A DNA stretch of 64,000 bases. Origin: Arenicellales bacterium. GTDB taxonomy: Bacteria > Pseudomonadota > Gammaproteobacteria > Arenicellales > Poriferihabitantaceae. The translations under genes were made by a program, and so were the position numbers. Numbering within the stretch: the first letter of the stretch is position 1; the number at the start of each line of letters is the position of its first letter. The stretch is from assembly GCA_965231905.1 (NCBI GenBank), contig CBDDOO010000001.1, positions 324,900 through 388,899 of the forward strand, written 5' to 3'. This document shows, one piece after another, positions 1-64,000 of this stretch. The notes beneath the pieces were generated by a model. It had not been told where the DNA came from. It saw nothing but the letters and a program-made list of their open reading frames with translations, and did not search any database.

Positions 1-963
1 TGAGGCCATGCTCCCTTCAAAAACAAAATCCTCCGGGAATGTTTGCAGGCAAGCAGCCTCTCGAATACTGATTGCCCTGTCCTGCTCCGGGTGGCCAAAG
101 CGTCCATTCGAGTAACTCGTGCACCGAGTGGTTAGTCCCGATGCGGGAGTGTCCCAGGACATCCGGCCATAAACATCGGTATATCCAGAGAAATTCCTGT
201 GGCACTCAAGTCTGAGATGATCTGGCCAATCCCGGTTACCCCCGCCTTCCGGCGTTGCCTTGACACGTTCGACATTCCGCGCAGAGAGATTCGCCGCCCT
301 ATGGTTGGGTATCTGGTCGTGTTCTTCCCCCGCTTGTATTGGTGGAAGATGAGAGATCCAGTCACGCACAGTACCATATCGTTCGTTCGGCGTTCCCGGC
401 CCATGAGTCTCATCGGGCAGATGGATTGTACCGTGCCGGCTCGCTACCAATACGAGCCGACGGCGACTTTGTGGTATTCCGTACCTCGCCAGTTTGATGG
501 GGCGATAGTCCACTTCGTATTCTGCCGCTTCCAATCGACCCAGAAAATCACCGAAAGGTTGACTATCGCTATCCAGTTTCTGCAGCCCCGGAACATTTTC
601 CACGAACACGAGATCTGGTCGGCAACCCTCTACCAGATTTGCAAAGTAGGTAAGTAACGGCACACGTTCGTCCTGATCCAGGTTCGGTCGCTTGGTATTT
701 TGTCTGGAAAATGGCTGACATGGCGCACACCCACTGAAAAGCACTGGTTGTAATCGTTCCGATTCTACCCGAAGCCGTACGGCTTCAACGCTTACGTTAC
801 GAATATCTGCAAACTCGAAGTGTGTGTCGGAGAAGTTGGCCTGGAAGCTCGCTCTGGCTTCTGCATCGTGATCCAGCGCGAACGAAATCTCCATACCGGC
901 ATCCTGAAAGCCACAACTGGCGCCGCCACAGCCGGCGAAGAAGTCATATACCTGAACGGTCAT
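1..963 (-). CDS. DNA (cytosine-5)-methyltransferase, partial (3' end runs off window)
   Basis: Absent from the ORF track because there is no stop in the window. My reverse-strand translation from ATG at 963 gives MTVQVYDFFAGCGGASCGF (motif I), GCAPCQPFS (motif IV catalytic PCQ), FVENVPG (motif VI) and PQSRRRLVLV (motif VIII). Confidence 0.85.
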   Translation of the reverse strand, partial: MTVQVYDFFAGCGGASCGFQDAGMEISFALDHDAEARASFQANFSDTHFEFADIRNVSVEAVRLRVESERLQPVLFSGCAPCQPFSRQNTKRPNLDQDERVPLLTYFANLVEGCRPDLVFVENVPGLQKLDSDSQPFGDFLGRLEAAEYEVDYRPIKLARYGIPQSRRRLVLVASRHGTIHLPDETHGPGTPNERYGTVRDWISHLPPIQAGEEHDQIPNHRAANLSARNVERVKATPEGGGNRDWPDHLRLECHRNFSGYTDVYGRMSWDTPASGLTTRCTSYSNGRFGHPEQDRAISIREAACLQTFPEDFVFEGSMAS

Positions 964-990
964 TGGTTCATCATGGCAGGTCATCTCCCT

Positions 991-1425
991 TCATTCGTAA
1001 AGCAAGGTATATAACTCGAAAGCCTTGATCTGTTTTCTCACTCCCTCGAACGTGTCGCGTCCAGTGACTCTTGAAATCGGTTGCGTGGGTTCGCGCTGCT
1101 TGAAAATAACGTATTGCATCATTCTTCTACCCAGAAATTGTAACCCCAAATGAGTTTTTTGGTCGTCCTTCCAGACGGCGCGCAGATTTCCATTATCCAT
1201 CGATACCAAGTTACCTTTCCGCAAGCGCGGATCCAGTTCGATGAAACTCTGGAAGTCAGCCTCGGAGGTGAGGTTCAATGCATAACCGTCATTTGCCGCA
1301 ATATGGCGTAGATCAGAAATTCTCACTGAATACGCCTGAAATTTAGTCCGCACCGGCTCATTCAAAGCGAATGCGGCGCTGGAATGATCGAAGGTGAAGA
1401 ATTTTGCAGCATTTCGAGTATCCAC
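991..1425 (-). CDS. hypothetical protein (144 aa), directly upstream of and co-oriented with the C5 methyltransferase
   Basis: Intact ORF ending 27 nt before the methyltransferase ATG. No motif recognised. Confidence 0.5.
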   Translation of the reverse strand: MDTRNAAKFFTFDHSSAAFALNEPVRTKFQAYSVRISDLRHIAANDGYALNLTSEADFQSFIELDPRLRKGNLVSMDNGNLRAVWKDDQKTHLGLQFLGRRMMQYVIFKQREPTQPISRVTGRDTFEGVRKQIKAFELYTLLYE

Positions 1426-1601
1426 AATTTACGTTGAACGCGATTGATTGTCATGTTCAGGAATTGGGTGACAATTACTTCATGCGCCCGCATCATACCA
1501 CGTATCTGTGTCCGACTTCGCTACGACCAATTCCGATACGCTTCATGTCAACACAGCAATTCCCGCCAGCTACAGATGATGAGGGCTATCAAGGGATTTG
1601 A

Positions 1602-3216
1602 GGGAGTTTAAAGAAAGTTTATCGTAAACTTTTGTCCTGAAGGGATGTATTCTACGGTTCCAATTTCAAGAAACAGAGGAGAGGTCATGAACCATCCAGT
1701 CAGTCGCAAGGATTTATCCGCTCACGGGTTATACCAGGTTGTTCGCACGTCTTTTGAGTCATTTCCCGATTCCAGGCAGGTTCGCAAGCTGTCTTTGCCG
1801 GATGTTCTGATGTCCGGTCTGGCGATGTTCAGTCTGAAGTATCCTTCCTTGTTGCAGTTTGACCGTTGTCGTCATGCACAGGCGGTTCGTCATAACTTGC
1901 GGACTTTGTTCGGGATTCGACAGGCGCCGTGCGACACGTATATGCGGGAGCGTTTGGATGAAGTGGAGCCGCATGCGTTTGAGCCGGTTTACAAGCGGTT
2001 GTTTGCGCGGTTGCAGAGGGGCAAGGGACTGGAAGGTTTTGCGGGGCCGGGCGGTCATTATGTGTTGTCGGTAGACGGGACCGGGGTCTTTTCTTCCCGG
2101 CAGGTTCGCTGTCGCTGCTGTTGTGAGAAACGCCACCGGAACGGCGAGGTTACGTATTACCATCAGTTATTGGCTGCGGTATTGGTGCACCCGGATTGTC
2201 GGGAAGTGATTCCGTTGATGCCCGAGGCCATTGGAAAGCGGGACGGTGCGACGAAGAATGACTGTGAACGGGCTGCATCGAAGCGGTTGCTGAGACGGGT
2301 TCGTCGCAATCATCCACACTTGAGGCTGCTGGTGGTGGAAGATGCTTTGGCCGCGAACGGGCCGCATATCCGGCTGCTGGAGTCGCTGGACATGCGCTTT
2401 ATGCTCGGAGTGAAGCCGGGGTCTCATGCGGAGTTATTCCGTTGGGTGGAGGCCACGACAACCACGGGCGCCCTCGAAGTGTCGGGAGAGGACGGTGTCC
2501 GTTTCCGTTTCCGGTTTCTCCATGCAGTCCCGTTAAATGACGCGCACTTTGATCTGGAAGTGAACTTCCTGTCCTGTCAGGAGATTCGCCCCGATGGCCG
2601 GGAACGACGCTTCTGTTGGGTTACGGACCTGCCGATTGACGAATCCAACGTCTATGAACTGATGCGGGTCGGTCGCGCCCGTTGGCGCATCGAGAACGAA
2701 ACCTTCAATACGCTGAAGAACCAGGGCTACGGCCTGGAACACAACTTTGGTCACGGCAATCAATACCTGTCTACTGTACTGACGCATTTGATGATGCTGG
2801 CCTTTCTGATTGACCAGATACAACTGCGTTGCTGTGCGGTGTTCAACCGGGCGCTGATGAGCCGCCACAGTCGCAGCGCCTTGTGGCGGAAGATGCGAGC
2901 CCTGTTTGATGAGTATCTGATCAGCAGTTGGGAAAGCCTGTTTCATGGAATCGCTTTCGGATACTCTCCCCCGTCCCTCCCCGACCCCCCTTGAGCTCTT
3001 CCGTGACCCGGTGTGTTCCGGGGGGATTTTCAGCGTACACAAAGCCCGTCCTTTTTGTTGCGGCAACCCGGCAGCCCGGCTCTGCTCGCCCTGAAGAAAC
3101 AGCCCGCAGAAAAATCCAACTCTCAACCGTCATCCCTCTATCCATTATTCCCTGGCGGGAATTGCTGATGTCAACACTATCTTAGTGACCACATTGTTAA
3201 GTTCCGATAAACTCCC
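1602..3216 (+). mobile_element. IS element (IS4-superfamily DDE transposase); boundaries approximate
   Basis: Single transposase ORF. Candidate imperfect terminal inverted repeats: GGGAGTTTA...AGTTTATCGTAAACTT (1602-1630) versus the reverse complement of GTTCCGATAAACTCCC (3201-3216). No clear target-site duplication found. Confidence 0.5.
1687..2994 (+). CDS. DDE transposase, IS4 superfamily
   Basis: C-terminal GRARWRIENETFNTLKNQGY matches the IS4-type Y-R-E-K signature. GGAGAGG RBS lies before the ATG at 1687; the ORF track start at 1645 is also possible. Confidence 0.85.
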   Translation: MNHPVSRKDLSAHGLYQVVRTSFESFPDSRQVRKLSLPDVLMSGLAMFSLKYPSLLQFDRCRHAQAVRHNLRTLFGIRQAPCDTYMRERLDEVEPHAFEPVYKRLFARLQRGKGLEGFAGPGGHYVLSVDGTGVFSSRQVRCRCCCEKRHRNGEVTYYHQLLAAVLVHPDCREVIPLMPEAIGKRDGATKNDCERAASKRLLRRVRRNHPHLRLLVVEDALAANGPHIRLLESLDMRFMLGVKPGSHAELFRWVEATTTTGALEVSGEDGVRFRFRFLHAVPLNDAHFDLEVNFLSCQEIRPDGRERRFCWVTDLPIDESNVYELMRVGRARWRIENETFNTLKNQGYGLEHNFGHGNQYLSTVLTHLMMLAFLIDQIQLRCCAVFNRALMSRHSRSALWRKMRALFDEYLISSWESLFHGIAFGYSPPSLPDPP

Positions 3217-3236
3217 AGATAGATGGAGTTCACCGG

Positions 3237-5111
3237 ATGTCAGAAAATCACAATCAAGGTTCCCAAGAAGGCGGAGGAGATCAGGACATGGCAATAGTGA
3301 CTCAAGAGGATTTTGTGTCTGCGGACCTCGAAGCGCCTATTCGTGGTAGCAACAAGGTTGATTGCTGGAACTTGGCGGCCCTGTACGAAACAGCAGCCAG
3401 AGAACACAAACAAGCTGGCAACGAAACCGCCGCCCGCGTCTATTGTCTTATCGCTGATGTCTCCCACATGCACTTCAACCCCGAAGACCGGGCGGAACCC
3501 TATGGTCCTAATTTTGTTTTGGGCGGAAGGCGAAGTATGATCCCCTGCGACTTGCGAGGAGGTCAATCGGACGTATTCGCAGCTATTGCGTCTAATATTG
3601 ATAATCCAGGACTCAGGGCACGGCTTTCCGATGTGGCTTGGCACAACAATCGTGGGCTTTTTGCCATGGCACAATTGGCGATCAACGCCTATTGCGATAC
3701 TGTGCAAGCGGTTCTCGACGGCACAGCCGAATTTTTTTCCGACGAGCGAACCGCCAGTAGCCGAAGTGGTACTGAGATGCTGCACCGCGCTTGTCAAATC
3801 GCCCATGCAACAGGCTGGAAGAAATCTGAAAAAATACGCCTCAAGTCATTAATCACCACCGTTGTCCAGGATGCATTCAATCGAAAAGATCACCGTGGAT
3901 TCCTGAATACAGCCGAACTCAGCCTGCAACTCCGCATCGGCGAATCGGACGCTATAGCTCGAAACGCCGAGACGCTGATTACAACCAACAGCCCGGATGC
4001 TTTTATTTCCCGTGAACTATGGCAACTCGCCGCTCTTGCCTACCGACAGTCGGGAAACGATACTGAGCTCAACCGCTGCCTTATATCCGCAGCGGAATGT
4101 CTCGTTGCACTGGCAGATGCTGAAGGCGGGCGCGGAATGGTCGCAGCAGGTCACTTGAGTGATGCCATCAAAGAACTTAGGCGAATACCAGATACTCAGA
4201 AAAGGCGACAACAACTTGAGCGCAAGCTCCGCGACGCGCAAGCCTCAATACATGACGAAATGGGCGTGATATCGGCGCCGGTTGACCGGACTGATCTTGT
4301 CAAAGAAACCCGTAAAAGTGTGAGTGGCTTGAGTCTGGCACAGGCACTAGCGGTTTTTGCTGATCTCGCTTCGCCCCCGGCCCCGGCAACGTTACGAGAC
4401 GAAGCGAGGAAGCAGTACGAGAAAAGTCCTTTCTTGAGTCTTATTCCGAAGTCGATAGTCGATGACGAAGGCAAGGTAGTGTCCAGGTCTCCCGCTCTCA
4501 CTGGCAACGAAGCAGAAGACCAATCAGCAATCCACCATAGCATTGCCAAAGATGAAGGCTTTCGCAGGCATATTGTCGTTCGCGGGCAGATTGAACCGGC
4601 AAGGCAGTTGATCCATTTCGAACACACGCTCGGACAGCGTGATTTCCTCCCTCTCGTGACTATGAGCCCGTTCGTTCCTGAAGATCGTGTGGTTCTTTTC
4701 AGTTTGGCGTTTATGCGATTTTTCGGCGGAGATTTTATGTCCGCACTTCACATTCTCGTTCCGCAGTTGGAGAATTCATTGCGTCATATCCTGAAACAGA
4801 CTGGCAAGGAACCCTCCTCAATCCAGAGTGACATGACGCAGGAAAACCGGAGTTTGTCGGTACTGCTCACGAAGGATCGAGAGTCACTCGAAAAAGTATT
4901 CGGCTCCGCTATTATCTATGAGATTGAGAACCTGTTTGATTTTCGAGGCGGCCCCGCACTCAGGCATCAACTGGCGCACGGGTTGGTCTCAGGAGAGGCT
5001 TGCTACGGGACAGATGCGATTTATGCGTGCTGGTTCATTTTTCGGCTGTGTTGTCTGCCTTTATTTAGTCATTGGGAACAACTGACCAAGTGGATGGACG
5101 GAAACTATTAG
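3237..5111 (+). CDS. alpha-helical protein with C-terminal HEPN-like (Rx4H) / DUF4209-like domain
   Basis: 624-aa ORF with GGAG 9 nt upstream of the ATG. C-terminus LFDFRGGPALRHQLAHGLV contains R576-x4-H581 (nt 4962-4979), as in HEPN/Abi_2-type RNxxAH motifs. A second LENSLRHILK helix lies upstream. Confidence 0.75.
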   Translation: MSENHNQGSQEGGGDQDMAIVTQEDFVSADLEAPIRGSNKVDCWNLAALYETAAREHKQAGNETAARVYCLIADVSHMHFNPEDRAEPYGPNFVLGGRRSMIPCDLRGGQSDVFAAIASNIDNPGLRARLSDVAWHNNRGLFAMAQLAINAYCDTVQAVLDGTAEFFSDERTASSRSGTEMLHRACQIAHATGWKKSEKIRLKSLITTVVQDAFNRKDHRGFLNTAELSLQLRIGESDAIARNAETLITTNSPDAFISRELWQLAALAYRQSGNDTELNRCLISAAECLVALADAEGGRGMVAAGHLSDAIKELRRIPDTQKRRQQLERKLRDAQASIHDEMGVISAPVDRTDLVKETRKSVSGLSLAQALAVFADLASPPAPATLRDEARKQYEKSPFLSLIPKSIVDDEGKVVSRSPALTGNEAEDQSAIHHSIAKDEGFRRHIVVRGQIEPARQLIHFEHTLGQRDFLPLVTMSPFVPEDRVVLFSLAFMRFFGGDFMSALHILVPQLENSLRHILKQTGKEPSSIQSDMTQENRSLSVLLTKDRESLEKVFGSAIIYEIENLFDFRGGPALRHQLAHGLVSGEACYGTDAIYACWFIFRLCCLPLFSHWEQLTKWMDGNY

Positions 5112-5218
5112 ACTCGCCCAGTTTCTCGACATGAGAAAACACTCGGACTCAGTGAGGCGGATACCCTCCCTGCCCACCACAAAGCGAAATCGTGTATCAT
5201 CCCTGCCGGAGTCCAGAT

Positions 5219-7366
5219 ATGTATACGATAAATGACATCAATCCGGTCGAAATAAAACAGCCATTTCGACCACGGGCGAGGGTGCTACAACTTCTCGGTG
5301 ACGAATTGATAGGCAGCGCCCGATTGGCGGTCTTTGAACTGGTCAAAAATGCGTATGATGCGGACGCAAATGAAGCTGTCGTTCGCCTTGATCTTGCCTC
5401 GACACAAGAGCCAATGATCATTATTAACGACGATGGCGAGGGCATGACTCTCGATGTACTCCGATCAGTCTGGCTGGCGCCGGGGGACGATCATCGTCAG
5501 AAACAACGCCTATCGGGCCGGAGAACCGCCAAGCATCAGCGTCTTCCACTTGGAGAGAAGGGGTTAGGCAGATTCGCTGTCCACAAACTCGGGAATCACA
5601 TCACCCTCGTGACGCGTGCTCAGAATGCTGACGAATGTGTGGTGGAAATTGACTGGAACGAGCTGATCGACAAACCCTATCTGGATGAAGCGCCCGTGAC
5701 GATACGGGTTCGTTACCCAGAAGTGTTTACCGGAGAACAGACGGGAACCCGTATCGAAATCCGTCAATTACGAATAGCCGACTGGTCGCGTGGTGAAGTA
5801 CGGCGCTTGCACAACCAGATCACCTCCATTTGCTCTCCGTTCGAGGAACCAGGGGATTTCGATGCCAGGTTGCTCGTCCCCGGACGCGAGGACTGGATTG
5901 ATGACCTGCCAGATATTTCCGAAATTCTTGATCGAGCGATCTGGAAGTTTTCCTTTCGAGTTTCGGATGGCGACTTCAACTGGACTTACGAATTCCGCCA
6001 GATTCCCGGTTTCAATCTCGACGGCAGAACCGTCAATAAGTCTGGCGACCGGCTGAGGCTTCCGTCACGCTCGGGTGACGACCGGATGGAAAAGAAAGTT
6101 GTGGCCGATAAAGAGATATTTGAAGGTATCGGTCCTGTCACCGGAGAATTTTATGTTTACGACCGGGGTCAGGAAGTGCGTCGGAGAATGTCCCAGATAC
6201 GACTGCTGGAGTCTTACCTTGATGAAACGGGAGGAGTACGAGTCTACCGGGATGGCATTAGAGTGTATAACTATGGTGAGTCTGGAGACGATTGGCTTGG
6301 CCTTGATCTGCGTCGTGTGAATGTGCCGACACGCCGTATCAGCCGCAATATCATTTTAGGAGCGATACATCTGTCCCTGCGAGAATCCACTGGTCTTGTC
6401 GAGAAAACGAATCGGGAAGGTTTCGTAGAAAACGCGCCCTGCCTCCAGTTGCGCCGAATCGTCCTCGGCGCCCTTGCTGCCCTTGAGGCGGAACGGCAAT
6501 TTGATAAAGAGCGTATCAGACAATTGACCGAAAAACCGGACGATCCAGTGAGCGCTAAAATCGAAAAACCGATACAGGCGCTGCGCCGCGAGCTTGAACG
6601 ACAGGGGGTGGAAGAAAAGTTCGAGAACTTTGTTGTAAAGATCGAACAGGACTACCAGAGCATGCAAGCGACACTGCTCACAGCCGGCATGTCCGGTTTG
6701 AATCTGGCAGTAGTATTTCATGAGGTAGAACGGGGTGTGCGGGCACTCCACCAAGTCATTTCCGAAGGTGCGGACATGGAGAGCGCTATTCTCCAAGCGC
6801 GTGATCTCATGCGCCTTCTCGACGGGTTCGCCACATTGCTCCGGCGAGACAGCAAACAGCAACACAATGGGAGGAAATTGCTGGATGCCGCTCGAAAGTT
6901 CAATATATTGCGCTTCCGACATCATCGCATCCAACTCGTATGTCCGTCTCTGAAAAGCGCTGACGAACTGTTCTACTCCCGGTTTGCATTCGGTTTGGTT
7001 GTGGGAGCATTGAACAATCTTGTGGATAACGCTCTATACTGGCTCCGGGTAAAATGGCCGGATATTCCAGAGCCAAACGATTCTACCGAACGAAAGCTTT
7101 ACATCGGCGTATCGGACGATTTCGATGCTGGACCGGCCATCATCGTCGCGGACAACGGTACGGGTTTTCAGGGAGACGCGCCTGAAAACCTCGTGCGGCC
7201 ATTCTTCACTCGCAAGCCCGAAGGGATGGGGCTTGGTCTTTATTACGCAAATCTGGCGATGGAATTGAATGGAGGACAGCTTGCTTTTCCACAGCCGGGA
7301 GAGGTCGAACTTCCCGAAGAATTCGACGGCGCAGTCGTCGCCCTGATATTCAAGGAGGTGAAATGA
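5219..7366 (+). CDS. dual GHKL ATPase: N-terminal MORC/HATPase_c_3-like module plus C-terminal histidine-kinase-like DHp/CA module
   Basis: N-terminal motifs: ELVKNAYDADA (N box), INDDGEGM (G1), GEKGLGRFAVHKLG (G2). Centre: VVFHEVERG (His codon 6719-6721, H-box-like). C-terminal motifs: NLVDNALYW, VADNGTGF, GMGLGLYYA. ATG at 5219 follows GGAG; GTG at 5192 is an alternative start. Confidence 0.85.
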   Translation: MYTINDINPVEIKQPFRPRARVLQLLGDELIGSARLAVFELVKNAYDADANEAVVRLDLASTQEPMIIINDDGEGMTLDVLRSVWLAPGDDHRQKQRLSGRRTAKHQRLPLGEKGLGRFAVHKLGNHITLVTRAQNADECVVEIDWNELIDKPYLDEAPVTIRVRYPEVFTGEQTGTRIEIRQLRIADWSRGEVRRLHNQITSICSPFEEPGDFDARLLVPGREDWIDDLPDISEILDRAIWKFSFRVSDGDFNWTYEFRQIPGFNLDGRTVNKSGDRLRLPSRSGDDRMEKKVVADKEIFEGIGPVTGEFYVYDRGQEVRRRMSQIRLLESYLDETGGVRVYRDGIRVYNYGESGDDWLGLDLRRVNVPTRRISRNIILGAIHLSLRESTGLVEKTNREGFVENAPCLQLRRIVLGALAALEAERQFDKERIRQLTEKPDDPVSAKIEKPIQALRRELERQGVEEKFENFVVKIEQDYQSMQATLLTAGMSGLNLAVVFHEVERGVRALHQVISEGADMESAILQARDLMRLLDGFATLLRRDSKQQHNGRKLLDAARKFNILRFRHHRIQLVCPSLKSADELFYSRFAFGLVVGALNNLVDNALYWLRVKWPDIPEPNDSTERKLYIGVSDDFDAGPAIIVADNGTGFQGDAPENLVRPFFTRKPEGMGLGLYYANLAMELNGGQLAFPQPGEVELPEEFDGAVVALIFKEVK

Positions 7367-8658
7367 GGCTGCCAGCACCGCGTATTATCGCGATTGACGA
7401 CGAACCGAAACACCTCAAAGGATTGGCGCAGGGACTCAACCGATATGGCACGGCCTGTCTGCCCATTCACTTCACAGGTGAAGCCACTATTCCTTCATGT
7501 TCTCATGTACGTGTAATCTTCGCCGACCTTCACCTCAGTGGCGGCCTTAAAGACCATGCACAAGACTTCAGCATAATCGGCGGCCTGATTGAAGATATCC
7601 AACCATCCGGTCCTTATTTCATCGTCCTCTGGACCATGTATCCAGAGCAAGCGTCTGCATTGTATGCTTTCCTTGTGGATCGTCTCCAGAGTGTGGCTAA
7701 ACCGTTCACGGTGCAAGCACTCAACAAGAACGATCATCTTGACACACAGGGTGATGTAAAAAACCCTGAGGCGCTTGTCGAAGCTATAGGACGGGTCGTT
7801 GTAGAACAGCCACAGATCGGGGCGCTATTCAATTGGGAGGAGCGGGTACTGGGCGCTACCGCGGATACAGTATCATCCATTACCAAGATGGCTGATTCGG
7901 CTGCAAAAGACGCAAGCCCCGTTAAAGAAATCGACAGGTTGCTCAAGAATATTGCCATTGCCGCTGTCGGTAAAGATCATGTCGAAGAAGATCGGTTTCA
8001 AGCTGTCAATGAAGCGCTTCTACCCATCCTCGCTGACCGCATTGCATCCATGCGTTCACGGGAGATTGACCGTGAATTATGGAAAGCCGCGTTTGGCGGA
8101 TCAAAGACCAGTTCCAAGTTGAGATCTGATGAAGCTGCCAAGCTTAACCGTCTGCTTCACATTGCACATCCGACAGACATAAGTAGCTGGATGGAACGTG
8201 GCTCTGTCATTACTTTGCCAAAGAGAGCCTCAGGCGACAAGTTCAAGCCATGGTTCGGTCTTGAACAAGAGATGGCGGCCAACAAATCCTTCGGTTGTCA
8301 GGATTTCGACTCAAACGATGCTCGATTCCGTTGGGTACTCGTACAATCGCAAGCGGCTTGTGACTACGCTCAAATACGGCCGGGGCCATTGACTTTCTAT
8401 CTCGGGCTGTGCTTGCCCGAACCAAGAGCTCGTAAAGGGAGCCTCCCTTCCGCCCTTTGGGCCAGCCCATGTTTCTACTTTGATGACGAGCCCTTCCTGC
8501 TGCATGTGAACGCAGGCTTTCAAATGCCGTTGCCACGAACGTCGCGAGGAATAGAAAAGCCTCTTTTTCGTCTGCGCGAACAGCTTCTCAACGATATGAT
8601 TTATCGACTCCATAGCCACGGCGCCCGGCCTGGGGTTATTTCATTTCGCAAATCTTAG
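7363..8658 (+). CDS. response-regulator receiver (REC) domain protein with ~300-aa C-terminal domain of unknown function
   Basis: REC landmarks: RIIAIDDEP, VIFADLHLSG (Asp 7525-7527), FIVLWT, VAKPF (Lys 7698-7700). ATGA overlap with the upstream gene, and AAGGAGG RBS at 7352-7358. Confidence 0.8.
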   Translation: MRLPAPRIIAIDDEPKHLKGLAQGLNRYGTACLPIHFTGEATIPSCSHVRVIFADLHLSGGLKDHAQDFSIIGGLIEDIQPSGPYFIVLWTMYPEQASALYAFLVDRLQSVAKPFTVQALNKNDHLDTQGDVKNPEALVEAIGRVVVEQPQIGALFNWEERVLGATADTVSSITKMADSAAKDASPVKEIDRLLKNIAIAAVGKDHVEEDRFQAVNEALLPILADRIASMRSREIDRELWKAAFGGSKTSSKLRSDEAAKLNRLLHIAHPTDISSWMERGSVITLPKRASGDKFKPWFGLEQEMAANKSFGCQDFDSNDARFRWVLVQSQAACDYAQIRPGPLTFYLGLCLPEPRARKGSLPSALWASPCFYFDDEPFLLHVNAGFQMPLPRTSRGIEKPLFRLREQLLNDMIYRLHSHGARPGVISFRKS

Positions 8659-8669
8659 GCAAGTGATTC

Positions 8670-9623
8670 TTAAGGAGAATCAATCAGGGATTTCACCACA
8701 GCCGTCATCACCGGCGGGCAGACCCCGTTACCGAGTAGCCGGACGCGGTCGCGTCGAGTACCGATCAGCAACTTGAAACTCTCATCGAAACCCATGGCTC
8801 GCTTGAGCTCGGGAACTTGGAGCATCCGCATCCTTGATTCCCTCCCATCATGCTGGACAAGAGCGAAACGATCCACAGTTGTAATGGTGCGTAAAGGCCG
8901 ATCAAGGGGTTGCCAGCCGCCACTTCCATCATTCCCATAGTACACCAGAAGAAAACTGGCTTCCTCTCCGAGTGCCTGAAAGCCGCGTTGCGCCCGTTCA
9001 AGCGTCGCAGTGGCCCGACGCTCATCGAACAAGGCAGATGTTTTCCAGACACCTACTGAATCCAGTATTGACTTTACCGTTTTACGCTGACAGGGGCGCT
9101 TGTGGATAACCGGGTTCGGATTACGCGCGCGGTCGCCGACGAGAAAGAGACGGCGCCGACGTTGCGGCACACCGAAATCGGCTGAATCCAACACGTGTTC
9201 ATGCAACCGATAACCGAGATTGCCAAGTTCATGCTTGAGTTCTCCATAGCGCGACCATGGTCGCATGTGGATCACATTTTCCAACACCAGCCACCGGGGA
9301 CGCAGTGCTTGAGCATAGCTGACAACCAACATGGCAGTGGCACGGCTGGCTTCGTCACGCGGCGCCCCGCCCTTGGCACAGGTATGGTTAGTGCATTCGG
9401 GAGAAGCAAGCAGAAGATCAATCTCGCCGATTTCCGTTTTCAAGGAACCGAGGGGAACGCTTTCCAAACGTTCGGCGATGACCCGCGCCTCTGGAAAATT
9501 GGTAGAAAACGTCTTGGCTGCGATGGCGCACATATCAACACCGACAACGATTTCGGCTCCGGCATCTCGCGCTCCGGCGCTACCGCCGCCTGCACCGCAG
9601 AACATGTCAAATGCCCGTATCAT
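8670..9623 (-). CDS. DNA (cytosine-5)-methyltransferase
   Basis: AFDMFCGAGGGS (motif I), ASPECTNHTCAKGG (motif IV variant with PEC), LENV (motif VI), PQRRRRLFLVG (motif VIII). Lies 37 nt downstream of hsdS on the same strand. Confidence 0.9.
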   Translation of the reverse strand: MIRAFDMFCGAGGGSAGARDAGAEIVVGVDMCAIAAKTFSTNFPEARVIAERLESVPLGSLKTEIGEIDLLLASPECTNHTCAKGGAPRDEASRATAMLVVSYAQALRPRWLVLENVIHMRPWSRYGELKHELGNLGYRLHEHVLDSADFGVPQRRRRLFLVGDRARNPNPVIHKRPCQRKTVKSILDSVGVWKTSALFDERRATATLERAQRGFQALGEEASFLLVYYGNDGSGGWQPLDRPLRTITTVDRFALVQHDGRESRMRMLQVPELKRAMGFDESFKLLIGTRRDRVRLLGNGVCPPVMTAVVKSLIDSP

Positions 9624-9660
9624 CTTGTGGTGATGATTGTTTTGCTGTTTATGATGTCAG

Positions 9661-10818
9661 TCATGCGTCTGCTTCCAGAAGGCGTGACATCAGGGAAGCG
9701 GTCAACGACGCGGAGGTTTTATGACCGGAGTCAGCGAGTTTGGTTGTTGTCTGTGCAGATTGTATGATTTCTGCAAATCGCTTTTGTGCATCAAAAGTCG
9801 GTACTGGAACCGGCATCGACAAGAGTGCTTTCATGTCGGTTCTGGGCATCCGTGAGCCTGTTACCGAGGCCATAACATAGTCAACGGTTTCTTCTCGCCG
9901 GAGCAAGTTTGCAAGAAAGTCACGATTTACCCCGTCTCGAGGTAGCAATGGGATAAGCTCGGTCGAACACCTGCCAGGGAAATCGGGCGTGGCAACTTTA
10001 TTAAGGTATGGCCTGAGCTTTCCATAAAGAACATGGCGTTCGTCAAAAGAGAATGCCGCGCTCTTTCGGGCGCCGACACGAGAATCTGAATCGAAGTTAA
10101 AGGCTCCGATACCTGAGTCAACGTTTTCGACCCCGACGAAACGGAGTTGGGGTGCGATCGGATCGTTTGGTTTGATCCCGCGACGGTCCATATCGCAAAG
10201 GTCACCAAGCGTTTTTATCTCCCACCCCATCGGATTCTCGACCGGGTCTCCGAACATTTTGACGAACAGCGCCGGAATGAATTCCTGCAACCGTTCCTGT
10301 GCCTGTTTTTGCAGCCGTTCAATCTTCGCCGCCCGGTTCAGGATATTGACGATGCGGCGTTGCTCGTCGAGTGGTGGGAGAGGAATACAGACCTGCTTAA
10401 GAGTGGACTTTGGGAGTTCTCTAAACGTCGTACCTCCGGCGAGTTGAATCAGGCGTTCACGCTGGTCGCGAAGCCAAAATGCGAGATACTCCGGCACAAT
10501 GCGTTCGCTACAAATGAGGTTGGCGAAACCCTGGTTGGTCGCTATGGGCTGAGTCGCGATTGCCGTGTAGCCAATGGTGGCTCTACTCGTCATCAATACG
10601 GTTCCAGCAGGCACTAAACGGGCACTGCTTTCACGCAACGCAACTTCAGTGATTGATTCCTTTGTTTGATCGAGAAAGAGAGTATCAAGCACTGTCACAT
10701 CCGTCGGTGTGGCCCACGGTATGGTGCCATTGAAATAAGCAGCAATACTACGCCGGGGAGTTCCCCCGCCAACGATGGTACAAACTTCTGCGAGAGGCAC
10801 TCGTACGCACGCAGTCAT
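9661..10818 (-). CDS. hsdS: type I restriction-modification specificity subunit
   Basis: Two-TRD layout with conserved helical spacers (PLPPLDEQRRIVNILN ... VPVPTFDAQKRFAEII). ATGA overlap with hsdM. Confidence 0.9.
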   Translation of the reverse strand: MTACVRVPLAEVCTIVGGGTPRRSIAAYFNGTIPWATPTDVTVLDTLFLDQTKESITEVALRESSARLVPAGTVLMTSRATIGYTAIATQPIATNQGFANLICSERIVPEYLAFWLRDQRERLIQLAGGTTFRELPKSTLKQVCIPLPPLDEQRRIVNILNRAAKIERLQKQAQERLQEFIPALFVKMFGDPVENPMGWEIKTLGDLCDMDRRGIKPNDPIAPQLRFVGVENVDSGIGAFNFDSDSRVGARKSAAFSFDERHVLYGKLRPYLNKVATPDFPGRCSTELIPLLPRDGVNRDFLANLLRREETVDYVMASVTGSRMPRTDMKALLSMPVPVPTFDAQKRFAEIIQSAQTTTKLADSGHKTSASLTASLMSRLLEADA

Positions 10819-12446
10819 TCCGCCACCACCCCTCGCACCGCCCCCGCCAACTCATCAATCTCTCCCAATATCTCCGTCTCAATTTCCCTCAATTCCTCCA
10901 GAATCTCCAACGGGTCGCGATGCTTCACTTTAGCCCGGCTTTGTGGCCGGTGCCGGTTGGCGCTGAGATTGAAGTCCACAGCGCGAATTTCATCAGCCTC
11001 GGCGAACCACCACTTCTCCGTCCAGTTGTCCTTCAGATCCCGGTCGCGCCACGCCGCCCACCGCTCCTCCCGGTCCTGGAACGCATCAATCAGACCGGGC
11101 AGGTCATCCTCGTCAATCGGCGTATCATGGTTGGCGTCCAGCTTGAATCCGTCCTGGTCGGCATGGAGAAACATCACCCGTTCTGTTGTCCCACCCTTGC
11201 GAAATACCAGCACGGAAGTCTTGACCCCGGAATAGGGATTGAACACGCCACCGGGCAACGACAGTACGGCCTCCACCGTATTGTTCTCGATCAGTTTGCG
11301 CCGCAATTCCTGGTGCGCTCCAGTAGACCCGAACAATACACCCTCCGGCACGACCACACCGCAACGTCCTCCTTCCCGCAAATGGTTGACCATGTATTGC
11401 AGGAACAGAAGTTCCGTCTGCGCTGTGCGTCCGACCTTCACATCCTCGACAATGCGATCCTTGTCCAGGCGCCCGGAAAAGGGCGGGTTGGCGAGGATGA
11501 CATCAAATCCCTGCACTGGCAGACCCAGTTCCGCCTTTGCGGCCCGGTCCAGGGAACGGGTCAGTGCATCGCGGCGCAAGATGCGTACCCGGTCCAGACC
11601 GCGCAGGGTCAGATTCATCGTGGCGAGGCGCACCATCTGCGGGTCTACATCGTTGCCGAAGAACGTGGCTTCCTGCAACTGCCGCACCGCGTTCCGGCTC
11701 AACGTGTCGCCGAGTCCGCGTACAACTGTCTTGCCCTCGGCTTCCACCTCTTCCATTCCGTCAGGCGACGAGTTCGCCAGCCGGATATGATCGTAGGCGC
11801 CGACCAGAAAGCCAGACGTGCCTGCCGCCGGGTCGTAAACAGTCTCGCCGATGCGGGGGTCAACCAGCCGAACCAGGGCGCGGATAATGTGGCGTGGGGT
11901 TCGGAACTGACCCAACTCCCCCGCCTGACGGATCTGGCGTAATACATGCTCGAACAGATCGCCCTTGGTATCCGCGTCCACCTGGTCCAGATGCAGGTCG
12001 TTCAGTTGGCTGACGATCTGGGTGAGTACGGTCGGCTCATCAATCACCAGCCGGGCGCCGTCCATGAAATCGGTAACGCCGTCTGCCGCGACTTCGGCAT
12101 GGAACGCAAAGACCTCCTCGCGAACCCAGTGGACCAGTCGCTCGCCGTTCAGCGCATGCGCCCAGGACGACCATCTCAACAATTCGCGTGATACGGACTC
12201 GGCGCCTGACTCTGGAGCATTGCGCGGGTCGCGCAAGTCCCATTCTCCTTCGAAGACGCTGGCATAGGGAGCGGCTCCCGGACGCCGGGCAGCCCGCACA
12301 CGTACCGCGTCCGCCGCCTCGTACAGGTAGAAGTAGATCAGGAAGCTGAGTTGCTCGGCGTTCTGGGCCGGATTCGGGTAACCGCCGCCGAACAGGTAAT
12401 TGCGGATACGGTCGATGCCGCGCCGAAGTTCCGGGGTCATGGGCAT
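10815..12446 (-). CDS. hsdM: type I restriction-modification N6-adenine DNA methyltransferase subunit
   Basis: FRTPRHI, DPAAGTSGFL (SAM motif), ILANPPFSG (NPPF catalytic motif). Start moved to ATG 12446, 4 nt after the hsdR stop, rather than the track start 12530, which would overlap hsdR by 80 nt. Confidence 0.9.
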   Translation of the reverse strand: MPMTPELRRGIDRIRNYLFGGGYPNPAQNAEQLSFLIYFYLYEAADAVRVRAARRPGAAPYASVFEGEWDLRDPRNAPESGAESVSRELLRWSSWAHALNGERLVHWVREEVFAFHAEVAADGVTDFMDGARLVIDEPTVLTQIVSQLNDLHLDQVDADTKGDLFEHVLRQIRQAGELGQFRTPRHIIRALVRLVDPRIGETVYDPAAGTSGFLVGAYDHIRLANSSPDGMEEVEAEGKTVVRGLGDTLSRNAVRQLQEATFFGNDVDPQMVRLATMNLTLRGLDRVRILRRDALTRSLDRAAKAELGLPVQGFDVILANPPFSGRLDKDRIVEDVKVGRTAQTELLFLQYMVNHLREGGRCGVVVPEGVLFGSTGAHQELRRKLIENNTVEAVLSLPGGVFNPYSGVKTSVLVFRKGGTTERVMFLHADQDGFKLDANHDTPIDEDDLPGLIDAFQDREERWAAWRDRDLKDNWTEKWWFAEADEIRAVDFNLSANRHRPQSRAKVKHRDPLEILEELREIETEILGEIDELAGAVRGVVAE

Positions 12447-12450
12447 ACCG

Positions 12451-14601
12451 TCAACGCTCCCCGATGTGAGAGTCCCTGGATTCGCCTGTTGTCGGACGCG
12501 GTCCGAACACCACGGCATTGAATCCGGCAATCAGCCTGTCGAGGAATTTCTCGCCTCCGAACACCCGCCGGGCCTGATCATATCCGCCCAGGGCGGTGAA
12601 CGGGTGTTCATCCAGGTTGTAATCTCCGAAGGTTTCCGCTTTCATGGCGTTCGCCTTGACCTGACTCCCGATCAGTCCCGCCCAGCGAGCCTGTTCGGCG
12701 GTGAGTTCCTGCTCACTGCGCCATTGCTCAACCCGCAAGCCGATTCCGGCTGCTCGCGCATCGTGTTCCGGCGTGCGCACAATCCGGCCGTTCTCATCGA
12801 GCGTCAGCCACTCGCGGGTTGAGGGGTCAATGTGGTCGTCCACATCCAGCGTCAATAGCTTGCCGGATTGGTATGGCCCCTGTCGTCCGTCCCGTTTGTT
12901 GGCATCCAGGACTCCGCCTTCCATGCCTTCATCATCGTCTCCGTGGAAATCGGTCACACCGGCGAAATCGAACAGGGTGAATCCTGTCTTCCCGATATGA
13001 TCCGCCCTGCGAGTGCCGCGTCCGCGCATCTGTCGGTAGAGGATGGCGCTGCGGGTGAACCGGGCCATCACCAGATTGACCACCTCGGGACAGTCGAAGC
13101 CGGTATCGAGCATATTTACACTGACCAGAATCCGGGGAAATTCTTCTTCCTTGAAGCGCTTGATGATGGCGCCTGCATCGGGGGCCGGGCCGCCGCCTGC
13201 GTCACTCACCACGAAATCCGCGTATCGCGTCGTCGGGTGCGGTTTCAGGTCGGCGAAATGCTCATCGAACATCTCCGCCAGCGTTTGCGCATGGCGTTTC
13301 GTCACCGCGAATACGATGGTTTTGCCCATGTCCGGGATATGCCGGATACCGCTCTTGCCCATGAACCCTTTTTCGAAGGTGTCGCGGAACTCGCGGACGA
13401 TGGCGCGGTTGCGTTCGGGTATCGTGAATCTGCGTTCCAGGGCGCGAGGGTCTACGCTGATGCTGTCCATAGTCACGAACAATTTCTCGAACTCGGACCG
13501 GGTGGTCACATCCATCGCGCTCCAGTCCAGTTCATCGCGCCGAACTGAAAATCCGTCTACATCGGCTGTCTTTACCGTCATCGCCTTGTAGATGCGATAG
13601 GGAACCAGGTGGCCCGCCTGAATGGCTTCGGGTAATGTGTAGCGGAAAGTCGGCTTTTCAAGGCCGAAGAACCGCAGAGTGTCCCGCACGAACAGGCCGT
13701 CTTCCGGGTCGGAAGGCGCGTCCCCATCCATTACGGTGCAAGGGGTCGCCGTCAGTCCCAGTTGGAACCCATCAAAATGCCGTAATACGCCACTCCATTT
13801 GCCATAGATTGAGCGGTGGCATTCATCGGTAATCACCAGATCGAAATAACCCGGTGAAAGGTCGCGATATTCCGCGATCATGGTCTGAAGGGTCGCAATC
13901 GTGACCCGCTTGGCCCGGTCGAATCCCCGGCCGGGGCGCAATACGTGACAGGGATAATCCCGCAGGTGGTCGGTAAATGCGTCTTCGGCTTGACCGGCCA
14001 GCGCAATTCGGTCAACAAGGAACAGGACACGGGTGACCATACCCGCCTCGAACAAGCGTTTAATGAAAGCGGCCGCTGTGCGGGTCTTGCCGGTTCCCGT
14101 CGCCATCTCGACCAGCAGTTTGCGCCGCCCCCGCAATACTTCGGTAGATAGCTCTTCGATACAGGCGATCTGGTAATCCCGGTCCACGATGCTCCGGTCA
14201 ATGGCGACACTGGAAAGGTCGCGGCGAATCCGGCGCGCGGCAATCCGCCTTTCCAGATCATCCTGTGAATAGAAACCCGCGATTATCCGGGCATGCGCGT
14301 CTGTTTCGCGATCCAGGAAGCGTACTTCCTCGCCGTTCGACAGGAATACGAACGGCACATCCAGTTGTCCGGCGTAGTGGCGCCCCTGGTCCTGAGCCGT
14401 GACCGGATCAATGCTGGCGCGCTTGGCTTCGAGTATCGCCATCGGGCGGCCCTGACGGTCACAGAGCGCATAGTCCGCCTGCGTACCATCGGGAAGGGCG
14501 TGCTCGAACAGGACGCTCGACCCATCGGTGATATTCCAGCCTGAATCTTTCAGCAATGCGTCAATCTTGACGCGGGAAAACGCTTCAGTGGTTGAGGTCA
14601 C
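12451..14601 (-). CDS. hsdR: type I restriction enzyme R subunit (PD-(D/E)xK nuclease + SF2 helicase)
   Basis: N-terminal ADYALCDRQGRPMAILEAKR (D...EAK nuclease motif), MATGTGKT (Walker A), ITDECHRS (DEAH-type motif II). GTG start. At 716 aa it is short for HsdR. Confidence 0.85.
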   Translation of the reverse strand: MTSTTEAFSRVKIDALLKDSGWNITDGSSVLFEHALPDGTQADYALCDRQGRPMAILEAKRASIDPVTAQDQGRHYAGQLDVPFVFLSNGEEVRFLDRETDAHARIIAGFYSQDDLERRIAARRIRRDLSSVAIDRSIVDRDYQIACIEELSTEVLRGRRKLLVEMATGTGKTRTAAAFIKRLFEAGMVTRVLFLVDRIALAGQAEDAFTDHLRDYPCHVLRPGRGFDRAKRVTIATLQTMIAEYRDLSPGYFDLVITDECHRSIYGKWSGVLRHFDGFQLGLTATPCTVMDGDAPSDPEDGLFVRDTLRFFGLEKPTFRYTLPEAIQAGHLVPYRIYKAMTVKTADVDGFSVRRDELDWSAMDVTTRSEFEKLFVTMDSISVDPRALERRFTIPERNRAIVREFRDTFEKGFMGKSGIRHIPDMGKTIVFAVTKRHAQTLAEMFDEHFADLKPHPTTRYADFVVSDAGGGPAPDAGAIIKRFKEEEFPRILVSVNMLDTGFDCPEVVNLVMARFTRSAILYRQMRGRGTRRADHIGKTGFTLFDFAGVTDFHGDDDEGMEGGVLDANKRDGRQGPYQSGKLLTLDVDDHIDPSTREWLTLDENGRIVRTPEHDARAAGIGLRVEQWRSEQELTAEQARWAGLIGSQVKANAMKAETFGDYNLDEHPFTALGGYDQARRVFGGEKFLDRLIAGFNAVVFGPRPTTGESRDSHIGER

Positions 14602-14616
14602 AAGTTGAACCGGGAA

Positions 14617-15237
14617 TCAAGGCATCGGTACTTCCGTATCGACCGGGACGCGGTAGCCTTTTTGTACGGCCGGGCGCGCGGCAATTTCGGTGTACCAGCG
14701 TTTCACGTTCAGGAAGTCGTTCATATCGACCTGTTGCCACTCGAATCGGGAGGCCCAGGGCCACAACGCGATATCGGCGATTGAGTAGTCACCGGCGACA
14801 TATTCATTTTCTTCCAGATGGTCGTCGAGTACGGCATAGAGGCGCTGGGCTTCGACCTTGTATCTTTTCTCGGCGTATTCACTGGTTCCGGGCTTGAAGT
14901 GCAGGAAGTGGTGAGCCTGCCCCAGCATCGGGCCGAAGCCGCCCATCTGGAACATCAGCCATTCCAGAATTTGCCAGCGCTTGTCTTGCGGCATCAGCAT
15001 TCTGGTTTTATCGGCCAGATAAATCAGGATCGCGCCGGATTCCATCATGCTCAAGTCGTTTTCCTCATCGACGATAGCCGGAATCTTGTTGTTCGGGCTG
15101 ATCTTCAGGAAATCTTCATCGAATTGGTCGTTCTTGCCGATGTCGATCGGGTGGACCCGGTAGGGCAGTCCGGTTTCTTCGAGCATGATGGACGCTTTGC
15201 GTCCGTTCGGGGTGCTCCAGGTGTATAGATTAATCAT
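14617..15237 (-). CDS. yfcG: Nu-class glutathione S-transferase / disulfide-bond oxidoreductase, YfcG-like
   Basis: Resembles E. coli YfcG from memory (LY..TPNG.K..LEE..L.Y....D...G.QF...FL.ISPNNKIPAIVD). Confidence 0.85.
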   Translation of the reverse strand: MINLYTWSTPNGRKASIMLEETGLPYRVHPIDIGKNDQFDEDFLKISPNNKIPAIVDEENDLSMMESGAILIYLADKTRMLMPQDKRWQILEWLMFQMGGFGPMLGQAHHFLHFKPGTSEYAEKRYKVEAQRLYAVLDDHLEENEYVAGDYSIADIALWPWASRFEWQQVDMNDFLNVKRWYTEIAARPAVQKGYRVPVDTEVPMP

Positions 15238-15327
15238 TACAGTATTTTCTTATATCCGGTTGGTCGGGTTGTCTTGGGCGAGGTCACGATCAGGCTGCAA
15301 TTATAGGGGGTTCGAGGTCAAAATAGT

Positions 15328-16524
15328 TCATCGGGCGCCGGAACTCTCTTTCCCCACTTTCACCAGCAGTTCCGTGTCCGGCGAGAACCTCCTGATGAGT
15401 GGCAGCAGTGCGGCCCCGAGGACACGTGCCTTCGGTCCGATGGAGCCTGTTGTGATCTCGATGGGCGAAAGGCCCGTGCAATCGAACTTGCCGTAGGCGT
15501 CACCCACTCCATCGACCACGCGGCGGCGCCAGTCGGACCGCAGAAGTCCATCTATGATCACCGCCTCAAAGTCAACGACACTCATTGCCGACACCACCGC
15601 ACGGGACAGGGCTTCTACTGCCCGATTCAGCCAGGTAGAGAAAACCTCCTCGGGATCCCGTGTTCCAATGGGGCTCAGCATTTCCGATTTGTCGAAACCG
15701 GCGGCGACCAGCGCCCGCTCCAGATCAATGACCGATGCCCGGTGAATGAGCTGTTGCGGTTTTTCGACTCCATCCATGTCGCCGATCGGCATCGAACCCA
15801 GGGCGCCCGCATTGAGCTGTTCGCCCCGGTAGAGGCGGCTATTGATGACAACGCCGCCCCCGACGAAGGTGCCCAGGTAGATATACAGTGCGCTGCGCCG
15901 GTTGATTTGATCGCCGGCAATCATCTCCGCGGCACAAGCGGCTGTGGCATCGTTGTACAGCGACGCCGAAAGGCCGGTCGCCGCTTCGAGTTCGGCGGCG
16001 ACATCAATATCGCGCCATGCGGCGATCGCCTCGCGTTCCAGACTCAGGACATCCGACCATTCATGCAGAACCCAGGGCATCGCGACACCGAGGCCGACGA
16101 TACGGGCGCGCAGGCCACGTTTCAGGGAGCTCACGAGTTCCAGAGTAGTGTCCGTCGCCATGGCCATGGTCTGCGACGGGAGCGGGGCGTGATAGGACGT
16201 TGATCGGGAAGCCACGATGCTGCCACAGAAATCGACGAGAAGAACCTCGAGACTGCGGCGCCCAATCTTGACACCCAGGGAAAAGGCGCCTTCGGGGTTG
16301 AGCGCGACCGGAGTGAAAGGTTTGCCCACTCTGCCCCGAACCTTCTCGCGCTTGACCAGAAGTCCCTCGTCAAGCAGCGAATTGACGATCACAGTCGCGG
16401 CCTGACTGCTGAGTCCGGTGGTGCGTGCGATTTCCGCTTTTGACAGCGCGCTCGCCTGCCGTATGGCAGTGATCATCAAACGCTCGTTGAAGGCTCTGAG
16501 CCCGATCGGCTCTCCGTTTCGCAT
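15328..16524 (-). CDS. ROK-family transcriptional regulator
   Basis: N-terminal wHTH (NERLMITAIRQASALSKAEIARTTGLSSQAATVIVNSLLDEGLL) followed by a ROK sugar-kinase-like fold. Start set at ATG 16524, just after the fructokinase stop. Confidence 0.85.
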   Translation of the reverse strand: MRNGEPIGLRAFNERLMITAIRQASALSKAEIARTTGLSSQAATVIVNSLLDEGLLVKREKVRGRVGKPFTPVALNPEGAFSLGVKIGRRSLEVLLVDFCGSIVASRSTSYHAPLPSQTMAMATDTTLELVSSLKRGLRARIVGLGVAMPWVLHEWSDVLSLEREAIAAWRDIDVAAELEAATGLSASLYNDATAACAAEMIAGDQINRRSALYIYLGTFVGGGVVINSRLYRGEQLNAGALGSMPIGDMDGVEKPQQLIHRASVIDLERALVAAGFDKSEMLSPIGTRDPEEVFSTWLNRAVEALSRAVVSAMSVVDFEAVIIDGLLRSDWRRRVVDGVGDAYGKFDCTGLSPIEITTGSIGPKARVLGAALLPLIRRFSPDTELLVKVGKESSGAR

Positions 16525-16531
16525 ATTGTTT

Positions 16532-17476
16532 CTATTGGGTATACTGGAGATCCGGCAGTTCGGAACGAAGGGGCAGGTCGGCGCCGCGGCGCGTGCAGGT
16601 GATTGCCGCCGCCGCCGTGGCAAAATCCACGACCTGGCGGCACTCGTCCAGCGAAATCCGGGACAGTCCCGATTTCGTTGCCTTGCCGAGTTCATCCAGT
16701 CCGCAAAGAAGCCCCGCCTGGAAACTGTCACCGGCCCCTACCGTATCAATCACCTCCACTTGGCGTCCGGTGGTTTCAAAGACTTCTCCCCGGAGAGAAA
16801 CCAGGGTCCCACTGTCGCCGCGGGTCACTACGATGAGAGGGACCCCGCGGGAATTCCAGCGGTAGATCGAGCTTTCGATCTCGTCGCCGGGGAACAGCAG
16901 TTCCAGATCCTCGTCACTCACCTTGATCAGATCGGCGATCTCGGTGAAGGCCTCGACCCGCTCGCGCCACTTGCCAAGGTCCGGCTCGACATTCAGGCGG
17001 AGGTTGGGGTCGAACGAGACCAGTCTCCCGTCATGATGGCGTCGGGCAAACTGGAGTAACGAGGAGCCGGTCGGCTCCACCACCAGGGAGTATGAGCCGA
17101 AGTGTATGGCGGACACCGACCGGGGTAATTCAGGCAAGTCAGTTTCGGCAACCGAACTGTCGGCCGCATCGTGGCCGTAGAAGCTGTAGTGAGGGATGCC
17201 CCCGGACCCCAGGGTAACCAATGCCAGGGTGGTCGGGTTCTGTTTTCTGACGAGATAATCGGTTTCCACCCCTTCGTTCTCCAGTGTCTGTTCCAGCCGA
17301 CAGCCCAAGGGGTCGCTGGAGATGCCGGTGAACAGGGCAGCGCCACGCCCCAGGCGGGAGAGACCGACCGCGACGTTGAAGGGCGAGCCGCCGATGCGCG
17401 CATCGAAAGTGACGCTGCTGTCCGCTTCGGCTGAAAGGAAGAGGTCATAGAGCGCTTCGCCGCAGCTCAGAAACAT
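16532..17476 (-). CDS. PfkB-family carbohydrate kinase (fructokinase)
   Basis: GGSPFNVAVGLSRLG near the N-terminus and DTVGAGDSFQAG near the C-terminus (PfkB signatures). Sits in the mannitol operon. Confidence 0.85.
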   Translation of the reverse strand: MFLSCGEALYDLFLSAEADSSVTFDARIGGSPFNVAVGLSRLGRGAALFTGISSDPLGCRLEQTLENEGVETDYLVRKQNPTTLALVTLGSGGIPHYSFYGHDAADSSVAETDLPELPRSVSAIHFGSYSLVVEPTGSSLLQFARRHHDGRLVSFDPNLRLNVEPDLGKWRERVEAFTEIADLIKVSDEDLELLFPGDEIESSIYRWNSRGVPLIVVTRGDSGTLVSLRGEVFETTGRQVEVIDTVGAGDSFQAGLLCGLDELGKATKSGLSRISLDECRQVVDFATAAAAITCTRRGADLPLRSELPDLQYTQ

Positions 17477-17635
17477 GCGGGCGCCTCGTCGGTCTGGCGC
17501 GACCAGAACCGTTCAGTCAATAAAAGCAGGACGGGCCGGGGCAGACCGTGTGGTCGTATGCAGCATCCCATCGTCAGCATCTGCCGGTCCGCCTGAATGT
17601 TCGTGAGCGGCATTGCCCGTCAGCGAAAGAGTGGT

Positions 17636-19188
17636 TCAGTTGCATGAACGTGTCGGCCAGGTGGCCGCATAGGCCTGCAGGGTTGCCTCGCACCCATCCG
17701 ACCAGATCTTGCTGAGCCAGCGTTCGAAGGCATCGACGAAACGGGGCGCCTCCACCAGGTCACCGTAGAACTGGCGTTGTTCCAGCCAGGCGCGCGGATG
17801 TTCTCGCGCCGCATTCGCCGCCTCCAGAAGGGTGTCCCAGAACGGGTCATTCGGCTCGATGACGGCGCCGTCCTCTCGTCGCCCCACACACATCCGCGCC
17901 CACAATGCCTCGACCAGCGCCAGTCCCTCGATCGGTGTGCCGTCCCTGAGTCCGTCACGCAGGATCGGCAGAATAAAGCCCGTATGGCGCGCCGAGCCCT
18001 TGAAGGCAACGCGCCGTGTCGTATCGGCGATGGCGGTGTTGGAAAATCTCCGACGGACCAGATCCAGGTAGTCTTCTTTCGCGAGATTCGGAACCGATTT
18101 TACATGGGGAAGAATTTCCTCACGCTGCACCTTGCAGAACAGGTCCCGAATCAGGGGCTGTGCCATGCAGTCCGAAATGGTTTCGATGGACAGGATTTCA
18201 CCGGGATTGGCAATGATTTGGTGACCGGCATTCAGGATGCGGATCTTCATCGTCTCATGGTCATGGACCCTGTCCGAAAAAGTAGCGCCGACCAGGTCCC
18301 AGTCCGGACGCCCGACGCAGAAGTCATCCTCGATGACCCACTGGCGGAAGCTCTCATGCGTGACGGGAACCTGATCGTCAATGCCGAATTTCCGTGCCAG
18401 TGTGAGTTCGTCCGGGCCGGTGGTGGGCACGATGCAGTCGACCATCGAGTTCGGGAACGTGCAATTCGAGTCAATCCACCCGGCAAGATCCGGGTCGGTT
18501 GCCCGTGCGAGTGAAACCAGGGTCCGGCGGAGCGCCGCGCCATTGCCCCGGAGGTTGTCGCAACTCTGGCCGGTGAACGGGCCGATACCCTGATCGCGTC
18601 TGGACCTGAGAGCTGCAATCATCGCGCCAAACACGGTGCGCGGGCGGTCCGGATTGGCGGCGTCGTGCAGTATGTCGGGATGCGCCGTGTCGAAACCATT
18701 CGTCGCGGGATCAATGTAGTAGCCTCCTTCGGTCACCGTCAACTCGACAATCCGGATCGCCGGATCTGTCATCCGGCGGATCAGGGTGGCGTTGCCCTCC
18801 TCGACTGGAACATAGTCAATCATTGCGCCAATCACCTCTGCCGATGTGCCTGATGAATCAAGTTCAATCAGCGTCGACAGGTAATCCTGCTTCCTGAGCT
18901 TCTTTCGTTGCGCGGCATCGTAGGGGCGGATACCGGCGCCAATGATCGCCCAATCGTGGTTGAGACCCAGCTGCAGCAGCCGATGCAGGTACCACGCCTG
19001 GTGCGCCCGGTGAAAATTTCCGACGCCGACATGAATGATCCCCGGGGTCAGGGATGTCCGGTCATAGCCTGGCCGGGCAATCGTTTCCGGAAGTTCGCTC
19101 AGCGTGGCGTTCGATAGACGGATCATCCTGGCCGGATCAGTGAAGGCATGATTCGGCAACCGGCGGTACGGCTTCGCTGCCAACCGTT

Positions 19189-19192
<4 letters not shown>
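17636..19192 (-). CDS. mannitol 2-dehydrogenase family oxidoreductase
   Basis: [18 protein letters not shown] is the long-chain mannitol dehydrogenase signature. The GTG at 19192 overlaps the upstream stop; ATG at 19126 is an equally plausible start. Confidence 0.85.
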
Positions 19193-20193
<1,001 letters not shown>

Positions 20194-20203
20194 ATCTCTA
20201 TCC

Positions 20204-21034
20204 TCACTTCACCGCGCCGAAAGTCAGGCCGCGGACAAGTTGTTTCTGGCTGAACCATCCCAGGATCAGGATCGGCGCTATGGCCATTGTTGATGCCGCG
20301 CTCAGCTTGGCGTAGAACAGACCCTCGGGGCTTGAATAGCTGGCGATGAAGGCGGTCAGCGGACCGGCCTTCGCCGCCGTCAGGTTCAGCGTCCAGAACG
20401 CCTCGTTCCAGGCCAGGATGAAGTTCAGCAGTATGGTTGAGGCGATACCCGGCACGGCCATAGGTGTCAGCACATACAGGATTTCATCCCGCAGTGACGC
20501 GCCGTCTATTCGCGCGGCTTCCAGTATCTCGCCGGGAATTTCCCGGAAATACGTGTAGAGCATCCAGACGATGATCGGCAGGTTGATCAGCATCATGACG
20601 ATGACAAGACCGAACCGCGTGTCGAGGAGTCCGAGCTCGATGAAGATCAGGTAGATCGGGTAGAGGACACCCACCGCCGGCAGCATCTTGGTGGAAAGCA
20701 TCCAGAGCAGGATGTCCTTGGTCCGTTTCGATGGCGCGAAGGCCATGGACCATGCGGCGGGAACCGCGACGATGATGCCGAGCAGCGTGGAAACGCCGGC
20801 GATGATCACCGAGTTCCAGAGATAGCGCATATAGTCGGAACGCTCCTGCACGATCGCATAATTCTCCAGCGTCCAGTCGAACAACAGGAAAACCGGCGGG
20901 TCGGCAATTGCCTGCGCCTCGGTCTTGAAGCTTGTCAGGATCGTCCACAGTACCGGGAAGAAGATCAGCAGGCCGATCCCCCAGGCGACGGCGGTGTTGA
21001 CGACCTTCCGCTTGCTTGTAACCGTGCGGGCCAT
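20204..21034 (-). CDS. sugar ABC transporter permease (SmoG/MtlG type)
   Basis: Multi-TM protein with an EAA-loop region (EAARIDGAS). Confidence 0.9.
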
Positions 21035-21046
21035 GGCTCTGCCTCC

Positions 21047-21877
21047 TCACGTATCCAGATTCTTGCCGACAATGCGCATCAGGAAGAGCGCCACAATGTT
21101 GGCGAGGATGACCGCGTAGATGCCGCCGGCCGAACCGAGACCCACATTCTGACTCTCCAACACACGCTGGAAAATCAGATAGGTCAGCGTCCGGGTACCG
21201 AACGAACCCTGCGTCGTCACGAAGATTTCGGCGAAAATCGACAACAGGAATATCGTCTGGATCAGAATGACGATGGTAATGGCCTGACCGAGGTGCGGCA
21301 GGATGATATGGCGGAAGCGGGCCAGGGGCGGGGCGCCGTCCATCTCACCAGCTTCCAGTTGCTCGCGGTCCAGCGACTGGACCGCCGTCAGCAGGATCAG
21401 CGTTGCGAAGGGCAGCCATTGCCACGAGACGATCAGGGTGATGGAAAAGAGTGATGCCTGACTCAACCATTCCAGCGGCGCCAGGCCGAAGAATTTCCAG
21501 AGATGCGCAAACAGCCCGTTCACCGGATCCATGAACATGTTCTTCCAGACCAGCGCCGAAACGGTCGGCATCACGAAGAACGGCGCGATGACCAGTATCC
21601 GGACGATGCCCTGCCCCCACATCGGCTGATCCAGCAGGAGCGCAAGCAGGATGCCCAGGACCACGGTGATCAGCAGCGCACCACCCACGATGATGAGTGT
21701 CGCCTGCACGCTCGGCCAGAACGAGCTTGAGGTGACAAAGCGGACATAGTTCTCGAACCCGATCCACCCCAGGTCACCGCCTCGCAGCGGCAGGTAGCGC
21801 TTGAACGAAAAGTAGAGCGTCATGATCAGGGGCACGAGCATCCAGCCAAGCAGCAGGACAACCGCGGGCGCCATCAT
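21047..21877 (-). CDS. sugar ABC transporter permease (SmoF/MtlF type)
   Basis: Multi-TM protein with an EAA-like loop (EAGEMDGAPPLARFRHIILP). Confidence 0.9.
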   Translation of the reverse strand: MMAPAVVLLLGWMLVPLIMTLYFSFKRYLPLRGGDLGWIGFENYVRFVTSSSFWPSVQATLIIVGGALLITVVLGILLALLLDQPMWGQGIVRILVIAPFFVMPTVSALVWKNMFMDPVNGLFAHLWKFFGLAPLEWLSQASLFSITLIVSWQWLPFATLILLTAVQSLDREQLEAGEMDGAPPLARFRHIILPHLGQAITIVILIQTIFLLSIFAEIFVTTQGSFGTRTLTYLIFQRVLESQNVGLGSAGGIYAVILANIVALFLMRIVGKNLDT

Positions 21878-21948
21878 CAGGCGGGCGGCGGATCTTGCAT
21901 GCAGGGTTGCTATGACGCAGTTCCTTTGGGGTCAGGCTGATGCCGTCA

Positions 21949-23259
21949 TCAGTAACCGGCGGCCTCCATCTCCTCGGCTGTCAGGGCCTGTGCCTTCTCG
22001 AGCGCCTTCTCGACGGTCTGCTGGCCGGCGAGCGCGGCCGAGAATTCCTGGCCCACTTGCGTGGCAATGCCCGCGAACTCCGGAATGGCGACGAACTGGA
22101 CACCGGTATAGGGCACCGGATCGACGGTCGGCTGCTTCGGGTCGGCCGCGTTGATCGAGTTCAGCGTCATCCTGGCGAAGGGCGCAGCCTCCAGATAAGC
22201 GGGATTCTCGTACAGCGAGGTTCGGGTGCCGGGCGGGACATTAGCCCAGCCTTCTTTCGACGCCACGAGCGCCGTGTATTCCTTGCTGGTCGCCCAGGCG
22301 ATAAACTTCTTTGCCGCATCCGTCGCGTCGGAACCGGCCGGGATTGCCAGCGACCAGGCCCAGAGCCAGTTGCCGCGTTTGCCGAGACCATTGTCGGGAG
22401 CCAGAGCGAATCCGACACTGTCGGCCACTGTCGAGTCGTTCGGGTTGGTCACGAACGAGGCTGCCACGGTTGCATCAATCCACATTCCGCACTTGCCTTG
22501 CTGGAAGAGGGACAGATTCTCGTTGAATCCGTTGGTCGAGGCCCCCGGAGGACCATAGCTGGTCATCAGGTCCATGTAGAAACTGAGCGTGTTGGCCCAG
22601 GCTTCGCTGTCGAACTGGGGTTTCCAGTTCTCGTCAAACCAGCGCGCGCCGAAGGAATTCGAGGTGGCGGTCAGAAATGCCATGTTCTCGCCCCAGCCGG
22701 CCTTTCCGCGGAGGCAGACGCCATAGATCCCGTTGTCCCGGTCCGTCATCGCCGCCGCCGCTTGCCTGATGAAATCCCAGGTCGGCGCTTCGGGCATTTC
22801 GAGGTCGGCTTTCTTCATCAGGTCGGTCCGGTACATTACCATGGAGCTCTCCCCGTAGAACGGCGCCGCGTACAGCTCGCCATCGACGGTCAGGCCGGAG
22901 CGTATCGCGGGAAGCAGGTCATCGGCATCCCATCCGGCGGGTAGGTCGTTCAATGATGTGAGCCAGCCGTTCTTGCTCCAGATCGGAACCTCGTAGGTGC
23001 CGATGGTCAGCACATCGAACTGGCCGCCTTTCGTGGCAATGTCCTGGGTCACACGCTGGCGCAGTACGTTCTCTTCCAGCGTGACCCATTCCAGGGTGAT
23101 GTCGGGATTCCTGGATGTGAAATCCTCTGTCAGCCCCTGCATTCGGATCATGTCGCCGTTGTTGACGGTTGCAATGGTGACGGTGGTGGCAGCGTGGGCG
23201 CCGGCTGTCGCGACAAGTGCAACCGCGCCAACTGCACAAAGAGTGGTCTTCAAGCTCAT
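21949..23259 (-). CDS. sugar (sorbitol/mannitol-type) ABC transporter substrate-binding protein
   Basis: Signal peptide MSLKTTLCAVGAVALVATAGAHA. Family 1 extracellular solute-binding layout; first gene of the operon. Confidence 0.9.
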   Translation of the reverse strand: MSLKTTLCAVGAVALVATAGAHAATTVTIATVNNGDMIRMQGLTEDFTSRNPDITLEWVTLEENVLRQRVTQDIATKGGQFDVLTIGTYEVPIWSKNGWLTSLNDLPAGWDADDLLPAIRSGLTVDGELYAAPFYGESSMVMYRTDLMKKADLEMPEAPTWDFIRQAAAAMTDRDNGIYGVCLRGKAGWGENMAFLTATSNSFGARWFDENWKPQFDSEAWANTLSFYMDLMTSYGPPGASTNGFNENLSLFQQGKCGMWIDATVAASFVTNPNDSTVADSVGFALAPDNGLGKRGNWLWAWSLAIPAGSDATDAAKKFIAWATSKEYTALVASKEGWANVPPGTRTSLYENPAYLEAAPFARMTLNSINAADPKQPTVDPVPYTGVQFVAIPEFAGIATQVGQEFSAALAGQQTVEKALEKAQALTAEEMEAAGY

Positions 23260-23510
23260 GTTATCTCCCGGAAGTTCACGAATTAATCAACTTAATTGAT
23301 TTAATCCTGTTTGCCTTTGCCAAGTCAAGGACTTTTTTGATCCGTGGCCGGTGGCGCAAGCGGGTCAAGGCCGATCCCGGACTGCCATTTCCTGACGGAT
23401 TGGCGATTCTCTCCCGGTTCGGCCCGCGCGGTCCAGCTTTGTCGGGCATAATCCGAATATCCCATTAGCCATATTTCCGATGATTTTGCGGGGGGTTAAG
23501 CTGTATCGCT

Positions 23511-23957
23511 ATGAACGATGACTCTTCAGTAAATCTGGGCAGCGGCATTTCCGCGTTTGAATCGAAGCATTTCGCTTTGGCGCTGCGTATCCTGTCGCCT
23601 TTGGCGGAGGACGGCAACGCCGAGGCGCAATACCGTATGGCGATCATGCATCAAAATGGCCTGGGTGTGGTCCGCAACGAATTGATGGCGTTCAAAAACA
23701 TGAAACTGGCTGCCGAACAATCGCTTGCCCTGGCTCAACACGGGCTGGGGTTCATGTATATGGAAGGAGAATGTGTGGGGCAGGATGCTTCGAGCGCGAT
23801 ATACTGGTTTACCCGGGCTGCAAATCAGGGACTGGTGGGTTCGCAGGCGACACTGGCCTTGCTGTACGAGGAAGGCCGCGGTTGCGAGGTGGATCTGGAA
23901 AAAGCGAAAATGTGGTATCGGAAGGCGGGTTTTGGCGACAAGGCCGATTCGCTTTGA
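23511..23957 (+). CDS. Sel1-repeat (SLR/TPR-like) protein
   Basis: Tandem Sel1 repeats: AEAQYRMAIMHQNGLGV, AQHGLGFMYMEGECV, SQATLALLYEEGRGC, with A..WY.KAA-type helices. Confidence 0.8.
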   Translation: MNDDSSVNLGSGISAFESKHFALALRILSPLAEDGNAEAQYRMAIMHQNGLGVVRNELMAFKNMKLAAEQSLALAQHGLGFMYMEGECVGQDASSAIYWFTRAANQGLVGSQATLALLYEEGRGCEVDLEKAKMWYRKAGFGDKADSL

Positions 23958-24010
23958 ATGCTCCCACTGAACATGCCGGGGTGGAATCATCCAGCGCTCC
24001 GCAGTCGCGT

Positions 24011-25099
24011 ATGCGACGGTATCTTCAACTCATCGCAACCGGCCCGGAGCTGAGTAAATCCCTGACCGAAGCGCAGGCGGAGGATGCCATGGACATGATC
24101 CTGAAAGGCCGGATCAGCCCGGTGCGAACGGCGCTGTTCCTGATTGCGTTACGCATGAAACGCGAAACCGATGCCGAGAACATCGGCGTTCTCAATGCGC
24201 TGATGCGTAATCTCAAGACTTGCGTAACCCGCAGCCCGGAAATCCTGGCTGTCGCCGACCCGTTCAACGGTTATACCCGCAGCCTGCCGGCAACCCCGTT
24301 TCTGCCGGCGGTCTACGCCGCCTGCGGATTGCCGACCTATATACACGGATTGGATCACGTCGGTCCGAAGTATGGCATCACGGCGCGAATGGCGCTCGCC
24401 GCCGCCGGGGTCAATGTCGAACTGGATCCGACCATAGCCGCGCGAAAACTGGACTGTGCGGATACAGGCTGGAGTTATCTGGATCAGGGACAATATATCC
24501 CTGAGCTGAACAAACTGGTTGAACTTCGGGATGAGATGGTGAAACGAAGCTGTATTTCTACGCTGGAGGTAGTGTTGCAACCCTTGCGGGGCGCTCGCGC
24601 CACTTATCTTATGACCGGGTTCGTGCACAAGGCTTATCCTCCGGTTTATGCGATGCTGGCCAGACATGCCGGATTTGATTCAAGCGCCATTATCCGCGGG
24701 GTGGAAGGAGGTTGTATTCCTTCGCTCAGCCAGGTGTCCCGTTATTTTGGCTGTTGGGGGGATGAGGAGTTGACGCTGAATAAACTGGCGCCCGGTGAGT
24801 TCGGGATAGAACGGAAACAGCGGGCGATACCGATTCCGGAATCATTCCAGTCGGATATCGAACAAACATCCTGCAACAATACACAGGTACTCAGGGGGGG
24901 TGTGGAATATATGGTTGAGCTTGGGCTCGAAGCGCTGGGCAACACTCCCGGCAAGATGCGGGATAGCCTGATTTACGGCGCCGCCATCGGGTTGAGACAA
25001 TTCAGGATGGCTTCCGATTCACGCGAGGCGGCGGCCATGGCGACCAGAGCGATTTCCAGCGGTGAGGCGTTGGCAAGATTCAGGGCGGCCTGCTGTTGA
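24011..25099 (+). CDS. anthranilate phosphoribosyltransferase-family (TrpD2/YbiB-like) protein
   Basis: N-terminal helical domain (LTEAQAEDAMDMILKGRISPVRTALFLIALRMKRET) typical of glycosyltransferase family 3. Start set at ATG 24011; the track start 23771 would overlap the Sel1 gene. Confidence 0.65.
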   Translation: MRRYLQLIATGPELSKSLTEAQAEDAMDMILKGRISPVRTALFLIALRMKRETDAENIGVLNALMRNLKTCVTRSPEILAVADPFNGYTRSLPATPFLPAVYAACGLPTYIHGLDHVGPKYGITARMALAAAGVNVELDPTIAARKLDCADTGWSYLDQGQYIPELNKLVELRDEMVKRSCISTLEVVLQPLRGARATYLMTGFVHKAYPPVYAMLARHAGFDSSAIIRGVEGGCIPSLSQVSRYFGCWGDEELTLNKLAPGEFGIERKQRAIPIPESFQSDIEQTSCNNTQVLRGGVEYMVELGLEALGNTPGKMRDSLIYGAAIGLRQFRMASDSREAAAMATRAISSGEALARFRAACC

Positions 25100-25135
25100 G
25101 CCAGATTCTCCCTGGACTCCCTGACTGACGGGATT

Positions 25136-26524
25136 GTGATGAAGTATCTGCCGCTCATGCACAATTTTTCCGGTTGCCGCTGTCTGGTGGCAGGCGGCGG
25201 GAAAGTGGCCTTGAGACGCGCCCGGCGTGTACTGGACGCGGGGGGAAGGGTGGATGTCATCGCGGTGAAGTGTCTGCCCGAACTGAACGAAATCATCCTC
25301 GCGAACAACGGCAGTGTCCGGCTTCGGCCCTGGCGTTCCGGCGACCTCGAGAGCCACTATAAACTGGTGGTGGCCGCGACCAATGACAAGGAGGTCAATC
25401 GGCAAATTGCCGAGGCTGGCAAGCGGCGTGGCATTGCGGTCAATGTGGTGGATGATTCCTCGCTGTGCGATGTCATTTTTCCGACCGTCATCAACCGTGA
25501 GCCAACGCAGATTGCCATTACCAGCGGCAGCGCCTCTCCCCAGTTCGCCAACCTGCTGCGCCACCGGATCAACCTGTTCATCCCGAGCGGTTATGGCCGG
25601 CTTGCGGAGTTGTTCGGGCGATACCGCCGACAGATCAATCAACGGATCCAGCATCCGGGTGAACGCAGAAGCTTCTGGAACAAGGTCGTATATGGCCACA
25701 TTGCCGAAAGCGCGTTATCGGGAAATATCGAGCTTGCGGAATCCTGTTTGCAGGCGGCGATTGCGGACCATCGGGGGTTTTCAGACTGTGGAGAGGTTTA
25801 TCTGATCGGGGCCGGGCCGGGCGACCCTGACCTGTTGACCCTGCGCGCGTTTCGGCTGTTGCAGCAGGCCGAGATTGTGATTTATGACCGGCTGGTGTCG
25901 AAGGAGACCCTGGACCGGCTGGAAGAGGGCAAGGAGTTGATTTATGTCGGCAAGCAGCGCTCGAAACATACACTGCCGCAAACACAAATCAATGATCTCC
26001 TGGTGCAATATGCCAGACAGGGGAAGCGGGTCGCGAGATTGAAGGGGGGTGATCCCTTTATCTTTGGCAGGGGCGGGGAGGAAATAGAAAAACTGGCCGA
26101 GAACCGCATTCCTTTCCAGATTATTCCCGGCATCACCGCGGCGACCGGATGCGCCAGCTATGCCGGCATTCCGCTGACTCACCGCGATCATGCGCAATCC
26201 GTGCGCTTTGTGACCGGGCAGTTGCAGAATGGATCCGTCAATCTTGACTGGGATAACCTGATTGCCCGCGAGCAGACACTGGTTTTCTATATGGCTTTGC
26301 AGGGGTTGCCGACAATCTGCAAGCAATTGATTGCCCATGATTGTTCTCCCGACACTCTGGCCGCGGTCATCGAGAAAGGGACGACCCCGGAGCAGCGTGT
26401 GTACATCAGTACCCTGGAAAAACTTCCCGCCGTCATGGTCGACAGCAATATCCAGGCGCCGACCCTGACCATAGTCGGGTCAGTAGTCAGTCTGCATTCG
26501 AAGCTGGGGTGGTTCAACCGATGA
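25136..26524 (+). CDS. cysG: siroheme synthase (precorrin-2 dehydrogenase/ferrochelatase + uroporphyrinogen-III C-methyltransferase)
   Basis: N-terminal Rossmann segment CLVAGGGKVALRRA. C-terminal VYLIGAGPGDPDLLTLRA and LKGGDPFIFGRGGEE are SUMT signatures. Confidence 0.9.
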   Translation: MMKYLPLMHNFSGCRCLVAGGGKVALRRARRVLDAGGRVDVIAVKCLPELNEIILANNGSVRLRPWRSGDLESHYKLVVAATNDKEVNRQIAEAGKRRGIAVNVVDDSSLCDVIFPTVINREPTQIAITSGSASPQFANLLRHRINLFIPSGYGRLAELFGRYRRQINQRIQHPGERRSFWNKVVYGHIAESALSGNIELAESCLQAAIADHRGFSDCGEVYLIGAGPGDPDLLTLRAFRLLQQAEIVIYDRLVSKETLDRLEEGKELIYVGKQRSKHTLPQTQINDLLVQYARQGKRVARLKGGDPFIFGRGGEEIEKLAENRIPFQIIPGITAATGCASYAGIPLTHRDHAQSVRFVTGQLQNGSVNLDWDNLIAREQTLVFYMALQGLPTICKQLIAHDCSPDTLAAVIEKGTTPEQRVYISTLEKLPAVMVDSNIQAPTLTIVGSVVSLHSKLGWFNR

Positions 26525-26562
26525 CTTTCGGACGACCTCAGGTTGAACCGAACTGAACCGGA

Positions 26563-27780
26563 TTACATTTCCGCCAGTTCCTGAACGCCCTCGATGGCCT
26601 GTTCCAGGTCTTCGTCATCTGTGAAGTAACCGGGAGAAAATCGAACGGTCCCGTTTTGTGGAACGGTATTGGCATCCTGGTGAACCAGCGGCGCGCAATG
26701 CAGGCCGGCCCGGACACATACGGCGTAATCCGCATCCAGCATCGTGCCGACCTGATCTGCGGGCAGGTCTCCGATATTGATCGATAGTGTTGCAACCCTG
26801 GGGCGGTTTCTCCCGGGACCGTAAACCCTGACATTCTCAATATCCCTGAATGCGGTCTCCAACTCTTTCACATGGGCTACCTCTTTCCCCTCTATATGTT
26901 GCAGTGCGGCCCGGCAGGCTTCGGTATGGCTGACATCCCCGCCAGCGCCATTCAGTTGTTCTTTGCCCAGTTCCGCGAACCATTTCTGCGCGGCATTCAG
27001 CCCTGCGATACCGGGCAGCGACACTGTGCCGGTCTCAAGATGATGGGGATAGTTATCGGGTTGGAACGGGGTGATTGAATCAACACCGGTTCCGCCTACC
27101 CGCGCCGGACGAATCCAGACGCCGTCATTGACCAGCATTCCACCGATACCCATGGGACCAAACAGGCCCTTGTGGCCGGTGAAGGTCAGGACGTCAATGC
27201 AACAGTCCTGCATGTCGATGGTCAAAACCCCGGCGCTCTGGCAGGTATCGACTATAAAAGTCACCTCCGCTTCGCGCGCAATCCGTCCAATCGACTTCAA
27301 ATCCTGGACAGAGCCCAGTACATTGGAAGCATGGTTGACTACGATCACTTTTGTTTCAGAGCGGATCGCCTTTTTTATTTCCTGTACATCGACATAGCCC
27401 TGTTCATCATGTTCTACGCGAGTGACGGCGACGTTATGGTCCCGCTCCAGGTGGTTCAACGGTCGGATAACAGAATTATGTTCCAAACGGGTACTGATTA
27501 CATGATCACCGGATACCAGCATGCCGAACAGCGCGATGTTGAGTGAATCCGAGGCATTCTGGGTAAAAACAACGCGATTGCTGTCACTGCCGAAATTGAA
27601 AAACTGTCCCAGCAACCGACGTGTCTGGGAGATCATCTTTTCGGCTTCCACTGCCAGTTCATGTCCGGCGCGGCCCGGATTCACCCCGTAGCCGCGATAG
27701 AATTGATCCATGAATTCATATACGCATTCAGGTTTCGGCCAGGAAGTGGCGGCATTGTCCAGATAGTAGTGTTCTTTCAT
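26563..27780 (-). CDS. class V aminotransferase-fold cysteine desulfurase (SufS/CsdA-like)
   Basis: YLDNAATS, PLP-lysine region FTGHKGLFGPMGIGG, catalytic loop RAGLHCAP. Start at ATG 27780 (MKEHYYLDNAAT). Confidence 0.85.
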   Translation of the reverse strand: MKEHYYLDNAATSWPKPECVYEFMDQFYRGYGVNPGRAGHELAVEAEKMISQTRRLLGQFFNFGSDSNRVVFTQNASDSLNIALFGMLVSGDHVISTRLEHNSVIRPLNHLERDHNVAVTRVEHDEQGYVDVQEIKKAIRSETKVIVVNHASNVLGSVQDLKSIGRIAREAEVTFIVDTCQSAGVLTIDMQDCCIDVLTFTGHKGLFGPMGIGGMLVNDGVWIRPARVGGTGVDSITPFQPDNYPHHLETGTVSLPGIAGLNAAQKWFAELGKEQLNGAGGDVSHTEACRAALQHIEGKEVAHVKELETAFRDIENVRVYGPGRNRPRVATLSINIGDLPADQVGTMLDADYAVCVRAGLHCAPLVHQDANTVPQNGTVRFSPGYFTDDEDLEQAIEGVQELAEM

Positions 27781-28198
27781 CGGGGCCTCGCAAATGAAGT
27801 GGTGGCGTATAGTCATCTGAACTGCGGATAGATGATCCGGTGAAAGAAAATTATATACCTGTATGGTTGGGAAAATAGTCTAAAAAATCCAGAAGATCGG
27901 TTTATATTGAAACCAATGTTTCAATATTATCAATATAGGTAGATTGCTGGAAGCGAGAGAATCGCCAATTCAGATCCTTATCGCCAAAATCAATTTCCGT
28001 TTATTTTGACAGAAATATCACTATTCAGGCCATATTCGGTTGAAATTGTTATGAAATTTTCTGCTTTAAGTGTTAAGGTTCGCGGGTTTTCAGGTTGGCG
28101 GTATTAGGTTATCGCCACATTTTGCTTTCTACTTCAAACCGGTGAATTTGGATGTGGAAATTTTATGTAGATTCACCATTCAAGTAGAGAAAAATATA

Positions 28199-28408
28199 AT
28201 GAGTAAAGGTAAGGTCAAGTGGTTTAGCGCCGCTAAGGGTTTCGGATTTATCACGCCACAGGAAGGGGGAAAAGATCTTTTTGTCCACTATTCTGAAATT
28301 CAAAGTGGCGGTGGTTATGCGACGCTGAATGAAGGGCAGGAGGTTGAGTTTGAGGTGGGGCAGGGTCAGAAAGGCCCCTGCGCCAATAATGTCGTGCCTG
28401 TCCAGTAA
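28199..28408 (+). CDS. cspA: cold-shock protein, CspA family
   Basis: [20 protein letters not shown] (RNP1 KGFGFI) and DLFVHYS (RNP2). 69 aa, with a long AT-rich leader upstream. Confidence 0.95.
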
Positions 28409-28428
28409 CCTATAAGGGACAGAGCAAA

Positions 28429-28478
28429 TGCAGACAAGCTTGTCTGAAGCCAGGCTTGTCTGCAACCCGTTTCGGGTT
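28429..28478. terminator. hairpin cluster between convergent cspA and Zn-ADH genes (probable bidirectional terminator)
   Basis: TGCAGACAAGC (28429-28439) pairs with GCTTGTCTGCA (28454-28464). There is also the perfect palindrome CAGACAAGCTTGTCTG (28431-28446) and AACCCGTTTCGGGTT (28464-28478). No strong U-tract. Confidence 0.5.
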
Positions 28479-28510
28479 CCCCTGCCGGATTTCCGGTTGC
28501 GTATCCGGCG

Positions 28511-29500
28511 CTAAATCTGCAATACCACCTTGGGCGCGGCACAATATCCGTTGTGGATTTCGTCGAAAGCGCCTCCCCCATCACCGAGCGGACGGGATTC
28601 AATCCAGTCCAGCGTACCCAGCGCTCCGCTGTGCAGCTTCCGCAGTGTGACCCGCAAATCCAGGGGAGAATAGGTATAACATCCAATCAGTGTTATTTCC
28701 TGCAGGGTCATGCGCCTGACATCCATGCTGCCCTTGTTGTCCATCAGCCCAATGTGCACAATGGTTGATCCCGGCCGGGCGCTGGCTATGCTGGTATTCC
28801 GGGTGTTGGCATTGCCAACGGCGTCAAAGACCAGATCATAGTCATTTTCTGCGGGAGGGTTTTCAATCGGGTCAAAAACCCTGCAATCGGTATGGTCAAT
28901 GACCGTTTGCCGTCTCAATGGATTGGTTTCGGCCAGGTCAACCCGCACCGTCCCCTTGTCCAGCAGAATCAATGCAGTCAGCAGGCCAACCGAACCGGCG
29001 CCGATAACCAGAGCTTTGGCTTCACTGACCGGGCGGGCGCTGGCTTTTTCACCCAGCGATACCGCATGCAGCGCGGTGGCGCCCGGTTCCGTCAAGGCCG
29101 CCTTGCCGGCATCCATGCCGTCCGGTACTTCAATCAGATTTCGTTCCGGGATGGCAACCTGTTCAGCGAAGGCCCCGGCCCGAACCATGCCGATCAAATC
29201 CCTGTGGGCACAGAGATTCTGGCGACCGCCTGAACAGTCATCGCATGTACCGCAGGTGATGAGTGGATTGAGCACAACCCTGCTGCCCGGTTTGCTGCCT
29301 TGCAATACCACTCCAACGGCTTCATGGCCGAGAATCAGGGGAGGTATCCGGCGCGGGTCGTGCCCCATCCAGGCGTGCATGTCGGAACCGCAAATACCGA
29401 CGGATTGAACAGCGACCAGCGCTTCATCCTGACCAGGAGCCGGGTCCGGTTCGTCTCGGTAGGTCATTTGCTGATTGGCTGTATAGACCAGGGCTTTCAT
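28511..29500 (-). CDS. Zn-dependent medium-chain alcohol dehydrogenase (candidate HpsP-like)
   Basis: GICGSDMHAW (catalytic Zn site), structural Zn cysteines CGTCDDCSGG, Rossmann VIGAGSVGL. Confidence 0.85.
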   Translation of the reverse strand: MKALVYTANQQMTYRDEPDPAPGQDEALVAVQSVGICGSDMHAWMGHDPRRIPPLILGHEAVGVVLQGSKPGSRVVLNPLITCGTCDDCSGGRQNLCAHRDLIGMVRAGAFAEQVAIPERNLIEVPDGMDAGKAALTEPGATALHAVSLGEKASARPVSEAKALVIGAGSVGLLTALILLDKGTVRVDLAETNPLRRQTVIDHTDCRVFDPIENPPAENDYDLVFDAVGNANTRNTSIASARPGSTIVHIGLMDNKGSMDVRRMTLQEITLIGCYTYSPLDLRVTLRKLHSGALGTLDWIESRPLGDGGGAFDEIHNGYCAAPKVVLQI

Positions 29501-29514
29501 ATTCGCCTCCTGTA

Positions 29515-30306
29515 TTACCCGGCAGAGAAACCGCCATCAATGTGTAGTATCTGTCCGGTGATATAGGCAGACGCGGCAGACGCGAAGAAAATGGTAATGC
29601 CGGACAGATCGCTTAAATTCCCGTTACGTCCCGACATGGTCTGGCTGGCCCTCCACTGTTCGGTCTCGGGATCGTCAAATACGGAGGCAGTCAGTTCGGT
29701 CGGGAAAAATCCCGGCGCTATCGCGTTACAGGTGATACCCTGTACAGACCAGGCCTGCGCCATCGCCCGGGTCAGTTGGCAGATACCGCCTTTTGACGCC
29801 CCATAAGCCAGACTGTTGGCAAATGCGCGGAATGATTGTAAAGACGCAATGTTGATGATGCGTCCGTAGCCGTTTCCAATCATACCGGGCACAAATTCCC
29901 GGCTGAAAAAAAACGGTACGCAAAGATTCAGGTTGACGGTCGCGTCCCAGCTTTCAATGGTGATCTCATCCACGCTCTGGCGAAGGTTGATTCCGGCCGC
30001 GTTGACAACGCCATCAACATGCCCGAACATATCCCTGCATTGCGCGGCGACCTCCCGGATTCCGGGTCGGTCCCCCAGGTCGGCGCAGACTGACCTGGCT
30101 CGTCCGCCGTTTTCGGTGATTTCTTCAACCACATTGTCGAGTGGATCCCTGCGTCGGGCGATGCCGATGACGGCGGCTCCCGCGGCGGCCAGAACCCGGG
30201 TCATCTCGCGGCCAATGCCCGAACTGGCGCCGGTAATCACGAAAACCCGGCCATCCAGGGAAAACTGGTCGAGAGGGTTATTCCGGATTGAAGACGGGCC
30301 TGGCAT
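29515..30306 (-). CDS. short-chain dehydrogenase/reductase (candidate HpsO-like)
   Basis: VITGASSGIGREM (TGxxxGIG), NAAG, and catalytic YGASKGG (YxxxK). Confidence 0.85.
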   Translation of the reverse strand: MPGPSSIRNNPLDQFSLDGRVFVITGASSGIGREMTRVLAAAGAAVIGIARRRDPLDNVVEEITENGGRARSVCADLGDRPGIREVAAQCRDMFGHVDGVVNAAGINLRQSVDEITIESWDATVNLNLCVPFFFSREFVPGMIGNGYGRIINIASLQSFRAFANSLAYGASKGGICQLTRAMAQAWSVQGITCNAIAPGFFPTELTASVFDDPETEQWRASQTMSGRNGNLSDLSGITIFFASAASAYITGQILHIDGGFSAG

Positions 30307-30324
30307 GTCCCGACAAACCTCGCC

Positions 30325-31647
30325 CTAAAGTGTCTGCCGATCAATCCCCAGATCGAATTTTTCGCCCGGAAAATACTTGTAGAGACGGTCATCCCCGCTG
30401 CGGGCGTGGCCTTCCATGCCTTCCGCGCGGGAGATTCTCGCGGTTACCGCGCCAACATCCCGGTTGGCCTGTTGACTCATGCGCTGGTAAGTCAGCGTTT
30501 TTATGAACTTGGCTACACTGAGTCCGCCGGTATAGCGCGCCGCCCCCTTGGTTGGCAGAATATGATTGGTCCCTGAACACTTGTCGCCGTAAGAAACTGT
30601 CGTTTCTTCACCGAGAAACAGGGAGCCGTAGTTATTCAGGTTTTCAAGCCACCAGTCGAGGTCCCGACAGTGGACTTCAAGATGTTCACTGGCGTAACGG
30701 TCGCTGACCTGGACGGCTTCCTCCCGCGAGTCGACCACAACCACTTCGCCGTAGTCGCGCCAGGCGCTTTGCGCGGTTGAACGATTGGGCTCGGCCAGTC
30801 TCTCGATATACTTCGGCATCTGTTCGATGACTTTTTCGGCCAGCGCCCTGGAAGTACTGATCAGCCACGCGGGGGAATCGGGGCCGTGTTCCGCCTGACT
30901 TGCCAGATCGCAGGCGACGATTTCAGGGTCGGCCGTTTCATCCGCGATGATCAATACTTCGGTGGGGCCGGCGAACATGTCAATACCGACCTGACCGAAC
31001 AGGATTCGTTTGGCTTCCGCTACAAACCGGTTTCCCGGACCCACGAGTATATCCGCCGGATTGCCGGTGAACAGGCCGAAGGCCAGGGCGGCCACTCCCT
31101 GAACGCCGCCAAGATGGAGTATGGTATCCGCTCCGGCATAATTCGCCGCGTACAGGATCGCGGGATGAACACCGCGTTCACCGTGTGTCGGAGAGCAGGC
31201 AATGACATGACTGACGCCAGCGACTTTGGCTGTGGTGACGCTCATGATTGCGGAAGCGATGTGTGCGTAGCGTCCGCCGGGTATGTAACAACCCGCGGTT
31301 TGCACCGGAATCAGGCGTTGTCCGCAAAAGAGGCCGGGAGACAATTCAGTCTCGAACTCGCTCATGCTTCCCAACTGCGCTTGGGCGAAGGCTTTCACAC
31401 GCGCATGGGAGAACTGGATATCCTGCCGGGTCTGTTCAGACAGTGACGCCGTCGCCTGTTCGATTTCCTCTTCCCTTACGATCACGTCCTTCTCCCAGCC
31501 ATCCAGTTTCTGTGCATACTCCCTGACTTTCTCTTCGCCGCCCTGTTCGATTTCCCGCAGCATGGCGCGAACGGTTTCATGTGTGTCGTCCTGTCCAGAG
31601 GCAGGGGTTCTGGACGCTTTTTTGATGTAGTGAATTGCCATTGTCAA
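30325..31647 (-). CDS. hpsN: histidinol dehydrogenase-family enzyme, candidate sulfopropanediol 3-dehydrogenase
   Basis: Full-length HisD-like protein (440 aa). It sits away from any his genes, between a TRAP transporter and SDR/Zn-ADH genes, which is the same order as hpsKLMNOP. The symbol is a synteny-based proposal. Confidence 0.6.
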   Translation of the reverse strand: MTMAIHYIKKASRTPASGQDDTHETVRAMLREIEQGGEEKVREYAQKLDGWEKDVIVREEEIEQATASLSEQTRQDIQFSHARVKAFAQAQLGSMSEFETELSPGLFCGQRLIPVQTAGCYIPGGRYAHIASAIMSVTTAKVAGVSHVIACSPTHGERGVHPAILYAANYAGADTILHLGGVQGVAALAFGLFTGNPADILVGPGNRFVAEAKRILFGQVGIDMFAGPTEVLIIADETADPEIVACDLASQAEHGPDSPAWLISTSRALAEKVIEQMPKYIERLAEPNRSTAQSAWRDYGEVVVVDSREEAVQVSDRYASEHLEVHCRDLDWWLENLNNYGSLFLGEETTVSYGDKCSGTNHILPTKGAARYTGGLSVAKFIKTLTYQRMSQQANRDVGAVTARISRAEGMEGHARSGDDRLYKYFPGEKFDLGIDRQTL

Positions 31648-31675
31648 GTTTCAAAATTGCGAATTGTGTTTGTTA

Positions 31676-33019
31676 TTATCCGAGGCTATACAGATATTCC
31701 GGCAGCCATAGCGCGATTTGCGGGAAGGCAATGATCAGAATCAAGCCGATCAACTGGATCACCATGAATTGCAGCATGCCGCCATAGATATCCTTCAGAT
31801 CCCATTCGGGCACGACGCCCTTGAGGAAATAGGCCGACAGGGCGACCGGCGGCGATAGCCAGGCGGTTTGCAGGTTCACCGCAACCAGAATTCCGAACCA
31901 GATCAGGTTAAACCCGAGTTTATCGATCAACGGCAGCAGGATTGGCACGATGATCAGAACAATCGGCACCCATTCCAGCGGCCAGCCCAGCAAAAAGATC
32001 AGCACCATCACTATTGCGAGGATCGCGTAAGGCGACATATCCAGTGTCAGCAGGACTTCGGTCAGCATGGTCGGCGTACCCAGTCTTGCGAACACGGCGC
32101 CAAAGAAATTCGAGGCGGCCACCAGCACCAGTATCAGGGCTGAGATTTCCAGGGTTTTGATCAGCGCATCCTTGAACCCCGGCCAGTTCAGTTTCCTGTA
32201 GGCTGCCGCGAGCAGAAACGCGCCGAAGGCGCCCATACCGGCGGCTTCTGTCGGGGTGGCGAATCCGAGCAGGATGCTGCCCAGCGCAAAACCGACCAGC
32301 GCCGCGGGCGGTACGAGGCCGAGGAAAAACTCCTTCCACACATGGGACATTGAAGTCGGTTGCAATTCTTCCGGCAGGGGCGGGCCCAGGGACGGATTGA
32401 GTTGGCAGCGGATCAGCGCGTAGCCGGTATACAGGAAAGCCAGCATGAAACCCGGAATGATGGCGGCGGCGAAAAGATCGGTGACCGGCACTTCCAGGAT
32501 CGGCCCCATGACCACCAGCATGATACTGGGCGGGATCAAAATTCCCAACGTACCACCTGCGGTGATCGCTCCGGCCGAAAGTTGCACATCGTAACCGGCG
32601 CGATTCATGGTTTTGGCCGCCATGATGCCGAGAATGGTCACCGAAGCGCCTACAATGCCGGTGGCGGCGGCAAAAATGGTAGAGACAAAGAGTACCGCGA
32701 TATAGAGGGCGCCACGGGTGCGGGACAGGGCGAGTTGCACTGCGTTGAACAACCGCTCCATCAGGCCGGCCTGCTCCATCAGGATACCCATGAAAATGAA
32801 TAATGGCACCGCGGCCAGTGTCTGTTCCAGCATGACCCCGGAAAACTGGAACGTCATCAGATAGAAAACCAGTTCCCCGAACCCCCACAGGCCAAAGGTC
32901 ATACCGAGGAAAATCAAGGTGAACGAAATCGGGAAGCCGACAAAAATGGCAAACAACATGCAGGCGACCATGATCAGCCCGATATATTCGGGTTGCAGAT
33001 TGACAAGGAAATCAATCAT
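31676..33019 (-). CDS. TRAP transporter large permease (DctM family)
   Basis: 447-aa polytopic membrane protein; abuts the small permease gene with no gap. Confidence 0.9.
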   Translation of the reverse strand: MIDFLVNLQPEYIGLIMVACMLFAIFVGFPISFTLIFLGMTFGLWGFGELVFYLMTFQFSGVMLEQTLAAVPLFIFMGILMEQAGLMERLFNAVQLALSRTRGALYIAVLFVSTIFAAATGIVGASVTILGIMAAKTMNRAGYDVQLSAGAITAGGTLGILIPPSIMLVVMGPILEVPVTDLFAAAIIPGFMLAFLYTGYALIRCQLNPSLGPPLPEELQPTSMSHVWKEFFLGLVPPAALVGFALGSILLGFATPTEAAGMGAFGAFLLAAAYRKLNWPGFKDALIKTLEISALILVLVAASNFFGAVFARLGTPTMLTEVLLTLDMSPYAILAIVMVLIFLLGWPLEWVPIVLIIVPILLPLIDKLGFNLIWFGILVAVNLQTAWLSPPVALSAYFLKGVVPEWDLKDIYGGMLQFMVIQLIGLILIIAFPQIALWLPEYLYSLG

Positions 33020-33634
33020 CTAAACAGGCCACCTGCCACGGGTAATTGCATACCAGCATTTCAGTAATTCGGATATGCCCTGCATTAACAACAGCACGAC
33101 CCCGATCGGAATGGCGCTTTTTATCGGTCCCATGTAGGGCATCCAGGCCGTGTCCATGCCGCGTTCTCCCCGATCAATCGAGGTCCAGGCATAATCAATC
33201 GACATCCACAGGAAAACCAGCATACCAGGGAAATAAAAGAGTATGTACAATGTGCCGTCCACGATTCCCTGGGTTCGTTCCGACCAGTTGCGGTATATAA
33301 AGTCGGCGCGGATATGTACGCCGCGTGACAAGGCATAGCCAGCGCCCAGCATGAACATCGCGCCGTACAGCATGCGGCTGACATCGTAGGCCCACATTGT
33401 CGGAGCAATAAAGAACTTGCGGGCGATGACCTCATAGACCATCGCCAGACACATCGGTACCAGAAACCAGCAAACCAGTTTCCCCACCAGCATACTGGTA
33501 CGGTCTATCCAACTGATCAGGCAGGCTACCCAGGGTGGCATGTCGTCTGGCAGATTACCCGGATCGGCGGCACGGCGTTCCGCTATCAACTCGTCCGCAA
33601 TTTCGAGTTCGTCTGGAATAATTTCTTCAGCCAT
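33020..33634 (-). CDS. TRAP transporter small permease (DctQ family)
   Basis: 204 aa, about 4 TM helices, immediately upstream of the DctM-type gene. Confidence 0.85.
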   Translation of the reverse strand: MAEEIIPDELEIADELIAERRAADPGNLPDDMPPWVACLISWIDRTSMLVGKLVCWFLVPMCLAMVYEVIARKFFIAPTMWAYDVSRMLYGAMFMLGAGYALSRGVHIRADFIYRNWSERTQGIVDGTLYILFYFPGMLVFLWMSIDYAWTSIDRGERGMDTAWMPYMGPIKSAIPIGVVLLLMQGISELLKCWYAITRGRWPV

Positions 33635-33707
33635 GGCTGTGATGCCCCGGTGCTTGGAGGAGACAGTATAACCCGCTTTTGGCCGGATGCGTGATTATTT
33701 TGAGGAT

Positions 33708-33744
33708 GATACCCGATACGGGCCCGAAAGCCCGTATCGGTATC
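33708..33744 (-). promoter_or_regulatory. strong intercistronic hairpin between TRAP binding-protein and permease genes
   Basis: GATAC-C-CGATACGGGC / CCGAAA loop / GCCCGTATCG-GTATC gives a 15-bp stem with one bulge, inside the 158-nt dctP-dctQ spacer. Confidence 0.6.
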
Positions 33745-33792
33745 CTTATGCGATTGCGCCTCTGACTGAATTAAGGCGCGTGATGTGAAGAT

Positions 33793-34905
33793 TTATTGCG
33801 CCATTTGCTGCAATTGCTTGGCATAAGCCTGGCCAAGGTTGGCGTTTGAGGTTTGTGCGCCAGCCCAGAACGGAACCGCGATATCTGCAAACGCTTTTTG
33901 CGAATTCCAGACCTCGGCGAAGAACTCGTTTTCGGCGGCATTTTTCTCAAGGCTTGCCTTCGCCGCGTTCATGTAAGCCGGGAAATAATCGGCGGGCGTA
34001 TCATGCAGAATAACACCGTGATTTTCCGTCAGGTCTTTCAGCGCCTTGCCGTTTTCATAGATTCGATAACTCATGGAACGAATCAGGGAAGCATCGGCGG
34101 CGATATTGATCGCGTTTTTCTGGTCTTCGGTCAGGCTGTTCCAGACATCGCCATTGATGTAAAGATCCGCGTTGACCACGACCTGATGAAGTCCCTGCAG
34201 GTAGTAGTGTTTCAGCACTTTCTGGAAGCCGAACACACTATCCGGTTTCGGGCAGCACCATTCGGCCGCGTCAATCGTGCCTTTTTCCAGCGCTGGCAGA
34301 ATGTCACCGCCTCCCATCGCTACGCTGGCAACGCCAATGTCCTTATAGGTCTGGCCGGGAATGCCGGGAGGGGTGCGGAAACGGTATTTCCGGAAATCAT
34401 CCATGCTGTTGATCGGTTCCTTGAACCACCCCAACGCCTCCGGGCCAACCGGCTGGAGCATGACGCCATGGACATTCAAGCCCATTTCATCCCACAAACG
34501 GTCATACAGTTCGCGTCCACCTCCGTTCATGAACCATGAGATAAAGGCAATGTTGTCGATACCCACGCCAGCGCCTGCAACCGGAGAACCGAACAGCATG
34601 GCGGCGGGGTGTTGGCCGGACCAGTAATGCGTCCAGGCGAAGCCGCCTTCAACCAGACCCTTGTCCACCGCGTTCAGAATATCCCGTCCGCTCACGATGG
34701 CGCCGTCAGGCAGCACTTCAATCTGCACTTCGCCGTTAGTCAGGGCGGCGACATTTGCGGCGAAATCCTTCAGCATGACGATTTCATCCGCCTTGGTCGG
34801 CAGTACCGACTGAACCCGGATTTTTACCTCCGCGATTGCGCTGGCGCCGACCAGCATGGACAGTCCGATCAGGGTGGCTGCCACTCGTTTAAAAGTTCTA
34901 ATCAT
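33793..34905 (-). CDS. TRAP transporter substrate-binding protein (DctP family)
   Basis: Signal peptide MIRTFKRVAATLIGLSMLVGASAIA. 370 aa, first gene of the TRAP cluster. Confidence 0.9.
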   Translation of the reverse strand: MIRTFKRVAATLIGLSMLVGASAIAEVKIRVQSVLPTKADEIVMLKDFAANVAALTNGEVQIEVLPDGAIVSGRDILNAVDKGLVEGGFAWTHYWSGQHPAAMLFGSPVAGAGVGIDNIAFISWFMNGGGRELYDRLWDEMGLNVHGVMLQPVGPEALGWFKEPINSMDDFRKYRFRTPPGIPGQTYKDIGVASVAMGGGDILPALEKGTIDAAEWCCPKPDSVFGFQKVLKHYYLQGLHQVVVNADLYINGDVWNSLTEDQKNAINIAADASLIRSMSYRIYENGKALKDLTENHGVILHDTPADYFPAYMNAAKASLEKNAAENEFFAEVWNSQKAFADIAVPFWAGAQTSNANLGQAYAKQLQQMAQ

Positions 34906-35092
34906 TTGTATCTATCTCCTAATTACTGTATTTTGGTGTTTGTATGGATAACTTCAAGTTGGTTTCCCAAAAAAATCTCAGGAAAATATAAAAAAGAATC
35001 CGCCCGATTGAAAGAGCAGATTCTATACGAAAACGCAAATTAGTTGTTGATCTCTGCTATTGCGGCCCGTATCTTGACACATAAAGCCGGTG

Positions 35093-35737
35093 TTAGCAAT
35101 GGATTTCCCCGGACCGGATTTCCCCGGACTGGATTCTGACTACATCAGCATCGTCCATTTTTTTCAGGGCCATTGCCAGTGAGCCTTCCATATCAATGGC
35201 GCGGCAGGCATCCTCAATCAGGACTACATCGAATCCTTCCGATCGGGCGTCAAGCGCCGACCAGGCCACACAAAAATCCGTCGCCAGGCCAGCCATGAAA
35301 ATTCGCCCGAATCCACGGCCGTGGAGATAACCGGCAAGTCCGGTCGGAGTTGTCTGGTCATTTTCAAAAAACGCGGAATAGGAATCTATTTCCGGTCGAA
35401 ACCCCTTACGGAGAATCAATTCTGTATTCCTGACATCAAGCCGGGCATGGAATGCCGCTCCTGAAGAACCCTGGACACAGTGGTCCGGCCACAAAACCTG
35501 GTCGCCATAAGGCATCCGGATCTGGTCAAACGGGGAATGTCCGGTATGGCTGGACGCGAAGGAGCTATGGTTTGCAGGGTGCCAGTCCTGGGTCAGTATC
35601 CGGTGCTGGAATTTTTCCGAAACTGCGTTGATAACCGGAACAACCGCGTCCCCATCCGGGACTTCCAGCGCTCCCCCGGCGCAAAAATCGTTTTGCACGT
35701 CAATAATCAGCAGGCAATCAGTGTTGTTTGGTATCAT
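35093..35737 (-). CDS. pncA: nicotinamidase/pyrazinamidase (isochorismatase family)
   Basis: LLIIDVQNDFCAGGALEV, TQDWHPANHSSF, GLATDFCV (catalytic Cys). Start at ATG 35737 (MIPNNTDCLLIID). Confidence 0.9.
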   Translation of the reverse strand: MIPNNTDCLLIIDVQNDFCAGGALEVPDGDAVVPVINAVSEKFQHRILTQDWHPANHSSFASSHTGHSPFDQIRMPYGDQVLWPDHCVQGSSGAAFHARLDVRNTELILRKGFRPEIDSYSAFFENDQTTPTGLAGYLHGRGFGRIFMAGLATDFCVAWSALDARSEGFDVVLIEDACRAIDMEGSLAMALKKMDDADVVRIQSGEIRSGEIHC

Positions 35738-35775
35738 TTTGATTTCTGGTATTCGGATACTGTGCCATAATAAAC
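35584..35775. repeat. direct repeat copy A (pncA promoter + first ~50 codons)
   Basis: Aligns by eye with 43304-43502. It contains a ~100-nt near-identical core (GATAACCGGAA...CAGGCAATCAGTGTTGTTT), and homology starts at AGTCCTGGGTCAG in both copies. Confidence 0.85.
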
Positions 35776-35865
35776 TATCAGCAATAATCTTCCAACGCTC
35801 AGCAGACATGACTATTCAAGATTGGCTGTCTCGGCACAATGCCGGGGTCGTGCAGGTATTGTGCC

Positions 35866-36072
35866 ATGCCTGACGCAGTCCATCTTCTGACCGTCTTGGT
35901 CGTTGCCGCAGCGCTGATGTCGGCAGTTATCAGGGGAGCGGCAATCATCTGGGGAAAGGCTGACAGCGCGATCCTGAAAATCATCATCATTGTGCTATGG
36001 CTGACCGCCTTCCCGGCTATGCTGGGAATATCAGTCCTCGTCGGGCTTTTTGGTCGGCGTTCATTCGCTTGA
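35866..36072 (+). CDS. possible small two-TM membrane protein
   Basis: MPDAVHLLTVLVVAAALMSAVIRGAAIIWG...IIIIVLWLTAFPAMLGISVLVGLFG. Supported by hydrophobicity only; an antisense ORF of similar size exists. Confidence 0.3.
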   Translation: MPDAVHLLTVLVVAAALMSAVIRGAAIIWGKADSAILKIIIIVLWLTAFPAMLGISVLVGLFGRRSFA

Positions 36073-36128
36073 TTGCACCGCAATCATGAGTTACATTGTG
36101 ATCCCGATCATTATCGCAGTACCAGAAC

Positions 36129-36374
36129 ATGGCAAGCATAACAATCCGCAATCTTGACGACGACGTGAAGACGCGCCTCCGCGTACGCGCCGCTGAGCAT
36201 CACCATTCGATGGAGGAAGAGGTGCGCATCATTCTGTGCAACGCCGTGAATGGCAGGCAGGACGGTCCCCGGGATCTGGCGAAGTTCACGCGCGAGTGCT
36301 TCGCTCCCCTTGGCGGTGTGCAACTCGAACTCTCTCCACGCGGCCCGATGCGAGAACCTCCTGATTTCTCCTGA
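36129..36374 (+). CDS. FitA/VapB-type ribbon-helix-helix antitoxin
   Basis: MASITIRNLDDDVKTRLRVRAAEHHHSMEEEVRIIL is the typical FitA/StbC RHH N-terminus. Immediately precedes the PIN gene. Confidence 0.85.
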   Translation: MASITIRNLDDDVKTRLRVRAAEHHHSMEEEVRIILCNAVNGRQDGPRDLAKFTRECFAPLGGVQLELSPRGPMREPPDFS

Positions 36375-36384
36375 TGTGGTCTGC

Positions 36385-36834
36385 ATGTTCGCCATAGATA
36401 CTAATGTCGCTTCCGAACTCATGCGCCCGCAGCCGAAGCCCTCCGTCGTGGCATGGATTGCCGAACGTGACGCACAGGAGATGTATCTGACGGCGGTGAG
36501 TGAGGCGGAATTGCGCTATGGCGTCGCGATCATGCCAGCGGGCAGGCGACGAACCACATTGGAGGCCGCCATGATCCGCTGGCTTGATCATGGCTTCAAA
36601 AAGCGGATTCTCCCGTTCGACAGCGCCGCGGCCCGCGCCTACGCAGAGGTCGCGGCTGAGCGCCGCCACGCAGGCCGGCCAATCGGCGAGGCCGACTGCC
36701 AGATCGCCGCTATATGCCGCGCCCGTGGCGTTGTTCTGGTCACGCGCAACCTGCGGGACTTTCAATGTACCGGGATCGAGGTCGTTGATCCTTGGGCGGA
36801 GGTCAGCGCCCCGGAGATCTACCCAGATAGATAA
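36385..36834 (+). CDS. vapC: PIN-domain toxin (VapC/FitB type)
   Basis: MFAIDTNV (first acidic residue), SAVSEAEL, and CQIAAICRARGVVLVTRNLRDF (C-terminal acidic/PIN signature). GTG at 36376 is an alternative start. Confidence 0.85.
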   Translation: MFAIDTNVASELMRPQPKPSVVAWIAERDAQEMYLTAVSEAELRYGVAIMPAGRRRTTLEAAMIRWLDHGFKKRILPFDSAAARAYAEVAAERRHAGRPIGEADCQIAAICRARGVVLVTRNLRDFQCTGIEVVDPWAEVSAPEIYPDR

Positions 36835-37043
36835 CTGAACATGAGGTTCGGGTCTCGGTTCTGTTCGTTCACGCGTATCATCGGTCGTGAGTTTTCGGAT
36901 TATGCTCCGATTCGGACGGGTGCTGGATGAACGAGGCCGATACTTGGTCGTGCTCCTTAGAATTCAAGTCGCCCGCCTGCATTTTGTTAGACAAAGTGGT
37001 GTACTAATTCTGTCTGCTGCAAGACAGATTATTACCCCTGCAA

Positions 37044-40000
37044 TTACAGGGAGCTCAAACCACCTTGGTAGGCAGCTTCCAGCCGTTTCCTGCCTTTTTC
37101 ACCAATACGGCGCATGCCGAGCCATTTGCGCATTTCCACAACTACATCCTCCTGGTTACAGCCACAATCAATAAAGTAGCGGGACATGGCCACGAGTTCA
37201 GACATGGCAACATCTTCTGCAGCACGCTGATGTGAAAATCCATCAACCACACGAAAGCTGTCCCAGTTGGGTGCATCAGCGTTCACCAGCCACACGAATC
37301 GTGTGTCATCTTCCGTGGTAATTTGCAGCCTGTCATTGCTTTTCAGAACTTCACCAAGTACCCGGTTGATCCTGCTGCCTGCACTTTTGAAGCCATGGGC
37401 CTTGGTAATCAATTTGAACAGGACTTCCTCACGAATTGGCTGCTCATGCTGAACGATTTGCTCCATCAGACGAGCGTGTGTAGTGCGGTAGTGAAACTCG
37501 TAAAAACTGTCCTGCTTAAGGTGCAAGTCACTAGAACCTTCACTCCAAGGGATGTACTCACACTTACCCGGTATCTCAGGGGCATCCTCTACCACCTCAC
37601 CAGCAACCTTTTCCCACACCATCTCCTGGGGATCAGCCTTCAAAGAGAGATCATGGTCATCCTCATCCGTACCTGCAAGATTTGTATCAACATCCCCTTC
37701 TGCATTCCTTATCCACTGCTTCGCATCTGTCGCGTTTGCTGCGCCCTCCGAAGGCACTTCATTGTCCTCATCGAAAGACTCCAGCAACTCACGTAACTGC
37801 TGGTCCACATGATTGACACAATCCTCCGGGGCAACCCACCAGTCTGTGGACCAGATTCTCAGAATCTTCCACCCCAGTCCCTCCAGAACTTGCTGGCGCA
37901 GGAAATCCCGGTCACGTGCCGTGGCAGAACGGTGATAAGTCGCACCGTCACATTCGATACCGGCAAGATACATCCCGGCCTTGTCAGGATGAACAACACC
38001 AAGATCAATGCGAAAATCGGACACACCGATCTGGCTGTGAACCATCCAGCCCCGCTCCTCCAGCCGAATCGCAACCTGCTCTTCGAAGGGTGAGTCAAAA
38101 GTTCCCAACGGACGTTCGATCGACTCTCCGATTGCTTTCGCGCCCCGTTTGGCAAAATCCATGAAGTGCTTCATGTCTCTCACACCGGCTGCTGCTGTAC
38201 GGGACAAATCGATATCTTCCGGCTGCATGCTGGAGTAGACATGCATTTCATTGCGTGCACGGGTGATTGCAACGTTCAGTCGCCTTGGCCCGCCGTCCTG
38301 ATTCAAAGGCCCGAAATTCATCGACAAGCGGCCCGAATGGTCCTTTCCGTAGGTCATGGAAAAGTAGATGATCGAGCGTTCGTCCCCTTGCACACTCTCT
38401 ATGTTTTTCACGAAGATGGCCTCAATGTTATCTTCTGCAAAGAAAGGTTCGATCTCGGGGTAATCCCTGCGTGCCTTCTCCAGCAGGTCTTCAATGAGAA
38501 CCTGTTGTTCCTGATTGAAGGTAACCACTCCGATGGTCATGCCCGTTTTTTTGAATTCCGGATCACGCAGCCTGGATACTATGCTGTCGACCACGGCTCT
38601 TGCTTCGGGTTGATTGATCCGGTTGCCGCCTTTCTCATACAGTCCGTCACGAACATGGTGGAACGATACCGCGGTGTCGGTCGTAGCCGGCGACGGAAAA
38701 GTGATTAGCCCACCCCTGTAGTAGTTGTGATTGCTGAAGGTGATGAGAGACTCTTGTCGTGAGCGGTAATGCCACTTCAGTTGATAGGTAGGCAGATTAG
38801 CGCCCATGCATTCATCGAGGATGGATTCCAGGTCTCCAACATCAATATCGCTGTCGTTGTCCTCATCCTCCTGGCGGTTGAAAAATGAGGTCGGCGGCAG
38901 CTGCTTCGGATCACCTACAACAATGGCCTGATTCGCCCTTGCAATAGCCCCAATGGCATCCCATGGCGTGATCTGACTGGCCTCATCAAAGATCACTACA
39001 TCGAAGAACGTCCCCTCAGGGGGCAGGTACTGGGCCACCGACATGGGACTCATCATCACACAGGGAGTGAGCTTGAACAGATTGCTGCCAAGCTTTTCCA
39101 CCAACTGACGCACCGGTATATGACGGCGCTTTTTTTGAATTTCCCGACTGAGCACATGCCACGTCGAGCCTTGCGGAATATGACCACGCGAGGGGATTAC
39201 CTGGCTGAGTTTGGCAAACACGTAGGCTTGGGTAAGTTCCATGAAGTGCTCGTCCAGCTTCACGAAATCCTCAATCGTGCGCACATGCTCGGCGGGCACG
39301 AATTTTCGGATTACATCATCATTGTCCACGGCATGATTCAACCACCAGCGGTGATAGTTCACCCTGAAGGCTTCCTCGGCCGTGTTGCCTGCAAGGGCGC
39401 CTTTTTCAACGGCTTCCACTAATGACTGCATGCCTTTTGCCAAGGCATCGTTTCGAACCCACCGCCAGGCGGTCCAGGCCTTCAGCCTAGGAGCCTGTTC
39501 CAGCCACTGTGCACAAGTATCTATGGTCGTTTGCAAAAACGACTTCTCGTCAGACTTTACATGCAAGTCACCGGTCACGGCAATGGTCGTACCCAGGGAC
39601 AGTTGAGCTGCCTCAAAGGCCTCTAGTGACTGCACGAATGTGTTCGCCGATGTCTGGATCTTACCGCTCGGGCCCAACAGGTCTGTAGACTGAAGCAGCA
39701 TGATCATCGTGGATGTGGCCTCGCGATAGGCCTCTGGTGATGCGAATAGTGCACCCATCACACTTCTTAGCTCATGGCCAAACTCCGCAGCGTGTGTGAA
39801 AAGTGCAGGATCCGTGTGAATACCCTCGAACTTCCTGCCGATGACCTGATCCAAGCCCTTGAGCATCTCAAATGCCGTCCTCGTTTTTTTGGCATTTGAG
39901 AGATGGGCAAGATCGGAGGTGACACCAGAGATTTTCGAGCCCCCAGAAAATGGCTTGAGCCGGGCTTTTACGGCCTTGACACCCAGCCATTTCGCCAGGA

Positions 40001-43000
40001 ACCATTTCTCTTCGGCACTACCCAGTTGCGCCACCAAGCCATCGATATCCAGATCAAGCACGGTTTCCTTGTAGGTCACAACCGTGCTCTTAAATTGCTG
40101 GCGGTAACTTTCGATCAGCTCTGAGCCACGCTCGAGATCAGCAATCAGATCACGGTCCTCTGGGCCGAGCAAGAAGGCGTACGACTGGTTGTATGCCTTG
40201 GGCAGGATGCGCTCAAGGGCTGCAACCATTTGTAGATCACCTCGGCTCATCACCTGAATTGGCAATCCCAAGAGTTTGATCCAGGACTGTAGTGCAGCCT
40301 GCAGGTCCATTGCGGCAGCGTGCAGGTCTTTGGACTGGTCAATGGCACTCCTTTGCCAGGACGGCGACCAGTCGTCAGCTTCGACCCGGTGAAAGCAGCT
40401 CTCGCTGATATCGCCAATTTGCTCGGCATTGGCATCAATGCGCACAGCGATATTTGAATATTCCTCCAGGTTATCCTCGCTGTGCGTCTGATAATCCGGC
40501 CAGTGAAACTCCAGCGGAACTACTACAGGATTGTTGATGACCACGCCGATGGCCTTGAAAATGCTGAGCCCGTTGGGATAGGTTTTGTGGAGTTGCCGGA
40601 CGTAGGCATTGAGGTCTTCTCGCAGGTTCAGCAGGCGCTGGGACTCGCGGTCCCAGTTGGAGATTTTGGGGTGCCTGTTTTGCCACGCATGATCAAGTTG
40701 CTTGATCACATCTGTCTTTCTTGCCTTGCTCGAATGCAACTCCAGGCAAAACTTGCCTAAGCCCACATCACGCAAGCGGCGGTAGACGACATCCAAAGCA
40801 GCCGTTTTCTCGGACACGAACAGTACCTTTTTGCCAATGCCAAGGAGATGGGTGATCATGTTGGCGATCGTCTGGCTTTTACCGGTCCCGGGCGGGCCCT
40901 CAATCACGAAGTCCATGCCTTCGGATGCCGCGATGACGGCCGCCATCTGGGTGCTGTCACAGGACATGGGCAGGTAGGTGTCTTTCGGATGGCATTTCTG
41001 ATCTATCTCCTTCGGGTGCGGGAAGTCGACACCGTCGTTTCCCATATAGGTGTCCCGAGGGGTGTCGATCAGGTGTTTGACCAGGGGCGAGTTCTTGAGA
41101 TATTCAGTGCGTGCATCAAGATCCTCCCACATCAGGTACTTGGCGAAACTGAACGTGCTCAAGACCAAGTCTTCTGAAACTTCCCAACCTTCGATATCGC
41201 GAACATGCTGTCTGACGATGTTCCATATGCCATCCACGTCCAGGCCAGAGTCATCCTTTGGCAACTCCTTGGACAGTTCCGGGATTTCAAGCCCGAAGTC
41301 CTGGCGAAGCATTTGCAGCAGGGTCGGGTTGAACTGCGGCTCATCATCATGGATGCGCAGCTTGAATGCCGCATTCACGGACCTTCTTGAAAGGCTGACC
41401 GGTATCAGGATCAGGGGCGCCCGGTGGGTGCGAGAGCGTTTGTCGGTCTGGGTCCAGTTCAAAAAGCCCAGGGCCAGGTACAGAATGTTGGTGCCGCCTT
41501 CCTCAATCGCAGCCTTCGAGGCCCGGTACAACCCGATCAGCGACGCGCTCAATTGTCGCTGATCGAGTGCCGTGGTAATTCTCCCGTGCCGCATGGCCTG
41601 CAGCACCTGTTCCGCATGCAGGTCCTCCGAGTAACGCCTGCGGTGTTCCTCGCCGCTTCTCGGATCACCGGGGCTGATGACTTTCTCCAAGGGCGAGAAG
41701 GTGAAGACCTGGTCCTCTGCCAACATGTCCTCCAGCTCACCGGAATTTGTACAGATACAGGGTACCGCCCGTTTCGACCGCTTGAAGTTCAATAGCCGGT
41801 TGCGCAAGGACAGATCAAGAAGTTTTCGCTTCCAGTTTTCAACACGCGCGTCGGCGCCCACCGCATCATCCGGGGTGGGGGCATCCGGATATTCCACGTC
41901 CTCGGGCAAGTCACTCAGATCATCCAGGCCTGCATCGATCACTTCATCGACCGAAACATCCTCCTGCCCCGTCTGCGTGACCCGCTCATACAGCGGGCGA
42001 ATCCGGGCAAGGCGGGATTGCTTGATGTCGACCAGCAGCAGGAAGCTGTCTTTATCGAACAGCTTGACATTGGCCTCCTCTCTCGCTTGCTTGAACCTGA
42101 CGGCAGGGCGGTGCGCAACGTAGGTGGTCTCAAATACCAGGATCTCCTTCAGGACGACCCTTTTGCGCAGGGCCTGCAGATCCTCGACCACACTGGCGCT
42201 AAACTCAAGATCCTCCAGCCAGACACCGACAAAGGCATGGCCTTTAGTGAAAATGATCAGGGAATTAAAGCCTGCCTGTTCAAGGGCACCGGCGAATAGC
42301 AGGGTGGAGTCCATGCAGGTGACTAGACGGTGACGCTTCACCTCTTCGGGTAAGCGAATCTTTTGACCGGCATCCTCGAAACTCGCGGGGGGCTCGGCAT
42401 AGGCCAGATCCTGCCTGATGACTGCCGACCAGATGGCATTGACCATCTCACCCACTTTCTTTCGGCTTCTTGACTGGTAGCCATCAAGCTTCAGGTCACG
42501 ACCGGTTCCCTGCAGCACCTTCGCTGCAGTTCGCAGGATTTCCTGTATAAATGGCGAATTCGGTTGCACATAGGCTGCCAGGATTTCCGGCAATTCCTGA
42601 ATCCCGCCCCATTCGTTTCGACTCAGCACCTGCACATCACAAGATAACGTGGCAAGTACTTCATCCCCTGAATTCAATGAGAAATCGTAGGTACCCCGAA
42701 CCGCCTCATTGACATCCTCCAAAAATCCCGGGTTGAGTTCAATCATGCAGTCACGCAAGGATATCTCGGTATCAGGAGCCAGTCGGGTGATATGCCAGAC
42801 CTTGGGTTTGGCAAACCCCGGAGTGGTGGTGACCGTAAGCTCCAGGTCTTGATAGCTGACGTCTGTAGGGTTGTTGAGAACAATGTCCCGAAGAACGGGC
42901 ACTGAGTTTTGCTGGAGTGCCAGATTGACCTTGTGGGCCGCTGCAATCTGGATGGTGATTGCTTTGTTCTCAGTTTCTTTATTGTCTGTCTCTGAATTCA

Positions 43001-43001
43001 T
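37044..43001 (-). CDS. 1985-aa multidomain helicase-nuclease: transglutaminase-like core + DUF4011 + SF1 (Upf1/DNA2-like) helicase + Vsr/DUF559 endonuclease + DUF3320 (Hhe-like defence candidate)
   Basis: TCMDSTLLFAGALEQAG...KGHAFVGVW (Cys 42315-42317, His 42236-42238). KLLDLSLRNRLLNFK (DUF4011 hallmark, ~41781-41825). GPPGTGKSQT (Walker A, ~40870-40899). VIFDEASQI (~38973-38990). RRLNVAITRAR (motif VI). FRIDLGV...GIECDGATYH...ILRIWSTDWW (Vsr/DUF559, ~37830-38110). DUF3320-like tail. Confidence 0.9.
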   Translation of the reverse strand: MNSETDNKETENKAITIQIAAAHKVNLALQQNSVPVLRDIVLNNPTDVSYQDLELTVTTTPGFAKPKVWHITRLAPDTEISLRDCMIELNPGFLEDVNEAVRGTYDFSLNSGDEVLATLSCDVQVLSRNEWGGIQELPEILAAYVQPNSPFIQEILRTAAKVLQGTGRDLKLDGYQSRSRKKVGEMVNAIWSAVIRQDLAYAEPPASFEDAGQKIRLPEEVKRHRLVTCMDSTLLFAGALEQAGFNSLIIFTKGHAFVGVWLEDLEFSASVVEDLQALRKRVVLKEILVFETTYVAHRPAVRFKQAREEANVKLFDKDSFLLLVDIKQSRLARIRPLYERVTQTGQEDVSVDEVIDAGLDDLSDLPEDVEYPDAPTPDDAVGADARVENWKRKLLDLSLRNRLLNFKRSKRAVPCICTNSGELEDMLAEDQVFTFSPLEKVISPGDPRSGEEHRRRYSEDLHAEQVLQAMRHGRITTALDQRQLSASLIGLYRASKAAIEEGGTNILYLALGFLNWTQTDKRSRTHRAPLILIPVSLSRRSVNAAFKLRIHDDEPQFNPTLLQMLRQDFGLEIPELSKELPKDDSGLDVDGIWNIVRQHVRDIEGWEVSEDLVLSTFSFAKYLMWEDLDARTEYLKNSPLVKHLIDTPRDTYMGNDGVDFPHPKEIDQKCHPKDTYLPMSCDSTQMAAVIAASEGMDFVIEGPPGTGKSQTIANMITHLLGIGKKVLFVSEKTAALDVVYRRLRDVGLGKFCLELHSSKARKTDVIKQLDHAWQNRHPKISNWDRESQRLLNLREDLNAYVRQLHKTYPNGLSIFKAIGVVINNPVVVPLEFHWPDYQTHSEDNLEEYSNIAVRIDANAEQIGDISESCFHRVEADDWSPSWQRSAIDQSKDLHAAAMDLQAALQSWIKLLGLPIQVMSRGDLQMVAALERILPKAYNQSYAFLLGPEDRDLIADLERGSELIESYRQQFKSTVVTYKETVLDLDIDGLVAQLGSAEEKWFLAKWLGVKAVKARLKPFSGGSKISGVTSDLAHLSNAKKTRTAFEMLKGLDQVIGRKFEGIHTDPALFTHAAEFGHELRSVMGALFASPEAYREATSTMIMLLQSTDLLGPSGKIQTSANTFVQSLEAFEAAQLSLGTTIAVTGDLHVKSDEKSFLQTTIDTCAQWLEQAPRLKAWTAWRWVRNDALAKGMQSLVEAVEKGALAGNTAEEAFRVNYHRWWLNHAVDNDDVIRKFVPAEHVRTIEDFVKLDEHFMELTQAYVFAKLSQVIPSRGHIPQGSTWHVLSREIQKKRRHIPVRQLVEKLGSNLFKLTPCVMMSPMSVAQYLPPEGTFFDVVIFDEASQITPWDAIGAIARANQAIVVGDPKQLPPTSFFNRQEDEDNDSDIDVGDLESILDECMGANLPTYQLKWHYRSRQESLITFSNHNYYRGGLITFPSPATTDTAVSFHHVRDGLYEKGGNRINQPEARAVVDSIVSRLRDPEFKKTGMTIGVVTFNQEQQVLIEDLLEKARRDYPEIEPFFAEDNIEAIFVKNIESVQGDERSIIYFSMTYGKDHSGRLSMNFGPLNQDGGPRRLNVAITRARNEMHVYSSMQPEDIDLSRTAAAGVRDMKHFMDFAKRGAKAIGESIERPLGTFDSPFEEQVAIRLEERGWMVHSQIGVSDFRIDLGVVHPDKAGMYLAGIECDGATYHRSATARDRDFLRQQVLEGLGWKILRIWSTDWWVAPEDCVNHVDQQLRELLESFDEDNEVPSEGAANATDAKQWIRNAEGDVDTNLAGTDEDDHDLSLKADPQEMVWEKVAGEVVEDAPEIPGKCEYIPWSEGSSDLHLKQDSFYEFHYRTTHARLMEQIVQHEQPIREEVLFKLITKAHGFKSAGSRINRVLGEVLKSNDRLQITTEDDTRFVWLVNADAPNWDSFRVVDGFSHQRAAEDVAMSELVAMSRYFIDCGCNQEDVVVEMRKWLGMRRIGEKGRKRLEAAYQGGLSSL

Positions 43002-43190
43002 TTTTATTTTTACCTCTGAAGAATTCGTGAGCTCTGGAAGGTGTACAAGTCCACCCTATTTGGCACTGGATTTGATTTTGAATCAAGGATTGTAAGGGGG
43101 ATAGGAGTTACAGGCTATGATGAGGGGTGGCGTGTTGGTCCAGGAAATGGAGGAATTTGAGTCGGTATTGAGCATGTGTATTCATGCCCG

Positions 43191-43457
43191 CTAGATTGCC
43201 TGAACGGGCAGCTCGATAGAATCCCCTGATGCCGTGTCCGATGTGTTGACATTGCATGGCGCTCCTCCAGAGGCGGAATGCCAAAGGTTTCTGAACTTAT
43301 AAAAGTCCTGGGTCAGCATCCGGCGCTGAAATTTTTCCGAGATCGCATTGATAACCGGAAAGACCGCGTCCCCATCCGGGACTTCCAGCGCTCCCCCGGC
43401 GCAAAAATCGTTTTGCACGTCAATAATCAGCAGGCAATCAGTGTTGTTTTGGTTCAT
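43191..43457 (-). pseudogene. pncA: truncated pncA 5' fragment (first ~50 codons, then unrelated sequence)
   Basis: MNQNNTDCLLIIDVQNDFCAGGALEVPDGDAVFPVINAISEKFQRRMLTQD matches pncA, then diverges exactly at the repeat boundary (43304). Confidence 0.8.
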
Positions 43458-43502
43458 TTTGATATTTCAATTTCTGGTATCCGGGGCTATGTCATAATAA
43501 AC
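43304..43502. repeat. direct repeat copy B (pncA promoter + 5' end)
   Basis: Partner of 35584-35775, in the same orientation. Confidence 0.85.
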
Positions 43503-43547
43503 GAGAGGCAGTGTCAGTGTATACGCTCCCGTGAGAACACACAGGTT

Positions 43548-44798
43548 TTACTGCCATAGGGCGCTCATCGGCACGGCATAACAATTTTTCTGATTCAGCG
43601 GCAATGTGTTATTGCCACAATAGAGCAGGATACCCCCTTGAAAGTTTTTGCCTGCCTGAGCCGCTAAACGAGCAAGGCCAGTACTGTCTTTCGCTTGAAT
43701 ACTGGCCGTTTTTTTTATCTCTATCCCCCACAGCCGTTTGCGGCGCTCTATCACCAGATCAACTTCCACCTGATCCTTGTCCCGGAAATGACTGAATTTC
43801 AGTTCACTATCCAGCCAACTGGCCTGACAAACAAGTTGCTGCACAACAAAGCTTTCCAGTACCGGGCCGAAATGATTATCATGTTTATTCCAGTCATCCG
43901 CTTTCAGCCCACTCAACGTAGCGGCCAGGCCGGAATCAATCACATGAACCTTGGGGGTTTTGATCAGTCGCCTGGATTGATTACGATGCCAGGCAGGCAA
44001 CCGGCGAACCAGAAACAGGCGCTCGAGTACAGTCAGGTATTTTTCTGCTGTCTCCCGACGCATCTTCAATTCATTGGCTATATTGCTGACATTAAGGAGC
44101 GTACCTGTACGATAGGCCAGCATTTCCATCAAGGCCAGCATTTCTCCTTCATCACGAATTGCGGCTACATCTTTCACATCGCGCTGGATAATGGCATTGA
44201 GGTATTGTCGATGCCATTGTCTGGCTCTGGCTGCAGAACGGGTATTCGGCTCTGGGTAACCACCCTGGCATACGGCCTCGGCGACACCACCAATTACACT
44301 TTGTTCACCGATAACCTGTGGAAAAATATTGCCGCTGAGCATGGCGTCCAGCAGGGAGTTTTCACTGCGATACTTCTCTTGCTCGGTTAATGGGAAGAGA
44401 TTGATTACTTCAACCCTTCCAGCCAGAGATTCCTGTACGCCGGGCAGCAGCAGCAAATTAGCGGAGCCAGTCAACAGGAAGCGCCCTGCGGCCGCTTTGT
44501 GATCAAACCTTTCTTGATCGATACTGGCCTTGATGGCTGGCAGCAGTTCAGGCGCCCTCTGTACTTCATCCAGAATGACTGGTTCTGGCAGGCTCTGGAT
44601 AAAGCCGACGGGGTCTTGTTTTGCTACGGCCAGCAAGGCTCCGTCATCAAAATTGATGTACGTATGGTCAGGGCAATATTTCCTCGCCAGAGTGGTTTTG
44701 CCAACCTGGCGAGCTCCCAGCAAACAGACGACCGGCGTGTCAGCCAGCGCCTCTTGCAGCAAGGGAGCGGCGTATCTCGGGAGTAACGGTTCAGCCAT
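43548..44798 (-). CDS. AAA+ ATPase, AAA_14/DUF4143 family
   Basis: LLGARQVGKTTL (Walker A), VILDEVQ (Walker B), and a C-terminal DUF4143-like region. Confidence 0.85.
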   Translation of the reverse strand: MAEPLLPRYAAPLLQEALADTPVVCLLGARQVGKTTLARKYCPDHTYINFDDGALLAVAKQDPVGFIQSLPEPVILDEVQRAPELLPAIKASIDQERFDHKAAAGRFLLTGSANLLLLPGVQESLAGRVEVINLFPLTEQEKYRSENSLLDAMLSGNIFPQVIGEQSVIGGVAEAVCQGGYPEPNTRSAARARQWHRQYLNAIIQRDVKDVAAIRDEGEMLALMEMLAYRTGTLLNVSNIANELKMRRETAEKYLTVLERLFLVRRLPAWHRNQSRRLIKTPKVHVIDSGLAATLSGLKADDWNKHDNHFGPVLESFVVQQLVCQASWLDSELKFSHFRDKDQVEVDLVIERRKRLWGIEIKKTASIQAKDSTGLARLAAQAGKNFQGGILLYCGNNTLPLNQKNCYAVPMSALWQ

Positions 44799-44911
44799 AG
44801 CGTCCAGATGCCGATTACAGTTTCGTCTGATTGTCGATTATATCAGCGTCCAGATGCCGATTACAGTTTCGTCTGATTGTCGATTATATCAGCGTCCAGA
44901 TGCCGATTACA
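44799..44911. repeat. 46-bp tandem repeat, 2.5 copies, abutting the ATPase start codon
   Basis: AGCGTCCAGATGCCGATTACAGTTTCGTCTGATTGTCGATTATATC at 44799-44844 and 44845-44890, plus a 21-nt partial copy. Each unit carries TATAAT on the gene strand. Confidence 0.9.
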
Positions 44912-44982
44912 ATTCCGTGAGAACACACATTACTGTCAAAACTTTACTGTCAAAACTTATTGACAGAAAAATCAGAAGTTAA

Positions 44983-46178
44983 GGAATCTCTGATTAATCA
45001 GTTTCTATTGTATAATTTTTGTACTTCATACTGACTGGAGATATTTCCGATGCGCCAGAGTACTTTTTCCGAAGCTGGATTTGACAAATACAAGAAACAG
45101 ACGCGCAAGGAGCGTTTTCTGGATGAGATGGAGCAAATCATTCCGTGGGTGGAGTTGAATGCAGTCATCGAGCCTTTTTATCCCAAACCGCAAGGGGCAG
45201 GCCGCAGGCCGATTGGAATAGACCGGATGTTGCGGATTCACTTTCTGCAACACTGGTTCAGTCTTTCGGACCCGGCTGCCGAGGAAGCGTTGTACGATTC
45301 GTTGTCGATGCGCCGGTTTGTGGGCATAGACCTGGGTCGGGAGCCGGCTCCCGACGAGACCACGATCTGCAAGTTTCGTCATCTGATGGAGAAGCATAAC
45401 CTGGGGGAACGATTGTTCGGACTGGTCAATGAATATTTGGGTGAGAACGGACTGAAGGTGAATCGGGGTACGATCGTGGATGCCAGCATCATCTGCGCAC
45501 CGAGTTCGACCAAGAACCGGGAGAAGAAACGAGACCCCCAGATGCACTCGACGCGCAAGGGGCAGCAATGGTACTTTGGTATGAAGGCGCATATCGGTGT
45601 GGACAGTCGCAGCAAGCTGATTCATTCGGTGGTGGCTACGCCGGCGAATGTTCATGATTCACAGGTTCTGCCGGAACTTCTGCACGGGAAAGAGACCCGT
45701 GTATGGGGAGACTCGGCCTATACGGGTCAGAAGGCGGTGATTTCACAGGTAGCGCCGGAGGCGAAGGATTTCACTCATTCGAAGGGGACGCGCTACCGCA
45801 AATTGACGGAGAAGGAGCGCTTGAAGAATCGAACCAAGTCCCGGATACGGTCGAAGGTGGAACATCAGTTCGGTATTCTCAAGCGGCAGTTCGGTTTTAC
45901 CCGGGTTCGTTACCGGGGGCTGGAGAAGAACACGCATCGACTGGTTGTGGCCTGTGCCTTAAGCAATCTGGTGATGGCGAAGAAAGTACTGTTGAGACAA
46001 AGGCGGTTGAAACTGCAGGCTACGTACGCCTGAAAAATGAAAAGAGGGGGAGAATGCTTGTATTTCCCCGCTCCCGCTCACTGATTCCGGGCCATTCTGT
46101 CTTTCAGACCCACTCATATCCCGGATTTACAAAAATGACTACCCAAAATCCCCAAAACTCGTATTGTTCAGACTTTCC
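44983..46178 (+). mobile_element. IS5-family insertion sequence (1196 bp) with 4-bp TTAA target-site duplication
   Basis: IRL is GGAATCTCTGA (44983-). IRR in reverse complement is GGAAAGTCTGA (-46178). TTAA is present at 44979-44982 and 46179-46182. Single IS5-type transposase. Confidence 0.85.
45050..46033 (+). CDS. IS5-family transposase
   Basis: 327 aa, closely resembling E. coli IS5 InsH from memory (FLDEMEQIIPW, RMLRIHFLQHWF.LSD, DAS.I.APSSTKN, GDSAYTGQ, VEH.FG.LKRQFGF.RVRYRGL.KN). Confidence 0.95.
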   Translation: MRQSTFSEAGFDKYKKQTRKERFLDEMEQIIPWVELNAVIEPFYPKPQGAGRRPIGIDRMLRIHFLQHWFSLSDPAAEEALYDSLSMRRFVGIDLGREPAPDETTICKFRHLMEKHNLGERLFGLVNEYLGENGLKVNRGTIVDASIICAPSSTKNREKKRDPQMHSTRKGQQWYFGMKAHIGVDSRSKLIHSVVATPANVHDSQVLPELLHGKETRVWGDSAYTGQKAVISQVAPEAKDFTHSKGTRYRKLTEKERLKNRTKSRIRSKVEHQFGILKRQFGFTRVRYRGLEKNTHRLVVACALSNLVMAKKVLLRQRRLKLQATYA

Positions 46179-46317
46179 TTAAGTACACTCATGGTGCTAT
46201 GACCCCTATCCCGTCCAAGTGAGTCTGGAGAGGGCAGCCGACTTGTGATCAGTGAGGGGATGGAAGACCAGACCAACCGATCACCACTGACAGCAACCGA
46301 CGACAACAACCGGGAAC

Positions 46318-47514
46318 ATGAACATGAAAAGAGCAATCACACTGGCGGCATCAATCACCCTTCTGGCTCCTGTATTCACTGTCCAGGCGGACGGATGGGA
46401 GCAATATAATCCGGACGGATGGGCGCAATATAATCAATTAGGCTGTTGGGCGAGTGTAAGCCAGCAAGCCTGCTTTGCAATGGCAACATGGAACAATGAC
46501 TATATGTACGGCGGCGAAGGCAATGACATCCTGATCGGAGGCGCGGGCAATGACTGGCTGGATGGCGGCGATGGGGATGACTCCCTGCACGGCAGTATAG
46601 GAAACGACAGGCTGGGCGGAGGTGATGGCAATGACCACCTGTACGGCGGCGATGGGGATGACTCCCTGCACGGAGGCGCGGGCAATGATTTGCTACGTGG
46701 CGGCGCGGGCGATGATACCCTGTATGCTGGCGCGGGGGATGATGATAGCGCCATGGTAGCCACCATGGTGGACATTGACACAGCGGAGGAACCAATAGTT
46801 ATTGTTGGTTATCATAACTCCCTGGACGGAGGCGATGGCAATGACACCCTGCACGGAGGCGATGGCAATGACCTCTTGGACGGCGGCGATGGGGATGACC
46901 GCCTGTACGGACGCGAAGGCCATGACTTCGTGATCGGAAGTTATGGCAATGATTATCTGATCGGATATAAAGGAGATGACACCCTGCACGGAGGCGATGG
47001 CAATGACCGCCTGTACGGAGGCGAAGGCAATGATTATCTGACCGGAGGCCATGGCCATGACTACCTGAACGGAGGTTATGACGATGACCGCCTGAACGGA
47101 GGTTATGGCAATGACCGCCTGTACGGAGGTTATGGCAATGATTATCTGTTCGGAGGCCCAGGCAACGACCGCCTGAACGGCGGCGAGGGCAACGATTGGA
47201 TACTCGGAGGCAGTGGCAATGACAAATTGGCCGGTAATGCCGGCTCGGACTTCATGAGTGGCGGGGACGGCGCGGATACCTACAAACTACGCGGGAACCG
47301 CAAAAACCGCAAAGACCGCGATATTATCCTTGCTGATGAAACCGACAATATCGCTGATCAATTCAGCAACAAGGCTTTGGATCGTATCAACATCAACGAT
47401 GTCACTCTGCCAAGTATCGAGATCGGGGGACGGACATTTACGCTGGACGCGAGCATTCTGGCTGACCATGCCCACCGGGTAACCGGCGCGGATATTATCT
47501 ACCGGAAGCCGTGA
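46318..47514 (+). CDS. RTX (hemolysin-type Ca-binding nonapeptide repeat) protein with N-terminal signal peptide
   Basis: About 25 GGxGxDxUx repeats (GGAGNDWLDGGDGDDSLHG...). N-terminus MNMKRAITLAASITLLAPVFTVQA. Confidence 0.85.
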   Translation: MNMKRAITLAASITLLAPVFTVQADGWEQYNPDGWAQYNQLGCWASVSQQACFAMATWNNDYMYGGEGNDILIGGAGNDWLDGGDGDDSLHGSIGNDRLGGGDGNDHLYGGDGDDSLHGGAGNDLLRGGAGDDTLYAGAGDDDSAMVATMVDIDTAEEPIVIVGYHNSLDGGDGNDTLHGGDGNDLLDGGDGDDRLYGREGHDFVIGSYGNDYLIGYKGDDTLHGGDGNDRLYGGEGNDYLTGGHGHDYLNGGYDDDRLNGGYGNDRLYGGYGNDYLFGGPGNDRLNGGEGNDWILGGSGNDKLAGNAGSDFMSGGDGADTYKLRGNRKNRKDRDIILADETDNIADQFSNKALDRININDVTLPSIEIGGRTFTLDASILADHAHRVTGADIIYRKP

Positions 47515-47540
47515 CCGCGACCAGTTAGAGAGAACAGACC

Positions 47541-47705
47541 ATGACGATTACAACCGCGTTAATTTTGCTGATTGTTACCATTGTTGGTGTTGTTGGTGTT
47601 GTTGGTGTAGGCGTGGCGCTGGCGGGCGTGATCATCCCGGCCAGCAATCGCCGTGGCCCGATGCGGGAACCTCCTGTGTTACAGCGCGACCGGCATCATT
47701 TCTGA
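47541..47705 (+). CDS. possible 54-aa single-TM peptide
   Basis: My own translation (below the track cut-off): MTITTALILLIVTIVGVVGVVGVGVALAGVIIPASNRRGPMREPPVLQRDRHHF. No clear RBS. Confidence 0.2.
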   Translation: MTITTALILLIVTIVGVVGVVGVGVALAGVIIPASNRRGPMREPPVLQRDRHHF

Positions 47706-48376
47706 TATGCGGGACATGGTAAATATAAATCTCTGTTCTCGTTCGCGGACACGTAGAGCATGAAATTTATTTGTTTAACTCCATCCGAATTCGTGTTCCA
47801 ATCGCCGGTATCAGGATTTTCCGGGCCGCTAAATGCATAAGTCCCCGGCCAATCTTCCAAGCTTCTGTCTATTGTATAATCCGGAAAGGGATCATCGCAA
47901 GAGAGACTACCATTGACGAGTTTAATACGCAGATTGTTCTCAGCCTGGAAATTCATTAATATGACCCGGTACCCAGTAATCGGGAGCGATGTTACTGTTA
48001 TTGATCCGGTGTAATTCCCCTGGAATTGTACAAGCAAAGTACCTCCAAAAGTCCATCGGCTTACTTCTGTCGCGTTTTGTGTCGCTAGTCTGTCCTGCGC
48101 ATCCAGAGCGTTCAGCGTTCCATCAGCTCCCGTTCCACCGCTTCCCGTTCCATCGTTTCCTGTTCCATCGTTTCCTGTTCCACCGCTTCCCGTTCCGCCG
48201 CTTCCCATTTCACCGCTTCCCGTTCCGCCGTTTGGCGAGACATCTGCATGAGCAGGCAATAATACGCTGTTTATAATCGGCTTATTCCATGCGGTGACGG
48301 CAACCCCTCCAACGGTCAGGCTCTTGATGATTTGTGATCTTTTCTGTAAGTCTGTCTTTTCTTCTTCTCGATTCAT
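47696..48376 (-). CDS. secreted hypothetical protein with Gly/Thr/Ser pentapeptide repeat tract
   Basis: N-terminal hydrophobic segment ending in AHA, then GGTGSGEMGSGGTGSGGTGNDGTGNDGTGSGGTGADG, then a beta-rich C-terminal domain. Confidence 0.6.
   Translation of the reverse strand: MNREEEKTDLQKRSQIIKSLTVGGVAVTAWNKPIINSVLLPAHADVSPNGGTGSGEMGSGGTGSGGTGNDGTGNDGTGSGGTGADGTLNALDAQDRLATQNATEVSRWTFGGTLLVQFQGNYTGSITVTSLPITGYRVILMNFQAENNLRIKLVNGSLSCDDPFPDYTIDRSLEDWPGTYAFSGPENPDTGDWNTNSDGVKQINFMLYVSANENRDLYLPCPAYQK
48116..48235. repeat. 15-bp in-frame tandem repeat, ~8 copies
   Basis: CGTTCCACCGCTTCC-type units counted from 48116 to 48235, encoding the GTGSG/GTGND repeats on the minus strand. Confidence 0.85.
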
Positions 48377-48486
48377 GACTATGGTCGAATAGTGAATGTA
48401 TGTTATTGTGCCGGGACATCATTTTGATTTTCGCGAATGAACCTATATCATAATAGTCTGCCAGTGACAATCTTCCAGCAACAGAC

Positions 48487-49314
48487 ATGACTGACGACAT
48501 AGCGGCCATGAAGCTCTACCATCAGGTAGACCGGGTATTCAATGAGTTGGACTCCCTCGGGATCAAGGATCAGGACCCGGTCGATGTATCCGTGTTGAGC
48601 GCTTATGATCAATACCATTATCTGGGCACCGATGCCGTGGATGAGGCGATTGAAAAGCTGAATATCAGTTCAAACATGGAAATCATGGAAATCGGTTCTG
48701 GAATCGGTGGCCCGGCGCGCTATCTTGCACATACTTCCGGGTGCAGGGTGACTGCTCTGGAACTGCAACCGGAATTGAATGCCACGGCGATGAAACTGAC
48801 AGCCCGTTGTCGCCTCCAGGACAAGGTGACCCATCTGTGCGGCGACATACTTGATGGCCCTCCAGAGAACAGACAATATGACGCGCTGGTCAGTTGGCTT
48901 ACCTTTCTGCATATTCCCGACCGCCCCGCTCTCTACCGAAACTGCTTCGCCGCCTTGAAGCCCGGTGCCGGCCTCTATGTTGAAGATTATTTTGAGCGCA
49001 ATCCCCTGAGCGATCAGGAGAAACAGGTATTGAGCCGGGAAGTCCACTGTGACCGTGTTCCGACTATGGCTGAGTATTTTGATGAGCTTTGTGAGGCGGG
49101 ATTTACCCGAATCGGGCTGGTGGACAAATCAGCCGAATGGACCCGGTTTGTCGTCGAGCGGCAATCCGCCTTCGAAAATGCCAGGGAGCGCAACGAAGAC
49201 CTGCACGGGAAAAAGATCGTGAATGGCCTGTCGGAGTTTTACAGCGCCATTGTCAATCTGTTTACGGCCGGGAATCTCGGCGGAATCTGCTTCACGGCCT
49301 GGAAACCCGGATAA
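48487..49314 (+). CDS. class I SAM-dependent methyltransferase
   Basis: EIGSGIGGPARYLA (motif I), acidic end of beta-2 (VTALELQ), and DALVSWLTFLHI (motif post-II/III). Confidence 0.85.
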   Translation: MTDDIAAMKLYHQVDRVFNELDSLGIKDQDPVDVSVLSAYDQYHYLGTDAVDEAIEKLNISSNMEIMEIGSGIGGPARYLAHTSGCRVTALELQPELNATAMKLTARCRLQDKVTHLCGDILDGPPENRQYDALVSWLTFLHIPDRPALYRNCFAALKPGAGLYVEDYFERNPLSDQEKQVLSREVHCDRVPTMAEYFDELCEAGFTRIGLVDKSAEWTRFVVERQSAFENARERNEDLHGKKIVNGLSEFYSAIVNLFTAGNLGGICFTAWKPG

Positions 49315-49417
49315 AGTATGACAGGACAATCACGGGGTATTGTCTCCCTGATCAAGCGGGGGCAGGCTCTGCGAATATTCTAATTCAAACAATCCCTGTA
49401 TGACAGGAGGAGAAAAG

Positions 49418-50722
49418 ATGAAAACGAAAAACAGTCACATCAATCCCGCAAAAAGAGCGACCCTGAAGAAAGCGGGAACCGTAGCGGCGCTCGCCGCCGC
49501 GGCCCAGTTCAACCCCGCAATGACCGCCTGGGTCTATGGTTCCGACCAGCCGATCAAGGTTGGCATGCAATTACACAGAACCGGAATCGGCGCCTCTTAT
49601 GGCCGATGGTATGAGCGCACTGCTGCGGCGGCGGCCCGGATCATAAACGACGAAGGCGGGATTAACGGCCGTCCGCTGGAACTGGTGATCGAGGATGATG
49701 GTACGGACCCCAGGCGTGGCGCGGAAGTGATCGAAAAATTCGCGACCCTGCATAAAGTGGATGTCGCTTATGGTACCCTGTTTTCCCATGTGGTTATCGG
49801 CTCCTCCCCCCGGGCCGGGGAACTGAAACTGCCCTATTATGTGGTATCCGAAGGTCATCACGTTGCCTCGGGCAGCCTGAATCGTTATGTGTTCCAACCC
49901 GGAATAACCGATGTCAGATCCCAGGTTATTTCCATGGCGCCCTGGGTAGCGGAAAATCTGGGCAAGAAGGTCACCATGATTTTCCCGGACTTTGCGTTCG
50001 GTCATGACCATCGGGACTATTTCTCCGCCGCGATCCAGGAACAGGGCGGCGAAGTACTTGAATTGATTGCGGTTCCTCCCACCGAGTCCTCGTTTACCCG
50101 GTATCTGCCCAGAATACCCTCGGATACCGAAGTGCTTTATCACGTCATGGTCGGGCCGGGCGTGCTCACATTCGTCAAGGAAATGGGTCAGCATTTCGGC
50201 AGTAACCGTCCGCAGATTTTTGGTTTTATCGATTCTCTGGAGGCGGTTGATCTGGCTACCCCCCAGCTTGAGTTTCTGGAAGGCACCCATTTCTGGGAGG
50301 CTTACCCCCGTTATGCCCAGACCGGGCAAAGCGAGTATGACGCCTTTTATCGTCAGGCTGTAGGGGTGGACCAGAACGGCGCCAGCGTGAACGATGCCCG
50401 CGATGTATCGACCTATTCCCACATGTTCGGTTGCTGGGAAACCCTGTTCATTATCAAACAGGCGATGGAAATAAGCGGCTATTCAGAGCAGAGCGCGGCG
50501 CACAAAAAGGCGTTGATCGAAGCTACGGAATCCTTGCAGGAATTTTCCGAAGGCCGGAACCATCCCCAGGGGAACAAGGTTTTCAATAGCAGAATTCACC
50601 AGAGTTTCGGTCATCAGAACATCTCCCGGGTTGAAGGTGGCCGCCTCAAGGTGGTTCACAGGACATCCATCGAAGACGGCCTGTACGAACCCGAAGCCGA
50701 CTACACGCAGATGGCGCTTTAG
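49418..50722 (+). CDS. ABC transporter substrate-binding protein, LivJ/Peripla_BP_6 type
   Basis: AGGAGG RBS before ATG 49418. N-terminal signal with RATLKKAG (possibly Tat-like). IKVGMQLHRTG...INDEGGINGRPLELVIEDD is typical of the family. Confidence 0.85.
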   Translation: MKTKNSHINPAKRATLKKAGTVAALAAAAQFNPAMTAWVYGSDQPIKVGMQLHRTGIGASYGRWYERTAAAAARIINDEGGINGRPLELVIEDDGTDPRRGAEVIEKFATLHKVDVAYGTLFSHVVIGSSPRAGELKLPYYVVSEGHHVASGSLNRYVFQPGITDVRSQVISMAPWVAENLGKKVTMIFPDFAFGHDHRDYFSAAIQEQGGEVLELIAVPPTESSFTRYLPRIPSDTEVLYHVMVGPGVLTFVKEMGQHFGSNRPQIFGFIDSLEAVDLATPQLEFLEGTHFWEAYPRYAQTGQSEYDAFYRQAVGVDQNGASVNDARDVSTYSHMFGCWETLFIIKQAMEISGYSEQSAAHKKALIEATESLQEFSEGRNHPQGNKVFNSRIHQSFGHQNISRVEGGRLKVVHRTSIEDGLYEPEADYTQMAL

Positions 50723-50821
50723 ACATTGAAACGCTGTGGACGGCCAACCCCTTGAAACGGGGTTGGCTGGCGCTTCGATCAGCCTCCCGTAGTCGAACAA
50801 GCTGAAAAACCGGGTTCTTTC

Positions 50822-51703
50822 GTGGATTTCGGACCATTCCTGTTTCTCGCCTCCCTGGAAGGGCTGGTACAGGCGGCGGTACTGAGCCTGACGGCGCTGG
50901 GACTGTGCCTGGTGTTCGGAGTCATGCGCGTCGTCAATGTCGCGCATGGGGAGTTTTATATGCTGGGCGCCGTTCTGGCCTGGTGGGTCACCAGTTTGTT
51001 TCCGGTTCATCCCGCCGCCGGATTTCTGGCGGCGTTGGTGATCGGTCCGGCCCTGGTTGGAGTCATTGCCTTTTGCAGCGAAAGGCTGGTTCTTGAAAAG
51101 ATCGACTACAATCCCGAAGCCACAATCGTCGCCACAATCGGGGTTTTGTATATTCTGCAGCAGTCCGCCCTGCTGTTGTTTGGCCCCGACGCCAGACCGG
51201 TGCAGCCACCCCTGTATTTTCGGGTTGACTTCCCCTGGTTCGGCTATTCCGGTTACAAGCTCCTGGTCGTTGCCATGGCCATTGTTATCCTGCTGGGCAG
51301 TTGGTATGCGCTCAGCCGAACCCGGGCCGGTCTGATCATGCGCGCCACACAGGTCGATGGAGAGATGGCGCAAGCCTTCGGTATTCCGGTGAACCGTGTA
51401 TATGGCTGGGTTTTCGCGGTGGGAGCCATGTTTGCGGCGCTGGCGGCGGTTCTGATTGTCCCGATTCGTCAGGCCCACTACCTGATGGGTCTTGACCCGT
51501 TGCTGCTGTCATTTATCGTGGTCATTACCGGCGGGCTCGGGAGTATCCGCGGAACTATATTGGCGGCGATCATCATCGGTATGAGCGATGGCGTCATTTC
51601 CATGTTCTTTTCCCCTACGCTGGCGAAGATGGCCGCCACATTTCTGGTTGCCATGGTGCTGGTGTTCAAACCCGAAGGGCTGTTCGGGGTCAGGGAGCGA
51701 TGA
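50822..51703 (+). CDS. livH: branched-chain amino acid-type ABC permease
   Basis: LTALGLCLVFGVMRVVNVAHGEF matches the LivH N-terminal signature. GTG start. Confidence 0.85.
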   Translation: MDFGPFLFLASLEGLVQAAVLSLTALGLCLVFGVMRVVNVAHGEFYMLGAVLAWWVTSLFPVHPAAGFLAALVIGPALVGVIAFCSERLVLEKIDYNPEATIVATIGVLYILQQSALLLFGPDARPVQPPLYFRVDFPWFGYSGYKLLVVAMAIVILLGSWYALSRTRAGLIMRATQVDGEMAQAFGIPVNRVYGWVFAVGAMFAALAAVLIVPIRQAHYLMGLDPLLLSFIVVITGGLGSIRGTILAAIIIGMSDGVISMFFSPTLAKMAATFLVAMVLVFKPEGLFGVRER

Positions 51704-52662
51704 ACGCGCTTGCCAAAAGGAAGTCCCTTCTGCTCCATGCCACGGTCATTGCGGTTCTTTTCTGCCTGCAATTCGTCCTGCCGGAATACCATCATCTGAT
51801 CGCTACCCGGATCATGGTGCTGGCGGTTTTCGCCATGGGATTCAATGTCCTTTTCGGTTATACCGGATTGCTGAGTCTCGGTCATGCCTTGTTTTTCGCC
51901 ACCGGGCTGTATGCCGCGGGCCTGACTGTTTATCATCTGGAATGGGGCGTGGCCTCCGCATTCGTTTTCGCTATATTCACCGGCGCTCTCGTCTCTGCAT
52001 TGGTTGGCGCCATCGCATTGCGTACCCGTGGCGTGGCGTTCATGATCGTTACGCTGATGTTTGCCCAGGTGGCTTATCTGGCCACTCTGCATTTCACGAC
52101 CTGGACCCGCGGTGATGAGGGGTTGGTCCTTCCCGAGTCGGCGCGAAGCATGGAACTGATGGGGTTACAGTTCAACCTGACAGACCCCGCTACCCGGTAT
52201 TTTATCGCGTGGACCCTGCTGACCGTCTGTCTGATCATTATTTATCGCCTGGTCAATGGTCCCACCGGCAGGGCCTTGATCGCAATCCGCGAAAATGAAG
52301 AAAGAACCCGCATGCTGGGTTACAATACCTTTGCCATCAAGCTCAAGGCTGTGGTCATATCGGGAACGCTGTCCGCCGGCGCCGGCGCCGCATACTCCCT
52401 GTTGTTTGCCTATATCGGATCCTCTTTCGCGAGTATCCAGTATTCCATTGATGTCCTGCTGTTCACCCTTGTGGGGGGCGCCGGGACGGTACTGGGTCCA
52501 CTGGTGGGCAGTTTCATGATGTTTTACCTGATTGACATTGCCAGCAACTATACCGCCGCCTGGCTGCTTGTCACCGGGGCTGTACTCATATTTCTGATCC
52601 TTTACTTCCCCAAAGGCATTCTGGGCGCCGTGCGGGAACGGTGGATCGCCTGGTTGCCGTAA
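51700..52662 (+). CDS. livM: branched-chain amino acid-type ABC permease
   Basis: ATGA overlap with livH. GYTGLLSLGHALFFATGLY matches the LivM signature. Confidence 0.85.
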   Translation: MNALAKRKSLLLHATVIAVLFCLQFVLPEYHHLIATRIMVLAVFAMGFNVLFGYTGLLSLGHALFFATGLYAAGLTVYHLEWGVASAFVFAIFTGALVSALVGAIALRTRGVAFMIVTLMFAQVAYLATLHFTTWTRGDEGLVLPESARSMELMGLQFNLTDPATRYFIAWTLLTVCLIIIYRLVNGPTGRALIAIRENEERTRMLGYNTFAIKLKAVVISGTLSAGAGAAYSLLFAYIGSSFASIQYSIDVLLFTLVGGAGTVLGPLVGSFMMFYLIDIASNYTAAWLLVTGAVLIFLILYFPKGILGAVRERWIAWLP

Positions 52663-53396
52663 TGCTGATCGAAACCCGCAACCTGTCCCGGTCGTTTGGC
52701 GGATTGCAGGCTGTCCGGGGTGTGGACTTCTCGGTTAATGTCGGAGAGGTGCGGTCGATCATCGGTCCCAATGGCGCTGGAAAGACGACCCTGGCCAGCC
52801 TCATATCCGGGAGATTGTCGGCTGACAAGGGATCAATCCGGCTTGCCGGGAAAGAAATCACGCCTTTGCCGACCTGGCAGAGAGTGCGGCTCGGCATTGC
52901 CTATACCTTTCAAATCACCAGCATCTATCCGGCCCTGTCGGTTTTTGAGAATGTCGCTATCGCCGCGCAACTGCGAACGCAACTCCGGCAACCCGCCGAT
53001 GCCGCCAGCCCGGCCCGGTCTGTGGATGAGATCGTGGTCGAGTGTCTGGACAGGGTAGGGCTCCGTATCGACCCGCGGCAAAAGGCGGGAGAAACCGCCT
53101 ACGGTCACCAGCGACTGCTGGAAATAGCCATGGGACTGGCGCTGCGCCCGGTACTGCTGATACTGGACGAACCCACCCAGGGACTGTCTGACGGAGAGAC
53201 GGAAGTGTTCAAATCCCTGATCCGGGAAATCAGACAATCTACTACAATCCTGCTGATTGAACATAATGTCCCGGTGGTTACTTCCCTGTCGGACCGGATT
53301 ACGGTCATGAATCAGGGCGCCATACTGGCTGAGGGCGCTCCCGATGAAATCCAGCGCAACGATGCAGTCCAGACTGCCTATCTGGGACGTGTGTGA
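52662..53396 (+). CDS. livG: ABC transporter ATP-binding protein
   Basis: TAATG overlap with livM. GPNGAGKTT, YGHQRLLEIAMGL, and LILDEPTQGL. Confidence 0.9.
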   Translation: MLIETRNLSRSFGGLQAVRGVDFSVNVGEVRSIIGPNGAGKTTLASLISGRLSADKGSIRLAGKEITPLPTWQRVRLGIAYTFQITSIYPALSVFENVAIAAQLRTQLRQPADAASPARSVDEIVVECLDRVGLRIDPRQKAGETAYGHQRLLEIAMGLALRPVLLILDEPTQGLSDGETEVFKSLIREIRQSTTILLIEHNVPVVTSLSDRITVMNQGAILAEGAPDEIQRNDAVQTAYLGRV

Positions 53397-53400
53397 GCGT

Positions 53401-54111
53401 ATGTTTTCAGCAAGACAGGTCAACGCCGGGTATACCTCCGACAGTCACGTGATCCGGGATGTTTCATTTGAACTGGAAAAGGGGGAGGTGCTTTGCCTGC
53501 TGGGTCGAAACGGCGCCGGAAAAACATCCCTGTTGAAAACCATCATGGGCCTGATGCCATTTCGCTCAGGGGAAATTCGGTTGAACGGGGTTGGGTTGAA
53601 CGCCCTGAAGGCGCACGAAATTCCCGCTCATGGGGTGGGCTATGTGCCCCAGGGGAGGCGGCTGTTTGCTGAATTGACCGTGGCGGAGAACCTTGAGATC
53701 GGCCTGTTGCTGAAAAAACAGGAAAAGCGCCTTCTGGATCAGGCGCTGGACCTGTTCCCGACGCTTCGAGCGCGGTTCAACCAGATTTCCGGCACATTGA
53801 GCGGCGGGGAACAACAAATGCTGGCTATGGCCAGGGCATTGTGTCTGCATCCTTCTCTGCTTTTGCTGGATGAACCGACCGAAGGGCTGATGCCCTCCAT
53901 GATTTCAACGATTCGGAGCGTCATCAGCCGACTCGCCGGGGAAGGGGTTGGCGTCCTTCTCGTGGAACAACGAATTGATGCTGTGCTGGGGGTCGCTGAC
54001 CGCGTCGCATTCATGGAGAACGGGGTACTGCACAAATCCCTGGATGTGGCGGAAGTGGAACACGATGAAGAGCTGATCCGGCGTTACATCGGTATCGGGC
54101 GGGCTGATTGA
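53401..54111 (+). CDS. livF: ABC transporter ATP-binding protein
   Basis: GRNGAGKTS, LSGGEQQMLAMARAL, and LLLDEPTEGL. Start at ATG 53401, after the livG stop. Confidence 0.9.
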   Translation: MFSARQVNAGYTSDSHVIRDVSFELEKGEVLCLLGRNGAGKTSLLKTIMGLMPFRSGEIRLNGVGLNALKAHEIPAHGVGYVPQGRRLFAELTVAENLEIGLLLKKQEKRLLDQALDLFPTLRARFNQISGTLSGGEQQMLAMARALCLHPSLLLLDEPTEGLMPSMISTIRSVISRLAGEGVGVLLVEQRIDAVLGVADRVAFMENGVLHKSLDVAEVEHDEELIRRYIGIGRAD

Positions 54112-55517
54112 AATTCGGACTGCCAACGTGGTTATTATTGGCCGGCTGGAGCCTCTGCCCGGCTGACGTTTTGGCCCACAGCGCCGAACGCGGGCTGATT
54201 CTGCTGCTCCCGACCGAACTCTACATAATCGGTGGGGCGCTGGCCGTTTTGCTGTCTTTTATCGTGTTGGCCGTCATTCCTCATGATTTTTTCAAGCGCC
54301 TGGCGGGTCACAGTCAGACGATAAGGGGAATTTCAGGGCTTCCTGTTGTACCTTTCAGCCTGGGGTCGACTCTGGTTCTCGCCTTTTTGATCATCACTGG
54401 CATCGAAGGCTCCCGGGACCCGTTGCTGAATCCACTGCCCATCACGGTCTGGACTCTGTTCTGGGTCCTGTTCACCCTCCTGCAATGTGTTACCGGCAAT
54501 CTCTGGGGTTACTTCAATCCCTGGAGCGGCATGGCCTGGGGAGTTCGGCGGGTTTTTTGTCTCAAACCCCGGTATGCGGCGCTGCCGGAAGGATTTGGAT
54601 ATTTCCCGGCGATGATCCTGTTCGCGGGATTTGCCTGGTTTGAACTGGTTGACCCGGCCCCGGAAGACCCCGACCGGCTGGCCTGGATGGTTCTGGCCTG
54701 GTGGCTGATCAATCTGATTGCGGTATTGATATACGGCGAGGAAAAATGGTTTGAGCGCGGCGAGCCTTTTGCCATTTTCTTTCGCCTGATCGGGAAACTT
54801 TCGCCATTTCAGCCCGACGGCGGCAACGGCGGAAAAATCAGGATAATGGTTCCCGGATCAGCCATCAGTACCCTGCCCGCCCTGCCTCTTTCCGGCGCTC
54901 TTTTCGTGCTGTTGACCCTGAGCGCGGTTTCCTTTGACGGTCTTTCGGGAACCTTCTTCTGGTTGAGCCTGATTGGGGTCAACCCGCTGGAATTCCCCGG
55001 CAGAAGCTCGGTGATGTTCGACAATTCCCTGGGGCTGGCTGGCGGATTCGGGTTGCTGGTTCTGCTGTATCTGGCGTGTGTGTACGCGGGTTGGAAAATG
55101 GCGGGGGTAAAAATCGGCTTTGTGGAGGTTGCCGGGAGACTGGTGTACTCCATTATTCCCATATCCCTGGTGTTTCATTGCGCCCACTACCTGACCCGGA
55201 TTCTGGTCAACGTCCAGTATGCCTTTCTCGCCTGGAATGATCCGTTGTCCCGGGACTGGAACCTGCTCGGCGCCAGTCACTTTCATGTCACCACTTCATT
55301 TTTTAATCATCTTGATGCGGTGGCCCTGATATGGGGCGTGCAGACGGCGGTCATCGTTCTTGGGCATGTGATTGGTATTTTCATCGCCCATGTCATCGCG
55401 CTGGGCATTTATAAGTCCCCCCGAACCGCGGTCAGGAGCCAGGTGTTTCCGGCTATACTGATGGTAGGTTATACGGTGTTTGGATTGTGGCTGCTGTCCA
55501 CTGCCGCCATCGGGTGA
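54108..55517 (+). CDS. polytopic membrane protein of unknown function (~12 TM)
   Basis: 469-aa hydrophobic ORF. The TTG start overlaps the livF stop. No motif recognised. Confidence 0.65.
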   Translation: MKFGLPTWLLLAGWSLCPADVLAHSAERGLILLLPTELYIIGGALAVLLSFIVLAVIPHDFFKRLAGHSQTIRGISGLPVVPFSLGSTLVLAFLIITGIEGSRDPLLNPLPITVWTLFWVLFTLLQCVTGNLWGYFNPWSGMAWGVRRVFCLKPRYAALPEGFGYFPAMILFAGFAWFELVDPAPEDPDRLAWMVLAWWLINLIAVLIYGEEKWFERGEPFAIFFRLIGKLSPFQPDGGNGGKIRIMVPGSAISTLPALPLSGALFVLLTLSAVSFDGLSGTFFWLSLIGVNPLEFPGRSSVMFDNSLGLAGGFGLLVLLYLACVYAGWKMAGVKIGFVEVAGRLVYSIIPISLVFHCAHYLTRILVNVQYAFLAWNDPLSRDWNLLGASHFHVTTSFFNHLDAVALIWGVQTAVIVLGHVIGIFIAHVIALGIYKSPRTAVRSQVFPAILMVGYTVFGLWLLSTAAIG

Positions 55518-55553
55518 AGGTTGGGGAACACTTGGAAAAAACCGGAAAGACAC

Positions 55554-56990
55554 ATGAAACTTGAAACATTCCGCCGGGAAGCGCATGAACTGATTGACTG
55601 GATATATGACTACCGCCAGAAGATTGAGGCGCGGCCAGTGCGGGCACAGGTCGCTCCGGGGGATATCCGCGGAGCGTTGCCGGATGCTCCGCCGGAGCAT
55701 CCGGAACCCTTCGCCGATGTGCTGCGAGACCTCGATACCCTGGTGGTTCCGGGCATTACCCAAATGCAGCATCCCATGCAGTTCGGCTGGTTTCCCTCCA
55801 ATGCCTCGCTGGCCTCGGTACTGGGTGATTTCGCCAGCTCCGGTCTCGGAACCCTGGGCATTTCCTGGGAAAGCTGCCCCGCCCTGACTGAAGTGGAAGA
55901 AGTGGTGTGTGACTGGATGCGGCAACTGGTGGGGCTGTCGGAGCAGTGGGAAGGTACGATCCATGATACCGCGTCCACCGCCTGCCTCTGCGCCATGATC
56001 CTGGCCCGGGAAAAGGCGACCGACTACGGCGAGACCCGGGGCGGGTTACAGCAGGCGGATGCTCCCCTCACGGTCTACACCACCGACGAAGCCCATTCCT
56101 CGGTCCGCAAGGCGGCGCTGCTGGCCGGGTTCGGCGCAGACAATATCCGCCGGGTGTCGATGGATGCCGATACCCGCGCCATGCAGCCAGCCGCGCTGGA
56201 AGCCATGATCGACCGGGATCTGGTCGGTGGCGCCATTCCCGCCATAATTGTGGCTTCGGTAGGCTCTACCGGCGTCACCGCGATGGATCCGGTGGCGGCG
56301 CTGGCAAAATGCGCCAGTCGCAACGGCATCTGGCTCCATATTGACGCCGCTATGGCCGGCTCCGCCATGCTGCTGCCCGAGTGTCGCCACCTTTGGGAGG
56401 GTATTGAGAATGCCGACTCCATCTCGTGGAATCCGCACAAGTGGTTCGGCGCCATCCTTGATTTCGCCCTGTTCTACGTGCGGGACCCTGAACACCTGGT
56501 CCGGGTGATGTCTACGAATCCGAGTTACCTTCGCTCTGGCGTGGACGGAGAAGTGAAGCAGTATCGGGACTGGGGCATCCCTCTGGGACGACGTTTCCGG
56601 GCGCTGAAACTCTGGTTTCATCTGCGCCTCGACGGCGCCGAAGCGATTCGCCTGCGGCTGCGCGCTGACCTCGACAATGCCCGCTGGCTGGCGGCGCAGG
56701 TGGCATCCGAACTCCACTGGGAGGTAGTGGCGCCGGTTACCCTGCAAACCGTGTGCATTTTGCACCGGCCGTCTGGCCTGTCCGGGGAGGCGCTGGATAC
56801 GCATACTCTGGGCTGGGTGGATGCCATCAACCGGTCCGGAGCCGCGTTCCTGTCCCCGGCGAAGATTGATGATCGCTGGATCGCGCGGGTATCCATCGGC
56901 GCTGAGGCCACCGAACGCCGCCATGTGGAAGCGCTCTGGAACCTCGTCCGGGAAACCGTTGCCCTGGTGGATATCAATGGCGAACAGTGA
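55554..56990 (+). CDS. group II PLP-dependent (aromatic-L-amino-acid/tyrosine-type) decarboxylase
   Basis: HPMQFGWFPS, TASTACLCA, DAAMAGSA, and SWNPHKW (PLP lysine). Confidence 0.9.
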   Translation: MKLETFRREAHELIDWIYDYRQKIEARPVRAQVAPGDIRGALPDAPPEHPEPFADVLRDLDTLVVPGITQMQHPMQFGWFPSNASLASVLGDFASSGLGTLGISWESCPALTEVEEVVCDWMRQLVGLSEQWEGTIHDTASTACLCAMILAREKATDYGETRGGLQQADAPLTVYTTDEAHSSVRKAALLAGFGADNIRRVSMDADTRAMQPAALEAMIDRDLVGGAIPAIIVASVGSTGVTAMDPVAALAKCASRNGIWLHIDAAMAGSAMLLPECRHLWEGIENADSISWNPHKWFGAILDFALFYVRDPEHLVRVMSTNPSYLRSGVDGEVKQYRDWGIPLGRRFRALKLWFHLRLDGAEAIRLRLRADLDNARWLAAQVASELHWEVVAPVTLQTVCILHRPSGLSGEALDTHTLGWVDAINRSGAAFLSPAKIDDRWIARVSIGAEATERRHVEALWNLVRETVALVDINGEQ

Positions 56991-57645
56991 GAGAACCGAC
57001 GACGCAACGCTCTACTATGCCCACGACCCGATGTGCTCCTGGTGCTGGGCATTCGCGCCGGCCTTTGAGGCGCTGGAGACCTCCCTGTCGCCGGTGGTTG
57101 GTGACCGACTACAGATCCGGAAGTTACTGGGCGGCCTCGCCCCGGACAGCGACGCGCCGATGCCGGAATCAATGCAGCAGTTCCTGCAGCGAACCTGGGC
57201 AACGATTCAGCAACGGGTACCGGGTACTGTGTTCAATTTTGATTTCTGGACCCGGTGTCGGCCATGCCGCTCCACCTGGCCCGCCTGCCGTGCTGTCATT
57301 GCGGCTCGGGCCCAGGGGGCAAACCGGGACACCGCTATGAATCGGGCAATCCAGCAGGCCTACTACCTGGATGCGCGCAACCCATCCGAGCGGGATACTC
57401 TGATAGCGCTGGCTGAAGAGATTGACCTGGATGTGCCGCGTTTTGCCGCCGACCTGGATGCGCCGCACACCCGAGCCGCCCATACGGTAGAAATGGATCT
57501 GGCGCGGCATCTGGGTGTCCGGGGATTCCCCGGACTGGTCCTGGTAGGCGGTGACCAGGCGCGGGAAATCAGGGTGGATTTTTACGGGCCGACTGCGATG
57601 CAGGCACAGGTGATGGCGCTTGTGGAGGACGGCCGCACAGATTGA
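56977..57645 (+). CDS. DsbA-family thioredoxin-fold protein
   Basis: LYYAHDPMCSWCW (CxxC) plus a DsbA-like helical insert. The start overlaps the decarboxylase gene end by 14 nt. Confidence 0.8.
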   Translation: MANSERTDDATLYYAHDPMCSWCWAFAPAFEALETSLSPVVGDRLQIRKLLGGLAPDSDAPMPESMQQFLQRTWATIQQRVPGTVFNFDFWTRCRPCRSTWPACRAVIAARAQGANRDTAMNRAIQQAYYLDARNPSERDTLIALAEEIDLDVPRFAADLDAPHTRAAHTVEMDLARHLGVRGFPGLVLVGGDQAREIRVDFYGPTAMQAQVMALVEDGRTD

Positions 57646-57669
57646 GCGGGCCGGATGGATCGCGGGCGG

Positions 57670-58515
57670 TTACCCGGGATCTTCGAAATCCCGGGCATCG
57701 TGACGCTCGCGCAACAGCCCCGGATTGTCCGAAGAACGGTTGACACGCTTCCCCCGCTTTACCGCTGGCCGCTCCCCGATCTCCCTGGCCCAGCGGTCAA
57801 GATGCTGGTAGGAGGCCGCCTCCAGGAACTCCGCCGCCTCGTAGATGGAATTGAACATCAGCCGACCGTACCAGGGCCAGATGGCGATATCCGCTACGGT
57901 ATACTCATCCCCGCAGATATAGCGGCGGTCTGCCAGATTGCGATCCAGCACATCCAGCTGCCGCTTGACCTCCATGGTATAGCGGTGGATCGGATATTCC
58001 ATGAAATGGGGGGCGTACCTGTAAAAATGGCCGAAGCCGCCACCGAGATACGGAGCGCTGCCCATTTGCCAGAAAAGCCACGACAGGCACTCGGCCCTCT
58101 GTGAAGCGCCGGTTGGCGCCAGCGCCTGGAACTTGTCCGCGAGATACCAGAGAATCGCGCCGGATTCGAAGATCCGCACGGGTTCTTCTTCGCTGCAATC
58201 CAGCAGGGCGGGGATTTTCGAGTTGGGGTTGATCGCCACGAAACCGCTGCCGAACTGATCGCCCTCATTGATGTCGATGTACCAGGCATCGTATTCCGCG
58301 CCCTGATGGCCGGCCTCCAGCAGTTCCTCCAGCATCACCGTGACCTTGATGCCGTTGGGGGTGCCCAGGGAATACAGTTGCATCGGGTGATGGCCGCGGG
58401 GCAACTCCCGTTCATGAGTGGGACCGGCAACGGGACGGTTGATCCCGGCCCACCGGCCCCCGTTTCCCTGGTCCGGGCACCAGACTTTGGGCGGCTTCCA
58501 GGATTCGTCTGTCAT
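57670..58515 (-). CDS. yghU: Nu-class glutathione S-transferase, YghU-like
   Basis: HPMQLYSLGTPNGIKVTVMLEELL...INPNSKIPALLD, with the N-terminal extension typical of YghU. Confidence 0.85.
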   Translation of the reverse strand: MTDESWKPPKVWCPDQGNGGRWAGINRPVAGPTHERELPRGHHPMQLYSLGTPNGIKVTVMLEELLEAGHQGAEYDAWYIDINEGDQFGSGFVAINPNSKIPALLDCSEEEPVRIFESGAILWYLADKFQALAPTGASQRAECLSWLFWQMGSAPYLGGGFGHFYRYAPHFMEYPIHRYTMEVKRQLDVLDRNLADRRYICGDEYTVADIAIWPWYGRLMFNSIYEAAEFLEAASYQHLDRWAREIGERPAVKRGKRVNRSSDNPGLLRERHDARDFEDPG

Positions 58516-58554
58516 ATTTGTCGACTCATCACCTGCGAAAATAACGGGGAGTGC

Positions 58555-58866
58555 TTAGCCTGGGGAAGTCGCATATTGTTGTATGTTTTTCAACTCTTTG
58601 CGCCCCCGGTCTTTGGCTAGTCCCAAGTCATAGTGGGCTTGTAAATTCACCCAGAACTCCGGGCTTGTGCGAAAAGCAACAGACAATCGCAAAGCCGTAT
58701 CACCCGATATGCCGCGTTGTCCGTTAATGATCCCACTGATCCTGTTTGCGGGAACATGAATGTGCTTGGCAAACCTGTTCGCGCTTAACCCAAGCGGCTC
58801 AAGATATTCATTCACGAGGATTTTCCCCGGATGAACGGGTTTAATGGTAGTCGCAGATTTCGACAT
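58555..58866 (-). CDS. higA: HigA-type XRE-family antitoxin (no adjacent toxin gene)
   Basis: HPGKILVNEYLEPLGLSANRFAKHIHVPANRISGIINGQRGISGDTALRL matches the HigA/VapI signature. Start at ATG 58866. Confidence 0.85.
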   Translation of the reverse strand: MSKSATTIKPVHPGKILVNEYLEPLGLSANRFAKHIHVPANRISGIINGQRGISGDTALRLSVAFRTSPEFWVNLQAHYDLGLAKDRGRKELKNIQQYATSPG

Positions 58867-58909
58867 GGTAAGCATCTCCATTTTGCCAAGTGAAGCATAT
58901 TGTATCGTA

Positions 58910-59743
58910 TCACACCTCTGATTCTTGTCCGTATTTGAGGGTGGGGTCAGCGATCCAGCCTTCGAGTGGATCAAGTGTACTGGGAGCGCCGTAGTTTCGG
59001 TCTTGGTTGCGCCAGGCCCAAGCGGCTTGAATGGCGCAAAGCAGAGCATCCAGATGGTCGCCCTGCGGGTCGTCGGCGAGAGTTTTTGGGGCGTTGAGGG
59101 TAAGGCCGTAGGTGGCGTGGAGCTTTTCGCTTGTCAGCATGTCGAACAGATCTTGTCTGGCGGTGTACTGGGCTTTTGTTTGTTTCTTTTTCGTGTCCTG
59201 CTTGTAGCTGCGCCACCCGATGAAGCGCCGGGCCAACACACCGGGATAGGCTTCAACCACAATTCTGTTTTGATCACCAGATTGCAAGGCGGAGACCATC
59301 ACGTTCGCCTTGCGTAAGCGTGGCGCTCCTTCAAAGAACATCAGGCCGACTGGTGAGCCATAGAGCTTTTGCGGGCTGAGCGAACTGGCGTCAATATCAG
59401 TCTGGCGCCGGTGTTCTTTATCGCGGTATGGTCTCTTTTCGCGGTAGTCATCCAGCTTTTTCCTGAATTCTTTCCGGTCCAGTGTACTGACGTATTCGAC
59501 GTAGCCTGCCCAGGTTGTTGGCCATCCAATCGTTTCTATAAATCTTCGTGCCTGCCCGAAGGGGAAGTCCATGCCTGCAATCCAGGGGCCGGGACAGAGG
59601 AGGGCGGCTTCGAAGTCCTTAAAGTTCTGCCATCCGTATAGTGTATTTGCTGTTAAGTGATCATCCTCTAAGGTACATGCCAGGCAGGTGATCGGCTTGT
59701 GGAGTTTTGGGCGGCTCGTGAAATCTATTCCGTAGACTCTCAT
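58910..59743 (-). CDS. DUF429-family protein (predicted RNase H-like fold)
   Basis: MRVYGIDFTS at the N-terminus, with overall length and pattern recalled for DUF429. Confidence 0.7.
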   Translation of the reverse strand: MRVYGIDFTSRPKLHKPITCLACTLEDDHLTANTLYGWQNFKDFEAALLCPGPWIAGMDFPFGQARRFIETIGWPTTWAGYVEYVSTLDRKEFRKKLDDYREKRPYRDKEHRRQTDIDASSLSPQKLYGSPVGLMFFEGAPRLRKANVMVSALQSGDQNRIVVEAYPGVLARRFIGWRSYKQDTKKKQTKAQYTARQDLFDMLTSEKLHATYGLTLNAPKTLADDPQGDHLDALLCAIQAAWAWRNQDRNYGAPSTLDPLEGWIADPTLKYGQESEV

Positions 59744-59886
59744 GCGTCCAATGTCACATAGACAGGATTAATTGTCCAGAGTTTTTAGCTTTTGACAGAG
59801 TACAGATTTTCTGTCGTGGCTTCGGCTTTCAGCAATGGCGCTCAGCCGACATTCTTTTTGTTCCAGAACATGCCGAGCGATGATCT

Positions 59887-62121
59887 TCATGTGCGGGCGA
59901 GTACCTTTTCGAACCACAGTATGGCTGCCTCGCCTTCTTTCAGTGTGACCTCATCAACCGAACGGCTATGGCGTATGCCGTTTCGGAGTTCTGCCAACTG
60001 GTCAAACTTCACTAACAATGTTGATTTGTTCGCGAATCGGCTCTCAAAACTCTGCCAGAGGTTCTTATTGAAAATCGTTTCCTGCAACTCTCGCAAATCA
60101 CTGTACTCAAGCCGCCGACTTAACAGTTTGTATTGATCCAGTTCGATATTAGCATTCTTTTTTGCGGCTGCCTGGATACGTTCATCGATTTTCTGAAGCA
60201 CATGAGATGGTAGCCGCTCAGCATCACTTTCGAGTGTCTTGTCCACTTGTTTTCGAAGAGAGAGCTCAATGTGTTCGACACGTCTATCTAGCTCTCGCAA
60301 ATGAGGTGACAGGTCACTCCTCCCCTTGATCAGCAGATTCTCAATCGCCTCCAGAAGTGTCCTCTGGCGTTCAGCAATAAACTTCTCGTAGTCATCTTCA
60401 GTAAATGGATTGCGTAACAGTATAACGAGAGCCGCTGGGGAGATAAAATGCGATTCAAATATGCTGTGTACCGTGCTTTCCCCACTTTGCTTGATCAGTT
60501 CTGGAAGATATTCGTTTGGAAGCCGATTGCCAATAATGCGCCGGTTCGTTTCGGCAGAAAGTGGTGTACGGTTCAAAATTGAGTGAATCAGCCTACCATC
60601 AACGCTCAGTTCCATCGCTTTCGAGGCCGGAATGATGTGATGATCGTCCAAATCATCAAATTGAGGCACATTGCCATTGACCCAGTCGCGAGCCCCCTGA
60701 ATAATGAGTAAATTGAAGATACCGTTATAGATTGAAGTACCGCGCCTGACTTCACCCCGAAGGTCCAAATTTCGGAAACGCACCTTAAATTCCTGGATCA
60801 GTCTAGGTTCACTCTCATCGTTATCCATCCAGGCTTTCATATCCAGGAAATCCCGCGCCGCAGTTGAGTCGACAGAACCTGAGTATCGATTCAGGAATAC
60901 CGCGGCCCAGTACCAATGCCTAACCTTGAATTGTGCCTCAAGTTTCTGGCTGTCGGATAATTCTCTGACGTGCGCCTGTATGGCAGAAAATACCGGGATG
61001 ATCGAAATGTAGGGGAGATAATTCGAAGAAATCGCACCGAATTCCTGAGGATGTCGCAAGAGTTTGATGGCCGCCTCAAGGGCAGCAACAGCATCATCCC
61101 AACGCTGCGTGAATGCCGTCGTATCAGCAACTAACACTTCCTTCCGACGTGTCCCATCGGGGTCACGGACTGGCTTCTCTGATCCGGGTAGAAGGAAGTA
61201 GAGGTAATTCGGTGAGCAGTACCCTTGCCTGAGAATCGACATTACTTGCAAGATGTACACATTCATCTTATTTGAGTCAACAAACTCAAGACGGGGGGCA
61301 GCGGCGCGCCACATATGTTTTAACTGCAAACCTTTGGGCTTGAGCAATGCATTCATAAGATCGAAGGTATCAAGTTGAATCCCTTTGCTATTGATCTGCG
61401 TAAATATGTCGCAGACCTTGTCGACTCCAAGTTGCTGATCAAGTTCGATATAGGAAATCTGGTACTGTTCTGTAAGAACCTTGAGGTGCTCGCCAAATGC
61501 CGACGCATTCTTGGCATTCAGCGTCGCTTCCTGGTACTGATCATTCTCACCTGACTGCTCTGCTTCAGCCGCTACTTTACGCCAATGCTTTTCGTATTCT
61601 TGCACCCAGTTCGGCAATGCCCAGCCCTCTTCACCAACAACGGCCAACGGAAAGATATGATTCGCATACTGCTGCTCACGATTGGTAATGAGTTTTGCCC
61701 AGCGTTTCGACCAATCGTACTCGAACGCCTTATCGTACTCATCAGCCATAAAACGGTCGATACGAACGAAGAAGTAATACCGATTTGCACGAGTAGGCAG
61801 TGGCTTATCGGGTGCCAGAAACGCGTAGTACATGGCCGTGAGCCGCTGTTGTCCGTCCAGCACGATGTATTCCGCCTTTTCTCGACCTTCATAGCCGTAG
61901 ACCGGTTCGCAGGACAGTGCCTCAAAGTTCTTTTTCTTGCCAGTCCAGAGCAACAAGCTGCCAATATAATAGTCGAGGAATATTGAGCGCATCAGATCAC
62001 GAATGTCCCATGGTTTCCACTCAAACTCGCGCTGAAAGTCGGGAATGACGAATCGCCCTTCCCGCAGTCGTCCAATGAGCGTGTTCAGTGTGACATGATC
62101 AGGTTTCTGTGCATTTTTCAT
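59887..62121 (-). CDS. GmrSD-type DUF262 (ParB-like NTPase) + DUF1524 (His-Me/HNH-like nuclease) protein with extra C-terminal HEPN-like tail
   Basis: IPDFQREFEW and LDGQQRLT (DUF262). DDHHIIPAS...LNRTPLSAETNRRIGN (DUF1524). C-terminal AELRNGIRHS is an Rx4H motif at 59968-59985. Confidence 0.85.
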   Translation of the reverse strand: MKNAQKPDHVTLNTLIGRLREGRFVIPDFQREFEWKPWDIRDLMRSIFLDYYIGSLLLWTGKKKNFEALSCEPVYGYEGREKAEYIVLDGQQRLTAMYYAFLAPDKPLPTRANRYYFFVRIDRFMADEYDKAFEYDWSKRWAKLITNREQQYANHIFPLAVVGEEGWALPNWVQEYEKHWRKVAAEAEQSGENDQYQEATLNAKNASAFGEHLKVLTEQYQISYIELDQQLGVDKVCDIFTQINSKGIQLDTFDLMNALLKPKGLQLKHMWRAAAPRLEFVDSNKMNVYILQVMSILRQGYCSPNYLYFLLPGSEKPVRDPDGTRRKEVLVADTTAFTQRWDDAVAALEAAIKLLRHPQEFGAISSNYLPYISIIPVFSAIQAHVRELSDSQKLEAQFKVRHWYWAAVFLNRYSGSVDSTAARDFLDMKAWMDNDESEPRLIQEFKVRFRNLDLRGEVRRGTSIYNGIFNLLIIQGARDWVNGNVPQFDDLDDHHIIPASKAMELSVDGRLIHSILNRTPLSAETNRRIIGNRLPNEYLPELIKQSGESTVHSIFESHFISPAALVILLRNPFTEDDYEKFIAERQRTLLEAIENLLIKGRSDLSPHLRELDRRVEHIELSLRKQVDKTLESDAERLPSHVLQKIDERIQAAAKKNANIELDQYKLLSRRLEYSDLRELQETIFNKNLWQSFESRFANKSTLLVKFDQLAELRNGIRHSRSVDEVTLKEGEAAILWFEKVLART

Positions 62122-62257
62122 ACGGTTCTTCTTTTGTCCAGTACAGCCACAAGCCGTTGGTATTTACTATCTGCATGGGGAACGAAATCAACGGGTGTCA
62201 GCATCAACCATACATCTTTATCATACTCAATGCGCTGGCGGATTCATAGGACATTGA

Positions 62258-63625
62258 TCAAAGCAGGCGGTCAGCAATGTCCGGGGCATCTTCAGAACTA
62301 ATCCGTCCATTACTTAACAACTGGGTGCGAATGGTCCATGGCGATACATTGAAGTGGTCTGCTACCTCGTTCTGTTTTTCCTCGGAATCATAATCGCCTT
62401 CCATCATGCCGTCCACACAGGTAAACGGGCTTAACAGCTCAGCGGCAAATGCGCGTTGAAGTTTCTGACGGTAGCTATAGGCACGAGTTGCCGGGAGAAG
62501 GGGTTCAGTGGAATTGCATATTTGTGTGCAAAATACACGGTCTCCGATCAGGCGCGCCAGGTCAAACCGCCGCCCCGTTTGCCTGGATGGCCGAAGGGAT
62601 ACATACGAACGATTGTTGCTCCGGTCAAGTGCAAAAGAGATATTGTGTGCAGGATGATCGGACTGTCCCGAAATCGCGTTTTCCATGGCGCCTGCAAAAC
62701 TGGTCAGAACCTGGTTACAGATCGGTTGATCATGCAGCTTTTCCTGACTACGGATGCTCTGTGCAAAAAGTTGGCCCAGATGCCATGCCTGTACAGGCTC
62801 TGCCGGCTGTGGAATACCTGTCATATTGTCCAATTTGACGGCATTGTTCGGATTAGCTTCAAAACCATCTCGTTTAGCGATTTCTACAAAGTCCTGTCCA
62901 TGAATCACACTGTTTGCCGTGTGGTCGCCCGGCTTCACATCAGCCGCAATCTCTCCCAGAGCTTTTTCCCCCAGTTTGTTCGCATCGTCAAGCCAGGATT
63001 TCAATTCATTCTCATCTGTCTCATCCGGTTCATAACCGAGTTGGGCTTCCAAACGACGATAACAGGCCAGTTCAGGGTTTTCTCTTTCTTCGCGTAGATC
63101 GTTCCACAGACGGTGCAGGTTGCTGCTGCCGATTCCCTTCTTACCGAGTCGCATCAACATATCTTCTACAAAACCGTCAATAGCATTTTCAAGGGTTTCT
63201 GCACGAACCCATTGACGACTTGGCGCCCCCAGGTAACGGAACAGAACTGTTTCCGGATCACTGGAAGGCCCGGATGACAGGCAAGACAACACACCATCCG
63301 AGAAAATCGTTACATTGGGCCAGACATACCCTTCGCCTATGGTTGACATTTGATGTGCGAAATTCCAATGCGCTGCGGCATCTTCATCAGAAGGGCGACG
63401 GACCTCCCAGCGCAGTCGCCACCAGTTCCACAACAGCCACTCGGCAATGTGATAACCTGGGACATACGGACCGTGGCGGAGTTGCCTGTTGTTCATGTCC
63501 TCACCTGCAGTTAACAAATGCTTGTTTGCTACTGTCATGGCAAACAGACCAAATGTCGCTCGCTCTGCTTCGGTTCCGAAATCAGCATTTTCCGGGGTCA
63601 ATGAAATTGTCAGGTTATCGATCAT
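62258..63625 (-). CDS. hypothetical protein (455 aa) with degenerate ImmA/IrrE-like C-terminal module
   Basis: RRFDLARLIGDRVF (62534-62572) sits where ImmA/IrrE proteins have rfTlaHElgH. The downstream QRAFAAELLSPF (62423-62449) resembles the conserved AN.FAaeLLmP. Start at ATG 63625 (MIDNLTISL). Confidence 0.65.
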   Translation of the reverse strand: MIDNLTISLTPENADFGTEAERATFGLFAMTVANKHLLTAGEDMNNRQLRHGPYVPGYHIAEWLLWNWWRLRWEVRRPSDEDAAAHWNFAHQMSTIGEGYVWPNVTIFSDGVLSCLSSGPSSDPETVLFRYLGAPSRQWVRAETLENAIDGFVEDMLMRLGKKGIGSSNLHRLWNDLREERENPELACYRRLEAQLGYEPDETDENELKSWLDDANKLGEKALGEIAADVKPGDHTANSVIHGQDFVEIAKRDGFEANPNNAVKLDNMTGIPQPAEPVQAWHLGQLFAQSIRSQEKLHDQPICNQVLTSFAGAMENAISGQSDHPAHNISFALDRSNNRSYVSLRPSRQTGRRFDLARLIGDRVFCTQICNSTEPLLPATRAYSYRQKLQRAFAAELLSPFTCVDGMMEGDYDSEEKQNEVADHFNVSPWTIRTQLLSNGRISSEDAPDIADRLL

Positions 63626-63718
63626 CTTGATTCCCACTCTTTGATGATATATTTTTTCATATCGACCTCGTTGCCGTAGTAAAAAACGGGAGTACAATAT
63701 GCACTTTCTACCTCAAGT

Positions 63719-63795
63719 CGGGGTGTAGCTCAGCCTGGTAGAGTACTGCCTTCGGGAGGCAGGGGCCGGTGGTTCGAATCCACTCACCCCGACCA
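63719..63795 (+). tRNA. tRNA-Pro (anticodon CGG)
   Basis: Cloverleaf folded by eye: acceptor CGGGGTG/CACCCCG, D-arm AGCTCAGCCTGGTAGAGT, anticodon stem CTGCC/GGCAG with loop TTCGGGA, T-loop GGTTCGAATCC, encoded CCA. Confidence 0.9.
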
Positions 63796-63859
63796 TAGAA
63801 AACAATGCCATCACGTTAAAGCGGTTTTGACCCGGACCGTGCGTGTAACGGTTACGGGG

Positions 63860-64000
63860 TCAATTCATATCCAGCGCCTTCTTCCGTTCATTCGCCCAGG
63901 TCCGTATGATCTGGTCAACCGCAAGACCCATGAAGGCGACACACAACCCCAGTGTCAGTCCGATTCCGGTGCCCTGTGGATCAGAAATGGCTTTCAGAAT
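63860..64000 (-). CDS. 3' end of a membrane/permease-like gene (partial, start beyond window)
   Basis: My reverse-strand translation ends ...ILKAISDPQGTGIGLTLGLCVAFMGLAVDQIIRTWANERKKALDMN*. Hydrophobic segment only. Confidence 0.35.
   Translation of the reverse strand: MLKAISDPQGTGIGLTLGLCVAFMGLAVDQIIRTWANERKKALDMN

Follow-up and report, generated by a model that had tools for sequence, protein, structure and literature searches.

Three co-oriented genes on the forward strand of the window, the 64,000-nucleotide stretch of Arenicellales DNA analysed here, have open reading frames at 3237-5111, 5192/5219-7366 and 7363-8658 (genes 1, 2 and 3) and were originally predicted to form one undescribed defence system, raising the question of whether they function as a single unit and what such a unit might do. 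On balance, our analysis favours two independent units: a stand-alone HEPN gene 1, and a module of genes 2 and 3 with a neighbouring C5 cytosine DNA methyltransferase that would act through a phosphorelay-gated toxin.

Gene 1 (3237-5111, + strand; database gene call beginning at Met18, nt 3288) encodes a DUF7380 and DUF4209 (HEPN) protein, with Pfam matches at E 7e-51 for DUF7380 and E 6e-5 for DUF4209 (aa 511-603). Both PADLOC PDC-S39 models match the protein end to end (E 5e-129 and 3e-118), with aa 20-612 aligned to profile positions 7-603 of 615 at E 4.8e-129, and the Rx4H HEPN-type motif that had been picked out in this gene, R576/H581, is invariant in 17 homologues. A previous HEPN survey assigned DUF4209 (C6orf70-type) to HEPN and found the family in R-M-related operons (Anantharaman et al. 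2013, PMC3710099). Judged by sequence, gene 1 is a stand-alone HEPN-type predicted RNase, identified as the defence candidate PDC-S39, and an ordinary member of the PDC-S39/DUF4209 family with no notable difference from it; we found no experimental validation of PDC-S39 in the literature searched.

A survey of 45 species-level loci carrying genes 2 and 3, drawn from about a dozen phyla, separates gene 1 from the other two. If all three genes made one system, the kinase-receiver pair would control the gene 1 HEPN protein as its RNase effector, a reading consistent with the co-oriented, adjacent genes of the window and of a related locus (L056), and with the reports of HEPN proteins of this family near R-M operons (PMC3710099). 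However, co-occurrence of the trio, the check proposed with the original prediction, breaks down across genomes: gene 2 immediately precedes gene 3 in 44 of 45 loci, whereas 44 of 45 other loci with genes 2 and 3 have no gene 1 within 10 kb. Its position relative to the pair also varies, upstream in the window but beyond the type I operon at L005 and L055, and in the closest relatives gene 1 is on the opposite side of that operon. Homology blocks separate between the genes, the gene 1 block ending at 5134 and the gene 2 block beginning at 5167, and gene 1 is intact in L056, where a deletion destroys gene 2, gene 3 and dcm. Homologues of gene 1 at 54-55% identity are solitary in other genomes (L057 and L058), one homologue is 1.8 Mb away from the gene 2/3 pair of the same genome, and PADLOC models gene 1 as a single-gene candidate. 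The three-gene system is thus largely refuted by synteny, and we regard it as very improbable. All five genomes examined from the lineage of the window have gene 1 in the same island, two of them with it directly upstream of gene 2, so a functional link with genes 2 and 3 that is specific to this lineage might still exist.

Pfam, NCBIfam and PDB matches identify gene 2 (5219-7366, + strand) as a soluble paraMORC-type histidine-kinase-like protein, most likely starting at the ATG at 5219, which has GGAG 7 nt upstream. The order of an N-terminal HATPase_c_3 domain (MutL/MORC-like GHKL), a central region, an H-box and a C-terminal HATPase_c domain bears out the dual-GHKL architecture, the MORC-like module among R-M genes and the kinase-type CA domain that had been read from the sequence. 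The DHp-like H-box is H501-E502 in ATG numbering (nt 6719-6724) within FHEVERG; the His (nt 6719-6721) and next Glu are invariant in 49 homologues, including the E. mori and A. baumannii proteins, as are the ATP-binding motif sets of both GHKL modules. Full-length tblastn homology to gene 2 reaches E 4e-42 in E. mori and E 2e-25 in A. baumannii. At the N-terminus, aa 30-196 match positions 8-170 of the NCBIfam NF050001 (BbrUII/HgiDII) profile with E 1.8e-22, at 79.7 bits against a cut-off of 550 and limited to the first ~170 of the profile's 659 positions, accompanied by weak matches to MutL and a weak PADLOC REase_II match, while the C-terminus matches histidine kinases in NCBIfam and resembles the FixL, ZraS and LvrB kinase cores in the PDB. 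No transmembrane or classical sensor domain was found by Pfam or in the translation read by eye, where no hydrophobic run of membrane-helix length was apparent, and Pfam and Foldseek found no nuclease domain in gene 2 or gene 3.

Using family alignment, AF2 modelling and Foldseek, we divided the gene 3 protein (7363-8658, + strand) into a REC fold (aa 7-148), a helical middle (aa 150-266) and a beta-rich C-terminal domain (aa ~275-420). The AF2 model has a (beta-alpha)5-like fold with the conserved receiver residues at strand ends, and Foldseek matches the N-terminus to FixJ, CheY and similar receivers, so the predicted receiver domain held up under structure prediction. D12, D13, D55 (nt 7525-7527), T91 and K122 are invariant in the family alignment; the acidic pair, phospho-acceptor Asp and Thr had been called correctly, but the Lys of the receiver is K122, where strand 5 ends, and not the unconserved K113 of the 'KP' at 113-114. 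With every phosphorelay residue conserved, genes 2 and 3 appear to encode a cytoplasmic pair, one protein histidine-kinase-like and the other a receiver. Gene 3 has no Pfam, PADLOC or NCBIfam match, and neither Pfam nor Foldseek detects a recognisable DNA-binding output domain, yet its family comprises 1590 clusters at 50% identity, a large receiver-family branch invisible to all three of those databases.

The C-terminal domain of gene 3, which AF2 models with confidence (pLDDT 84, pTM 0.82), offers a first, tentative effector assignment. In three Foldseek searches the best structural matches were all CcdB/MazF/PemK toxins, each marginal: the PDB chains 6kyt_D (E 0.049) and 4elz_C (E 0.14, TM 0.50), and a BFVD PemK/MazF entry (E 0.028, TM 0.54) with four more PemK-like or endoribonuclease matches. 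A MazF/CcdB toxin fold, with a predicted beta-rich core ending in a C-terminal helix, is therefore weakly but consistently predicted, and this call is new here. The domain differs from MazF/PemK and CcdB in following a receiver and a helical domain within one protein, in having no antitoxin gene and no assignable counterparts of the catalytic residues, and in its sequence, for which we found no sequence or profile support for CcdB/MazF likeness. The modelled fold suggests that gene 3 may be a phosphorylation-gated toxin tied to DNA methylation, turning the vague idea of a 'regulator of R-M' into a testable toxin-switch model.

We next consider the genes that accompany the pair. As predicted, genes 2 and 3 overlap by ATGA (7363-7366) with the strong RBS AAGGAGG immediately upstream, an arrangement that translationally couples gene 3 to gene 2, and the 4-nt overlap recurs in all four loci whose gene calls were read. 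A C5 cytosine DNA methyltransferase (8670-9623, - strand; Pfam DNA_methylase E 3e-36, PADLOC DrmMII E 1.3e-92) faces gene 3 in convergent orientation, separated from the gene 3 stop codon by 11 nt. Of the 45 loci, 40 have a C5 methylase beside the pair, and in 33 it is an orthologue in convergent orientation, lying 10-96 nt from the gene 3 match except at three interrupted loci; three Spirochaetia loci (L032, L033 and L040) have the pair and no recognisable methylase nearby. The pair-linked methylases fall into six sequence classes in both orientations and also lie beside the pair on Rhizobium and Burkholderia plasmids, where gene 3 identity is ~31%, and the link is therefore functional and extends beyond shared descent. 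The C5 methylase at 8670-9623 is not a flank but the third conserved partner, alongside genes 2 and 3. Both of the C5 methyltransferases said to bracket the cassette are present, although the second (~436-957, - strand) is a degraded remnant, leaving one intact C5 methylase in the window. Drawn more sharply, the unit consists of a kinase-like ATPase, a receiver protein, a C5 methylase and an optional Vsr.

This linkage bears on whether the pair could be an ordinary environmental two-component system, unrelated to DNA or defence and placed here by coincidence. The intact kinase and receiver motifs, and the PGAP label 'sensor histidine kinase' on distant gene 2 homologues, would fit such a role, but the pair has neither a transmembrane or classical sensor domain nor a DNA-binding output, the gene 2 head is of the restriction-enzyme/MORC type, and methylases, some of them non-orthologous, are linked to the pair in 40 of 45 loci from different phyla, far more than chance would give. 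Of the readings weighed here we give this one the least credence.

A more serious competitor, though still an unlikely one, is that the pair controls the expression or activity of neighbouring R-M or Dcm-Vsr genes, for example the timing of methylase versus nuclease after transfer, with gene 3 as a regulator and not a toxin. This reading, proposed in PMC8011034, draws on the linkage of the pair to several types of R-M genes, on an association that is independent of methylase class, and on conventional nucleases at several loci that could be the regulated target. Such nucleases include EcoRII-C in Rhizobium, an HNH-like ORF at L005 and L055 and AspBHI-like genes at L016 and L045, and they might be the real effectors there, a point against the gated-toxin reading. 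Against regulation, no DNA-binding output domain is recognisable in gene 3, whose C-terminal domain instead bears a likeness to a toxin fold, and many cassettes consist of the pair and dcm, sometimes with vsr, leaving nothing else to regulate; some carry no other nuclease, as in Burkholderia glumae, where the cassette is the ATPase, a gene 3-like gene, vsr and dcm. Similarity in genes 2 and 3 does not follow methylase class: at L010, gene 2 is 77% and gene 3 63% identical to the window proteins, yet the methylase is 28% identical and 565 aa long. This independence argues against classical sequence-matched restriction.

We compared the module with described systems. [quoted passage not shown] Contrary to what had been supposed, the pair and its association with C5 methylase, Vsr and R-M genes are accordingly not undescribed. 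Gene 2 shares with HEF_HK the HATPase_c_3 domain, an H-box of His followed by an acidic residue, HATPase_c and solubility; gene 3 shares with Response_reg_2 its downstream position, a receiver-like domain at the N-terminus and a C-terminus that has no annotation; and both neighbourhoods are similarly enriched in C5 methylase, Vsr and type I/II R-M genes. In contrast, neither Pfam model detects the window proteins at E <= 10. PF19191 gives no match to gene 2 at that threshold and none to the Rhizobium and Burkholderia homologues at E <= 0.01, with a sub-threshold match to the A. baumannii homologue (E 0.0023), and PF19192 matches neither gene 3 nor any of 14 family members tested. PF19192 does match a different protein in L054 (E 1e-25), and a 333-sequence gene 3 family profile fails to reach PF19192-type proteins, this one included. 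Missed by both models, the window family is therefore an uncatalogued sister branch, and we place the module as a divergent branch of the HEF_HK/Response_reg_2 systems of Bellieny-Rabelo et al. 2021.

Two further comparisons concern the sensor head and the relay. Gene 2 has the N-terminal GHKL ATPase head of BbrUII/HgiDII and of the paraMORC ATPases of R-M systems (Iyer, Abhiman & Aravind 2008, PMC2292703), and shares their association with C5 methylases and R-M islands; it differs from BbrUII/HgiDII in carrying a kinase module where those enzymes have their C-terminal portion, and in leaving output to another protein, the gene 3 receiver. PADLOC run on all three proteins at E <= 0.1 returned no Detocs component, only PDC-S39 for gene 1 and REase_II for gene 2, so that the supposed lack of fit to any named system stands for genes 2 and 3 and fails for gene 1. 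Detocs consists of the kinase DtcA, the buffer receiver DtcB and the receiver-PNP effector DtcC. We infer a likeness in logic, with phosphate going from a cytoplasmic histidine kinase to a receiver that carries a toxic effector, in defence surroundings, and the earlier description of 'Detocs-like logic, different parts' is fair for genes 2 and 3 only, with relay residues conserved. Unlike Detocs, the module has no buffer receiver and no PNP domain (Pfam), its sensor head is a MORC/MutL-type ATPase, and it is bound to a C5 methylase.

From these features we infer a mechanism in which the methylase would mark host DNA and soluble gene 2 would monitor DNA, either its methylation state or its foreign origin, through the MutL/MORC-like ATPase head. 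Gene 2 would autophosphorylate on His501 via its kinase-type ATP-binding domain and pass the phosphate to Asp55 of gene 3, and receiver phosphorylation would switch the MazF/CcdB-like C-terminal domain, a putative toxic or restricting effector, on or off. Genes 2 and 3 with the convergent methylase would then be a horizontally mobile, methylation-linked two-component module behaving like a restriction-modification or addiction unit, its 'R' arm a phosphorelay-gated toxin in place of a classical endonuclease. The boldest form of the proposal, a new R-M/addiction module whose ATPase senses methylation or foreign DNA independently of methylase specificity and unleashes a MazF/CcdB-fold toxin, is one we advance tentatively and hold doubtful; under it, a phosphorelay would for the first time act as the 'R' arm in telling self from non-self by methylation. 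The toxin-switch model, if right, would connect two-component signalling with MORC-type ATPases and DNA methylation in bacterial immunity and offer cultured hosts for experiments.

Vsr opens another interpretation, in which the MutL-like head of gene 2 aids Vsr/Dcm very-short-patch repair of T:G mismatches arising from 5-methylcytosine deamination, with the phosphorelay tuning repair. Vsr is stimulated by E. coli MutL, Vsr accompanies the pair in 33 of 45 loci, and the gene 2 N-terminus has its weak MutL matches. We nevertheless find a repair role quite improbable: 12 of 45 loci have no Vsr, the window included, where the Vsr usual among relatives of the module has been lost; gene 2 has no MutL C-terminal or DNA_mis_repair domain (Pfam); and the pair occurs in mobile defence islands and on conjugative plasmids, the gene 3 family being spread over many phyla and over conjugative plasmids of Rhizobium, Agrobacterium and Burkholderia. 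A repair role also leaves unexplained the co-deletion at L056, where one 3-kb deletion has removed the kinase half of gene 2 together with the whole of gene 3 and a portion of dcm. Such joint loss would be expected of a toxin paired with its self-mark, as in the gated-toxin module.

The surroundings of the cassette are much as originally described. A type I R-M operon (9661-14601, - strand; Pfam, and PADLOC Specificity_I, MTase_I and REase_I) comprises hsdS (9661-10818), hsdM (10815-12530) and hsdR (12451-14601), all on the - strand; it is co-inherited with the gene 2/3 module in only 6 of 45 loci and is a neighbouring system outside the module. GC content is ~0.51-0.53 over the cassette against ~0.58-0.63 further along the window, matching the lower GC noted before. 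The adjacent C5 methylase, the real third partner, had been left outside the cassette in the original prediction. On the other side, the IS beside the cassette carries a DDE transposase (1645-2994, + strand; Pfam DDE_Tnp_1 E 1.4e-4, slightly under the curated cut-off) and is an insertion relative to L056, which joins the counterparts of window positions 981-1521 and 3197 onwards without it.

All three co-oriented open reading frames of the original prediction are present, and its description of the locus is largely accurate. Gene 1 (3237–5111, +) encodes a 624-aa protein with a GGAG 8 nt before its ATG, and a database gene call starts it at Met18. Gene 2 (+) opens at GTG 5192 as a mechanical ORF or at ATG 5219, a start that is preceded by a properly spaced GGAG and agrees with homologues. 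It ends at an ATGA overlap with gene 3 (7363–8658, +), which shares this sequence with the gene 2 stop codon and has the predicted strong ribosome-binding site, AAGGAGG, just upstream. On the minus strand beyond gene 3 lie a C5 DNA methylase gene (dcm, 8670–9623), a type I hsdS/hsdM/hsdR operon (9661–14601) and then GST and ROK genes. The cassette is less GC-rich than the backbone (~0.51–0.53 over 3–10 kb versus ~0.58–0.63 from 11 kb onwards) and adjoins an insertion sequence with a DDE transposase upstream of gene 1 (1645–2994, +), both as anticipated. Compared with the related genome L056 the element is inserted: in the matching stretch there (L056 9203–9961), the equivalent of window 981–1521 precedes the gene 1 block by ~230 nt and no transposase intervenes. 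The proposed placement between two C5 methylases holds on the gene 3 side only, the other methylase (~436–957, −) being a degraded remnant of fragmentary ORFs with 25% tblastn identity to dcm aa 2–165 (E 1e-11).

From one-genome-per-species contigs we collected 45 loci encoding gene 3 relatives (39–99% identity), and searched each of them with the window's proteins. These loci span Gammaproteobacteria, Binatia, Spirochaetia, Acidobacteriota, Gemmatimonadota, Dehalococcoidia, Nitrospinota, Dadabacteria, Rhodothermales, Opitutales and others. A gene 2 homologue lies directly upstream of gene 3 in 44 of the 45, the exception (L048) being a truncated remnant, and a C5 methylase sits beside this pair in 40. 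Thirty-three of the 40 methylases are orthologous to that of the window, all convergent and 10–96 nt from the gene 3 match except at three loci interrupted by other DNA; the remaining seven belong to five further sequence classes, some of them co-directional. The five loci without a methylase comprise one on a contig that ends early (L016), one disrupted copy (L049) and three from Spirochaetia (L032, L033 and L040). Homologues at ~31% (gene 3) and ~50% (gene 2) identity are also found in Rhizobium, Agrobacterium and Burkholderia, where they are carried by conjugative plasmids together with the same partners. The B. glumae set comprises the ATPase, gene 3-like protein, vsr and dcm, and in R. 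gallicum the ATPase and gene 3-like protein are joined by a small ORF, dcm, vsr and an enzyme of EcoRII type. Carrier plasmids of cultured hosts include B. glumae p85s3p and R. gallicum pRgalIE4872a. That non-orthologous methylases in either orientation associate with the pair across phyla is our strongest argument that the C5 methylase is its functional partner. The conserved unit is the pair plus methylase in place of the proposed trio, and gene 1 occurs within 10 kb of a gene 3 relative at a single locus of the 45 (L005).

Carriers of the module are almost all uncultured metagenome-assembled genomes of widely separated phyla (Binatia, Entotheonella, Dadabacteria, Palauibacter, Bryobacterales, Spirochaetia and others). 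Gene 2 is nevertheless 59–86% identical across the species beyond the window's own (L005–L049), a pattern suggestive of recent horizontal transfer among organisms that share a habitat. Several carrier taxa are typical marine-sponge symbionts. A phage collection yielded only one 5.4-kb unannotated fragment matching the module, indicating that it is not typically phage-borne.

Gene 1 encodes a protein with DUF7380 (E 7e-51) and DUF4209 (E 6e-5) domains in Pfam, and matches end to end both profiles of the PADLOC single-gene defence candidate PDC-S39 (E 4.8e-129 and 3.4e-118). Anantharaman et al. (2013, PMC3710099) assigned DUF4209 to the HEPN superfamily, as the C6orf70 family that "occurs in R-M related operons", and the HEPN-type Rx4H motif expected at the end of gene 1 is borne out by R576 and H581, invariant in 17 homologues. 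Literature searches on PDC-S39 or DUF7380 found no functional study. The reading of genes 1–3 as one system finds a parallel in L056, which keeps the order gene 1 then gene 2, and in the window's lineage gene 1 recurs in the same island as the type I system. Against this reading stand the varied placements of gene 1. In the close relative L005 (gene 3 99%, gene 2 93%, dcm 90% and gene 1 homologue 78% identical to the window) gene 1 lies across the type I operon on the far side from the pair, an arrangement shared by the close relative L055, and nucleotide homology blocks are discontinuous between the genes, the gene 1 block running to window 5134 and the gene 2 block starting at 5167. L056 itself carries a single ~3-kb deletion (L056 12789–12791, equal to window 6025–9030) that takes out the kinase part of gene 2 (its C-terminal half to two-thirds), the whole of gene 3 and dcm's C-terminal third, and leaves gene 1 and the type I operon intact. 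At L054, a gene 1 homologue (89% identity) adjoins a different member of the same module type (5729–8495, −) formed by a Response_reg_2 (PF19192) protein (E 1e-25), a 176-aa GHKL gene and a 360-aa C5 methylase, with the GHKL gene apparently internally deleted so that a HATPase_c_3 start is fused to a HATPase_c end. Homologues at 54–55% identity stand alone, one in a defence island 1.8 Mb from the gene 2/3 pair of the same genome and another among glycine-cleavage and tRNA-synthetase genes; the genomic position of a further homologue, P0395, was not found. Scanning metagenomes with gene 1 by itself yielded no relatives, single-protein patterns being too strict for this purpose. Because its placement varies, it survives the L056 deletion and it stands alone elsewhere, gene 1 behaves as a single-gene unit, as PADLOC treats PDC-S39, and does not belong to a three-gene system.

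Gene 2 combines two ATPase domains, HATPase_c_3 (aa 45–159) and HATPase_c (aa 606–701; Pfam, numbered from the GTG). Its N-terminus resembles the corresponding part of BbrUII/HgiDII-family restriction enzymes, at E 1.8e-22 and with a score far short of the family cut-off, and has a weak similarity to MutL; its C-terminus matches many histidine kinases. Across 49 aligned homologues, with distant proteins of Enterobacter mori and Acinetobacter baumannii among them, the N-terminal ATPase has invariant Bergerat motifs (E40, N44, D47; D71xGxG; G112xKGxGR), and the N, G1 and G2 boxes of the kinase are invariant too. The H-box-like histidine noted at nt 6719–6721 is H501 (numbered from the ATG), invariant together with E502. 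Neither gene 2 nor gene 3 showed a nuclease domain.

Gene 3 has no Pfam, NCBIfam or PADLOC match even at E ≤ 10, and a search of PDB sequences returned a single marginal receiver match (3rqi, E 0.04). In an AlphaFold2 model built with 27 homologues (mean pLDDT 80.6), aa 7–148 adopt a receiver fold, aa 150–266 form a long helical region and the C-terminal domain is beta-rich; Foldseek matches the model to receiver domains including FixJ, HupR and CheY4. Residues D12, D13, D55, T91 and K122 are invariant and located at the ends of strands 1, 3, 4 and 5. The fold, DD pair, phospho-acceptor Asp and Thr of the predicted complete receiver are thus confirmed, with the correction that the canonical Lys is K122 and not that of the "KP" (K113-P114). 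The family is large, comprising 1,590 clusters at 50% identity (E ≤ 1e-3).

The architecture, described as new in the original prediction, has been published. Bellieny-Rabelo, Pretorius & Moleleki (2021, PMC8011034) reported 644 regions in 628 strains encoding a kinase-like protein with HATPase_c_3, HEF_HK (PF19191) and HATPase_c domains, linked in 91.6% of cases to a second protein that begins with a receiver-like domain (Response_reg_2, PF19192), in surroundings significantly enriched in R-M domains, especially C5 methylases, and likewise in Vsr. Their proposal was that the elements derive from paraMORC proteins, with control of R-M systems offered as a speculative role and no experiments reported; our literature searches for experimental work on this architecture found no functional study, and none since that report. 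The window pair is of the same kind in architecture and in its R-M, C5 methylase and Vsr setting, but the published PF19191 and PF19192 models miss the window proteins and all tested relatives; both models, part of the library scanned, do match other proteins. Gene 2 shares homology along its entire length with "sensor histidine kinase" proteins of the HEF_HK kind; gene 3 is not bridged to PF19192-type proteins by profile-sequence or HMM searches. Neither hhalign of the gene 3 family profile against the receiver-like proteins of E. mori, A. baumannii and L054 nor a 333-sequence family HMM against PF19192-type proteins gave a significant result, the shared features being anecdotal motif echoes (a "CD" strand, a C-terminal "AR.G" tail and a "WE" helix), and tblastn of the L054 PF19192 protein against plasmids returned two matches, too few for a profile. 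PADLOC assigns gene 1 to PDC-S39 and finds no Detocs match, and the module lacks a PNP domain and a buffer receiver. By sequence comparison, the window pair appears to be an uncatalogued branch of a known kind, neither a new system nor a Detocs relative. The original interpretation is right in part, on the logic of a kinase-to-receiver module in a defence island; in composition the methylase comes in and gene 1 goes out, and the claim of novelty falls. What the window adds to this published yet unstudied type of system is a sharper definition of the unit, a large branch missed by domain libraries and a testable effector hypothesis.

The published speculation resembles a rival reading in which the pair would regulate neighbouring R-M genes. 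In another, the pair would be accessory to Vsr repair. An orthologous type I operon is present at 6 of the 45 loci. A Vsr gene lies next to gene 3 at 33 of the 45 loci and between dcm and hsdS in close relatives (L005 13147–13557; L055 4064–4546); the window has just a 37-nt gap at 9623–9661 and no Vsr, leaving its C5 methylase without the usual mismatch-repair partner. Among PADLOC models the window methylase fits DrmMII best, over the full length (E 1.3e-92); DrmMII is the methylase of class 2 DISARM, but DISARM membership was rejected, as none of the adjacent genes that were scanned looks like a DISARM component. In PDB sequences the methylase is closest to DNMT2 and DNMT1, with no bacterial M.HhaI-type enzyme among the matches at E ≤ 1e-10. 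Classical sequence-matched restriction was likewise rejected, since swaps of methylase class do not track gene 2/3 divergence. Some loci hold additional genes: the two closest relatives, L005 (11310–12062, +) and L055 (2344–3063, +), have an extra 239–250-aa ORF between gene 3 and dcm, with a weak HNH_5 match in L055 (E 0.002). The window and most other loci lack this ORF, a possible nuclease partner of optional kind. An AspBHI-like type IV restriction gene (RE_AspBHI_N + Mrr_cat; methylcytosine-dependent) directly follows gene 3 in L016 (11316–12266, −) and L045 (11316–12482, −), in the latter inserted between gene 3 and the methylase.

The C-terminal domain of gene 3 offers a lead to an effector. 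Modelled separately and with confidence, aa 262–431 (pLDDT 83.9, pTM 0.82) marginally match CcdB as the best PDB structure (4elz_C, E 0.14, TM 0.50) and a PemK/MazF toxin in BFVD (E 0.028, prob 0.97, TM 0.54), where four further PemK-like or endoribonuclease matches fall within the top 27, and the full-length model marginally matches MazF-mt1 (6kyt_D, E 0.049). The best structural matches of this domain all belong to one toxin fold (CcdB/MazF/PemK). Sequence-level support for the toxin fold came neither from hhalign of the C-terminal profile with CcdB and MazF of E. coli nor from hmmsearch of that profile against PDB sequences, and MazF-like catalytic residues placed by eye at R279 and S/T329 were dropped because the only computed local alignment puts the strands elsewhere. 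We tentatively propose from the models, as a lead and not a finding, that this domain is toxin-like with a MazF/CcdB fold, an assignment new here.

Kinase-like and receiver genes are coupled, phosphorelay and ATPase residues are intact, C5 methylase and Vsr are linked to the pair, and the L056 deletion removes the pair's signalling parts together with part of dcm. In a possible mechanism, the methylase would mark self DNA and the MORC/MutL-like head of gene 2 would monitor DNA; His501 would autophosphorylate and pass its phosphate to Asp55 of gene 3, whose receiver would gate the toxin-like C-terminal domain. Plain signalling by the pair is a further rival. The gene 2 sensor probably does not recognise the particular sequence that the methylase targets, because methylase class changes without a matching change in genes 2 and 3; in L010, gene 2 and gene 3 are 77% and 63% identical to those of the window and the methylase is a 565-aa protein of 28% identity.

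Further defence-type genes lie in the window far from the cassette. A 1,985-aa protein (37044–43001, −) with DUF4011, AAA_11/AAA_12 helicase, REase_MTES_1575 nuclease and DUF3320 domains is a predicted large helicase-nuclease of defence-like type, and is accompanied by an AAA_14 + DUF4143 ATPase (43548–44798, −) and a 744-aa protein with a type IV restriction-like GmrSD_N domain (59887–62121, −). The sole RNA gene, according to ARAGORN and to Rfam at gathering threshold, is a tRNA-Pro (CGG) at 63719–63795 (+).

What the first reader, a model, noticed from the sequence alone, without database searches (positions are those of the whole stretch)
5219..7366. One polypeptide with two Bergerat-fold ATPase modules (MORC-type plus kinase CA-type)
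Two complete N/G1/G2 box sets are visible: 5336-5650 (ELVKNAYDA, DDGEGM, GEKGLGRF) and ~7012-7240 (NLVDNALYW, DNGTGF, GMGLGL). They are separated by a helical region containing FHEVERG. Classical sensor kinases have one such module, and MORC/paraMORC proteins lack a DHp/CA unit. The fusion suggests an ATP-driven DNA- or ligand-clamping sensor directly wired to phosphotransfer.
Basis: partly seen in the sequence, partly recalled or inferred. Interest (0 to 1): 0.7.

Follow-up and report, generated by a model that had tools for sequence, protein, structure and literature searches.

The report
MORC-like histidine kinase beside DNA methylase
The gene does encode one soluble protein with a MutL/MORC/Hsp90-type ATPase module fused to a complete histidine-kinase core, but this architecture was described computationally in 2021, is very widespread, and sits in a conserved cassette with a DNA methylase and a receiver-domain effector whose function has never been tested.

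Summary
ORF 5219-7366 (715 aa) has an N-terminal HATPase_c_3 module and a C-terminal HATPase_c module, both above Pfam's cut-offs. Between them lies a DHp hairpin whose His501 aligns with the phospho-accepting His of solved kinases and is present in 87 of 88 diverse relatives.

The architecture is not new. Bellieny-Rabelo et al. 2021 (PMC8011034) described HATPase_c_3 + HEF_HK + HATPase_c kinases paired with Response_reg_2 proteins next to C5 DNA methylases. However, their Pfam models (PF19191, PF19192) do not detect the window's proteins, so this is probably a divergent clade of that family.

What I add:
- The N-terminal ~430 aa fold like GHKL plus middle/transducer domain of TRAP1/Hsp90, MORC3 and MutL.
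- The next gene (7363-8658, start overlapping the kinase stop) encodes a cryptic receiver domain plus a conserved effector domain with an invariant Cys and a nearly invariant Asp and no detectable relative.
- A DNA methylase sits beside the pair in all 14 distinct genome and assembly loci inspected, and in 43 of 49 metagenome loci.
- In two phyla the effector is replaced by an MbcA-like antitoxin domain plus a RES toxin.

Most likely this is a restriction-modification-like immune cassette whose restriction arm is a His-Asp phosphorelay. That function is inferred, not shown.

The parts
5219..7366 (+). Soluble histidine-kinase-like protein (715 aa): GHL ATPase module + helical linker + DHp + CA
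   Evidence: Pfam finds HATPase_c_3 and HATPase_c. The AF2 model has pLDDT 86.9 and pTM 0.86. There is no hydrophobic segment (max KD19 1.35). Homologues are 75-92% identical at ~712 aa.
5276..5818 (+). N-terminal Bergerat-fold ATPase domain (aa ~20-200). Motif I is E40-x3-N44-x2-D47, motif II is D71xG73xG75, motif III is G112/G115/G117/R118.
   Evidence: Pfam HATPase_c_3 E 2.4e-16. E40, N44, D47, D71, G73, G75, G112, G115 and R118 are invariant and G117 is present in 87 of 88 relatives. The profile hits MutL NTD at 5e-8 and HtpG/Hsp90 NTD at ~1e-6.
5861..6418 (+). Beta-rich middle/transducer-like domain (aa ~215-400) with conserved R344, R348, Y352-G353, D358-W359-L360, R366, R399-E400-G401
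   Evidence: AF2 secondary structure. Foldseek alignments of 446-502 columns to TRAP1/Hsp90 NTD+MD, MORC3, MORC2, SMCHD1 and MutL LN40 (TMt 0.64). Conservation.
6434..6685 (+). Helical linker (aa ~406-489) between the ATPase module and the DHp
   Evidence: AF2 helices 406-437, 449-461 and 465-489.
6695..6841 (+). DHp helical hairpin (aa 493-541) with H-box FHEVERG. The phospho-acceptor candidate is His501 (codon 6719-6721).
   Evidence: The profile 'viHeiek' aligns on 'vAHEIRNPL' of ZraS and ThkA. His is present in 87 of 88 relatives and Glu in 78 of 88. AF2 helices 493-515 and 520-541.
6857..7354 (+). Kinase CA domain (aa ~547-712): N box N600/D603/N604, G1 D645xG647xG649, F box F662, G2 G669xG671xG673
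   Evidence: Pfam HATPase_c E 2.6e-13. PDB profile hits to ZraS, ThkA, LvrB, FixL, HK853, CpxA and EnvZ at 1e-20 to 1e-8. Conservation.
7363..8658 (+). Partner gene (431 aa), whose start overlaps the kinase stop (ATGA): cryptic receiver domain + helical region + conserved C-terminal effector domain
   Evidence: The 4-nt overlap is shown. 539 homologues, none with a Pfam domain. The same partner follows the kinase in L001, L002, L007, L010, L011, L013, L015 and L016, and in most metagenome loci.
7384..7806 (+). Receiver (REC) domain, aa 8-148: D12-D13, phospho-acceptor D55 (codon 7525-7527), T91, K122
   Evidence: All five residues are invariant in 28 homologues. D12 and D55 are invariant and K122 is >=90% conserved in 49 partners of 14-50% identity. 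AF2 gives a (beta-alpha)5 fold. Foldseek finds HupR, PhoB, CheY4 and CpxR receivers with prob ~1 and TMt 0.56-0.68.
8170..8655 (+). Effector domain of unknown fold family (aa ~270-431): motif VQSQAAC333D334YAQ, FR403LR405, R422-P-G424
   Evidence: pLDDT is ~90 for 280-420. C333 and G280 are invariant; D334, R422, G424 and N262 are >=90% conserved in 49 diverse partners. The motif xx[PSAQ]xC[DN]xx[NQH] occurs in 50 of 57 partner ORFs. No hit in Pfam, NCBIfam, PADLOC or PHROGs, in PDB by sequence, or in PDB or BFVD by Foldseek.
8670..9623 (-). Convergent C5 cytosine DNA methyltransferase (317 aa), the conserved third member of the cassette
   Evidence: Pfam DNA_methylase E 3.2e-36 over the full length of the model. 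Motifs FCGAGG, SPEC, ENV, QRR and GNGV are present. A methylase is adjacent in every genome or assembly locus looked at and in 43 of 49 metagenome loci.

Best explanation
The finding is one gene of a three-gene cassette:
- a DNA methyltransferase (8670-9623, minus strand);
- a soluble two-ATPase histidine kinase (5219-7366);
- a receiver-effector protein (7363-8658).

The cassette sits in a defence island next to a type I R-M system and a PDC-S39 gene.

Shown by sequence and models:
- The kinase has a MutL/MORC/Hsp90-type ATPase engine (GHKL domain with the catalytic Glu40, plus a middle/transducer domain).
- A helical linker joins this engine to a canonical DHp-CA kinase core with His501.
- The partner has a complete receiver active site (D12, D13, D55, T91, K122), no DNA-binding domain, and a conserved Cys-Asp effector domain.

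Inferred:
1. The cassette works like a restriction-modification system in which the restriction arm is a phosphorelay. The methylase marks host DNA.
2. The N-terminal ATPase module, as an ATP-dependent dimeric clamp, senses unmarked (foreign or newly unmethylated) DNA, or a related infection signal.
3. Its ATP-driven conformational change passes through the helical linker to the DHp.
4. The CA domain phosphorylates His501.
5. The phosphoryl group moves to Asp55 of the partner.
6. The phosphorylated receiver switches on the C-terminal effector, which stops the invader or the infected cell.
7. In variant loci the same kinase and receiver instead control an MbcA/ParS-like antitoxin domain and a RES-domain toxin.
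For: Architecture:
- Both GHKL modules are above Pfam cut-offs and occur in 52 of 52 diverse relatives.
- The catalytic residues of both modules are invariant or nearly so, and His501 is present in 87 of 88 relatives.
- The DHp+CA region aligns to ZraS, ThkA, LvrB, HK853, CpxA and EnvZ, with the His on the H-box His.
- The AF2 model (pLDDT 86.9) has an N-terminal 430 aa that superpose on TRAP1/Hsp90 NTD+MD, MORC3, MORC2, SMCHD1 and MutL LN40 over ~450-500 columns.

Partner:
- Its start overlaps the kinase stop.
- The receiver residues are invariant and the fold is a receiver fold.
- A partner recognisable by profile follows the kinase in 50 of 63 metagenome loci, and by eye in most of the rest.

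Methylase coupling:
- A C5 MTase is adjacent in the window, L001-L004, L007, L008, L010, L011, L013 and L015-L017, and an N6/N4 MTase in L018.
- The MTase overlaps the kinase start in L015 and L016.
- 43 of 49 metagenome loci carry an MTase, 27 directly upstream on the same strand, and 25 carry Vsr.

Toxic or immune output rather than transcription:
- No partner has an HTH.
- L003 and L004 carry receiver + Xre_MbcA_ParS_C followed by an overlapping RES toxin gene (RES Pfam E 2e-12 and 1.5e-14).

Setting:
- IS4 transposase, PDC-S39 (E 5e-129), Dcm and type I R-M lie around the pair.
- Integrases and TA genes are nearby in other loci.

Precedents:
- The N-terminus resembles the BbrUII/HgiDII restriction-enzyme N-terminus (E 1.8e-22).
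- paraMORC3/VcSduA is an experimentally proven GHKL-controlled antiphage nuclease (PMC12137116).
- Shedu type 1F proteins are receiver-nucleases encoded next to kinases (PMC10441436).
- The published neighbourhood statistics agree (PMC8011034).
Against: - No experiment exists for any member. Three searches of the paper library aimed at follow-up or experimental work on this system found none.
- DNA binding by the ATPase module is not shown. Its best structural matches are Hsp90/TRAP1 chaperones, which bind proteins.
- The adjacent methylases belong to several subfamilies (GGPPCQ in 31 of 63, ASPECT in 12 of 63, plus an N6/N4 type). A sequence-specific reader in the kinase would have to co-vary with them, yet no obvious variable specificity domain was identified.
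- The effector domain has no recognisable catalytic fold, so its activity is unknown.
- PADLOC does not list the pair as a defence system.
- The RES variant was seen in only 2 loci and in none of 80 metagenome loci.
- 6 of 49 well-flanked loci show no methylase within 5 kb.
Confidence: 0.5

Rival explanations
1. It is a regulatory two-component system that tunes the expression or activity of neighbouring R-M genes, or responds to intracellular NTP levels. This is the speculation of the 2021 paper. Under this reading it is not itself an immune effector system.
For: The authors of PMC8011034 propose this. R-M genes are enriched around the pair. The founding Pectobacterium genes were induced during infection of potato tubers.
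Against: - None of the 49 diverse partners carries a DNA-binding or other known output domain.
- Instead they share an invariant Cys and a nearly invariant Asp in an enzyme-like motif.
- Two loci replace the effector with an antitoxin-like domain plus RES toxin.
- The cassette also travels with only a solitary methylase, with or without Vsr (L015, L016, L018). In those loci there is no restriction gene to regulate.
Confidence: 0.15
2. The N-terminal module is a chaperone-like or protein/ligand sensor (Hsp90-like). It detects a phage protein or a nucleotide signal, not DNA methylation. The methylase is a hitch-hiking neighbour typical of defence islands.
For: The best Foldseek matches are TRAP1/Hsp90 NTD+MD (E 2e-11). 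The Shedu paper suggests that GHKL N-terminal domains may sense misfolded proteins. 6 of 49 loci lack a methylase.
Against: - The methylase is translationally coupled to the kinase in several clades (4- and 8-nt overlaps in L015 and L016).
- It is retained across 28-93% identity and across phyla, including a switch to an N6/N4 methylase in L018.
- Vsr, which repairs 5mC deamination, co-travels.
- MutL, MORC2/3 and SMCHD1, which act on DNA or chromatin, match almost as well as Hsp90.
Confidence: 0.15
3. It is an addiction (post-segregational killing) module. Its main role is to stabilise the mobile element carrying the methylase by killing cells that lose methylation. Defence against phages would be secondary.
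For: The cassette lies next to integrases, transposases and TA genes and on plasmids. The kinase-partner block is 94% identical to an Arenicellales MAG, whereas the flanks are 87% identical. Identities of ~70% across phyla indicate horizontal spread.
Against: This is mechanistically the same as the best explanation and differs only in selective rationale. The location inside type I R-M and defence islands fits immunity at least as well.
Confidence: 0.1
4. The kinase half is a degenerate, non-catalytic relic, and the protein acts only as a paraMORC ATPase in an R-M complex.
For: Pfam finds no HisKA domain. Distant relatives (L088, L091, L092, L093; ~28-41% identity) pair with SF2 helicase-like genes, like classical paraMORCs.
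Against: His501-Glu and the N, G1, F and G2 boxes are conserved at near 100% over 88 diverse sequences. The profile aligns end to end with active kinases. A receiver with an intact active site is always next door.
Confidence: 0.05

Closest known systems
HEF_HK / Response_reg_2 'two-component-system-like' pairs (Bellieny-Rabelo, Pretorius & Moleleki 2021, Genome Biol Evol; PMC8011034; Pfam PF19191, PF19192)
   Same: - The domain order is the same: HATPase_c_3, then a DHp-like His-Glu hairpin, then HATPase_c.
- The protein is soluble.
- The adjacent partner has a divergent receiver and no known output domain.
- A C5 methylase is usually upstream, Vsr is often downstream of the partner, and R-M genes lie around.
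- A derivation from paraMORCs is proposed (versus here).
   Different: - The Pfam models built in that work do not detect the window's kinase or partner, nor 51 of 52 kinase relatives or any of 49 partner relatives. This clade is therefore divergent or a sister group.
- The H-box is HEV/HEI rather than HEF.
- That paper did not describe the conserved Cys-Asp effector domain, the middle/transducer domain, the RES/MbcA variant or the N6/N4-methylase variant.
- It proposed regulation of R-M rather than an effector role.
paraMORC3 / VcSduA (GHKL-Shedu, type I-D Shedu), Vibrio cholerae (PMC12137116)
   Same: An N-terminal GHKL ATPase with a clamp-like middle domain is proposed to control a fused effector. 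It is an experimentally proven antiphage protein, and mutating the catalytic Glu abolishes defence.
   Different: In VcSduA the effector is a PD-(D/E)xK nuclease fused directly to the ATPase. Here the ATPase is fused to a kinase core and the effector sits on a separate receiver protein. No DUF4263 is present.
Shedu type 1F (receiver-DUF4263 nucleases encoded next to a histidine kinase; PMC10441436)
   Same: An immune effector is fused to a receiver domain and presumably activated by a neighbouring kinase.
   Different: The effector fold differs (no DUF4263/PD-(D/E)xK signature here). In the text I read, that paper does not link the kinase to a GHL module or a methylase.
Detocs defensive two-component system (Rousset et al. 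2023; cited from my own knowledge, not retrieved here)
   Same: It is a phosphorelay used for antiphage defence, with a receiver-fused enzymatic effector.
   Different: As I recall it, Detocs has three genes (kinase, buffer receiver, and a receiver-PNP effector that cleaves ATP). It has a different sensor domain and no methylase. No PADLOC defence model other than the type II REase N-terminus matched the window proteins.
BbrUII/HgiDII-family type II restriction enzymes and classical paraMORC/MORC + Dcm + Vsr systems (Iyer, Abhiman & Aravind 2008; PMC2292703)
   Same: They share a homologous N-terminal GHKL module (NCBIfam E 1.8e-22 over aa 30-196). They also partner with C5 methylases and Vsr.
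   Different: Only the N-terminal ~170 aa match (79.7 bits against a cut-off of 550). Those proteins carry nucleases or pair with helicases and have no DHp-CA or receiver partner.

Membership tests
HEF_HK / Response_reg_2 TCS-like system (PMC8011034) | N-terminal HATPase_c_3 and C-terminal HATPase_c in one soluble protein | tested here: met
   Pfam E 2.4e-16 and 2.6e-13. No hydrophobic segment.
HEF_HK / Response_reg_2 TCS-like system (PMC8011034) | Match to the Pfam HEF_HK model (PF19191) between the two ATPase domains | tested here: not met
   No hit at E <= 1 for the window protein. Only 1 of 52 relatives hits, at E 0.0084. A DHp with His-Glu is nevertheless present.
HEF_HK / Response_reg_2 TCS-like system (PMC8011034) | Adjacent gene matching Response_reg_2 (PF19192) | tested here: not met
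   No hit for the window partner or for any of 49 partners. A receiver fold and active site are nevertheless present.
HEF_HK / Response_reg_2 TCS-like system (PMC8011034) | Neighbourhood with a C5 DNA methylase, often Vsr, and R-M genes | tested here: met
   Window Dcm at 8670-9623 and type I R-M at 9661-14601. 42 of 49 metagenome loci carry a C5 MTase and 25 of 49 carry Vsr.
Classical (HisKA-type) sensor histidine kinase | H-box His on DHp helix 1, and N, G1, F and G2 boxes in the CA domain | tested here: met
   His501 aligns on the H-box His of ZraS and ThkA. The boxes are conserved. AF2 gives a two-helix hairpin followed by an alpha/beta CA domain. Pfam HisKA itself gives no hit at E <= 1.
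Classical (HisKA-type) sensor histidine kinase | Autophosphorylation on His and transfer to the Asp of a cognate receiver | not testable with these tools
   This needs biochemistry. Here there is only the conserved active sites and the overlapping gene pair.
MORC / paraMORC GHKL ATPases (Iyer et al. 2008) | GHKL domain with ATP-binding motifs and the catalytic Glu of MutL/GyrB-type ATPases | tested here: met
   E40, N44, D47, D71xGxG75, G112 and G115 are invariant and G117 is present in 87 of 88 relatives. The profile hits MutL NTD at 5e-8.
MORC / paraMORC GHKL ATPases (Iyer et al. 2008) | S5-fold/transducer (middle) domain directly after the GHKL domain | tested here: met
   This is shown on a predicted model only. 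Foldseek alignments of 446-502 columns match MutL LN40 (TMt 0.64), MORC3 (0.52), MORC2, SMCHD1 and TRAP1 NTD+MD.
MORC / paraMORC GHKL ATPases (Iyer et al. 2008) | Family-specific MORC signature motif, or assignment to one of paraMORC1-5 | not tested
   No reference alignments of those families were available. The single-sequence match to MORC3 is weak (E 0.22).
BbrUII/HgiDII family restriction enzyme (NCBIfam NF050001) | Full-length match above the curated cut-off | tested here: not met
   79.7 bits against a cut-off of 550; only aa 30-196 align.
Known anti-phage defence systems in PADLOC-DB v2 | Match of the kinase or partner to a defence-system model | tested here: not met
   The kinase matches only the REase_II N-terminus, and the partner matches nothing. 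The upstream gene 3237-5111 is PDC-S39, a separate candidate system.
RES-Xre/MbcA/ParS toxin-antitoxin (variant loci L003 and L004 only) | RES toxin gene preceded by a protein with the Xre_MbcA_ParS_C toxin-binding domain | tested here: inconclusive
   RES is clear (E 2.4e-12 and 1.5e-14). The antitoxin-domain hits (24.3 and 19.2 bits) are just below the 24.5-bit cut-off. This variant is absent from the window.

The most novel reading that the evidence does not exclude
The cassette is a new mechanistic class of restriction-modification-like immunity. A MORC/MutL-type ATP clamp reads the methylation state of DNA. It reports non-self through a His-Asp phosphorelay to a separate, swappable effector. 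That effector is either a previously unrecognised Cys-Asp enzyme domain or, in some lineages, an antitoxin-gated RES NADase. Self/non-self discrimination by DNA methylation would then be coupled to signalling and abortive infection rather than to direct DNA cleavage.
Probability: 0.4. Interest if true: 0.8.

Novelty: new member of a known kind. Interest (0 to 1): 0.5.

Why it matters
If the inferred mechanism holds, this would be a widespread system: 975 clusters at 50% identity match the kinase with E <= 1e-30. In it, DNA-methylation-based self-recognition would be read by a MORC-like ATPase and transmitted by classical two-component chemistry to a toxic effector.

That would link three well-studied areas (R-M systems, GHKL/MORC ATPases and two-component signalling). 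It would also give a tractable bacterial model for how MORC-type clamps convert nucleic-acid sensing into a signal.

The partner's Cys-Asp domain is conserved from bacteria to an archaeal-looking contig and has no detectable relative. It is an uncharacterised effector worth a structure and an activity assay.

For the scan itself, the lesson is that the 'unusual fusion' is a published, abundant architecture whose Pfam models miss a large part of the family.

Tried and rejected
- Single-sequence phmmer of the N-terminal 444 aa against PDB gave only a marginal MORC3 hit (E 0.22). The profile search and the fold search were needed.
- One call used a wrong reading frame and failed.
- A Pfam scan of 88 sequences exceeded the size limit and was repeated with 52.
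- The genome-contig scan with a single protein returned only 4 full-length loci.
- Foldseek of the full partner model found only receiver domains, against both PDB and BFVD. With no structure jobs left, I could not search the effector domain on its own.
- A profile of 49 partners against PDB found only weak receiver hits.
- The last protein search, with the partner profile, was dominated by the window's own clade. It showed no PF19192-bearing members, so it did not settle the relation to the published family.
- blastn of the kinase and partner genes against all complete E. coli genomes found nothing, so I could not obtain a bona fide HEF_HK reference sequence that way.
- Distant plasmid homologues (Burkholderia glumae, Enterobacter mori) also lack HEF_HK hits.
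- The promoter/terminator scan was uninformative: 7 promoter-like sites against 3.8 expected, and none before the kinase gene.
- Literature searches for Detocs, MADS, and RES with a receiver domain gave nothing relevant.
- I considered a caspase-like reading of the 'QAAC' motif and rejected it, because no conserved His accompanies the Cys in the deep alignment.
- I considered a functional link to the upstream PDC-S39 gene and rejected it, because PDC-S39 is absent from the 94%-identical Arenicellales locus and from all other loci.
Full report
**1. The observation**

The window has an ORF at 5192..7366 on the plus strand. Homologues start at the ATG at 5219 (MYTIN...), giving 715 aa.
- ELVKNAYDA 5336-5362
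- DDGEGM 5429-5446
- GEKGLGRF 5552-5575
- FHEVERG 6716-6736
- NLVDNALYW 7016-7042
- DNGTGF 7151-7168
- GMGLGL 7223-7240

Pfam reports HATPase_c_3 (E 2.4e-16) at the N-terminus and HATPase_c (E 2.6e-13) at the C-terminus, both well above their curated cut-offs. NCBIfam sees MutL and BbrUII/HgiDII-type similarity at the N-terminus and FixL/PrsK/AtoS-type kinase similarity at the C-terminus.

**2. Anatomy of the kinase**

I aligned 88 full-length relatives taken from a search of 1.84 billion cluster representatives. They are 28-55% identical to the window protein. Conservation in that alignment:
- N-terminal module: E40, N44, D47, D71xG73xG75, G112, G115 and R118 are invariant, and G117 is present in 87 of 88. 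E40 is the catalytic Glu of MutL/GyrB-type ATPases.
- C-terminal module: N604, D645, G671 and G673 are invariant. N600, D603, G647, G649, F662 and G669 are nearly so.
- His501 is present in 87 of 88 and is followed by Glu in 78 of 88.

A profile of 52 of these relatives was searched against PDB sequences. It aligns positions ~438-675 end to end with the DHp+CA of ZraS (1e-20), ThkA, LvrB, FixL fusions, HK853, CpxA and EnvZ. The family's 'viHeiek' falls on the 'vAHEIRNPL' H-box. The N-terminus matches MutL (5e-8) and HtpG/Hsp90/TRAP1 N-domains.

The AlphaFold2 model is confident (pLDDT 86.9, pTM 0.86). It shows:
- a GHKL domain (aa 20-200);
- a beta-rich domain (215-400);
- helices 406-489;
- a two-helix hairpin (493-515 with His501, and 520-541);
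- an alpha/beta CA domain (547-710).

Foldseek places the first ~430 residues on TRAP1/Hsp90 N+middle domains (E 2e-11), MORC3, MORC2, SMCHD1 and MutL LN40 (TMt 0.64), with 446-502 aligned columns. So the N-terminal half is a complete GHL ATPase engine with its transducer/middle domain, not just a nucleotide pocket. There is no transmembrane segment.

**3. The partner**

The next ORF (7363-8658, 431 aa) starts with an ATG that overlaps the kinase stop codon. No library recognises it.

In 28 homologues D12, D13, D55, T91 and K122 are invariant. The AF2 model has a (beta-alpha)5 fold at 8-148. Its only structural matches are receiver domains such as HupR, PhoB, CheY4 and CpxR. The N-terminal part is therefore a cryptic response-regulator receiver.

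After a poorly modelled helical region comes a confident alpha/beta domain (280-420, pLDDT ~90). Across 49 partners of 14-50% identity the invariant residues are D12, D55, G280 and C333. D334, N262, R422, G424, W90 and K122 are conserved at >=90%. The motif xx[PSAQ]xC[DN]xx[NQH], together with a C-terminal SRxG, is present in 50 of 57 partner ORFs taken from metagenome loci.

This effector domain has no detectable relative in Pfam, NCBIfam, PADLOC or PHROGs, in PDB by sequence or fold, or in BFVD.

**4. The neighbourhood**

In the window the pair is flanked as follows:
- Upstream: an IS4-like transposase (1645-2994) and a PDC-S39 candidate defence gene (3237-5111; DUF7380+DUF4209, PADLOC E 5e-129).
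- Downstream, convergent: a C5 DNA methylase (8670-9623), then hsdS, hsdM and hsdR (9661-14601).

A 93%-identical locus in an Arenicellales MAG shares the kinase-partner block (94% DNA identity), the methylase (87%) and hsdM/hsdR (86.5%). It lacks PDC-S39 and the IS, and its hsdS is different. PDC-S39 is therefore an independent neighbour.

A DNA methylase lies beside the pair in every genome or assembly locus I opened:
- L001-L004, L007, L008, L010, L011 and L013.
- More distant kinases (34-40% identity) sit in same-strand operons:
  - L015: Vsr-Dcm-kinase-partner, with the Dcm stop overlapping the kinase start.
  - L016: Dcm-kinase-partner, likewise overlapping.
  - L017: Dcm-kinase-partner-Vsr.
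  - L018: N6/N4 methylase-kinase-partner, on an archaeal-looking contig.

I then ran a census of 80 metagenome loci (28-66% identity) with locally built HMMs:
- 49 loci have at least 1.5 kb on both sides.
  - 42 of them carry a C5 methylase (43 counting N6/N4).
  - 27 have it directly upstream on the same strand.
  - 25 carry Vsr.
- 63 loci have a full-length kinase and enough downstream sequence. 50 of them have a partner that my profiles recognise.
- Most of the remaining 13 have a receiver-like partner by eye, with the same PxCD motif.
- Four of the thirteen (L088, L091, L092, L093) instead have a 1,090-1,373-aa SF2-helicase-like gene, the classical paraMORC partner.

**5. Swappable output**

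In a Spirochaetia locus (L003) and a Latescibacterota locus (L004) the kinase is 68-70% identical to the window's, and the receiver domain is ~50% identical. The Cys-Asp domain, however, is replaced by a region matching the Xre/MbcA/ParS antitoxin toxin-binding domain. Those matches are E 3e-5 and 1e-3, just under the Pfam cut-off. The next, overlapping gene is a clear RES-domain toxin (E 2e-12 and 1.5e-14). A C5 methylase is again adjacent.

This argues that the output of the phosphorelay is a toxic or immune effector and not transcription. No partner has a DNA-binding domain.

**6. What is already known**

Bellieny-Rabelo, Pretorius and Moleleki (Genome Biol Evol 2021; PMC8011034) started from a Pectobacterium gene with 'two HATPase domains (PF02518; PF13589)'. 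Their findings:
- They defined HEF_HK (PF19191) and Response_reg_2 (PF19192).
- They found 91.6% linkage of the two genes over 644 regions.
- HATPase_c_3+HEF_HK+HATPase_c was the dominant architecture (174 of 222).
- The proteins are soluble.
- C5 methylases, Vsr and R-M genes are strongly enriched nearby.
- They proposed an origin from paraMORCs.
- The work was purely computational, and they speculated that the system regulates R-M.

I found no later experimental study.

The Pfam models from that paper nevertheless do not detect the window's proteins, 51 of 52 kinase relatives, or any of 49 partners. Architecture and gene neighbourhood match the published system, but HMM-level membership is not met. 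I read this as a divergent, and very large, part of the same family that the narrow Pfam seeds miss. I could not prove this with a profile-profile comparison.

Two related precedents exist:
- The experimentally validated GHKL-Shedu protein VcSduA (paraMORC3), where the catalytic Glu of the ATPase is required for defence (PMC12137116).
- Shedu type 1F receiver-nucleases encoded next to kinases (PMC10441436).

**7. Most likely mechanism**

Shown:
- There are two intact nucleotide-binding modules of different kinds.
- A canonical His lies on a DHp.
- The overlapping partner has an intact receiver site.
- The effector domain is conserved.
- The methylase neighbour is conserved.
- The setting is a defence island or mobile element.

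Inferred:
- The methylase marks self DNA.
- The dimeric GHL clamp senses unmarked DNA, or another infection cue. It uses its ATPase cycle to switch the kinase core through the helical linker.
- His501 is phosphorylated and passes the phosphate to Asp55.
- The receiver then activates the Cys-Asp effector, or frees a RES toxin in the variant loci.

I put about 0.5 on this R-M-like phosphorelay reading. The main weaknesses are these:
- No biochemistry exists for any member.
- The best fold matches include protein-binding Hsp90s.
- The methylases are of several subfamilies, which requires a matching specificity element that I did not identify.
- The effector's activity is unknown.

The rivals are a regulator of R-M or an NTP sensor, a protein/ligand sensor with a hitch-hiking methylase, an addiction module, and a degenerate kinase. 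They are listed separately with what would refute each.

**8. Verdict**

- The claimed rarity is not: the family is published and abundant (6,593 representative clusters at E <= 1e-3 and 975 at E <= 1e-30).
- I class it as a new, divergent member of a known but experimentally uncharacterised kind.
- Interest is moderate. It rises if the methylation-gated phosphorelay and the new effector domain are confirmed.

Noticed in passing
window 3237-5111 (+), with 1645-2994 (+): The gene just upstream of the kinase is a DUF7380+DUF4209 protein matching the PADLOC candidate defence system PDC-S39 (E 5e-129) and phrog_5183. An IS4-like DDE transposase precedes it. Both are absent from the otherwise syntenic Arenicellales locus L001, so they look like a separate recent insertion.
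   Followed up: partly
window 9661-14601 (-): This is a type I R-M operon (hsdS, hsdM, hsdR). hsdM and hsdR are 86.5% identical to L001, but hsdS has no blastn match, which suggests a swapped specificity subunit. In several other loci (L007, L013) the kinase-partner-Dcm block lies between hsdR and hsdMS, as if embedded in the type I operon.
   Followed up: partly
window 5180-8650 versus flanks: The kinase-partner block is 94% identical in DNA to the Arenicellales MAG, whereas the adjacent Dcm and hsdM/hsdR are ~87% identical. The kinase is also ~70% identical in protein across four phyla (Terriglobia, Spirochaetia, Latescibacterota). This points to recent horizontal spread or unusually strong constraint.
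   Followed up: partly
window 8670-9623 (-): The C5 methylase has an unusual motif IV, 'ASPECT', instead of the canonical 'GPPCQ'. The same variant occurs in 12 of 63 methylases next to related kinases. The others have GGPPCQ or different forms, and one locus (L018) has an N6/N4 methylase.
   Followed up: partly
L003 10169-11748; L004 10112-11754: In these variant cassettes the receiver is fused to an MbcA/ParS-like antitoxin domain and is followed by an overlapping RES-domain toxin gene. This would be a toxin-antitoxin pair apparently placed under phosphorelay control. I saw it in 2 genome loci and in none of 80 metagenome loci.
   Followed up: partly
L088 4853-8125; L091 2530-6468; L092 7176-10448; L093 3962-8083: Four of the more distant relatives of the kinase (~28-41% identity by best segment) are followed by a 1,090-1,373-aa SF2 helicase-like protein instead of a receiver protein (Helicase_C confirmed for L088, L091 and L093; L092 judged from its N-terminal similarity to L088). 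This recalls the classical paraMORC-helicase R-M systems, yet these relatives keep a C-terminal kinase-like region.
   Followed up: partly
L001 11454-12206 (+): The Arenicellales locus has an extra 250-aa ORF with no Pfam match between the partner gene and the methylase. It is absent from the window.
   Followed up: no
L018 (GCA_023488905.1 contig): This cassette has an N6/N4 methylase and sits among archaeal-type genes (RadA/Rad51-like, NFACT). The system may therefore extend to archaea. I did not check the organism's identity.
   Followed up: no
window 1-10000 versus 10000-26000: G+C is 0.51-0.55 over the first ~10 kb (transposase, PDC-S39, kinase, partner, Dcm) and 0.58-0.62 beyond. This is consistent with a horizontally acquired island.
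   Followed up: no
L046 8481-9965 (+): In this locus a second, shorter GHKL-like ORF follows the partner gene. It gave a weak hit to the N-terminal part of the kinase profile (E 2e-6).
   Followed up: no

Follow-up and report, generated by a model that had tools for sequence, protein, structure and literature searches.

The gene at positions 7363..8658 on the forward strand of the window (the whole 64,000-nucleotide stretch of DNA that was analysed) encodes a 431 aa response regulator-like (RR-like) protein that comprises a receiver-like domain, a helical domain and a predicted MazF/CcdB-like barrel. From gene order, conservation, the intact catalytic and acceptor residues of both partners and the predicted fold, we propose that phosphorylation activates the RR-like protein as the effector of a defensive two-component system that is linked to methylation and composed of a paraMORC-GHKL kinase, the RR-like protein, a C5 methylase and usually Vsr. 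We hold this reading tentatively, at somewhat less than even confidence. The original prediction had put forward the output region as a candidate novel effector or regulatory domain. A MazF/CcdB-like barrel, as modelled, would fit an effector role, but the claim to novelty falls away for the family and operon, which were already described in silico in 2021 and are not new as an entity (PMC8011034).

The ATG of the RR-like gene overlaps the TGA of the upstream histidine kinase-like (HK-like) gene as ATGA (7363-7366), and an AAGGAGG ribosome-binding site lies 6-7 nt 5' of the start. The RR-like ORF is a real gene and far from a chance ORF, since it has 539 homologues in 90% clusters and 1,587 representatives at 50% identity (E≤1e-3) in many phyla, nearly all of them full length at ~430 aa. 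Among other places, the family occurs on Rhizobium, Agrobacterium and Burkholderia plasmids and in Acinetobacter baumannii chromosomes. A single database protein joins a kinase catalytic (CA) domain to the RR-like protein, and the longer family members that we checked for fusion partners revealed nothing beyond this. The window module had no megablast match among plasmids, a Pseudomonas copy had no blastn match in E. coli complete genomes, and tblastn against phage genomes returned one match, on an unannotated 5.4-kb faecal contig. In the searchable literature, we found no wet-lab experiment on any member of the family.

Residues 1-129 (7363..7749, + strand) form the receiver-like domain. Pfam Response_reg (PF00072) gave no match on the RR-like protein; this assignment rests on a weak PDB sequence match to the response regulator 3rqi (E 0.04, residues 8-138), on Foldseek, where receiver domains were the top matches of the AF2 model with a probability of ~1.0, and on near-invariant residues. 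The REC domain of the original prediction stands on these three grounds, although the Pfam model does not detect it. The protein of the window keeps the full D-D-D-T/S-K phospho-acceptor set, which consists of the acidic pair D12/D13 (codons 7396-7401), the predicted phospho-acceptor D55 (7525-7527), T91 (7633-7635) and K122 (7726-7728), all on the + strand. Across 236 homologues, D12 is found in 233, D55 in 235 and both T/S91 and K122 in all 236; position 13 is D in 214 and N in 20 more. According to the secondary structure of the model, a loop replaces helix alpha-2. A first AF2 model, computed from a shallow alignment of 38 sequences that were all ≥56% identical, reached a pLDDT of 72.8 with a poor helical region; in Foldseek it matched receiver domains only, plus spurious GPCR helices. 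It was superseded by a deep-alignment model of residues 130-431.

The HK-like gene (5192..7366, + strand; translation probably begins at the ATG at 5219) encodes a 724-aa soluble protein in which a paraMORC-type GHKL ATPase is fused to a histidine-kinase core. Pfam detects HATPase_c_3 at residues 45-159 and HATPase_c at residues 606-701. The former corresponds to an N-terminal GHKL (Bergerat) ATP-binding domain (5324..5668, + strand, E 2.4e-16), whose motifs E49xxxN53xxD56, D81-G-x-G84 and G121xxGxG126 are at least 90% conserved in 36 orthologues. This N-terminus also matches restriction-enzyme models and, albeit weakly, MutL models. The conservation profile of the protein's central part peaks in the block GGVRVYRDGIRVYNYGE.GDDWLGLDLRRVN (6224..6391, + strand). 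As paraMORCs have a GHKL+S5 architecture (PMC2292703), this block likely represents the S5/transducer portion of the paraMORC module. The predicted phospho-histidine, H510 (codon 6719..6721, + strand), lies in the H box FHEVERGV; H510 and E511 are each at least 90% conserved in the same 36 orthologues. The C-terminal CA domain (7007..7294, + strand; HATPase_c, E 2.6e-13) has conserved N (N613), G1 (D654xGxG658), F (F671-F672) and G2 (G678xGxG682) boxes. PDB sequence matches of the HK-like protein were to the kinases FixL, ZraS and LvrB, the last of which covers residues 444-694 (counted from M10), that is DHp and CA. The protein has no environmental sensor, and a DNA-engine-type GHKL module occupies that place. 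One related locus, L002, encodes a kinase that is extended in frame at its N-terminus by TIR+TPR.

In the window and in 35/35 independent related loci, the HK-like gene is the immediate upstream neighbour of the RR-like gene, with overlapping stop and start codons, and on plasmids of Rhizobium and Burkholderia the pairing persists down to an RR identity of 31-32%. Sequence conservation supports the view that the two proteins are the kinase and receiver halves of an intact-looking His-Asp pair. This agrees with the phosphorelay of the original prediction: the RR-like protein would be its receiver half, and the kinase retains H510-E511 along with its N, G1, F and G2 boxes.

A C5 cytosine DNA methyltransferase (8670..9623, - strand) is convergent with the RR-like gene, 11 bp from its stop codon. 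It matches Pfam DNA_methylase (3.2e-36), TIGR00675 dcm and a DrmMII-type model of PADLOC (1.3e-92). A C5 methylase homologue is present within ~3 kb in ~31/35 related loci, and one lies beside the pair on the same divergent Rhizobium and Burkholderia plasmids; the methylase is the conserved third component of the HK/RR module. Vsr adjoins the pair in ~29/35 related loci. The defence setting originally suggested for the cassette was borne out by the island of the window, which contains an IS-type transposase, a PDC-S39 HEPN gene, the C5 methylase and a type I R-M system. Type I R-M also occurs in six related loci, and on a Rhizobium plasmid an HNH and a type II endonuclease adjoin Dcm-Vsr. At the other extreme, locus L003 has just HK, RR and methylase, with housekeeping genes on both sides. 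The HK/RR module travels between phyla as a unit, inside defence islands. Across the 35 related loci, the pair has no nuclease family as a constant companion. As the conserved core holds no recognisable nuclease, 'restriction' in the classical sense stays hypothetical.

The HEPN-like protein that had been suggested as a partner did not hold up. We rejected the DUF4209 HEPN gene as a cassette member, as it is not conserved with the HK/RR pair: none of the 35 related loci has the DUF7380/DUF4209 gene, save for a piece of it at the distal edge of L004. The genes conserved alongside the RR-like gene are those of the GHKL histidine kinase, the C5 methylase and Vsr.

The methylase linkage could reflect regulation or repair instead of self-marking. 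In the case of repair, the HK/RR pair would be an accessory of very-short-patch repair that helps Vsr process T:G mismatches arising from deaminated Dcm 5-methylcytosine, and no immune system would be involved. Such a role would account for the strong Dcm and Vsr linkage and for the MutL/MORC-like N-terminus of the kinase with its weak MutL model matches; a functional interaction of MutL with Vsr is known and has been noted in connection with paraMORCs (PMC2292703). However, the window retains HK, RR and methylase but no Vsr. Moreover, Vsr is a common companion of C5 methylases and may be present for reasons unrelated to the pair. The predicted toxin-like barrel, the His-Asp relay, the location in defence islands, the horizontal spread and the TIR-TPR fusion are also hard to fit with repair, which we regard as very improbable.

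The output region, residues 130-431, is encoded by positions 7750-8658. Both peptides quoted from it in the original prediction were found in the protein: residues 322-342 read FRWVLVQSQAACDYAQIRPGP and residues 369-390 read PCFYFDDEPFLLHVNAGFQMPL. Its description as an output without recognisable motifs was confirmed: residues 130-431 had no match in Pfam, NCBIfam, PADLOC or PHROGs, nor among PDB sequences with either a single sequence or a profile. In particular, no HTH, PNP or nuclease family was matched, in accordance with the absence of such signatures by eye. A common DNA-binding output, which would have pointed to an ordinary transcriptional system, did not appear either; the Pfam and NCBIfam searches and the Foldseek matches of the output region contained no DNA-binding family or fold, be it HTH or winged-helix.

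These null results bear on the possibility that the RR-like protein works as a conventional response regulator, whose uncommon output binds nucleic acid and times the expression of the methylase or of R-M genes in the manner of R-M C-proteins. In favour of this idea, the majority of response regulators are transcription factors. It is also close to the speculation of the 2021 authors that such signalling cascades control R-M systems, and the homologue that first drew attention showed transcriptional induction in planta (PMC8011034). In addition to the lack of a matched DNA-binding fold, however, the replacement of an environmental sensor by the DNA-engine-type GHKL module of the kinase, the spread of the module between phyla as a unit within defence islands and the TIR-TPR fusion to the kinase in one lineage all speak against a purely regulatory role, and we consider it quite unlikely.

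The deep-alignment AF2 model of residues 130-431 (pLDDT 94.9, pTM 0.87) consists of a helical domain followed by a β-barrel. The helical middle domain (residues 130-266; 7750..8160, + strand) is all-helical with six helices, and its near-invariant residues are W158, E159, G203, D225, W240, N262 and H266. It has no sequence match, and no structural match among the Foldseek matches listed. The β-rich C-terminal domain (residues 275-421; 8185..8625, + strand) is predicted to be a MazF/PemK/CcdB-like barrel. In the model, strand 1 (ERGxV) is followed by two inserted helices, five or six strands and a long C-terminal helix.

A Foldseek search with a predicted structure, as had been suggested with the original prediction, was run and placed MazF/PemK/CcdB toxins on top for the barrel in both PDB and BFVD. 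Against the PDB, MazF or CcdB accounted for 15 of the 18 top matches (E 0.018-0.34, probability 0.77-0.99), with TM scores on the target of 0.50-0.61. The top match in BFVD was a PemK/MazF toxin (E 3.1e-3, probability 1.00, TM 0.61). With marginal E-values of 0.003-0.02, the barrel assignment remains a prediction from the model. Profile methods gave no sequence counterpart: Pfam PemK or CcdB had no match in the 60 homologues scanned, and hhalign of residues 262-431 against a MazF alignment (56 sequences, built from 84 viral-contig loci) yielded a probability of 0.2%, with no similarity for the helical domain. R323 is the sole Arg locally aligned with the MazF catalytic Arg, and it varies among close homologues.

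The most conserved residues of the output region are C333 (236/236) and D334 (235/236; codons 8359..8364, + strand), which start a short helix (332-337 in the model) after strand 2 (QAACDYAQ). R403-L-R405 (8569..8577, + strand) is located in the last strand before the C-terminal helix, with R403 conserved in 235/236 and R405 in 230/236 homologues, and R422 of R422-P-G (8626-8634, + strand) is found in 234/236. Altogether, ten polar residues are near-invariant (E159, D225, N262, H266, C333, D334, Q337, R403, R405 and R422), a pattern that suggests an active or ligand site. Several candidate activities were rejected. A PD-(D/E)xK nuclease would require a D...(D/E)xK pattern, of which no conserved instance was found, and the fold was not matched. 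A caspase-like 'QACxG' or papain-like Cys-His protease would agree with the position of C333 at the N-terminus of a helix, but H266 belongs to the helical domain and no protease fold of this kind turned up. An SRA/PUA-type 5mC reader had no fold match.

The output region might also be a non-catalytic adaptor or regulator that, once the receiver is phosphorylated, binds and gates the GHKL+S5 engine of its own kinase or recruits a separate nuclease, such as Vsr, HNH or nearby restriction enzymes of type I/II, so that cutting would take place elsewhere. The searches revealed no known catalytic motif in residues 130-431, and CcdB, which is among the Foldseek matches, acts through protein binding and not through catalysis. 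Nucleases are, moreover, frequent and variable neighbours of the pair, as seen with the HNH and type II enzymes on the Rhizobium plasmid, with type I R-M and with HNH_2 in the 2021 survey (PMC8011034). However, the invariant Cys-Asp, the three invariant Arg and the conserved E159, D225 and H266 resemble an active or ligand site rather than a docking surface. Furthermore, no one nuclease family accompanies the pair throughout, and some loci carry only HK, RR and methylase amid housekeeping genes (L003). We therefore judge the adaptor role unlikely, though far from negligible.

Under the effector reading that we favour, the soluble kinase would engage DNA through its MutL/MORC-like GHKL+S5 module, while the cognate methylase would mark host DNA as self. 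Unmodified or foreign DNA, or a loss of methylation, might then induce autophosphorylation of the kinase at H510. The phosphoryl group would pass from H510 to D55 of the receiver-like domain, and phosphorylation of D55 may relieve or rearrange the helical domain such that the C-terminal MazF/CcdB-like barrel is switched on. The barrel would act as a toxic or nucleic-acid-directed effector, for which our first guess is RNA cleavage as in MazF; alternatives are CcdB-like protein poisoning and a new Cys/Asp/Arg/His-dependent activity at the interface between helical domain and barrel. Here we infer DNA or methylation sensing, phosphotransfer, the mechanism of activation and the chemistry of the effector, and the effector role of the output region itself is deduced from a fold predicted at marginal E-values. 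A bolder version of this proposal is that the module constitutes a new type of immune system, widespread across phyla, in which a DNA-engaging, MORC-like histidine kinase reads an R-M-style self/non-self signal, the mark of a dedicated C5 methylase, and relays it by His-Asp transfer to a MazF/CcdB-like toxin that is fused to a receiver and has a novel Cys/Asp/Arg active site. Two-component signalling would thereby connect an R-M sensor to an abortive-infection effector. We see this as a serious but, on balance, rather improbable possibility.

The role of prokaryotic MORC/paraMORC ATPases in R-M neighbourhoods has been an open question since 2008. The HK/RR/methylase module offers a tractable case, with three genes, clear point mutants (H510, D55, C333/D334 and R403/R405) and a predicted toxin-like output. 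Should the relay model hold, defensive two-component signalling would reach beyond Detocs, epigenetic self-marking would be tied to a phosphorelay, and the MazF/CcdB fold would gain a new regulated branch. Should it fail, experiments on the module would still give a function to the RR-like family, a large set of 'hypothetical proteins' that current defence-finder tools miss.

When comparing the module with known systems, one of the closest counterparts is the HEF_HK/Response_reg_2 pair described in silico by Bellieny-Rabelo, Pretorius & Moleleki in 2021, who reported R-M linkage of the pair in 644 regions, with HNH_2 and others among the neighbours (PMC8011034). Both comprise a ~430-aa RR-like protein with DD/D/T/K receiver residues and no further known domain, next to a soluble protein with the order HATPase_c_3, H box (H-E) and HATPase_c. 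They share a strong linkage to a C5 methylase and Vsr, as well as occurrence in Acinetobacter baumannii, Rhizobium, Agrobacterium and Pseudomonas. Whereas the 2021 paper left residues ~130-430 unassigned, we model them as a helical domain and a MazF/CcdB-like barrel. PF19192 (Response_reg_2) and PF19191 (HEF_HK) matched neither the window proteins nor 70 homologues at E≤1 to 10 in a scan that had no positive control. These homologues include some from genera named in the 2021 paper. Either the two models are very narrow or they were ineffective in the library copy used.

Canonical response regulators differ from the RR-like protein, which has neither a PF00072 match nor an HTH or winged-helix output. 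The BbrUII/HgiDII type II restriction enzymes (NF050001) resemble the partner kinase in that their N-terminal GHKL domain is homologous to its own (E 1.8e-22) and that they, too, have a C5 methylase partner. However, the match covers only profile positions 8-170 of 659 and scores 79.7 bits against a cutoff of 550, and the remainder of the window protein is a kinase core and not the C-terminal part of the enzyme.

Residues 275-421 of the RR-like protein are predicted to adopt the fold of MazF/PemK/Kid and CcdB, in which a long C-terminal helix comes after a barrel. The ERG-x-V at the start of strand 1 is reminiscent of the (K/E)RG(D/E)(I/V) start of the PemK family. The output domain has no sequence-profile similarity with these toxins and differs from them in a two-helix insertion between strands 1 and 2 and in its conserved residues, C333, D334, R403 and R405. 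Whereas MazF, PemK and CcdB pair with an antitoxin gene, the barrel here forms one polypeptide with a receiver and a helical domain; no antitoxin-like gene adjoins the RR-like gene, which is flanked by the overlapping kinase gene and the convergent methylase gene.

The overall organisation is reminiscent of Detocs, which consists of the kinase DtcA, the buffer receiver DtcB and the receiver-effector DtcC. Anti-phage defence by Detocs needs the kinase His and the receiver Asp, its isolated effector is toxic, and its effector domains are swappable, with PNP in 80% of cases (Rousset et al. 2023, bioRxiv 10.1101/2023.01.24.525353). Both systems place a histidine kinase beside a receiver fused to a non-DNA-binding output, in defence islands, and judged from sequence, the conserved kinase His and receiver Asp correspond to H510 and D55. 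However, PADLOC found no Detocs match in the window module, which lacks a DtcB-like stand-alone receiver and has a methylase as its third conserved gene. The sensor is TPR in Detocs and paraMORC GHKL+S5 here, with the exception of L002, where TIR+TPR is added, and the frequent C5 methylase and Vsr neighbours set the present loci apart. The output domain is not PNP, REase or TOPRIM, and presumably not a TM domain either. The Detocs effector kills the cell; the barrel predicted here would be compatible with a toxic effector.

Lastly, paraMORC-HEPN (Ymh) fusions occur in R-M neighbourhoods (Anantharaman et al. 2013, PMC3710099). Together with PrrC/RloC-type RNases, they share with the present module a MORC-like GHKL ATPase, the R-M setting and a putative RNase-type suicide effector (PMC3710099). 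The effector fold is HEPN in those systems and predicted to be MazF-like here, and coupling in the present module would proceed by His-Asp phosphotransfer to a separate protein.

The kinase and the RR-like protein form a conserved pair whose key residues are intact and whose genes are, judging by sequence, translationally coupled; the output region of the RR-like protein comprises two domains in our model, of which the second is predicted to adopt a MazF/CcdB-like fold. The 431-aa RR-like ORF (7363–8658, forward strand) follows a ribosome-binding AAGGAGG site, and its ATG overlaps the kinase TGA as ATGA. It stops at TAG, 11 bases before the end of a convergent gene (8670–9623, reverse strand) identified by Pfam, NCBIfam and PADLOC as a C5 cytosine methylase. 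The interval 7750–8658, described in the original prediction as a ~300-aa output domain fused to a receiver and free of recognisable motifs, corresponds to residues 130–431, and the two peptides quoted there to residues 322–342 and 369–390. This description was correct: the protein returned zero matches in Pfam, NCBIfam, PADLOC and PHROGs, and a search of PDB sequences yielded only a weak response-regulator match (E 0.04).

Homologues number 539 in a 90%-clustered database. A profile search of a 50%-clustered library gave 1,587 representatives at E ≤ 1e-3 (392 at E ≤ 1e-30), nearly all about 430 aa long and aligned end to end. Their sources label them 'hypothetical protein', except for one UniRef 'Response regulatory domain-containing protein'. 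Searching the phage genome collection gave a single match (34% identity, 98% coverage), at 3483–4787 of MT838277.1, a 5.4-kb 'Bacteriophage sp.' contig from human faeces that carries no annotation and is too short for a viral origin to be judged. A 378-aa database protein, P0171, combines a HATPase_c match (residues 6–101) with an RR-like profile match (residues 122–368) and is explained either by a natural fusion of the kinase CA domain to the RR or by a gene call that merged two ORFs over their stop/start overlap.

The N-terminal domain, undetected by Pfam Response_reg, was rightly called a REC domain, because residue conservation, predicted structure and Foldseek matches all identify it as such. 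Across 236 full-length homologues with identities down to 28%, the acceptor-site residues D12 and D55 are conserved in 233 and 235 sequences and T/S91 and K122 in all 236, while position 13 is D in 214 and N in 20. A full-length AF2 model shows strand-helix repeats with D12, D13, D55, T91 and K122 at strand ends and a loop in place of helix α2, and Foldseek aligns it with the receiver domains of DrrB, HupR, CheY4 and others.

The partner (5192–7366, forward strand; 724 aa) carries two Pfam ATPase domains, HATPase_c_3 at residues 45–159 and HATPase_c at residues 606–701. Its N-terminus aligns to the BbrUII/HgiDII restriction-enzyme model over that model's first 170 positions, scoring far under the full-length cutoff, and is also matched by two PADLOC type II REase models; scanning the protein revealed zero recognisable nuclease motifs or families. 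The C-terminal part matches the solved histidine kinases FixL, ZraS and LvrB. In 36 orthologues, conservation at or above 90% extends over the N-terminal Bergerat motifs (E49/N53/D56, D81xGxG84, G121xxGxG126), a central block (GGVRVYRDGIRVYNYGE.GDDWLGLDLRRVN), the H box (FH510E511VERG), the N box (N613) and the G1 (D654xGxG658), F (F671-F672) and G2 (G678xGxG682) boxes. Judged by these conserved boxes, the partner is a complete kinase. ParaMORC GHKL+S5 ATPases have been described alongside Dcm and Vsr in R-M operons (Iyer et al. 2008, PMC2292703), and paraMORC-HEPN fusions as PrrC-like RNase modules (Anantharaman et al. 2013, PMC3710099). The RR-like protein could be an adaptor without catalytic activity, gating either the paraMORC engine or a nuclease encoded nearby, a reading we regard as rather unlikely. 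In a Ca. Oxydemutator MAG (OZ241883.1; locus L002, 6627–10001) the kinase ORF reaches 1,124 aa through an in-frame N-terminal TIR domain and TPR repeats, and this TIR-TPR-GHKL-kinase fusion is followed by the RR-like gene, a C5 methylase and Vsr.

To model residues 130–431, we utilised an alignment of 132 sequences with identities down to 23% (AF2; pLDDT 94.9, pTM 0.87). The model predicts a domain of six helices (residues 130–266) and a β-rich domain (residues 275–421) composed of strand 1, two inserted helices, five to six further strands and a long C-terminal helix. The original prediction had proposed a Foldseek comparison with a predicted structure. Against the PDB, MazF-mt1, CcdB, E. coli MazF, S. 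aureus MazF and MazF-mt9 fill 15 of the 18 top places (E 0.018–0.34, probability 0.77–0.99, TM on target 0.50–0.61), the others being low-probability immunoglobulin noise; against BFVD, the best match is a PemK/MazF toxin (E 3.1e-3, probability 1.00, TM 0.61), with more PemK-like proteins below. At the sequence level, an hhalign comparison with a 56-sequence MazF alignment returned a probability of 0.2%, and none of 60 family members scanned has a PemK or CcdB Pfam match. The MazF/CcdB-like barrel is therefore supported at fold level, short of proven homology. Within the output region, conservation is highest at E159, D225, N262 and H266 of the helical domain and, for the barrel and tail, at C333 (which opens a short helix in the model), D334, Q337, R403, R405 and R422-P-G; residues 267–322 (strand 1 and the inserted helices) are the most variable segment. 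As far as our literature searches show, this predicted assignment has no earlier report, and it supplies concrete mutants and assays.

In a tblastn survey of 35 independent genome loci, complemented by three look-ups, the kinase lies directly upstream in 35/35, and the RR begins where the kinase match ends. A C5 methylase homologue, which we regard as an obligate companion of the pair, lies within about 3 kb at ~31 of these loci, and Vsr is present at ~29. The setting of the module is a defence island and horizontally mobile. That the pair serves as an accessory of Vsr repair appears very improbable. At two of the loci looked up, the genes 5' of the kinase are unrelated housekeeping genes, and therefore the module begins at the kinase. 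The order persists at 31–32% RR identity on plasmids of Rhizobium gallicum and Burkholderia glumae: first an ATP-binding protein, next a hypothetical protein, and after these Dcm and Vsr in either order. Genes for a type II endonuclease and an HNH protein lie nearby on one of the two. A Paracoccaceae MAG (locus L038, 6247–9849) carries a decayed module, in which the RR-like ORF ends after about residue 93, the kinase ORF is N-terminally shortened, and a 328-aa reverse-transcriptase gene (RVT_1, E 3.3e-16) adjoins the break on the opposite strand.

Past the methylase follow type I hsdS, hsdM and hsdR (9661–14601) and a GST gene (14617–15237) at the island's other edge. The block 5192–14601, with Vsr optional, recurs at ~60–90% protein identity in MAGs of Arenicellales, Spirochaetia, Binatia, Longimicrobiales and Entotheonella, thus in different phyla (loci L004–L008 and L014); hsdS is its most variable component, and the kinase is consistently more conserved (64–93%) than the RR-like protein (47–99%). 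This pattern suggests a composite defence island capable of horizontal transfer. At the island's low-GC edge lies a 449-aa DDE transposase ORF (1645–2994, forward strand; weak DDE_Tnp_1 match, E 1.4e-4, just under the Pfam cutoff), and G+C is 0.51–0.55 in the first 10 kb versus 0.58–0.62 at 10–24 kb. The window is nearly identical to one Arenicellales MAG, L004 (99% at protein level). In the stretch 8658–9661 the window lacks, between methylase and hsdS, the Vsr gene found at most related loci, whereas L004 has Vsr and ~840 bp between RR-like gene and methylase. The methylases are 90% identical and the RR-like proteins 99%, which suggests recombination inside the island.

The HEPN-like gene proposed as a cassette partner did not hold up. 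It encodes a 624-aa DUF7380+DUF4209 protein (3237–5111, forward strand; PADLOC candidate defence model PDC-S39, E 4.8e-129; phrog_5183, E 8.5e-86) and lies 80 bp ahead of the kinase gene; across the 35 loci, the far end of L004 carries the only trace of DUF4209, a fragment. DUF4209 belongs to the HEPN families, with occurrence in R-M operons reported (PMC3710099), and this gene is probably a candidate single-gene defence system separate from the module.

The kinase/RR-like arrangement was described from Pectobacterium and 628 strains by Bellieny-Rabelo et al. 2021 (PMC8011034), whose RR-like group OG_4 has a new Pfam domain, Response_reg_2 (PF19192), and whose kinase group OG_5 has HEF_HK (PF19191). 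The two were adjacent in 91.6% of cases, and their surroundings were enriched in genes for C5 methylase, Vsr and R-M systems of types I and II; according to the authors, the RR-like proteins lack any further known domain, and their proposal stops at a possible role in regulating R-M. We consider it improbable that the RR-like protein regulates R-M genes. HMM membership in this pair is unproven, because PF19192 and PF19191 matched none of 72 proteins scanned; architecture, context and taxa are concordant. The suggestion of a novel effector in a defence phosphorelay stands in part: the protein is plausibly an effector of a defence-type relay, but the HEPN gene does not partner it and the family was already published. 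We tentatively favour, at somewhat less than even odds, a pathway in which the kinase would read DNA or its methylation state via the MORC-like module and phosphorylate D55, which may turn the output region on as a toxic or nucleic-acid-directed effector. The RR-like gene belongs to a published kind, and the literature searched contained no experimental work on its family. The sole experimentally shown defensive two-component system found there is Detocs, in which both the kinase His and the receiver Asp are required and the effector alone is toxic (Rousset et al. 2023, bioRxiv 10.1101/2023.01.24.525353).
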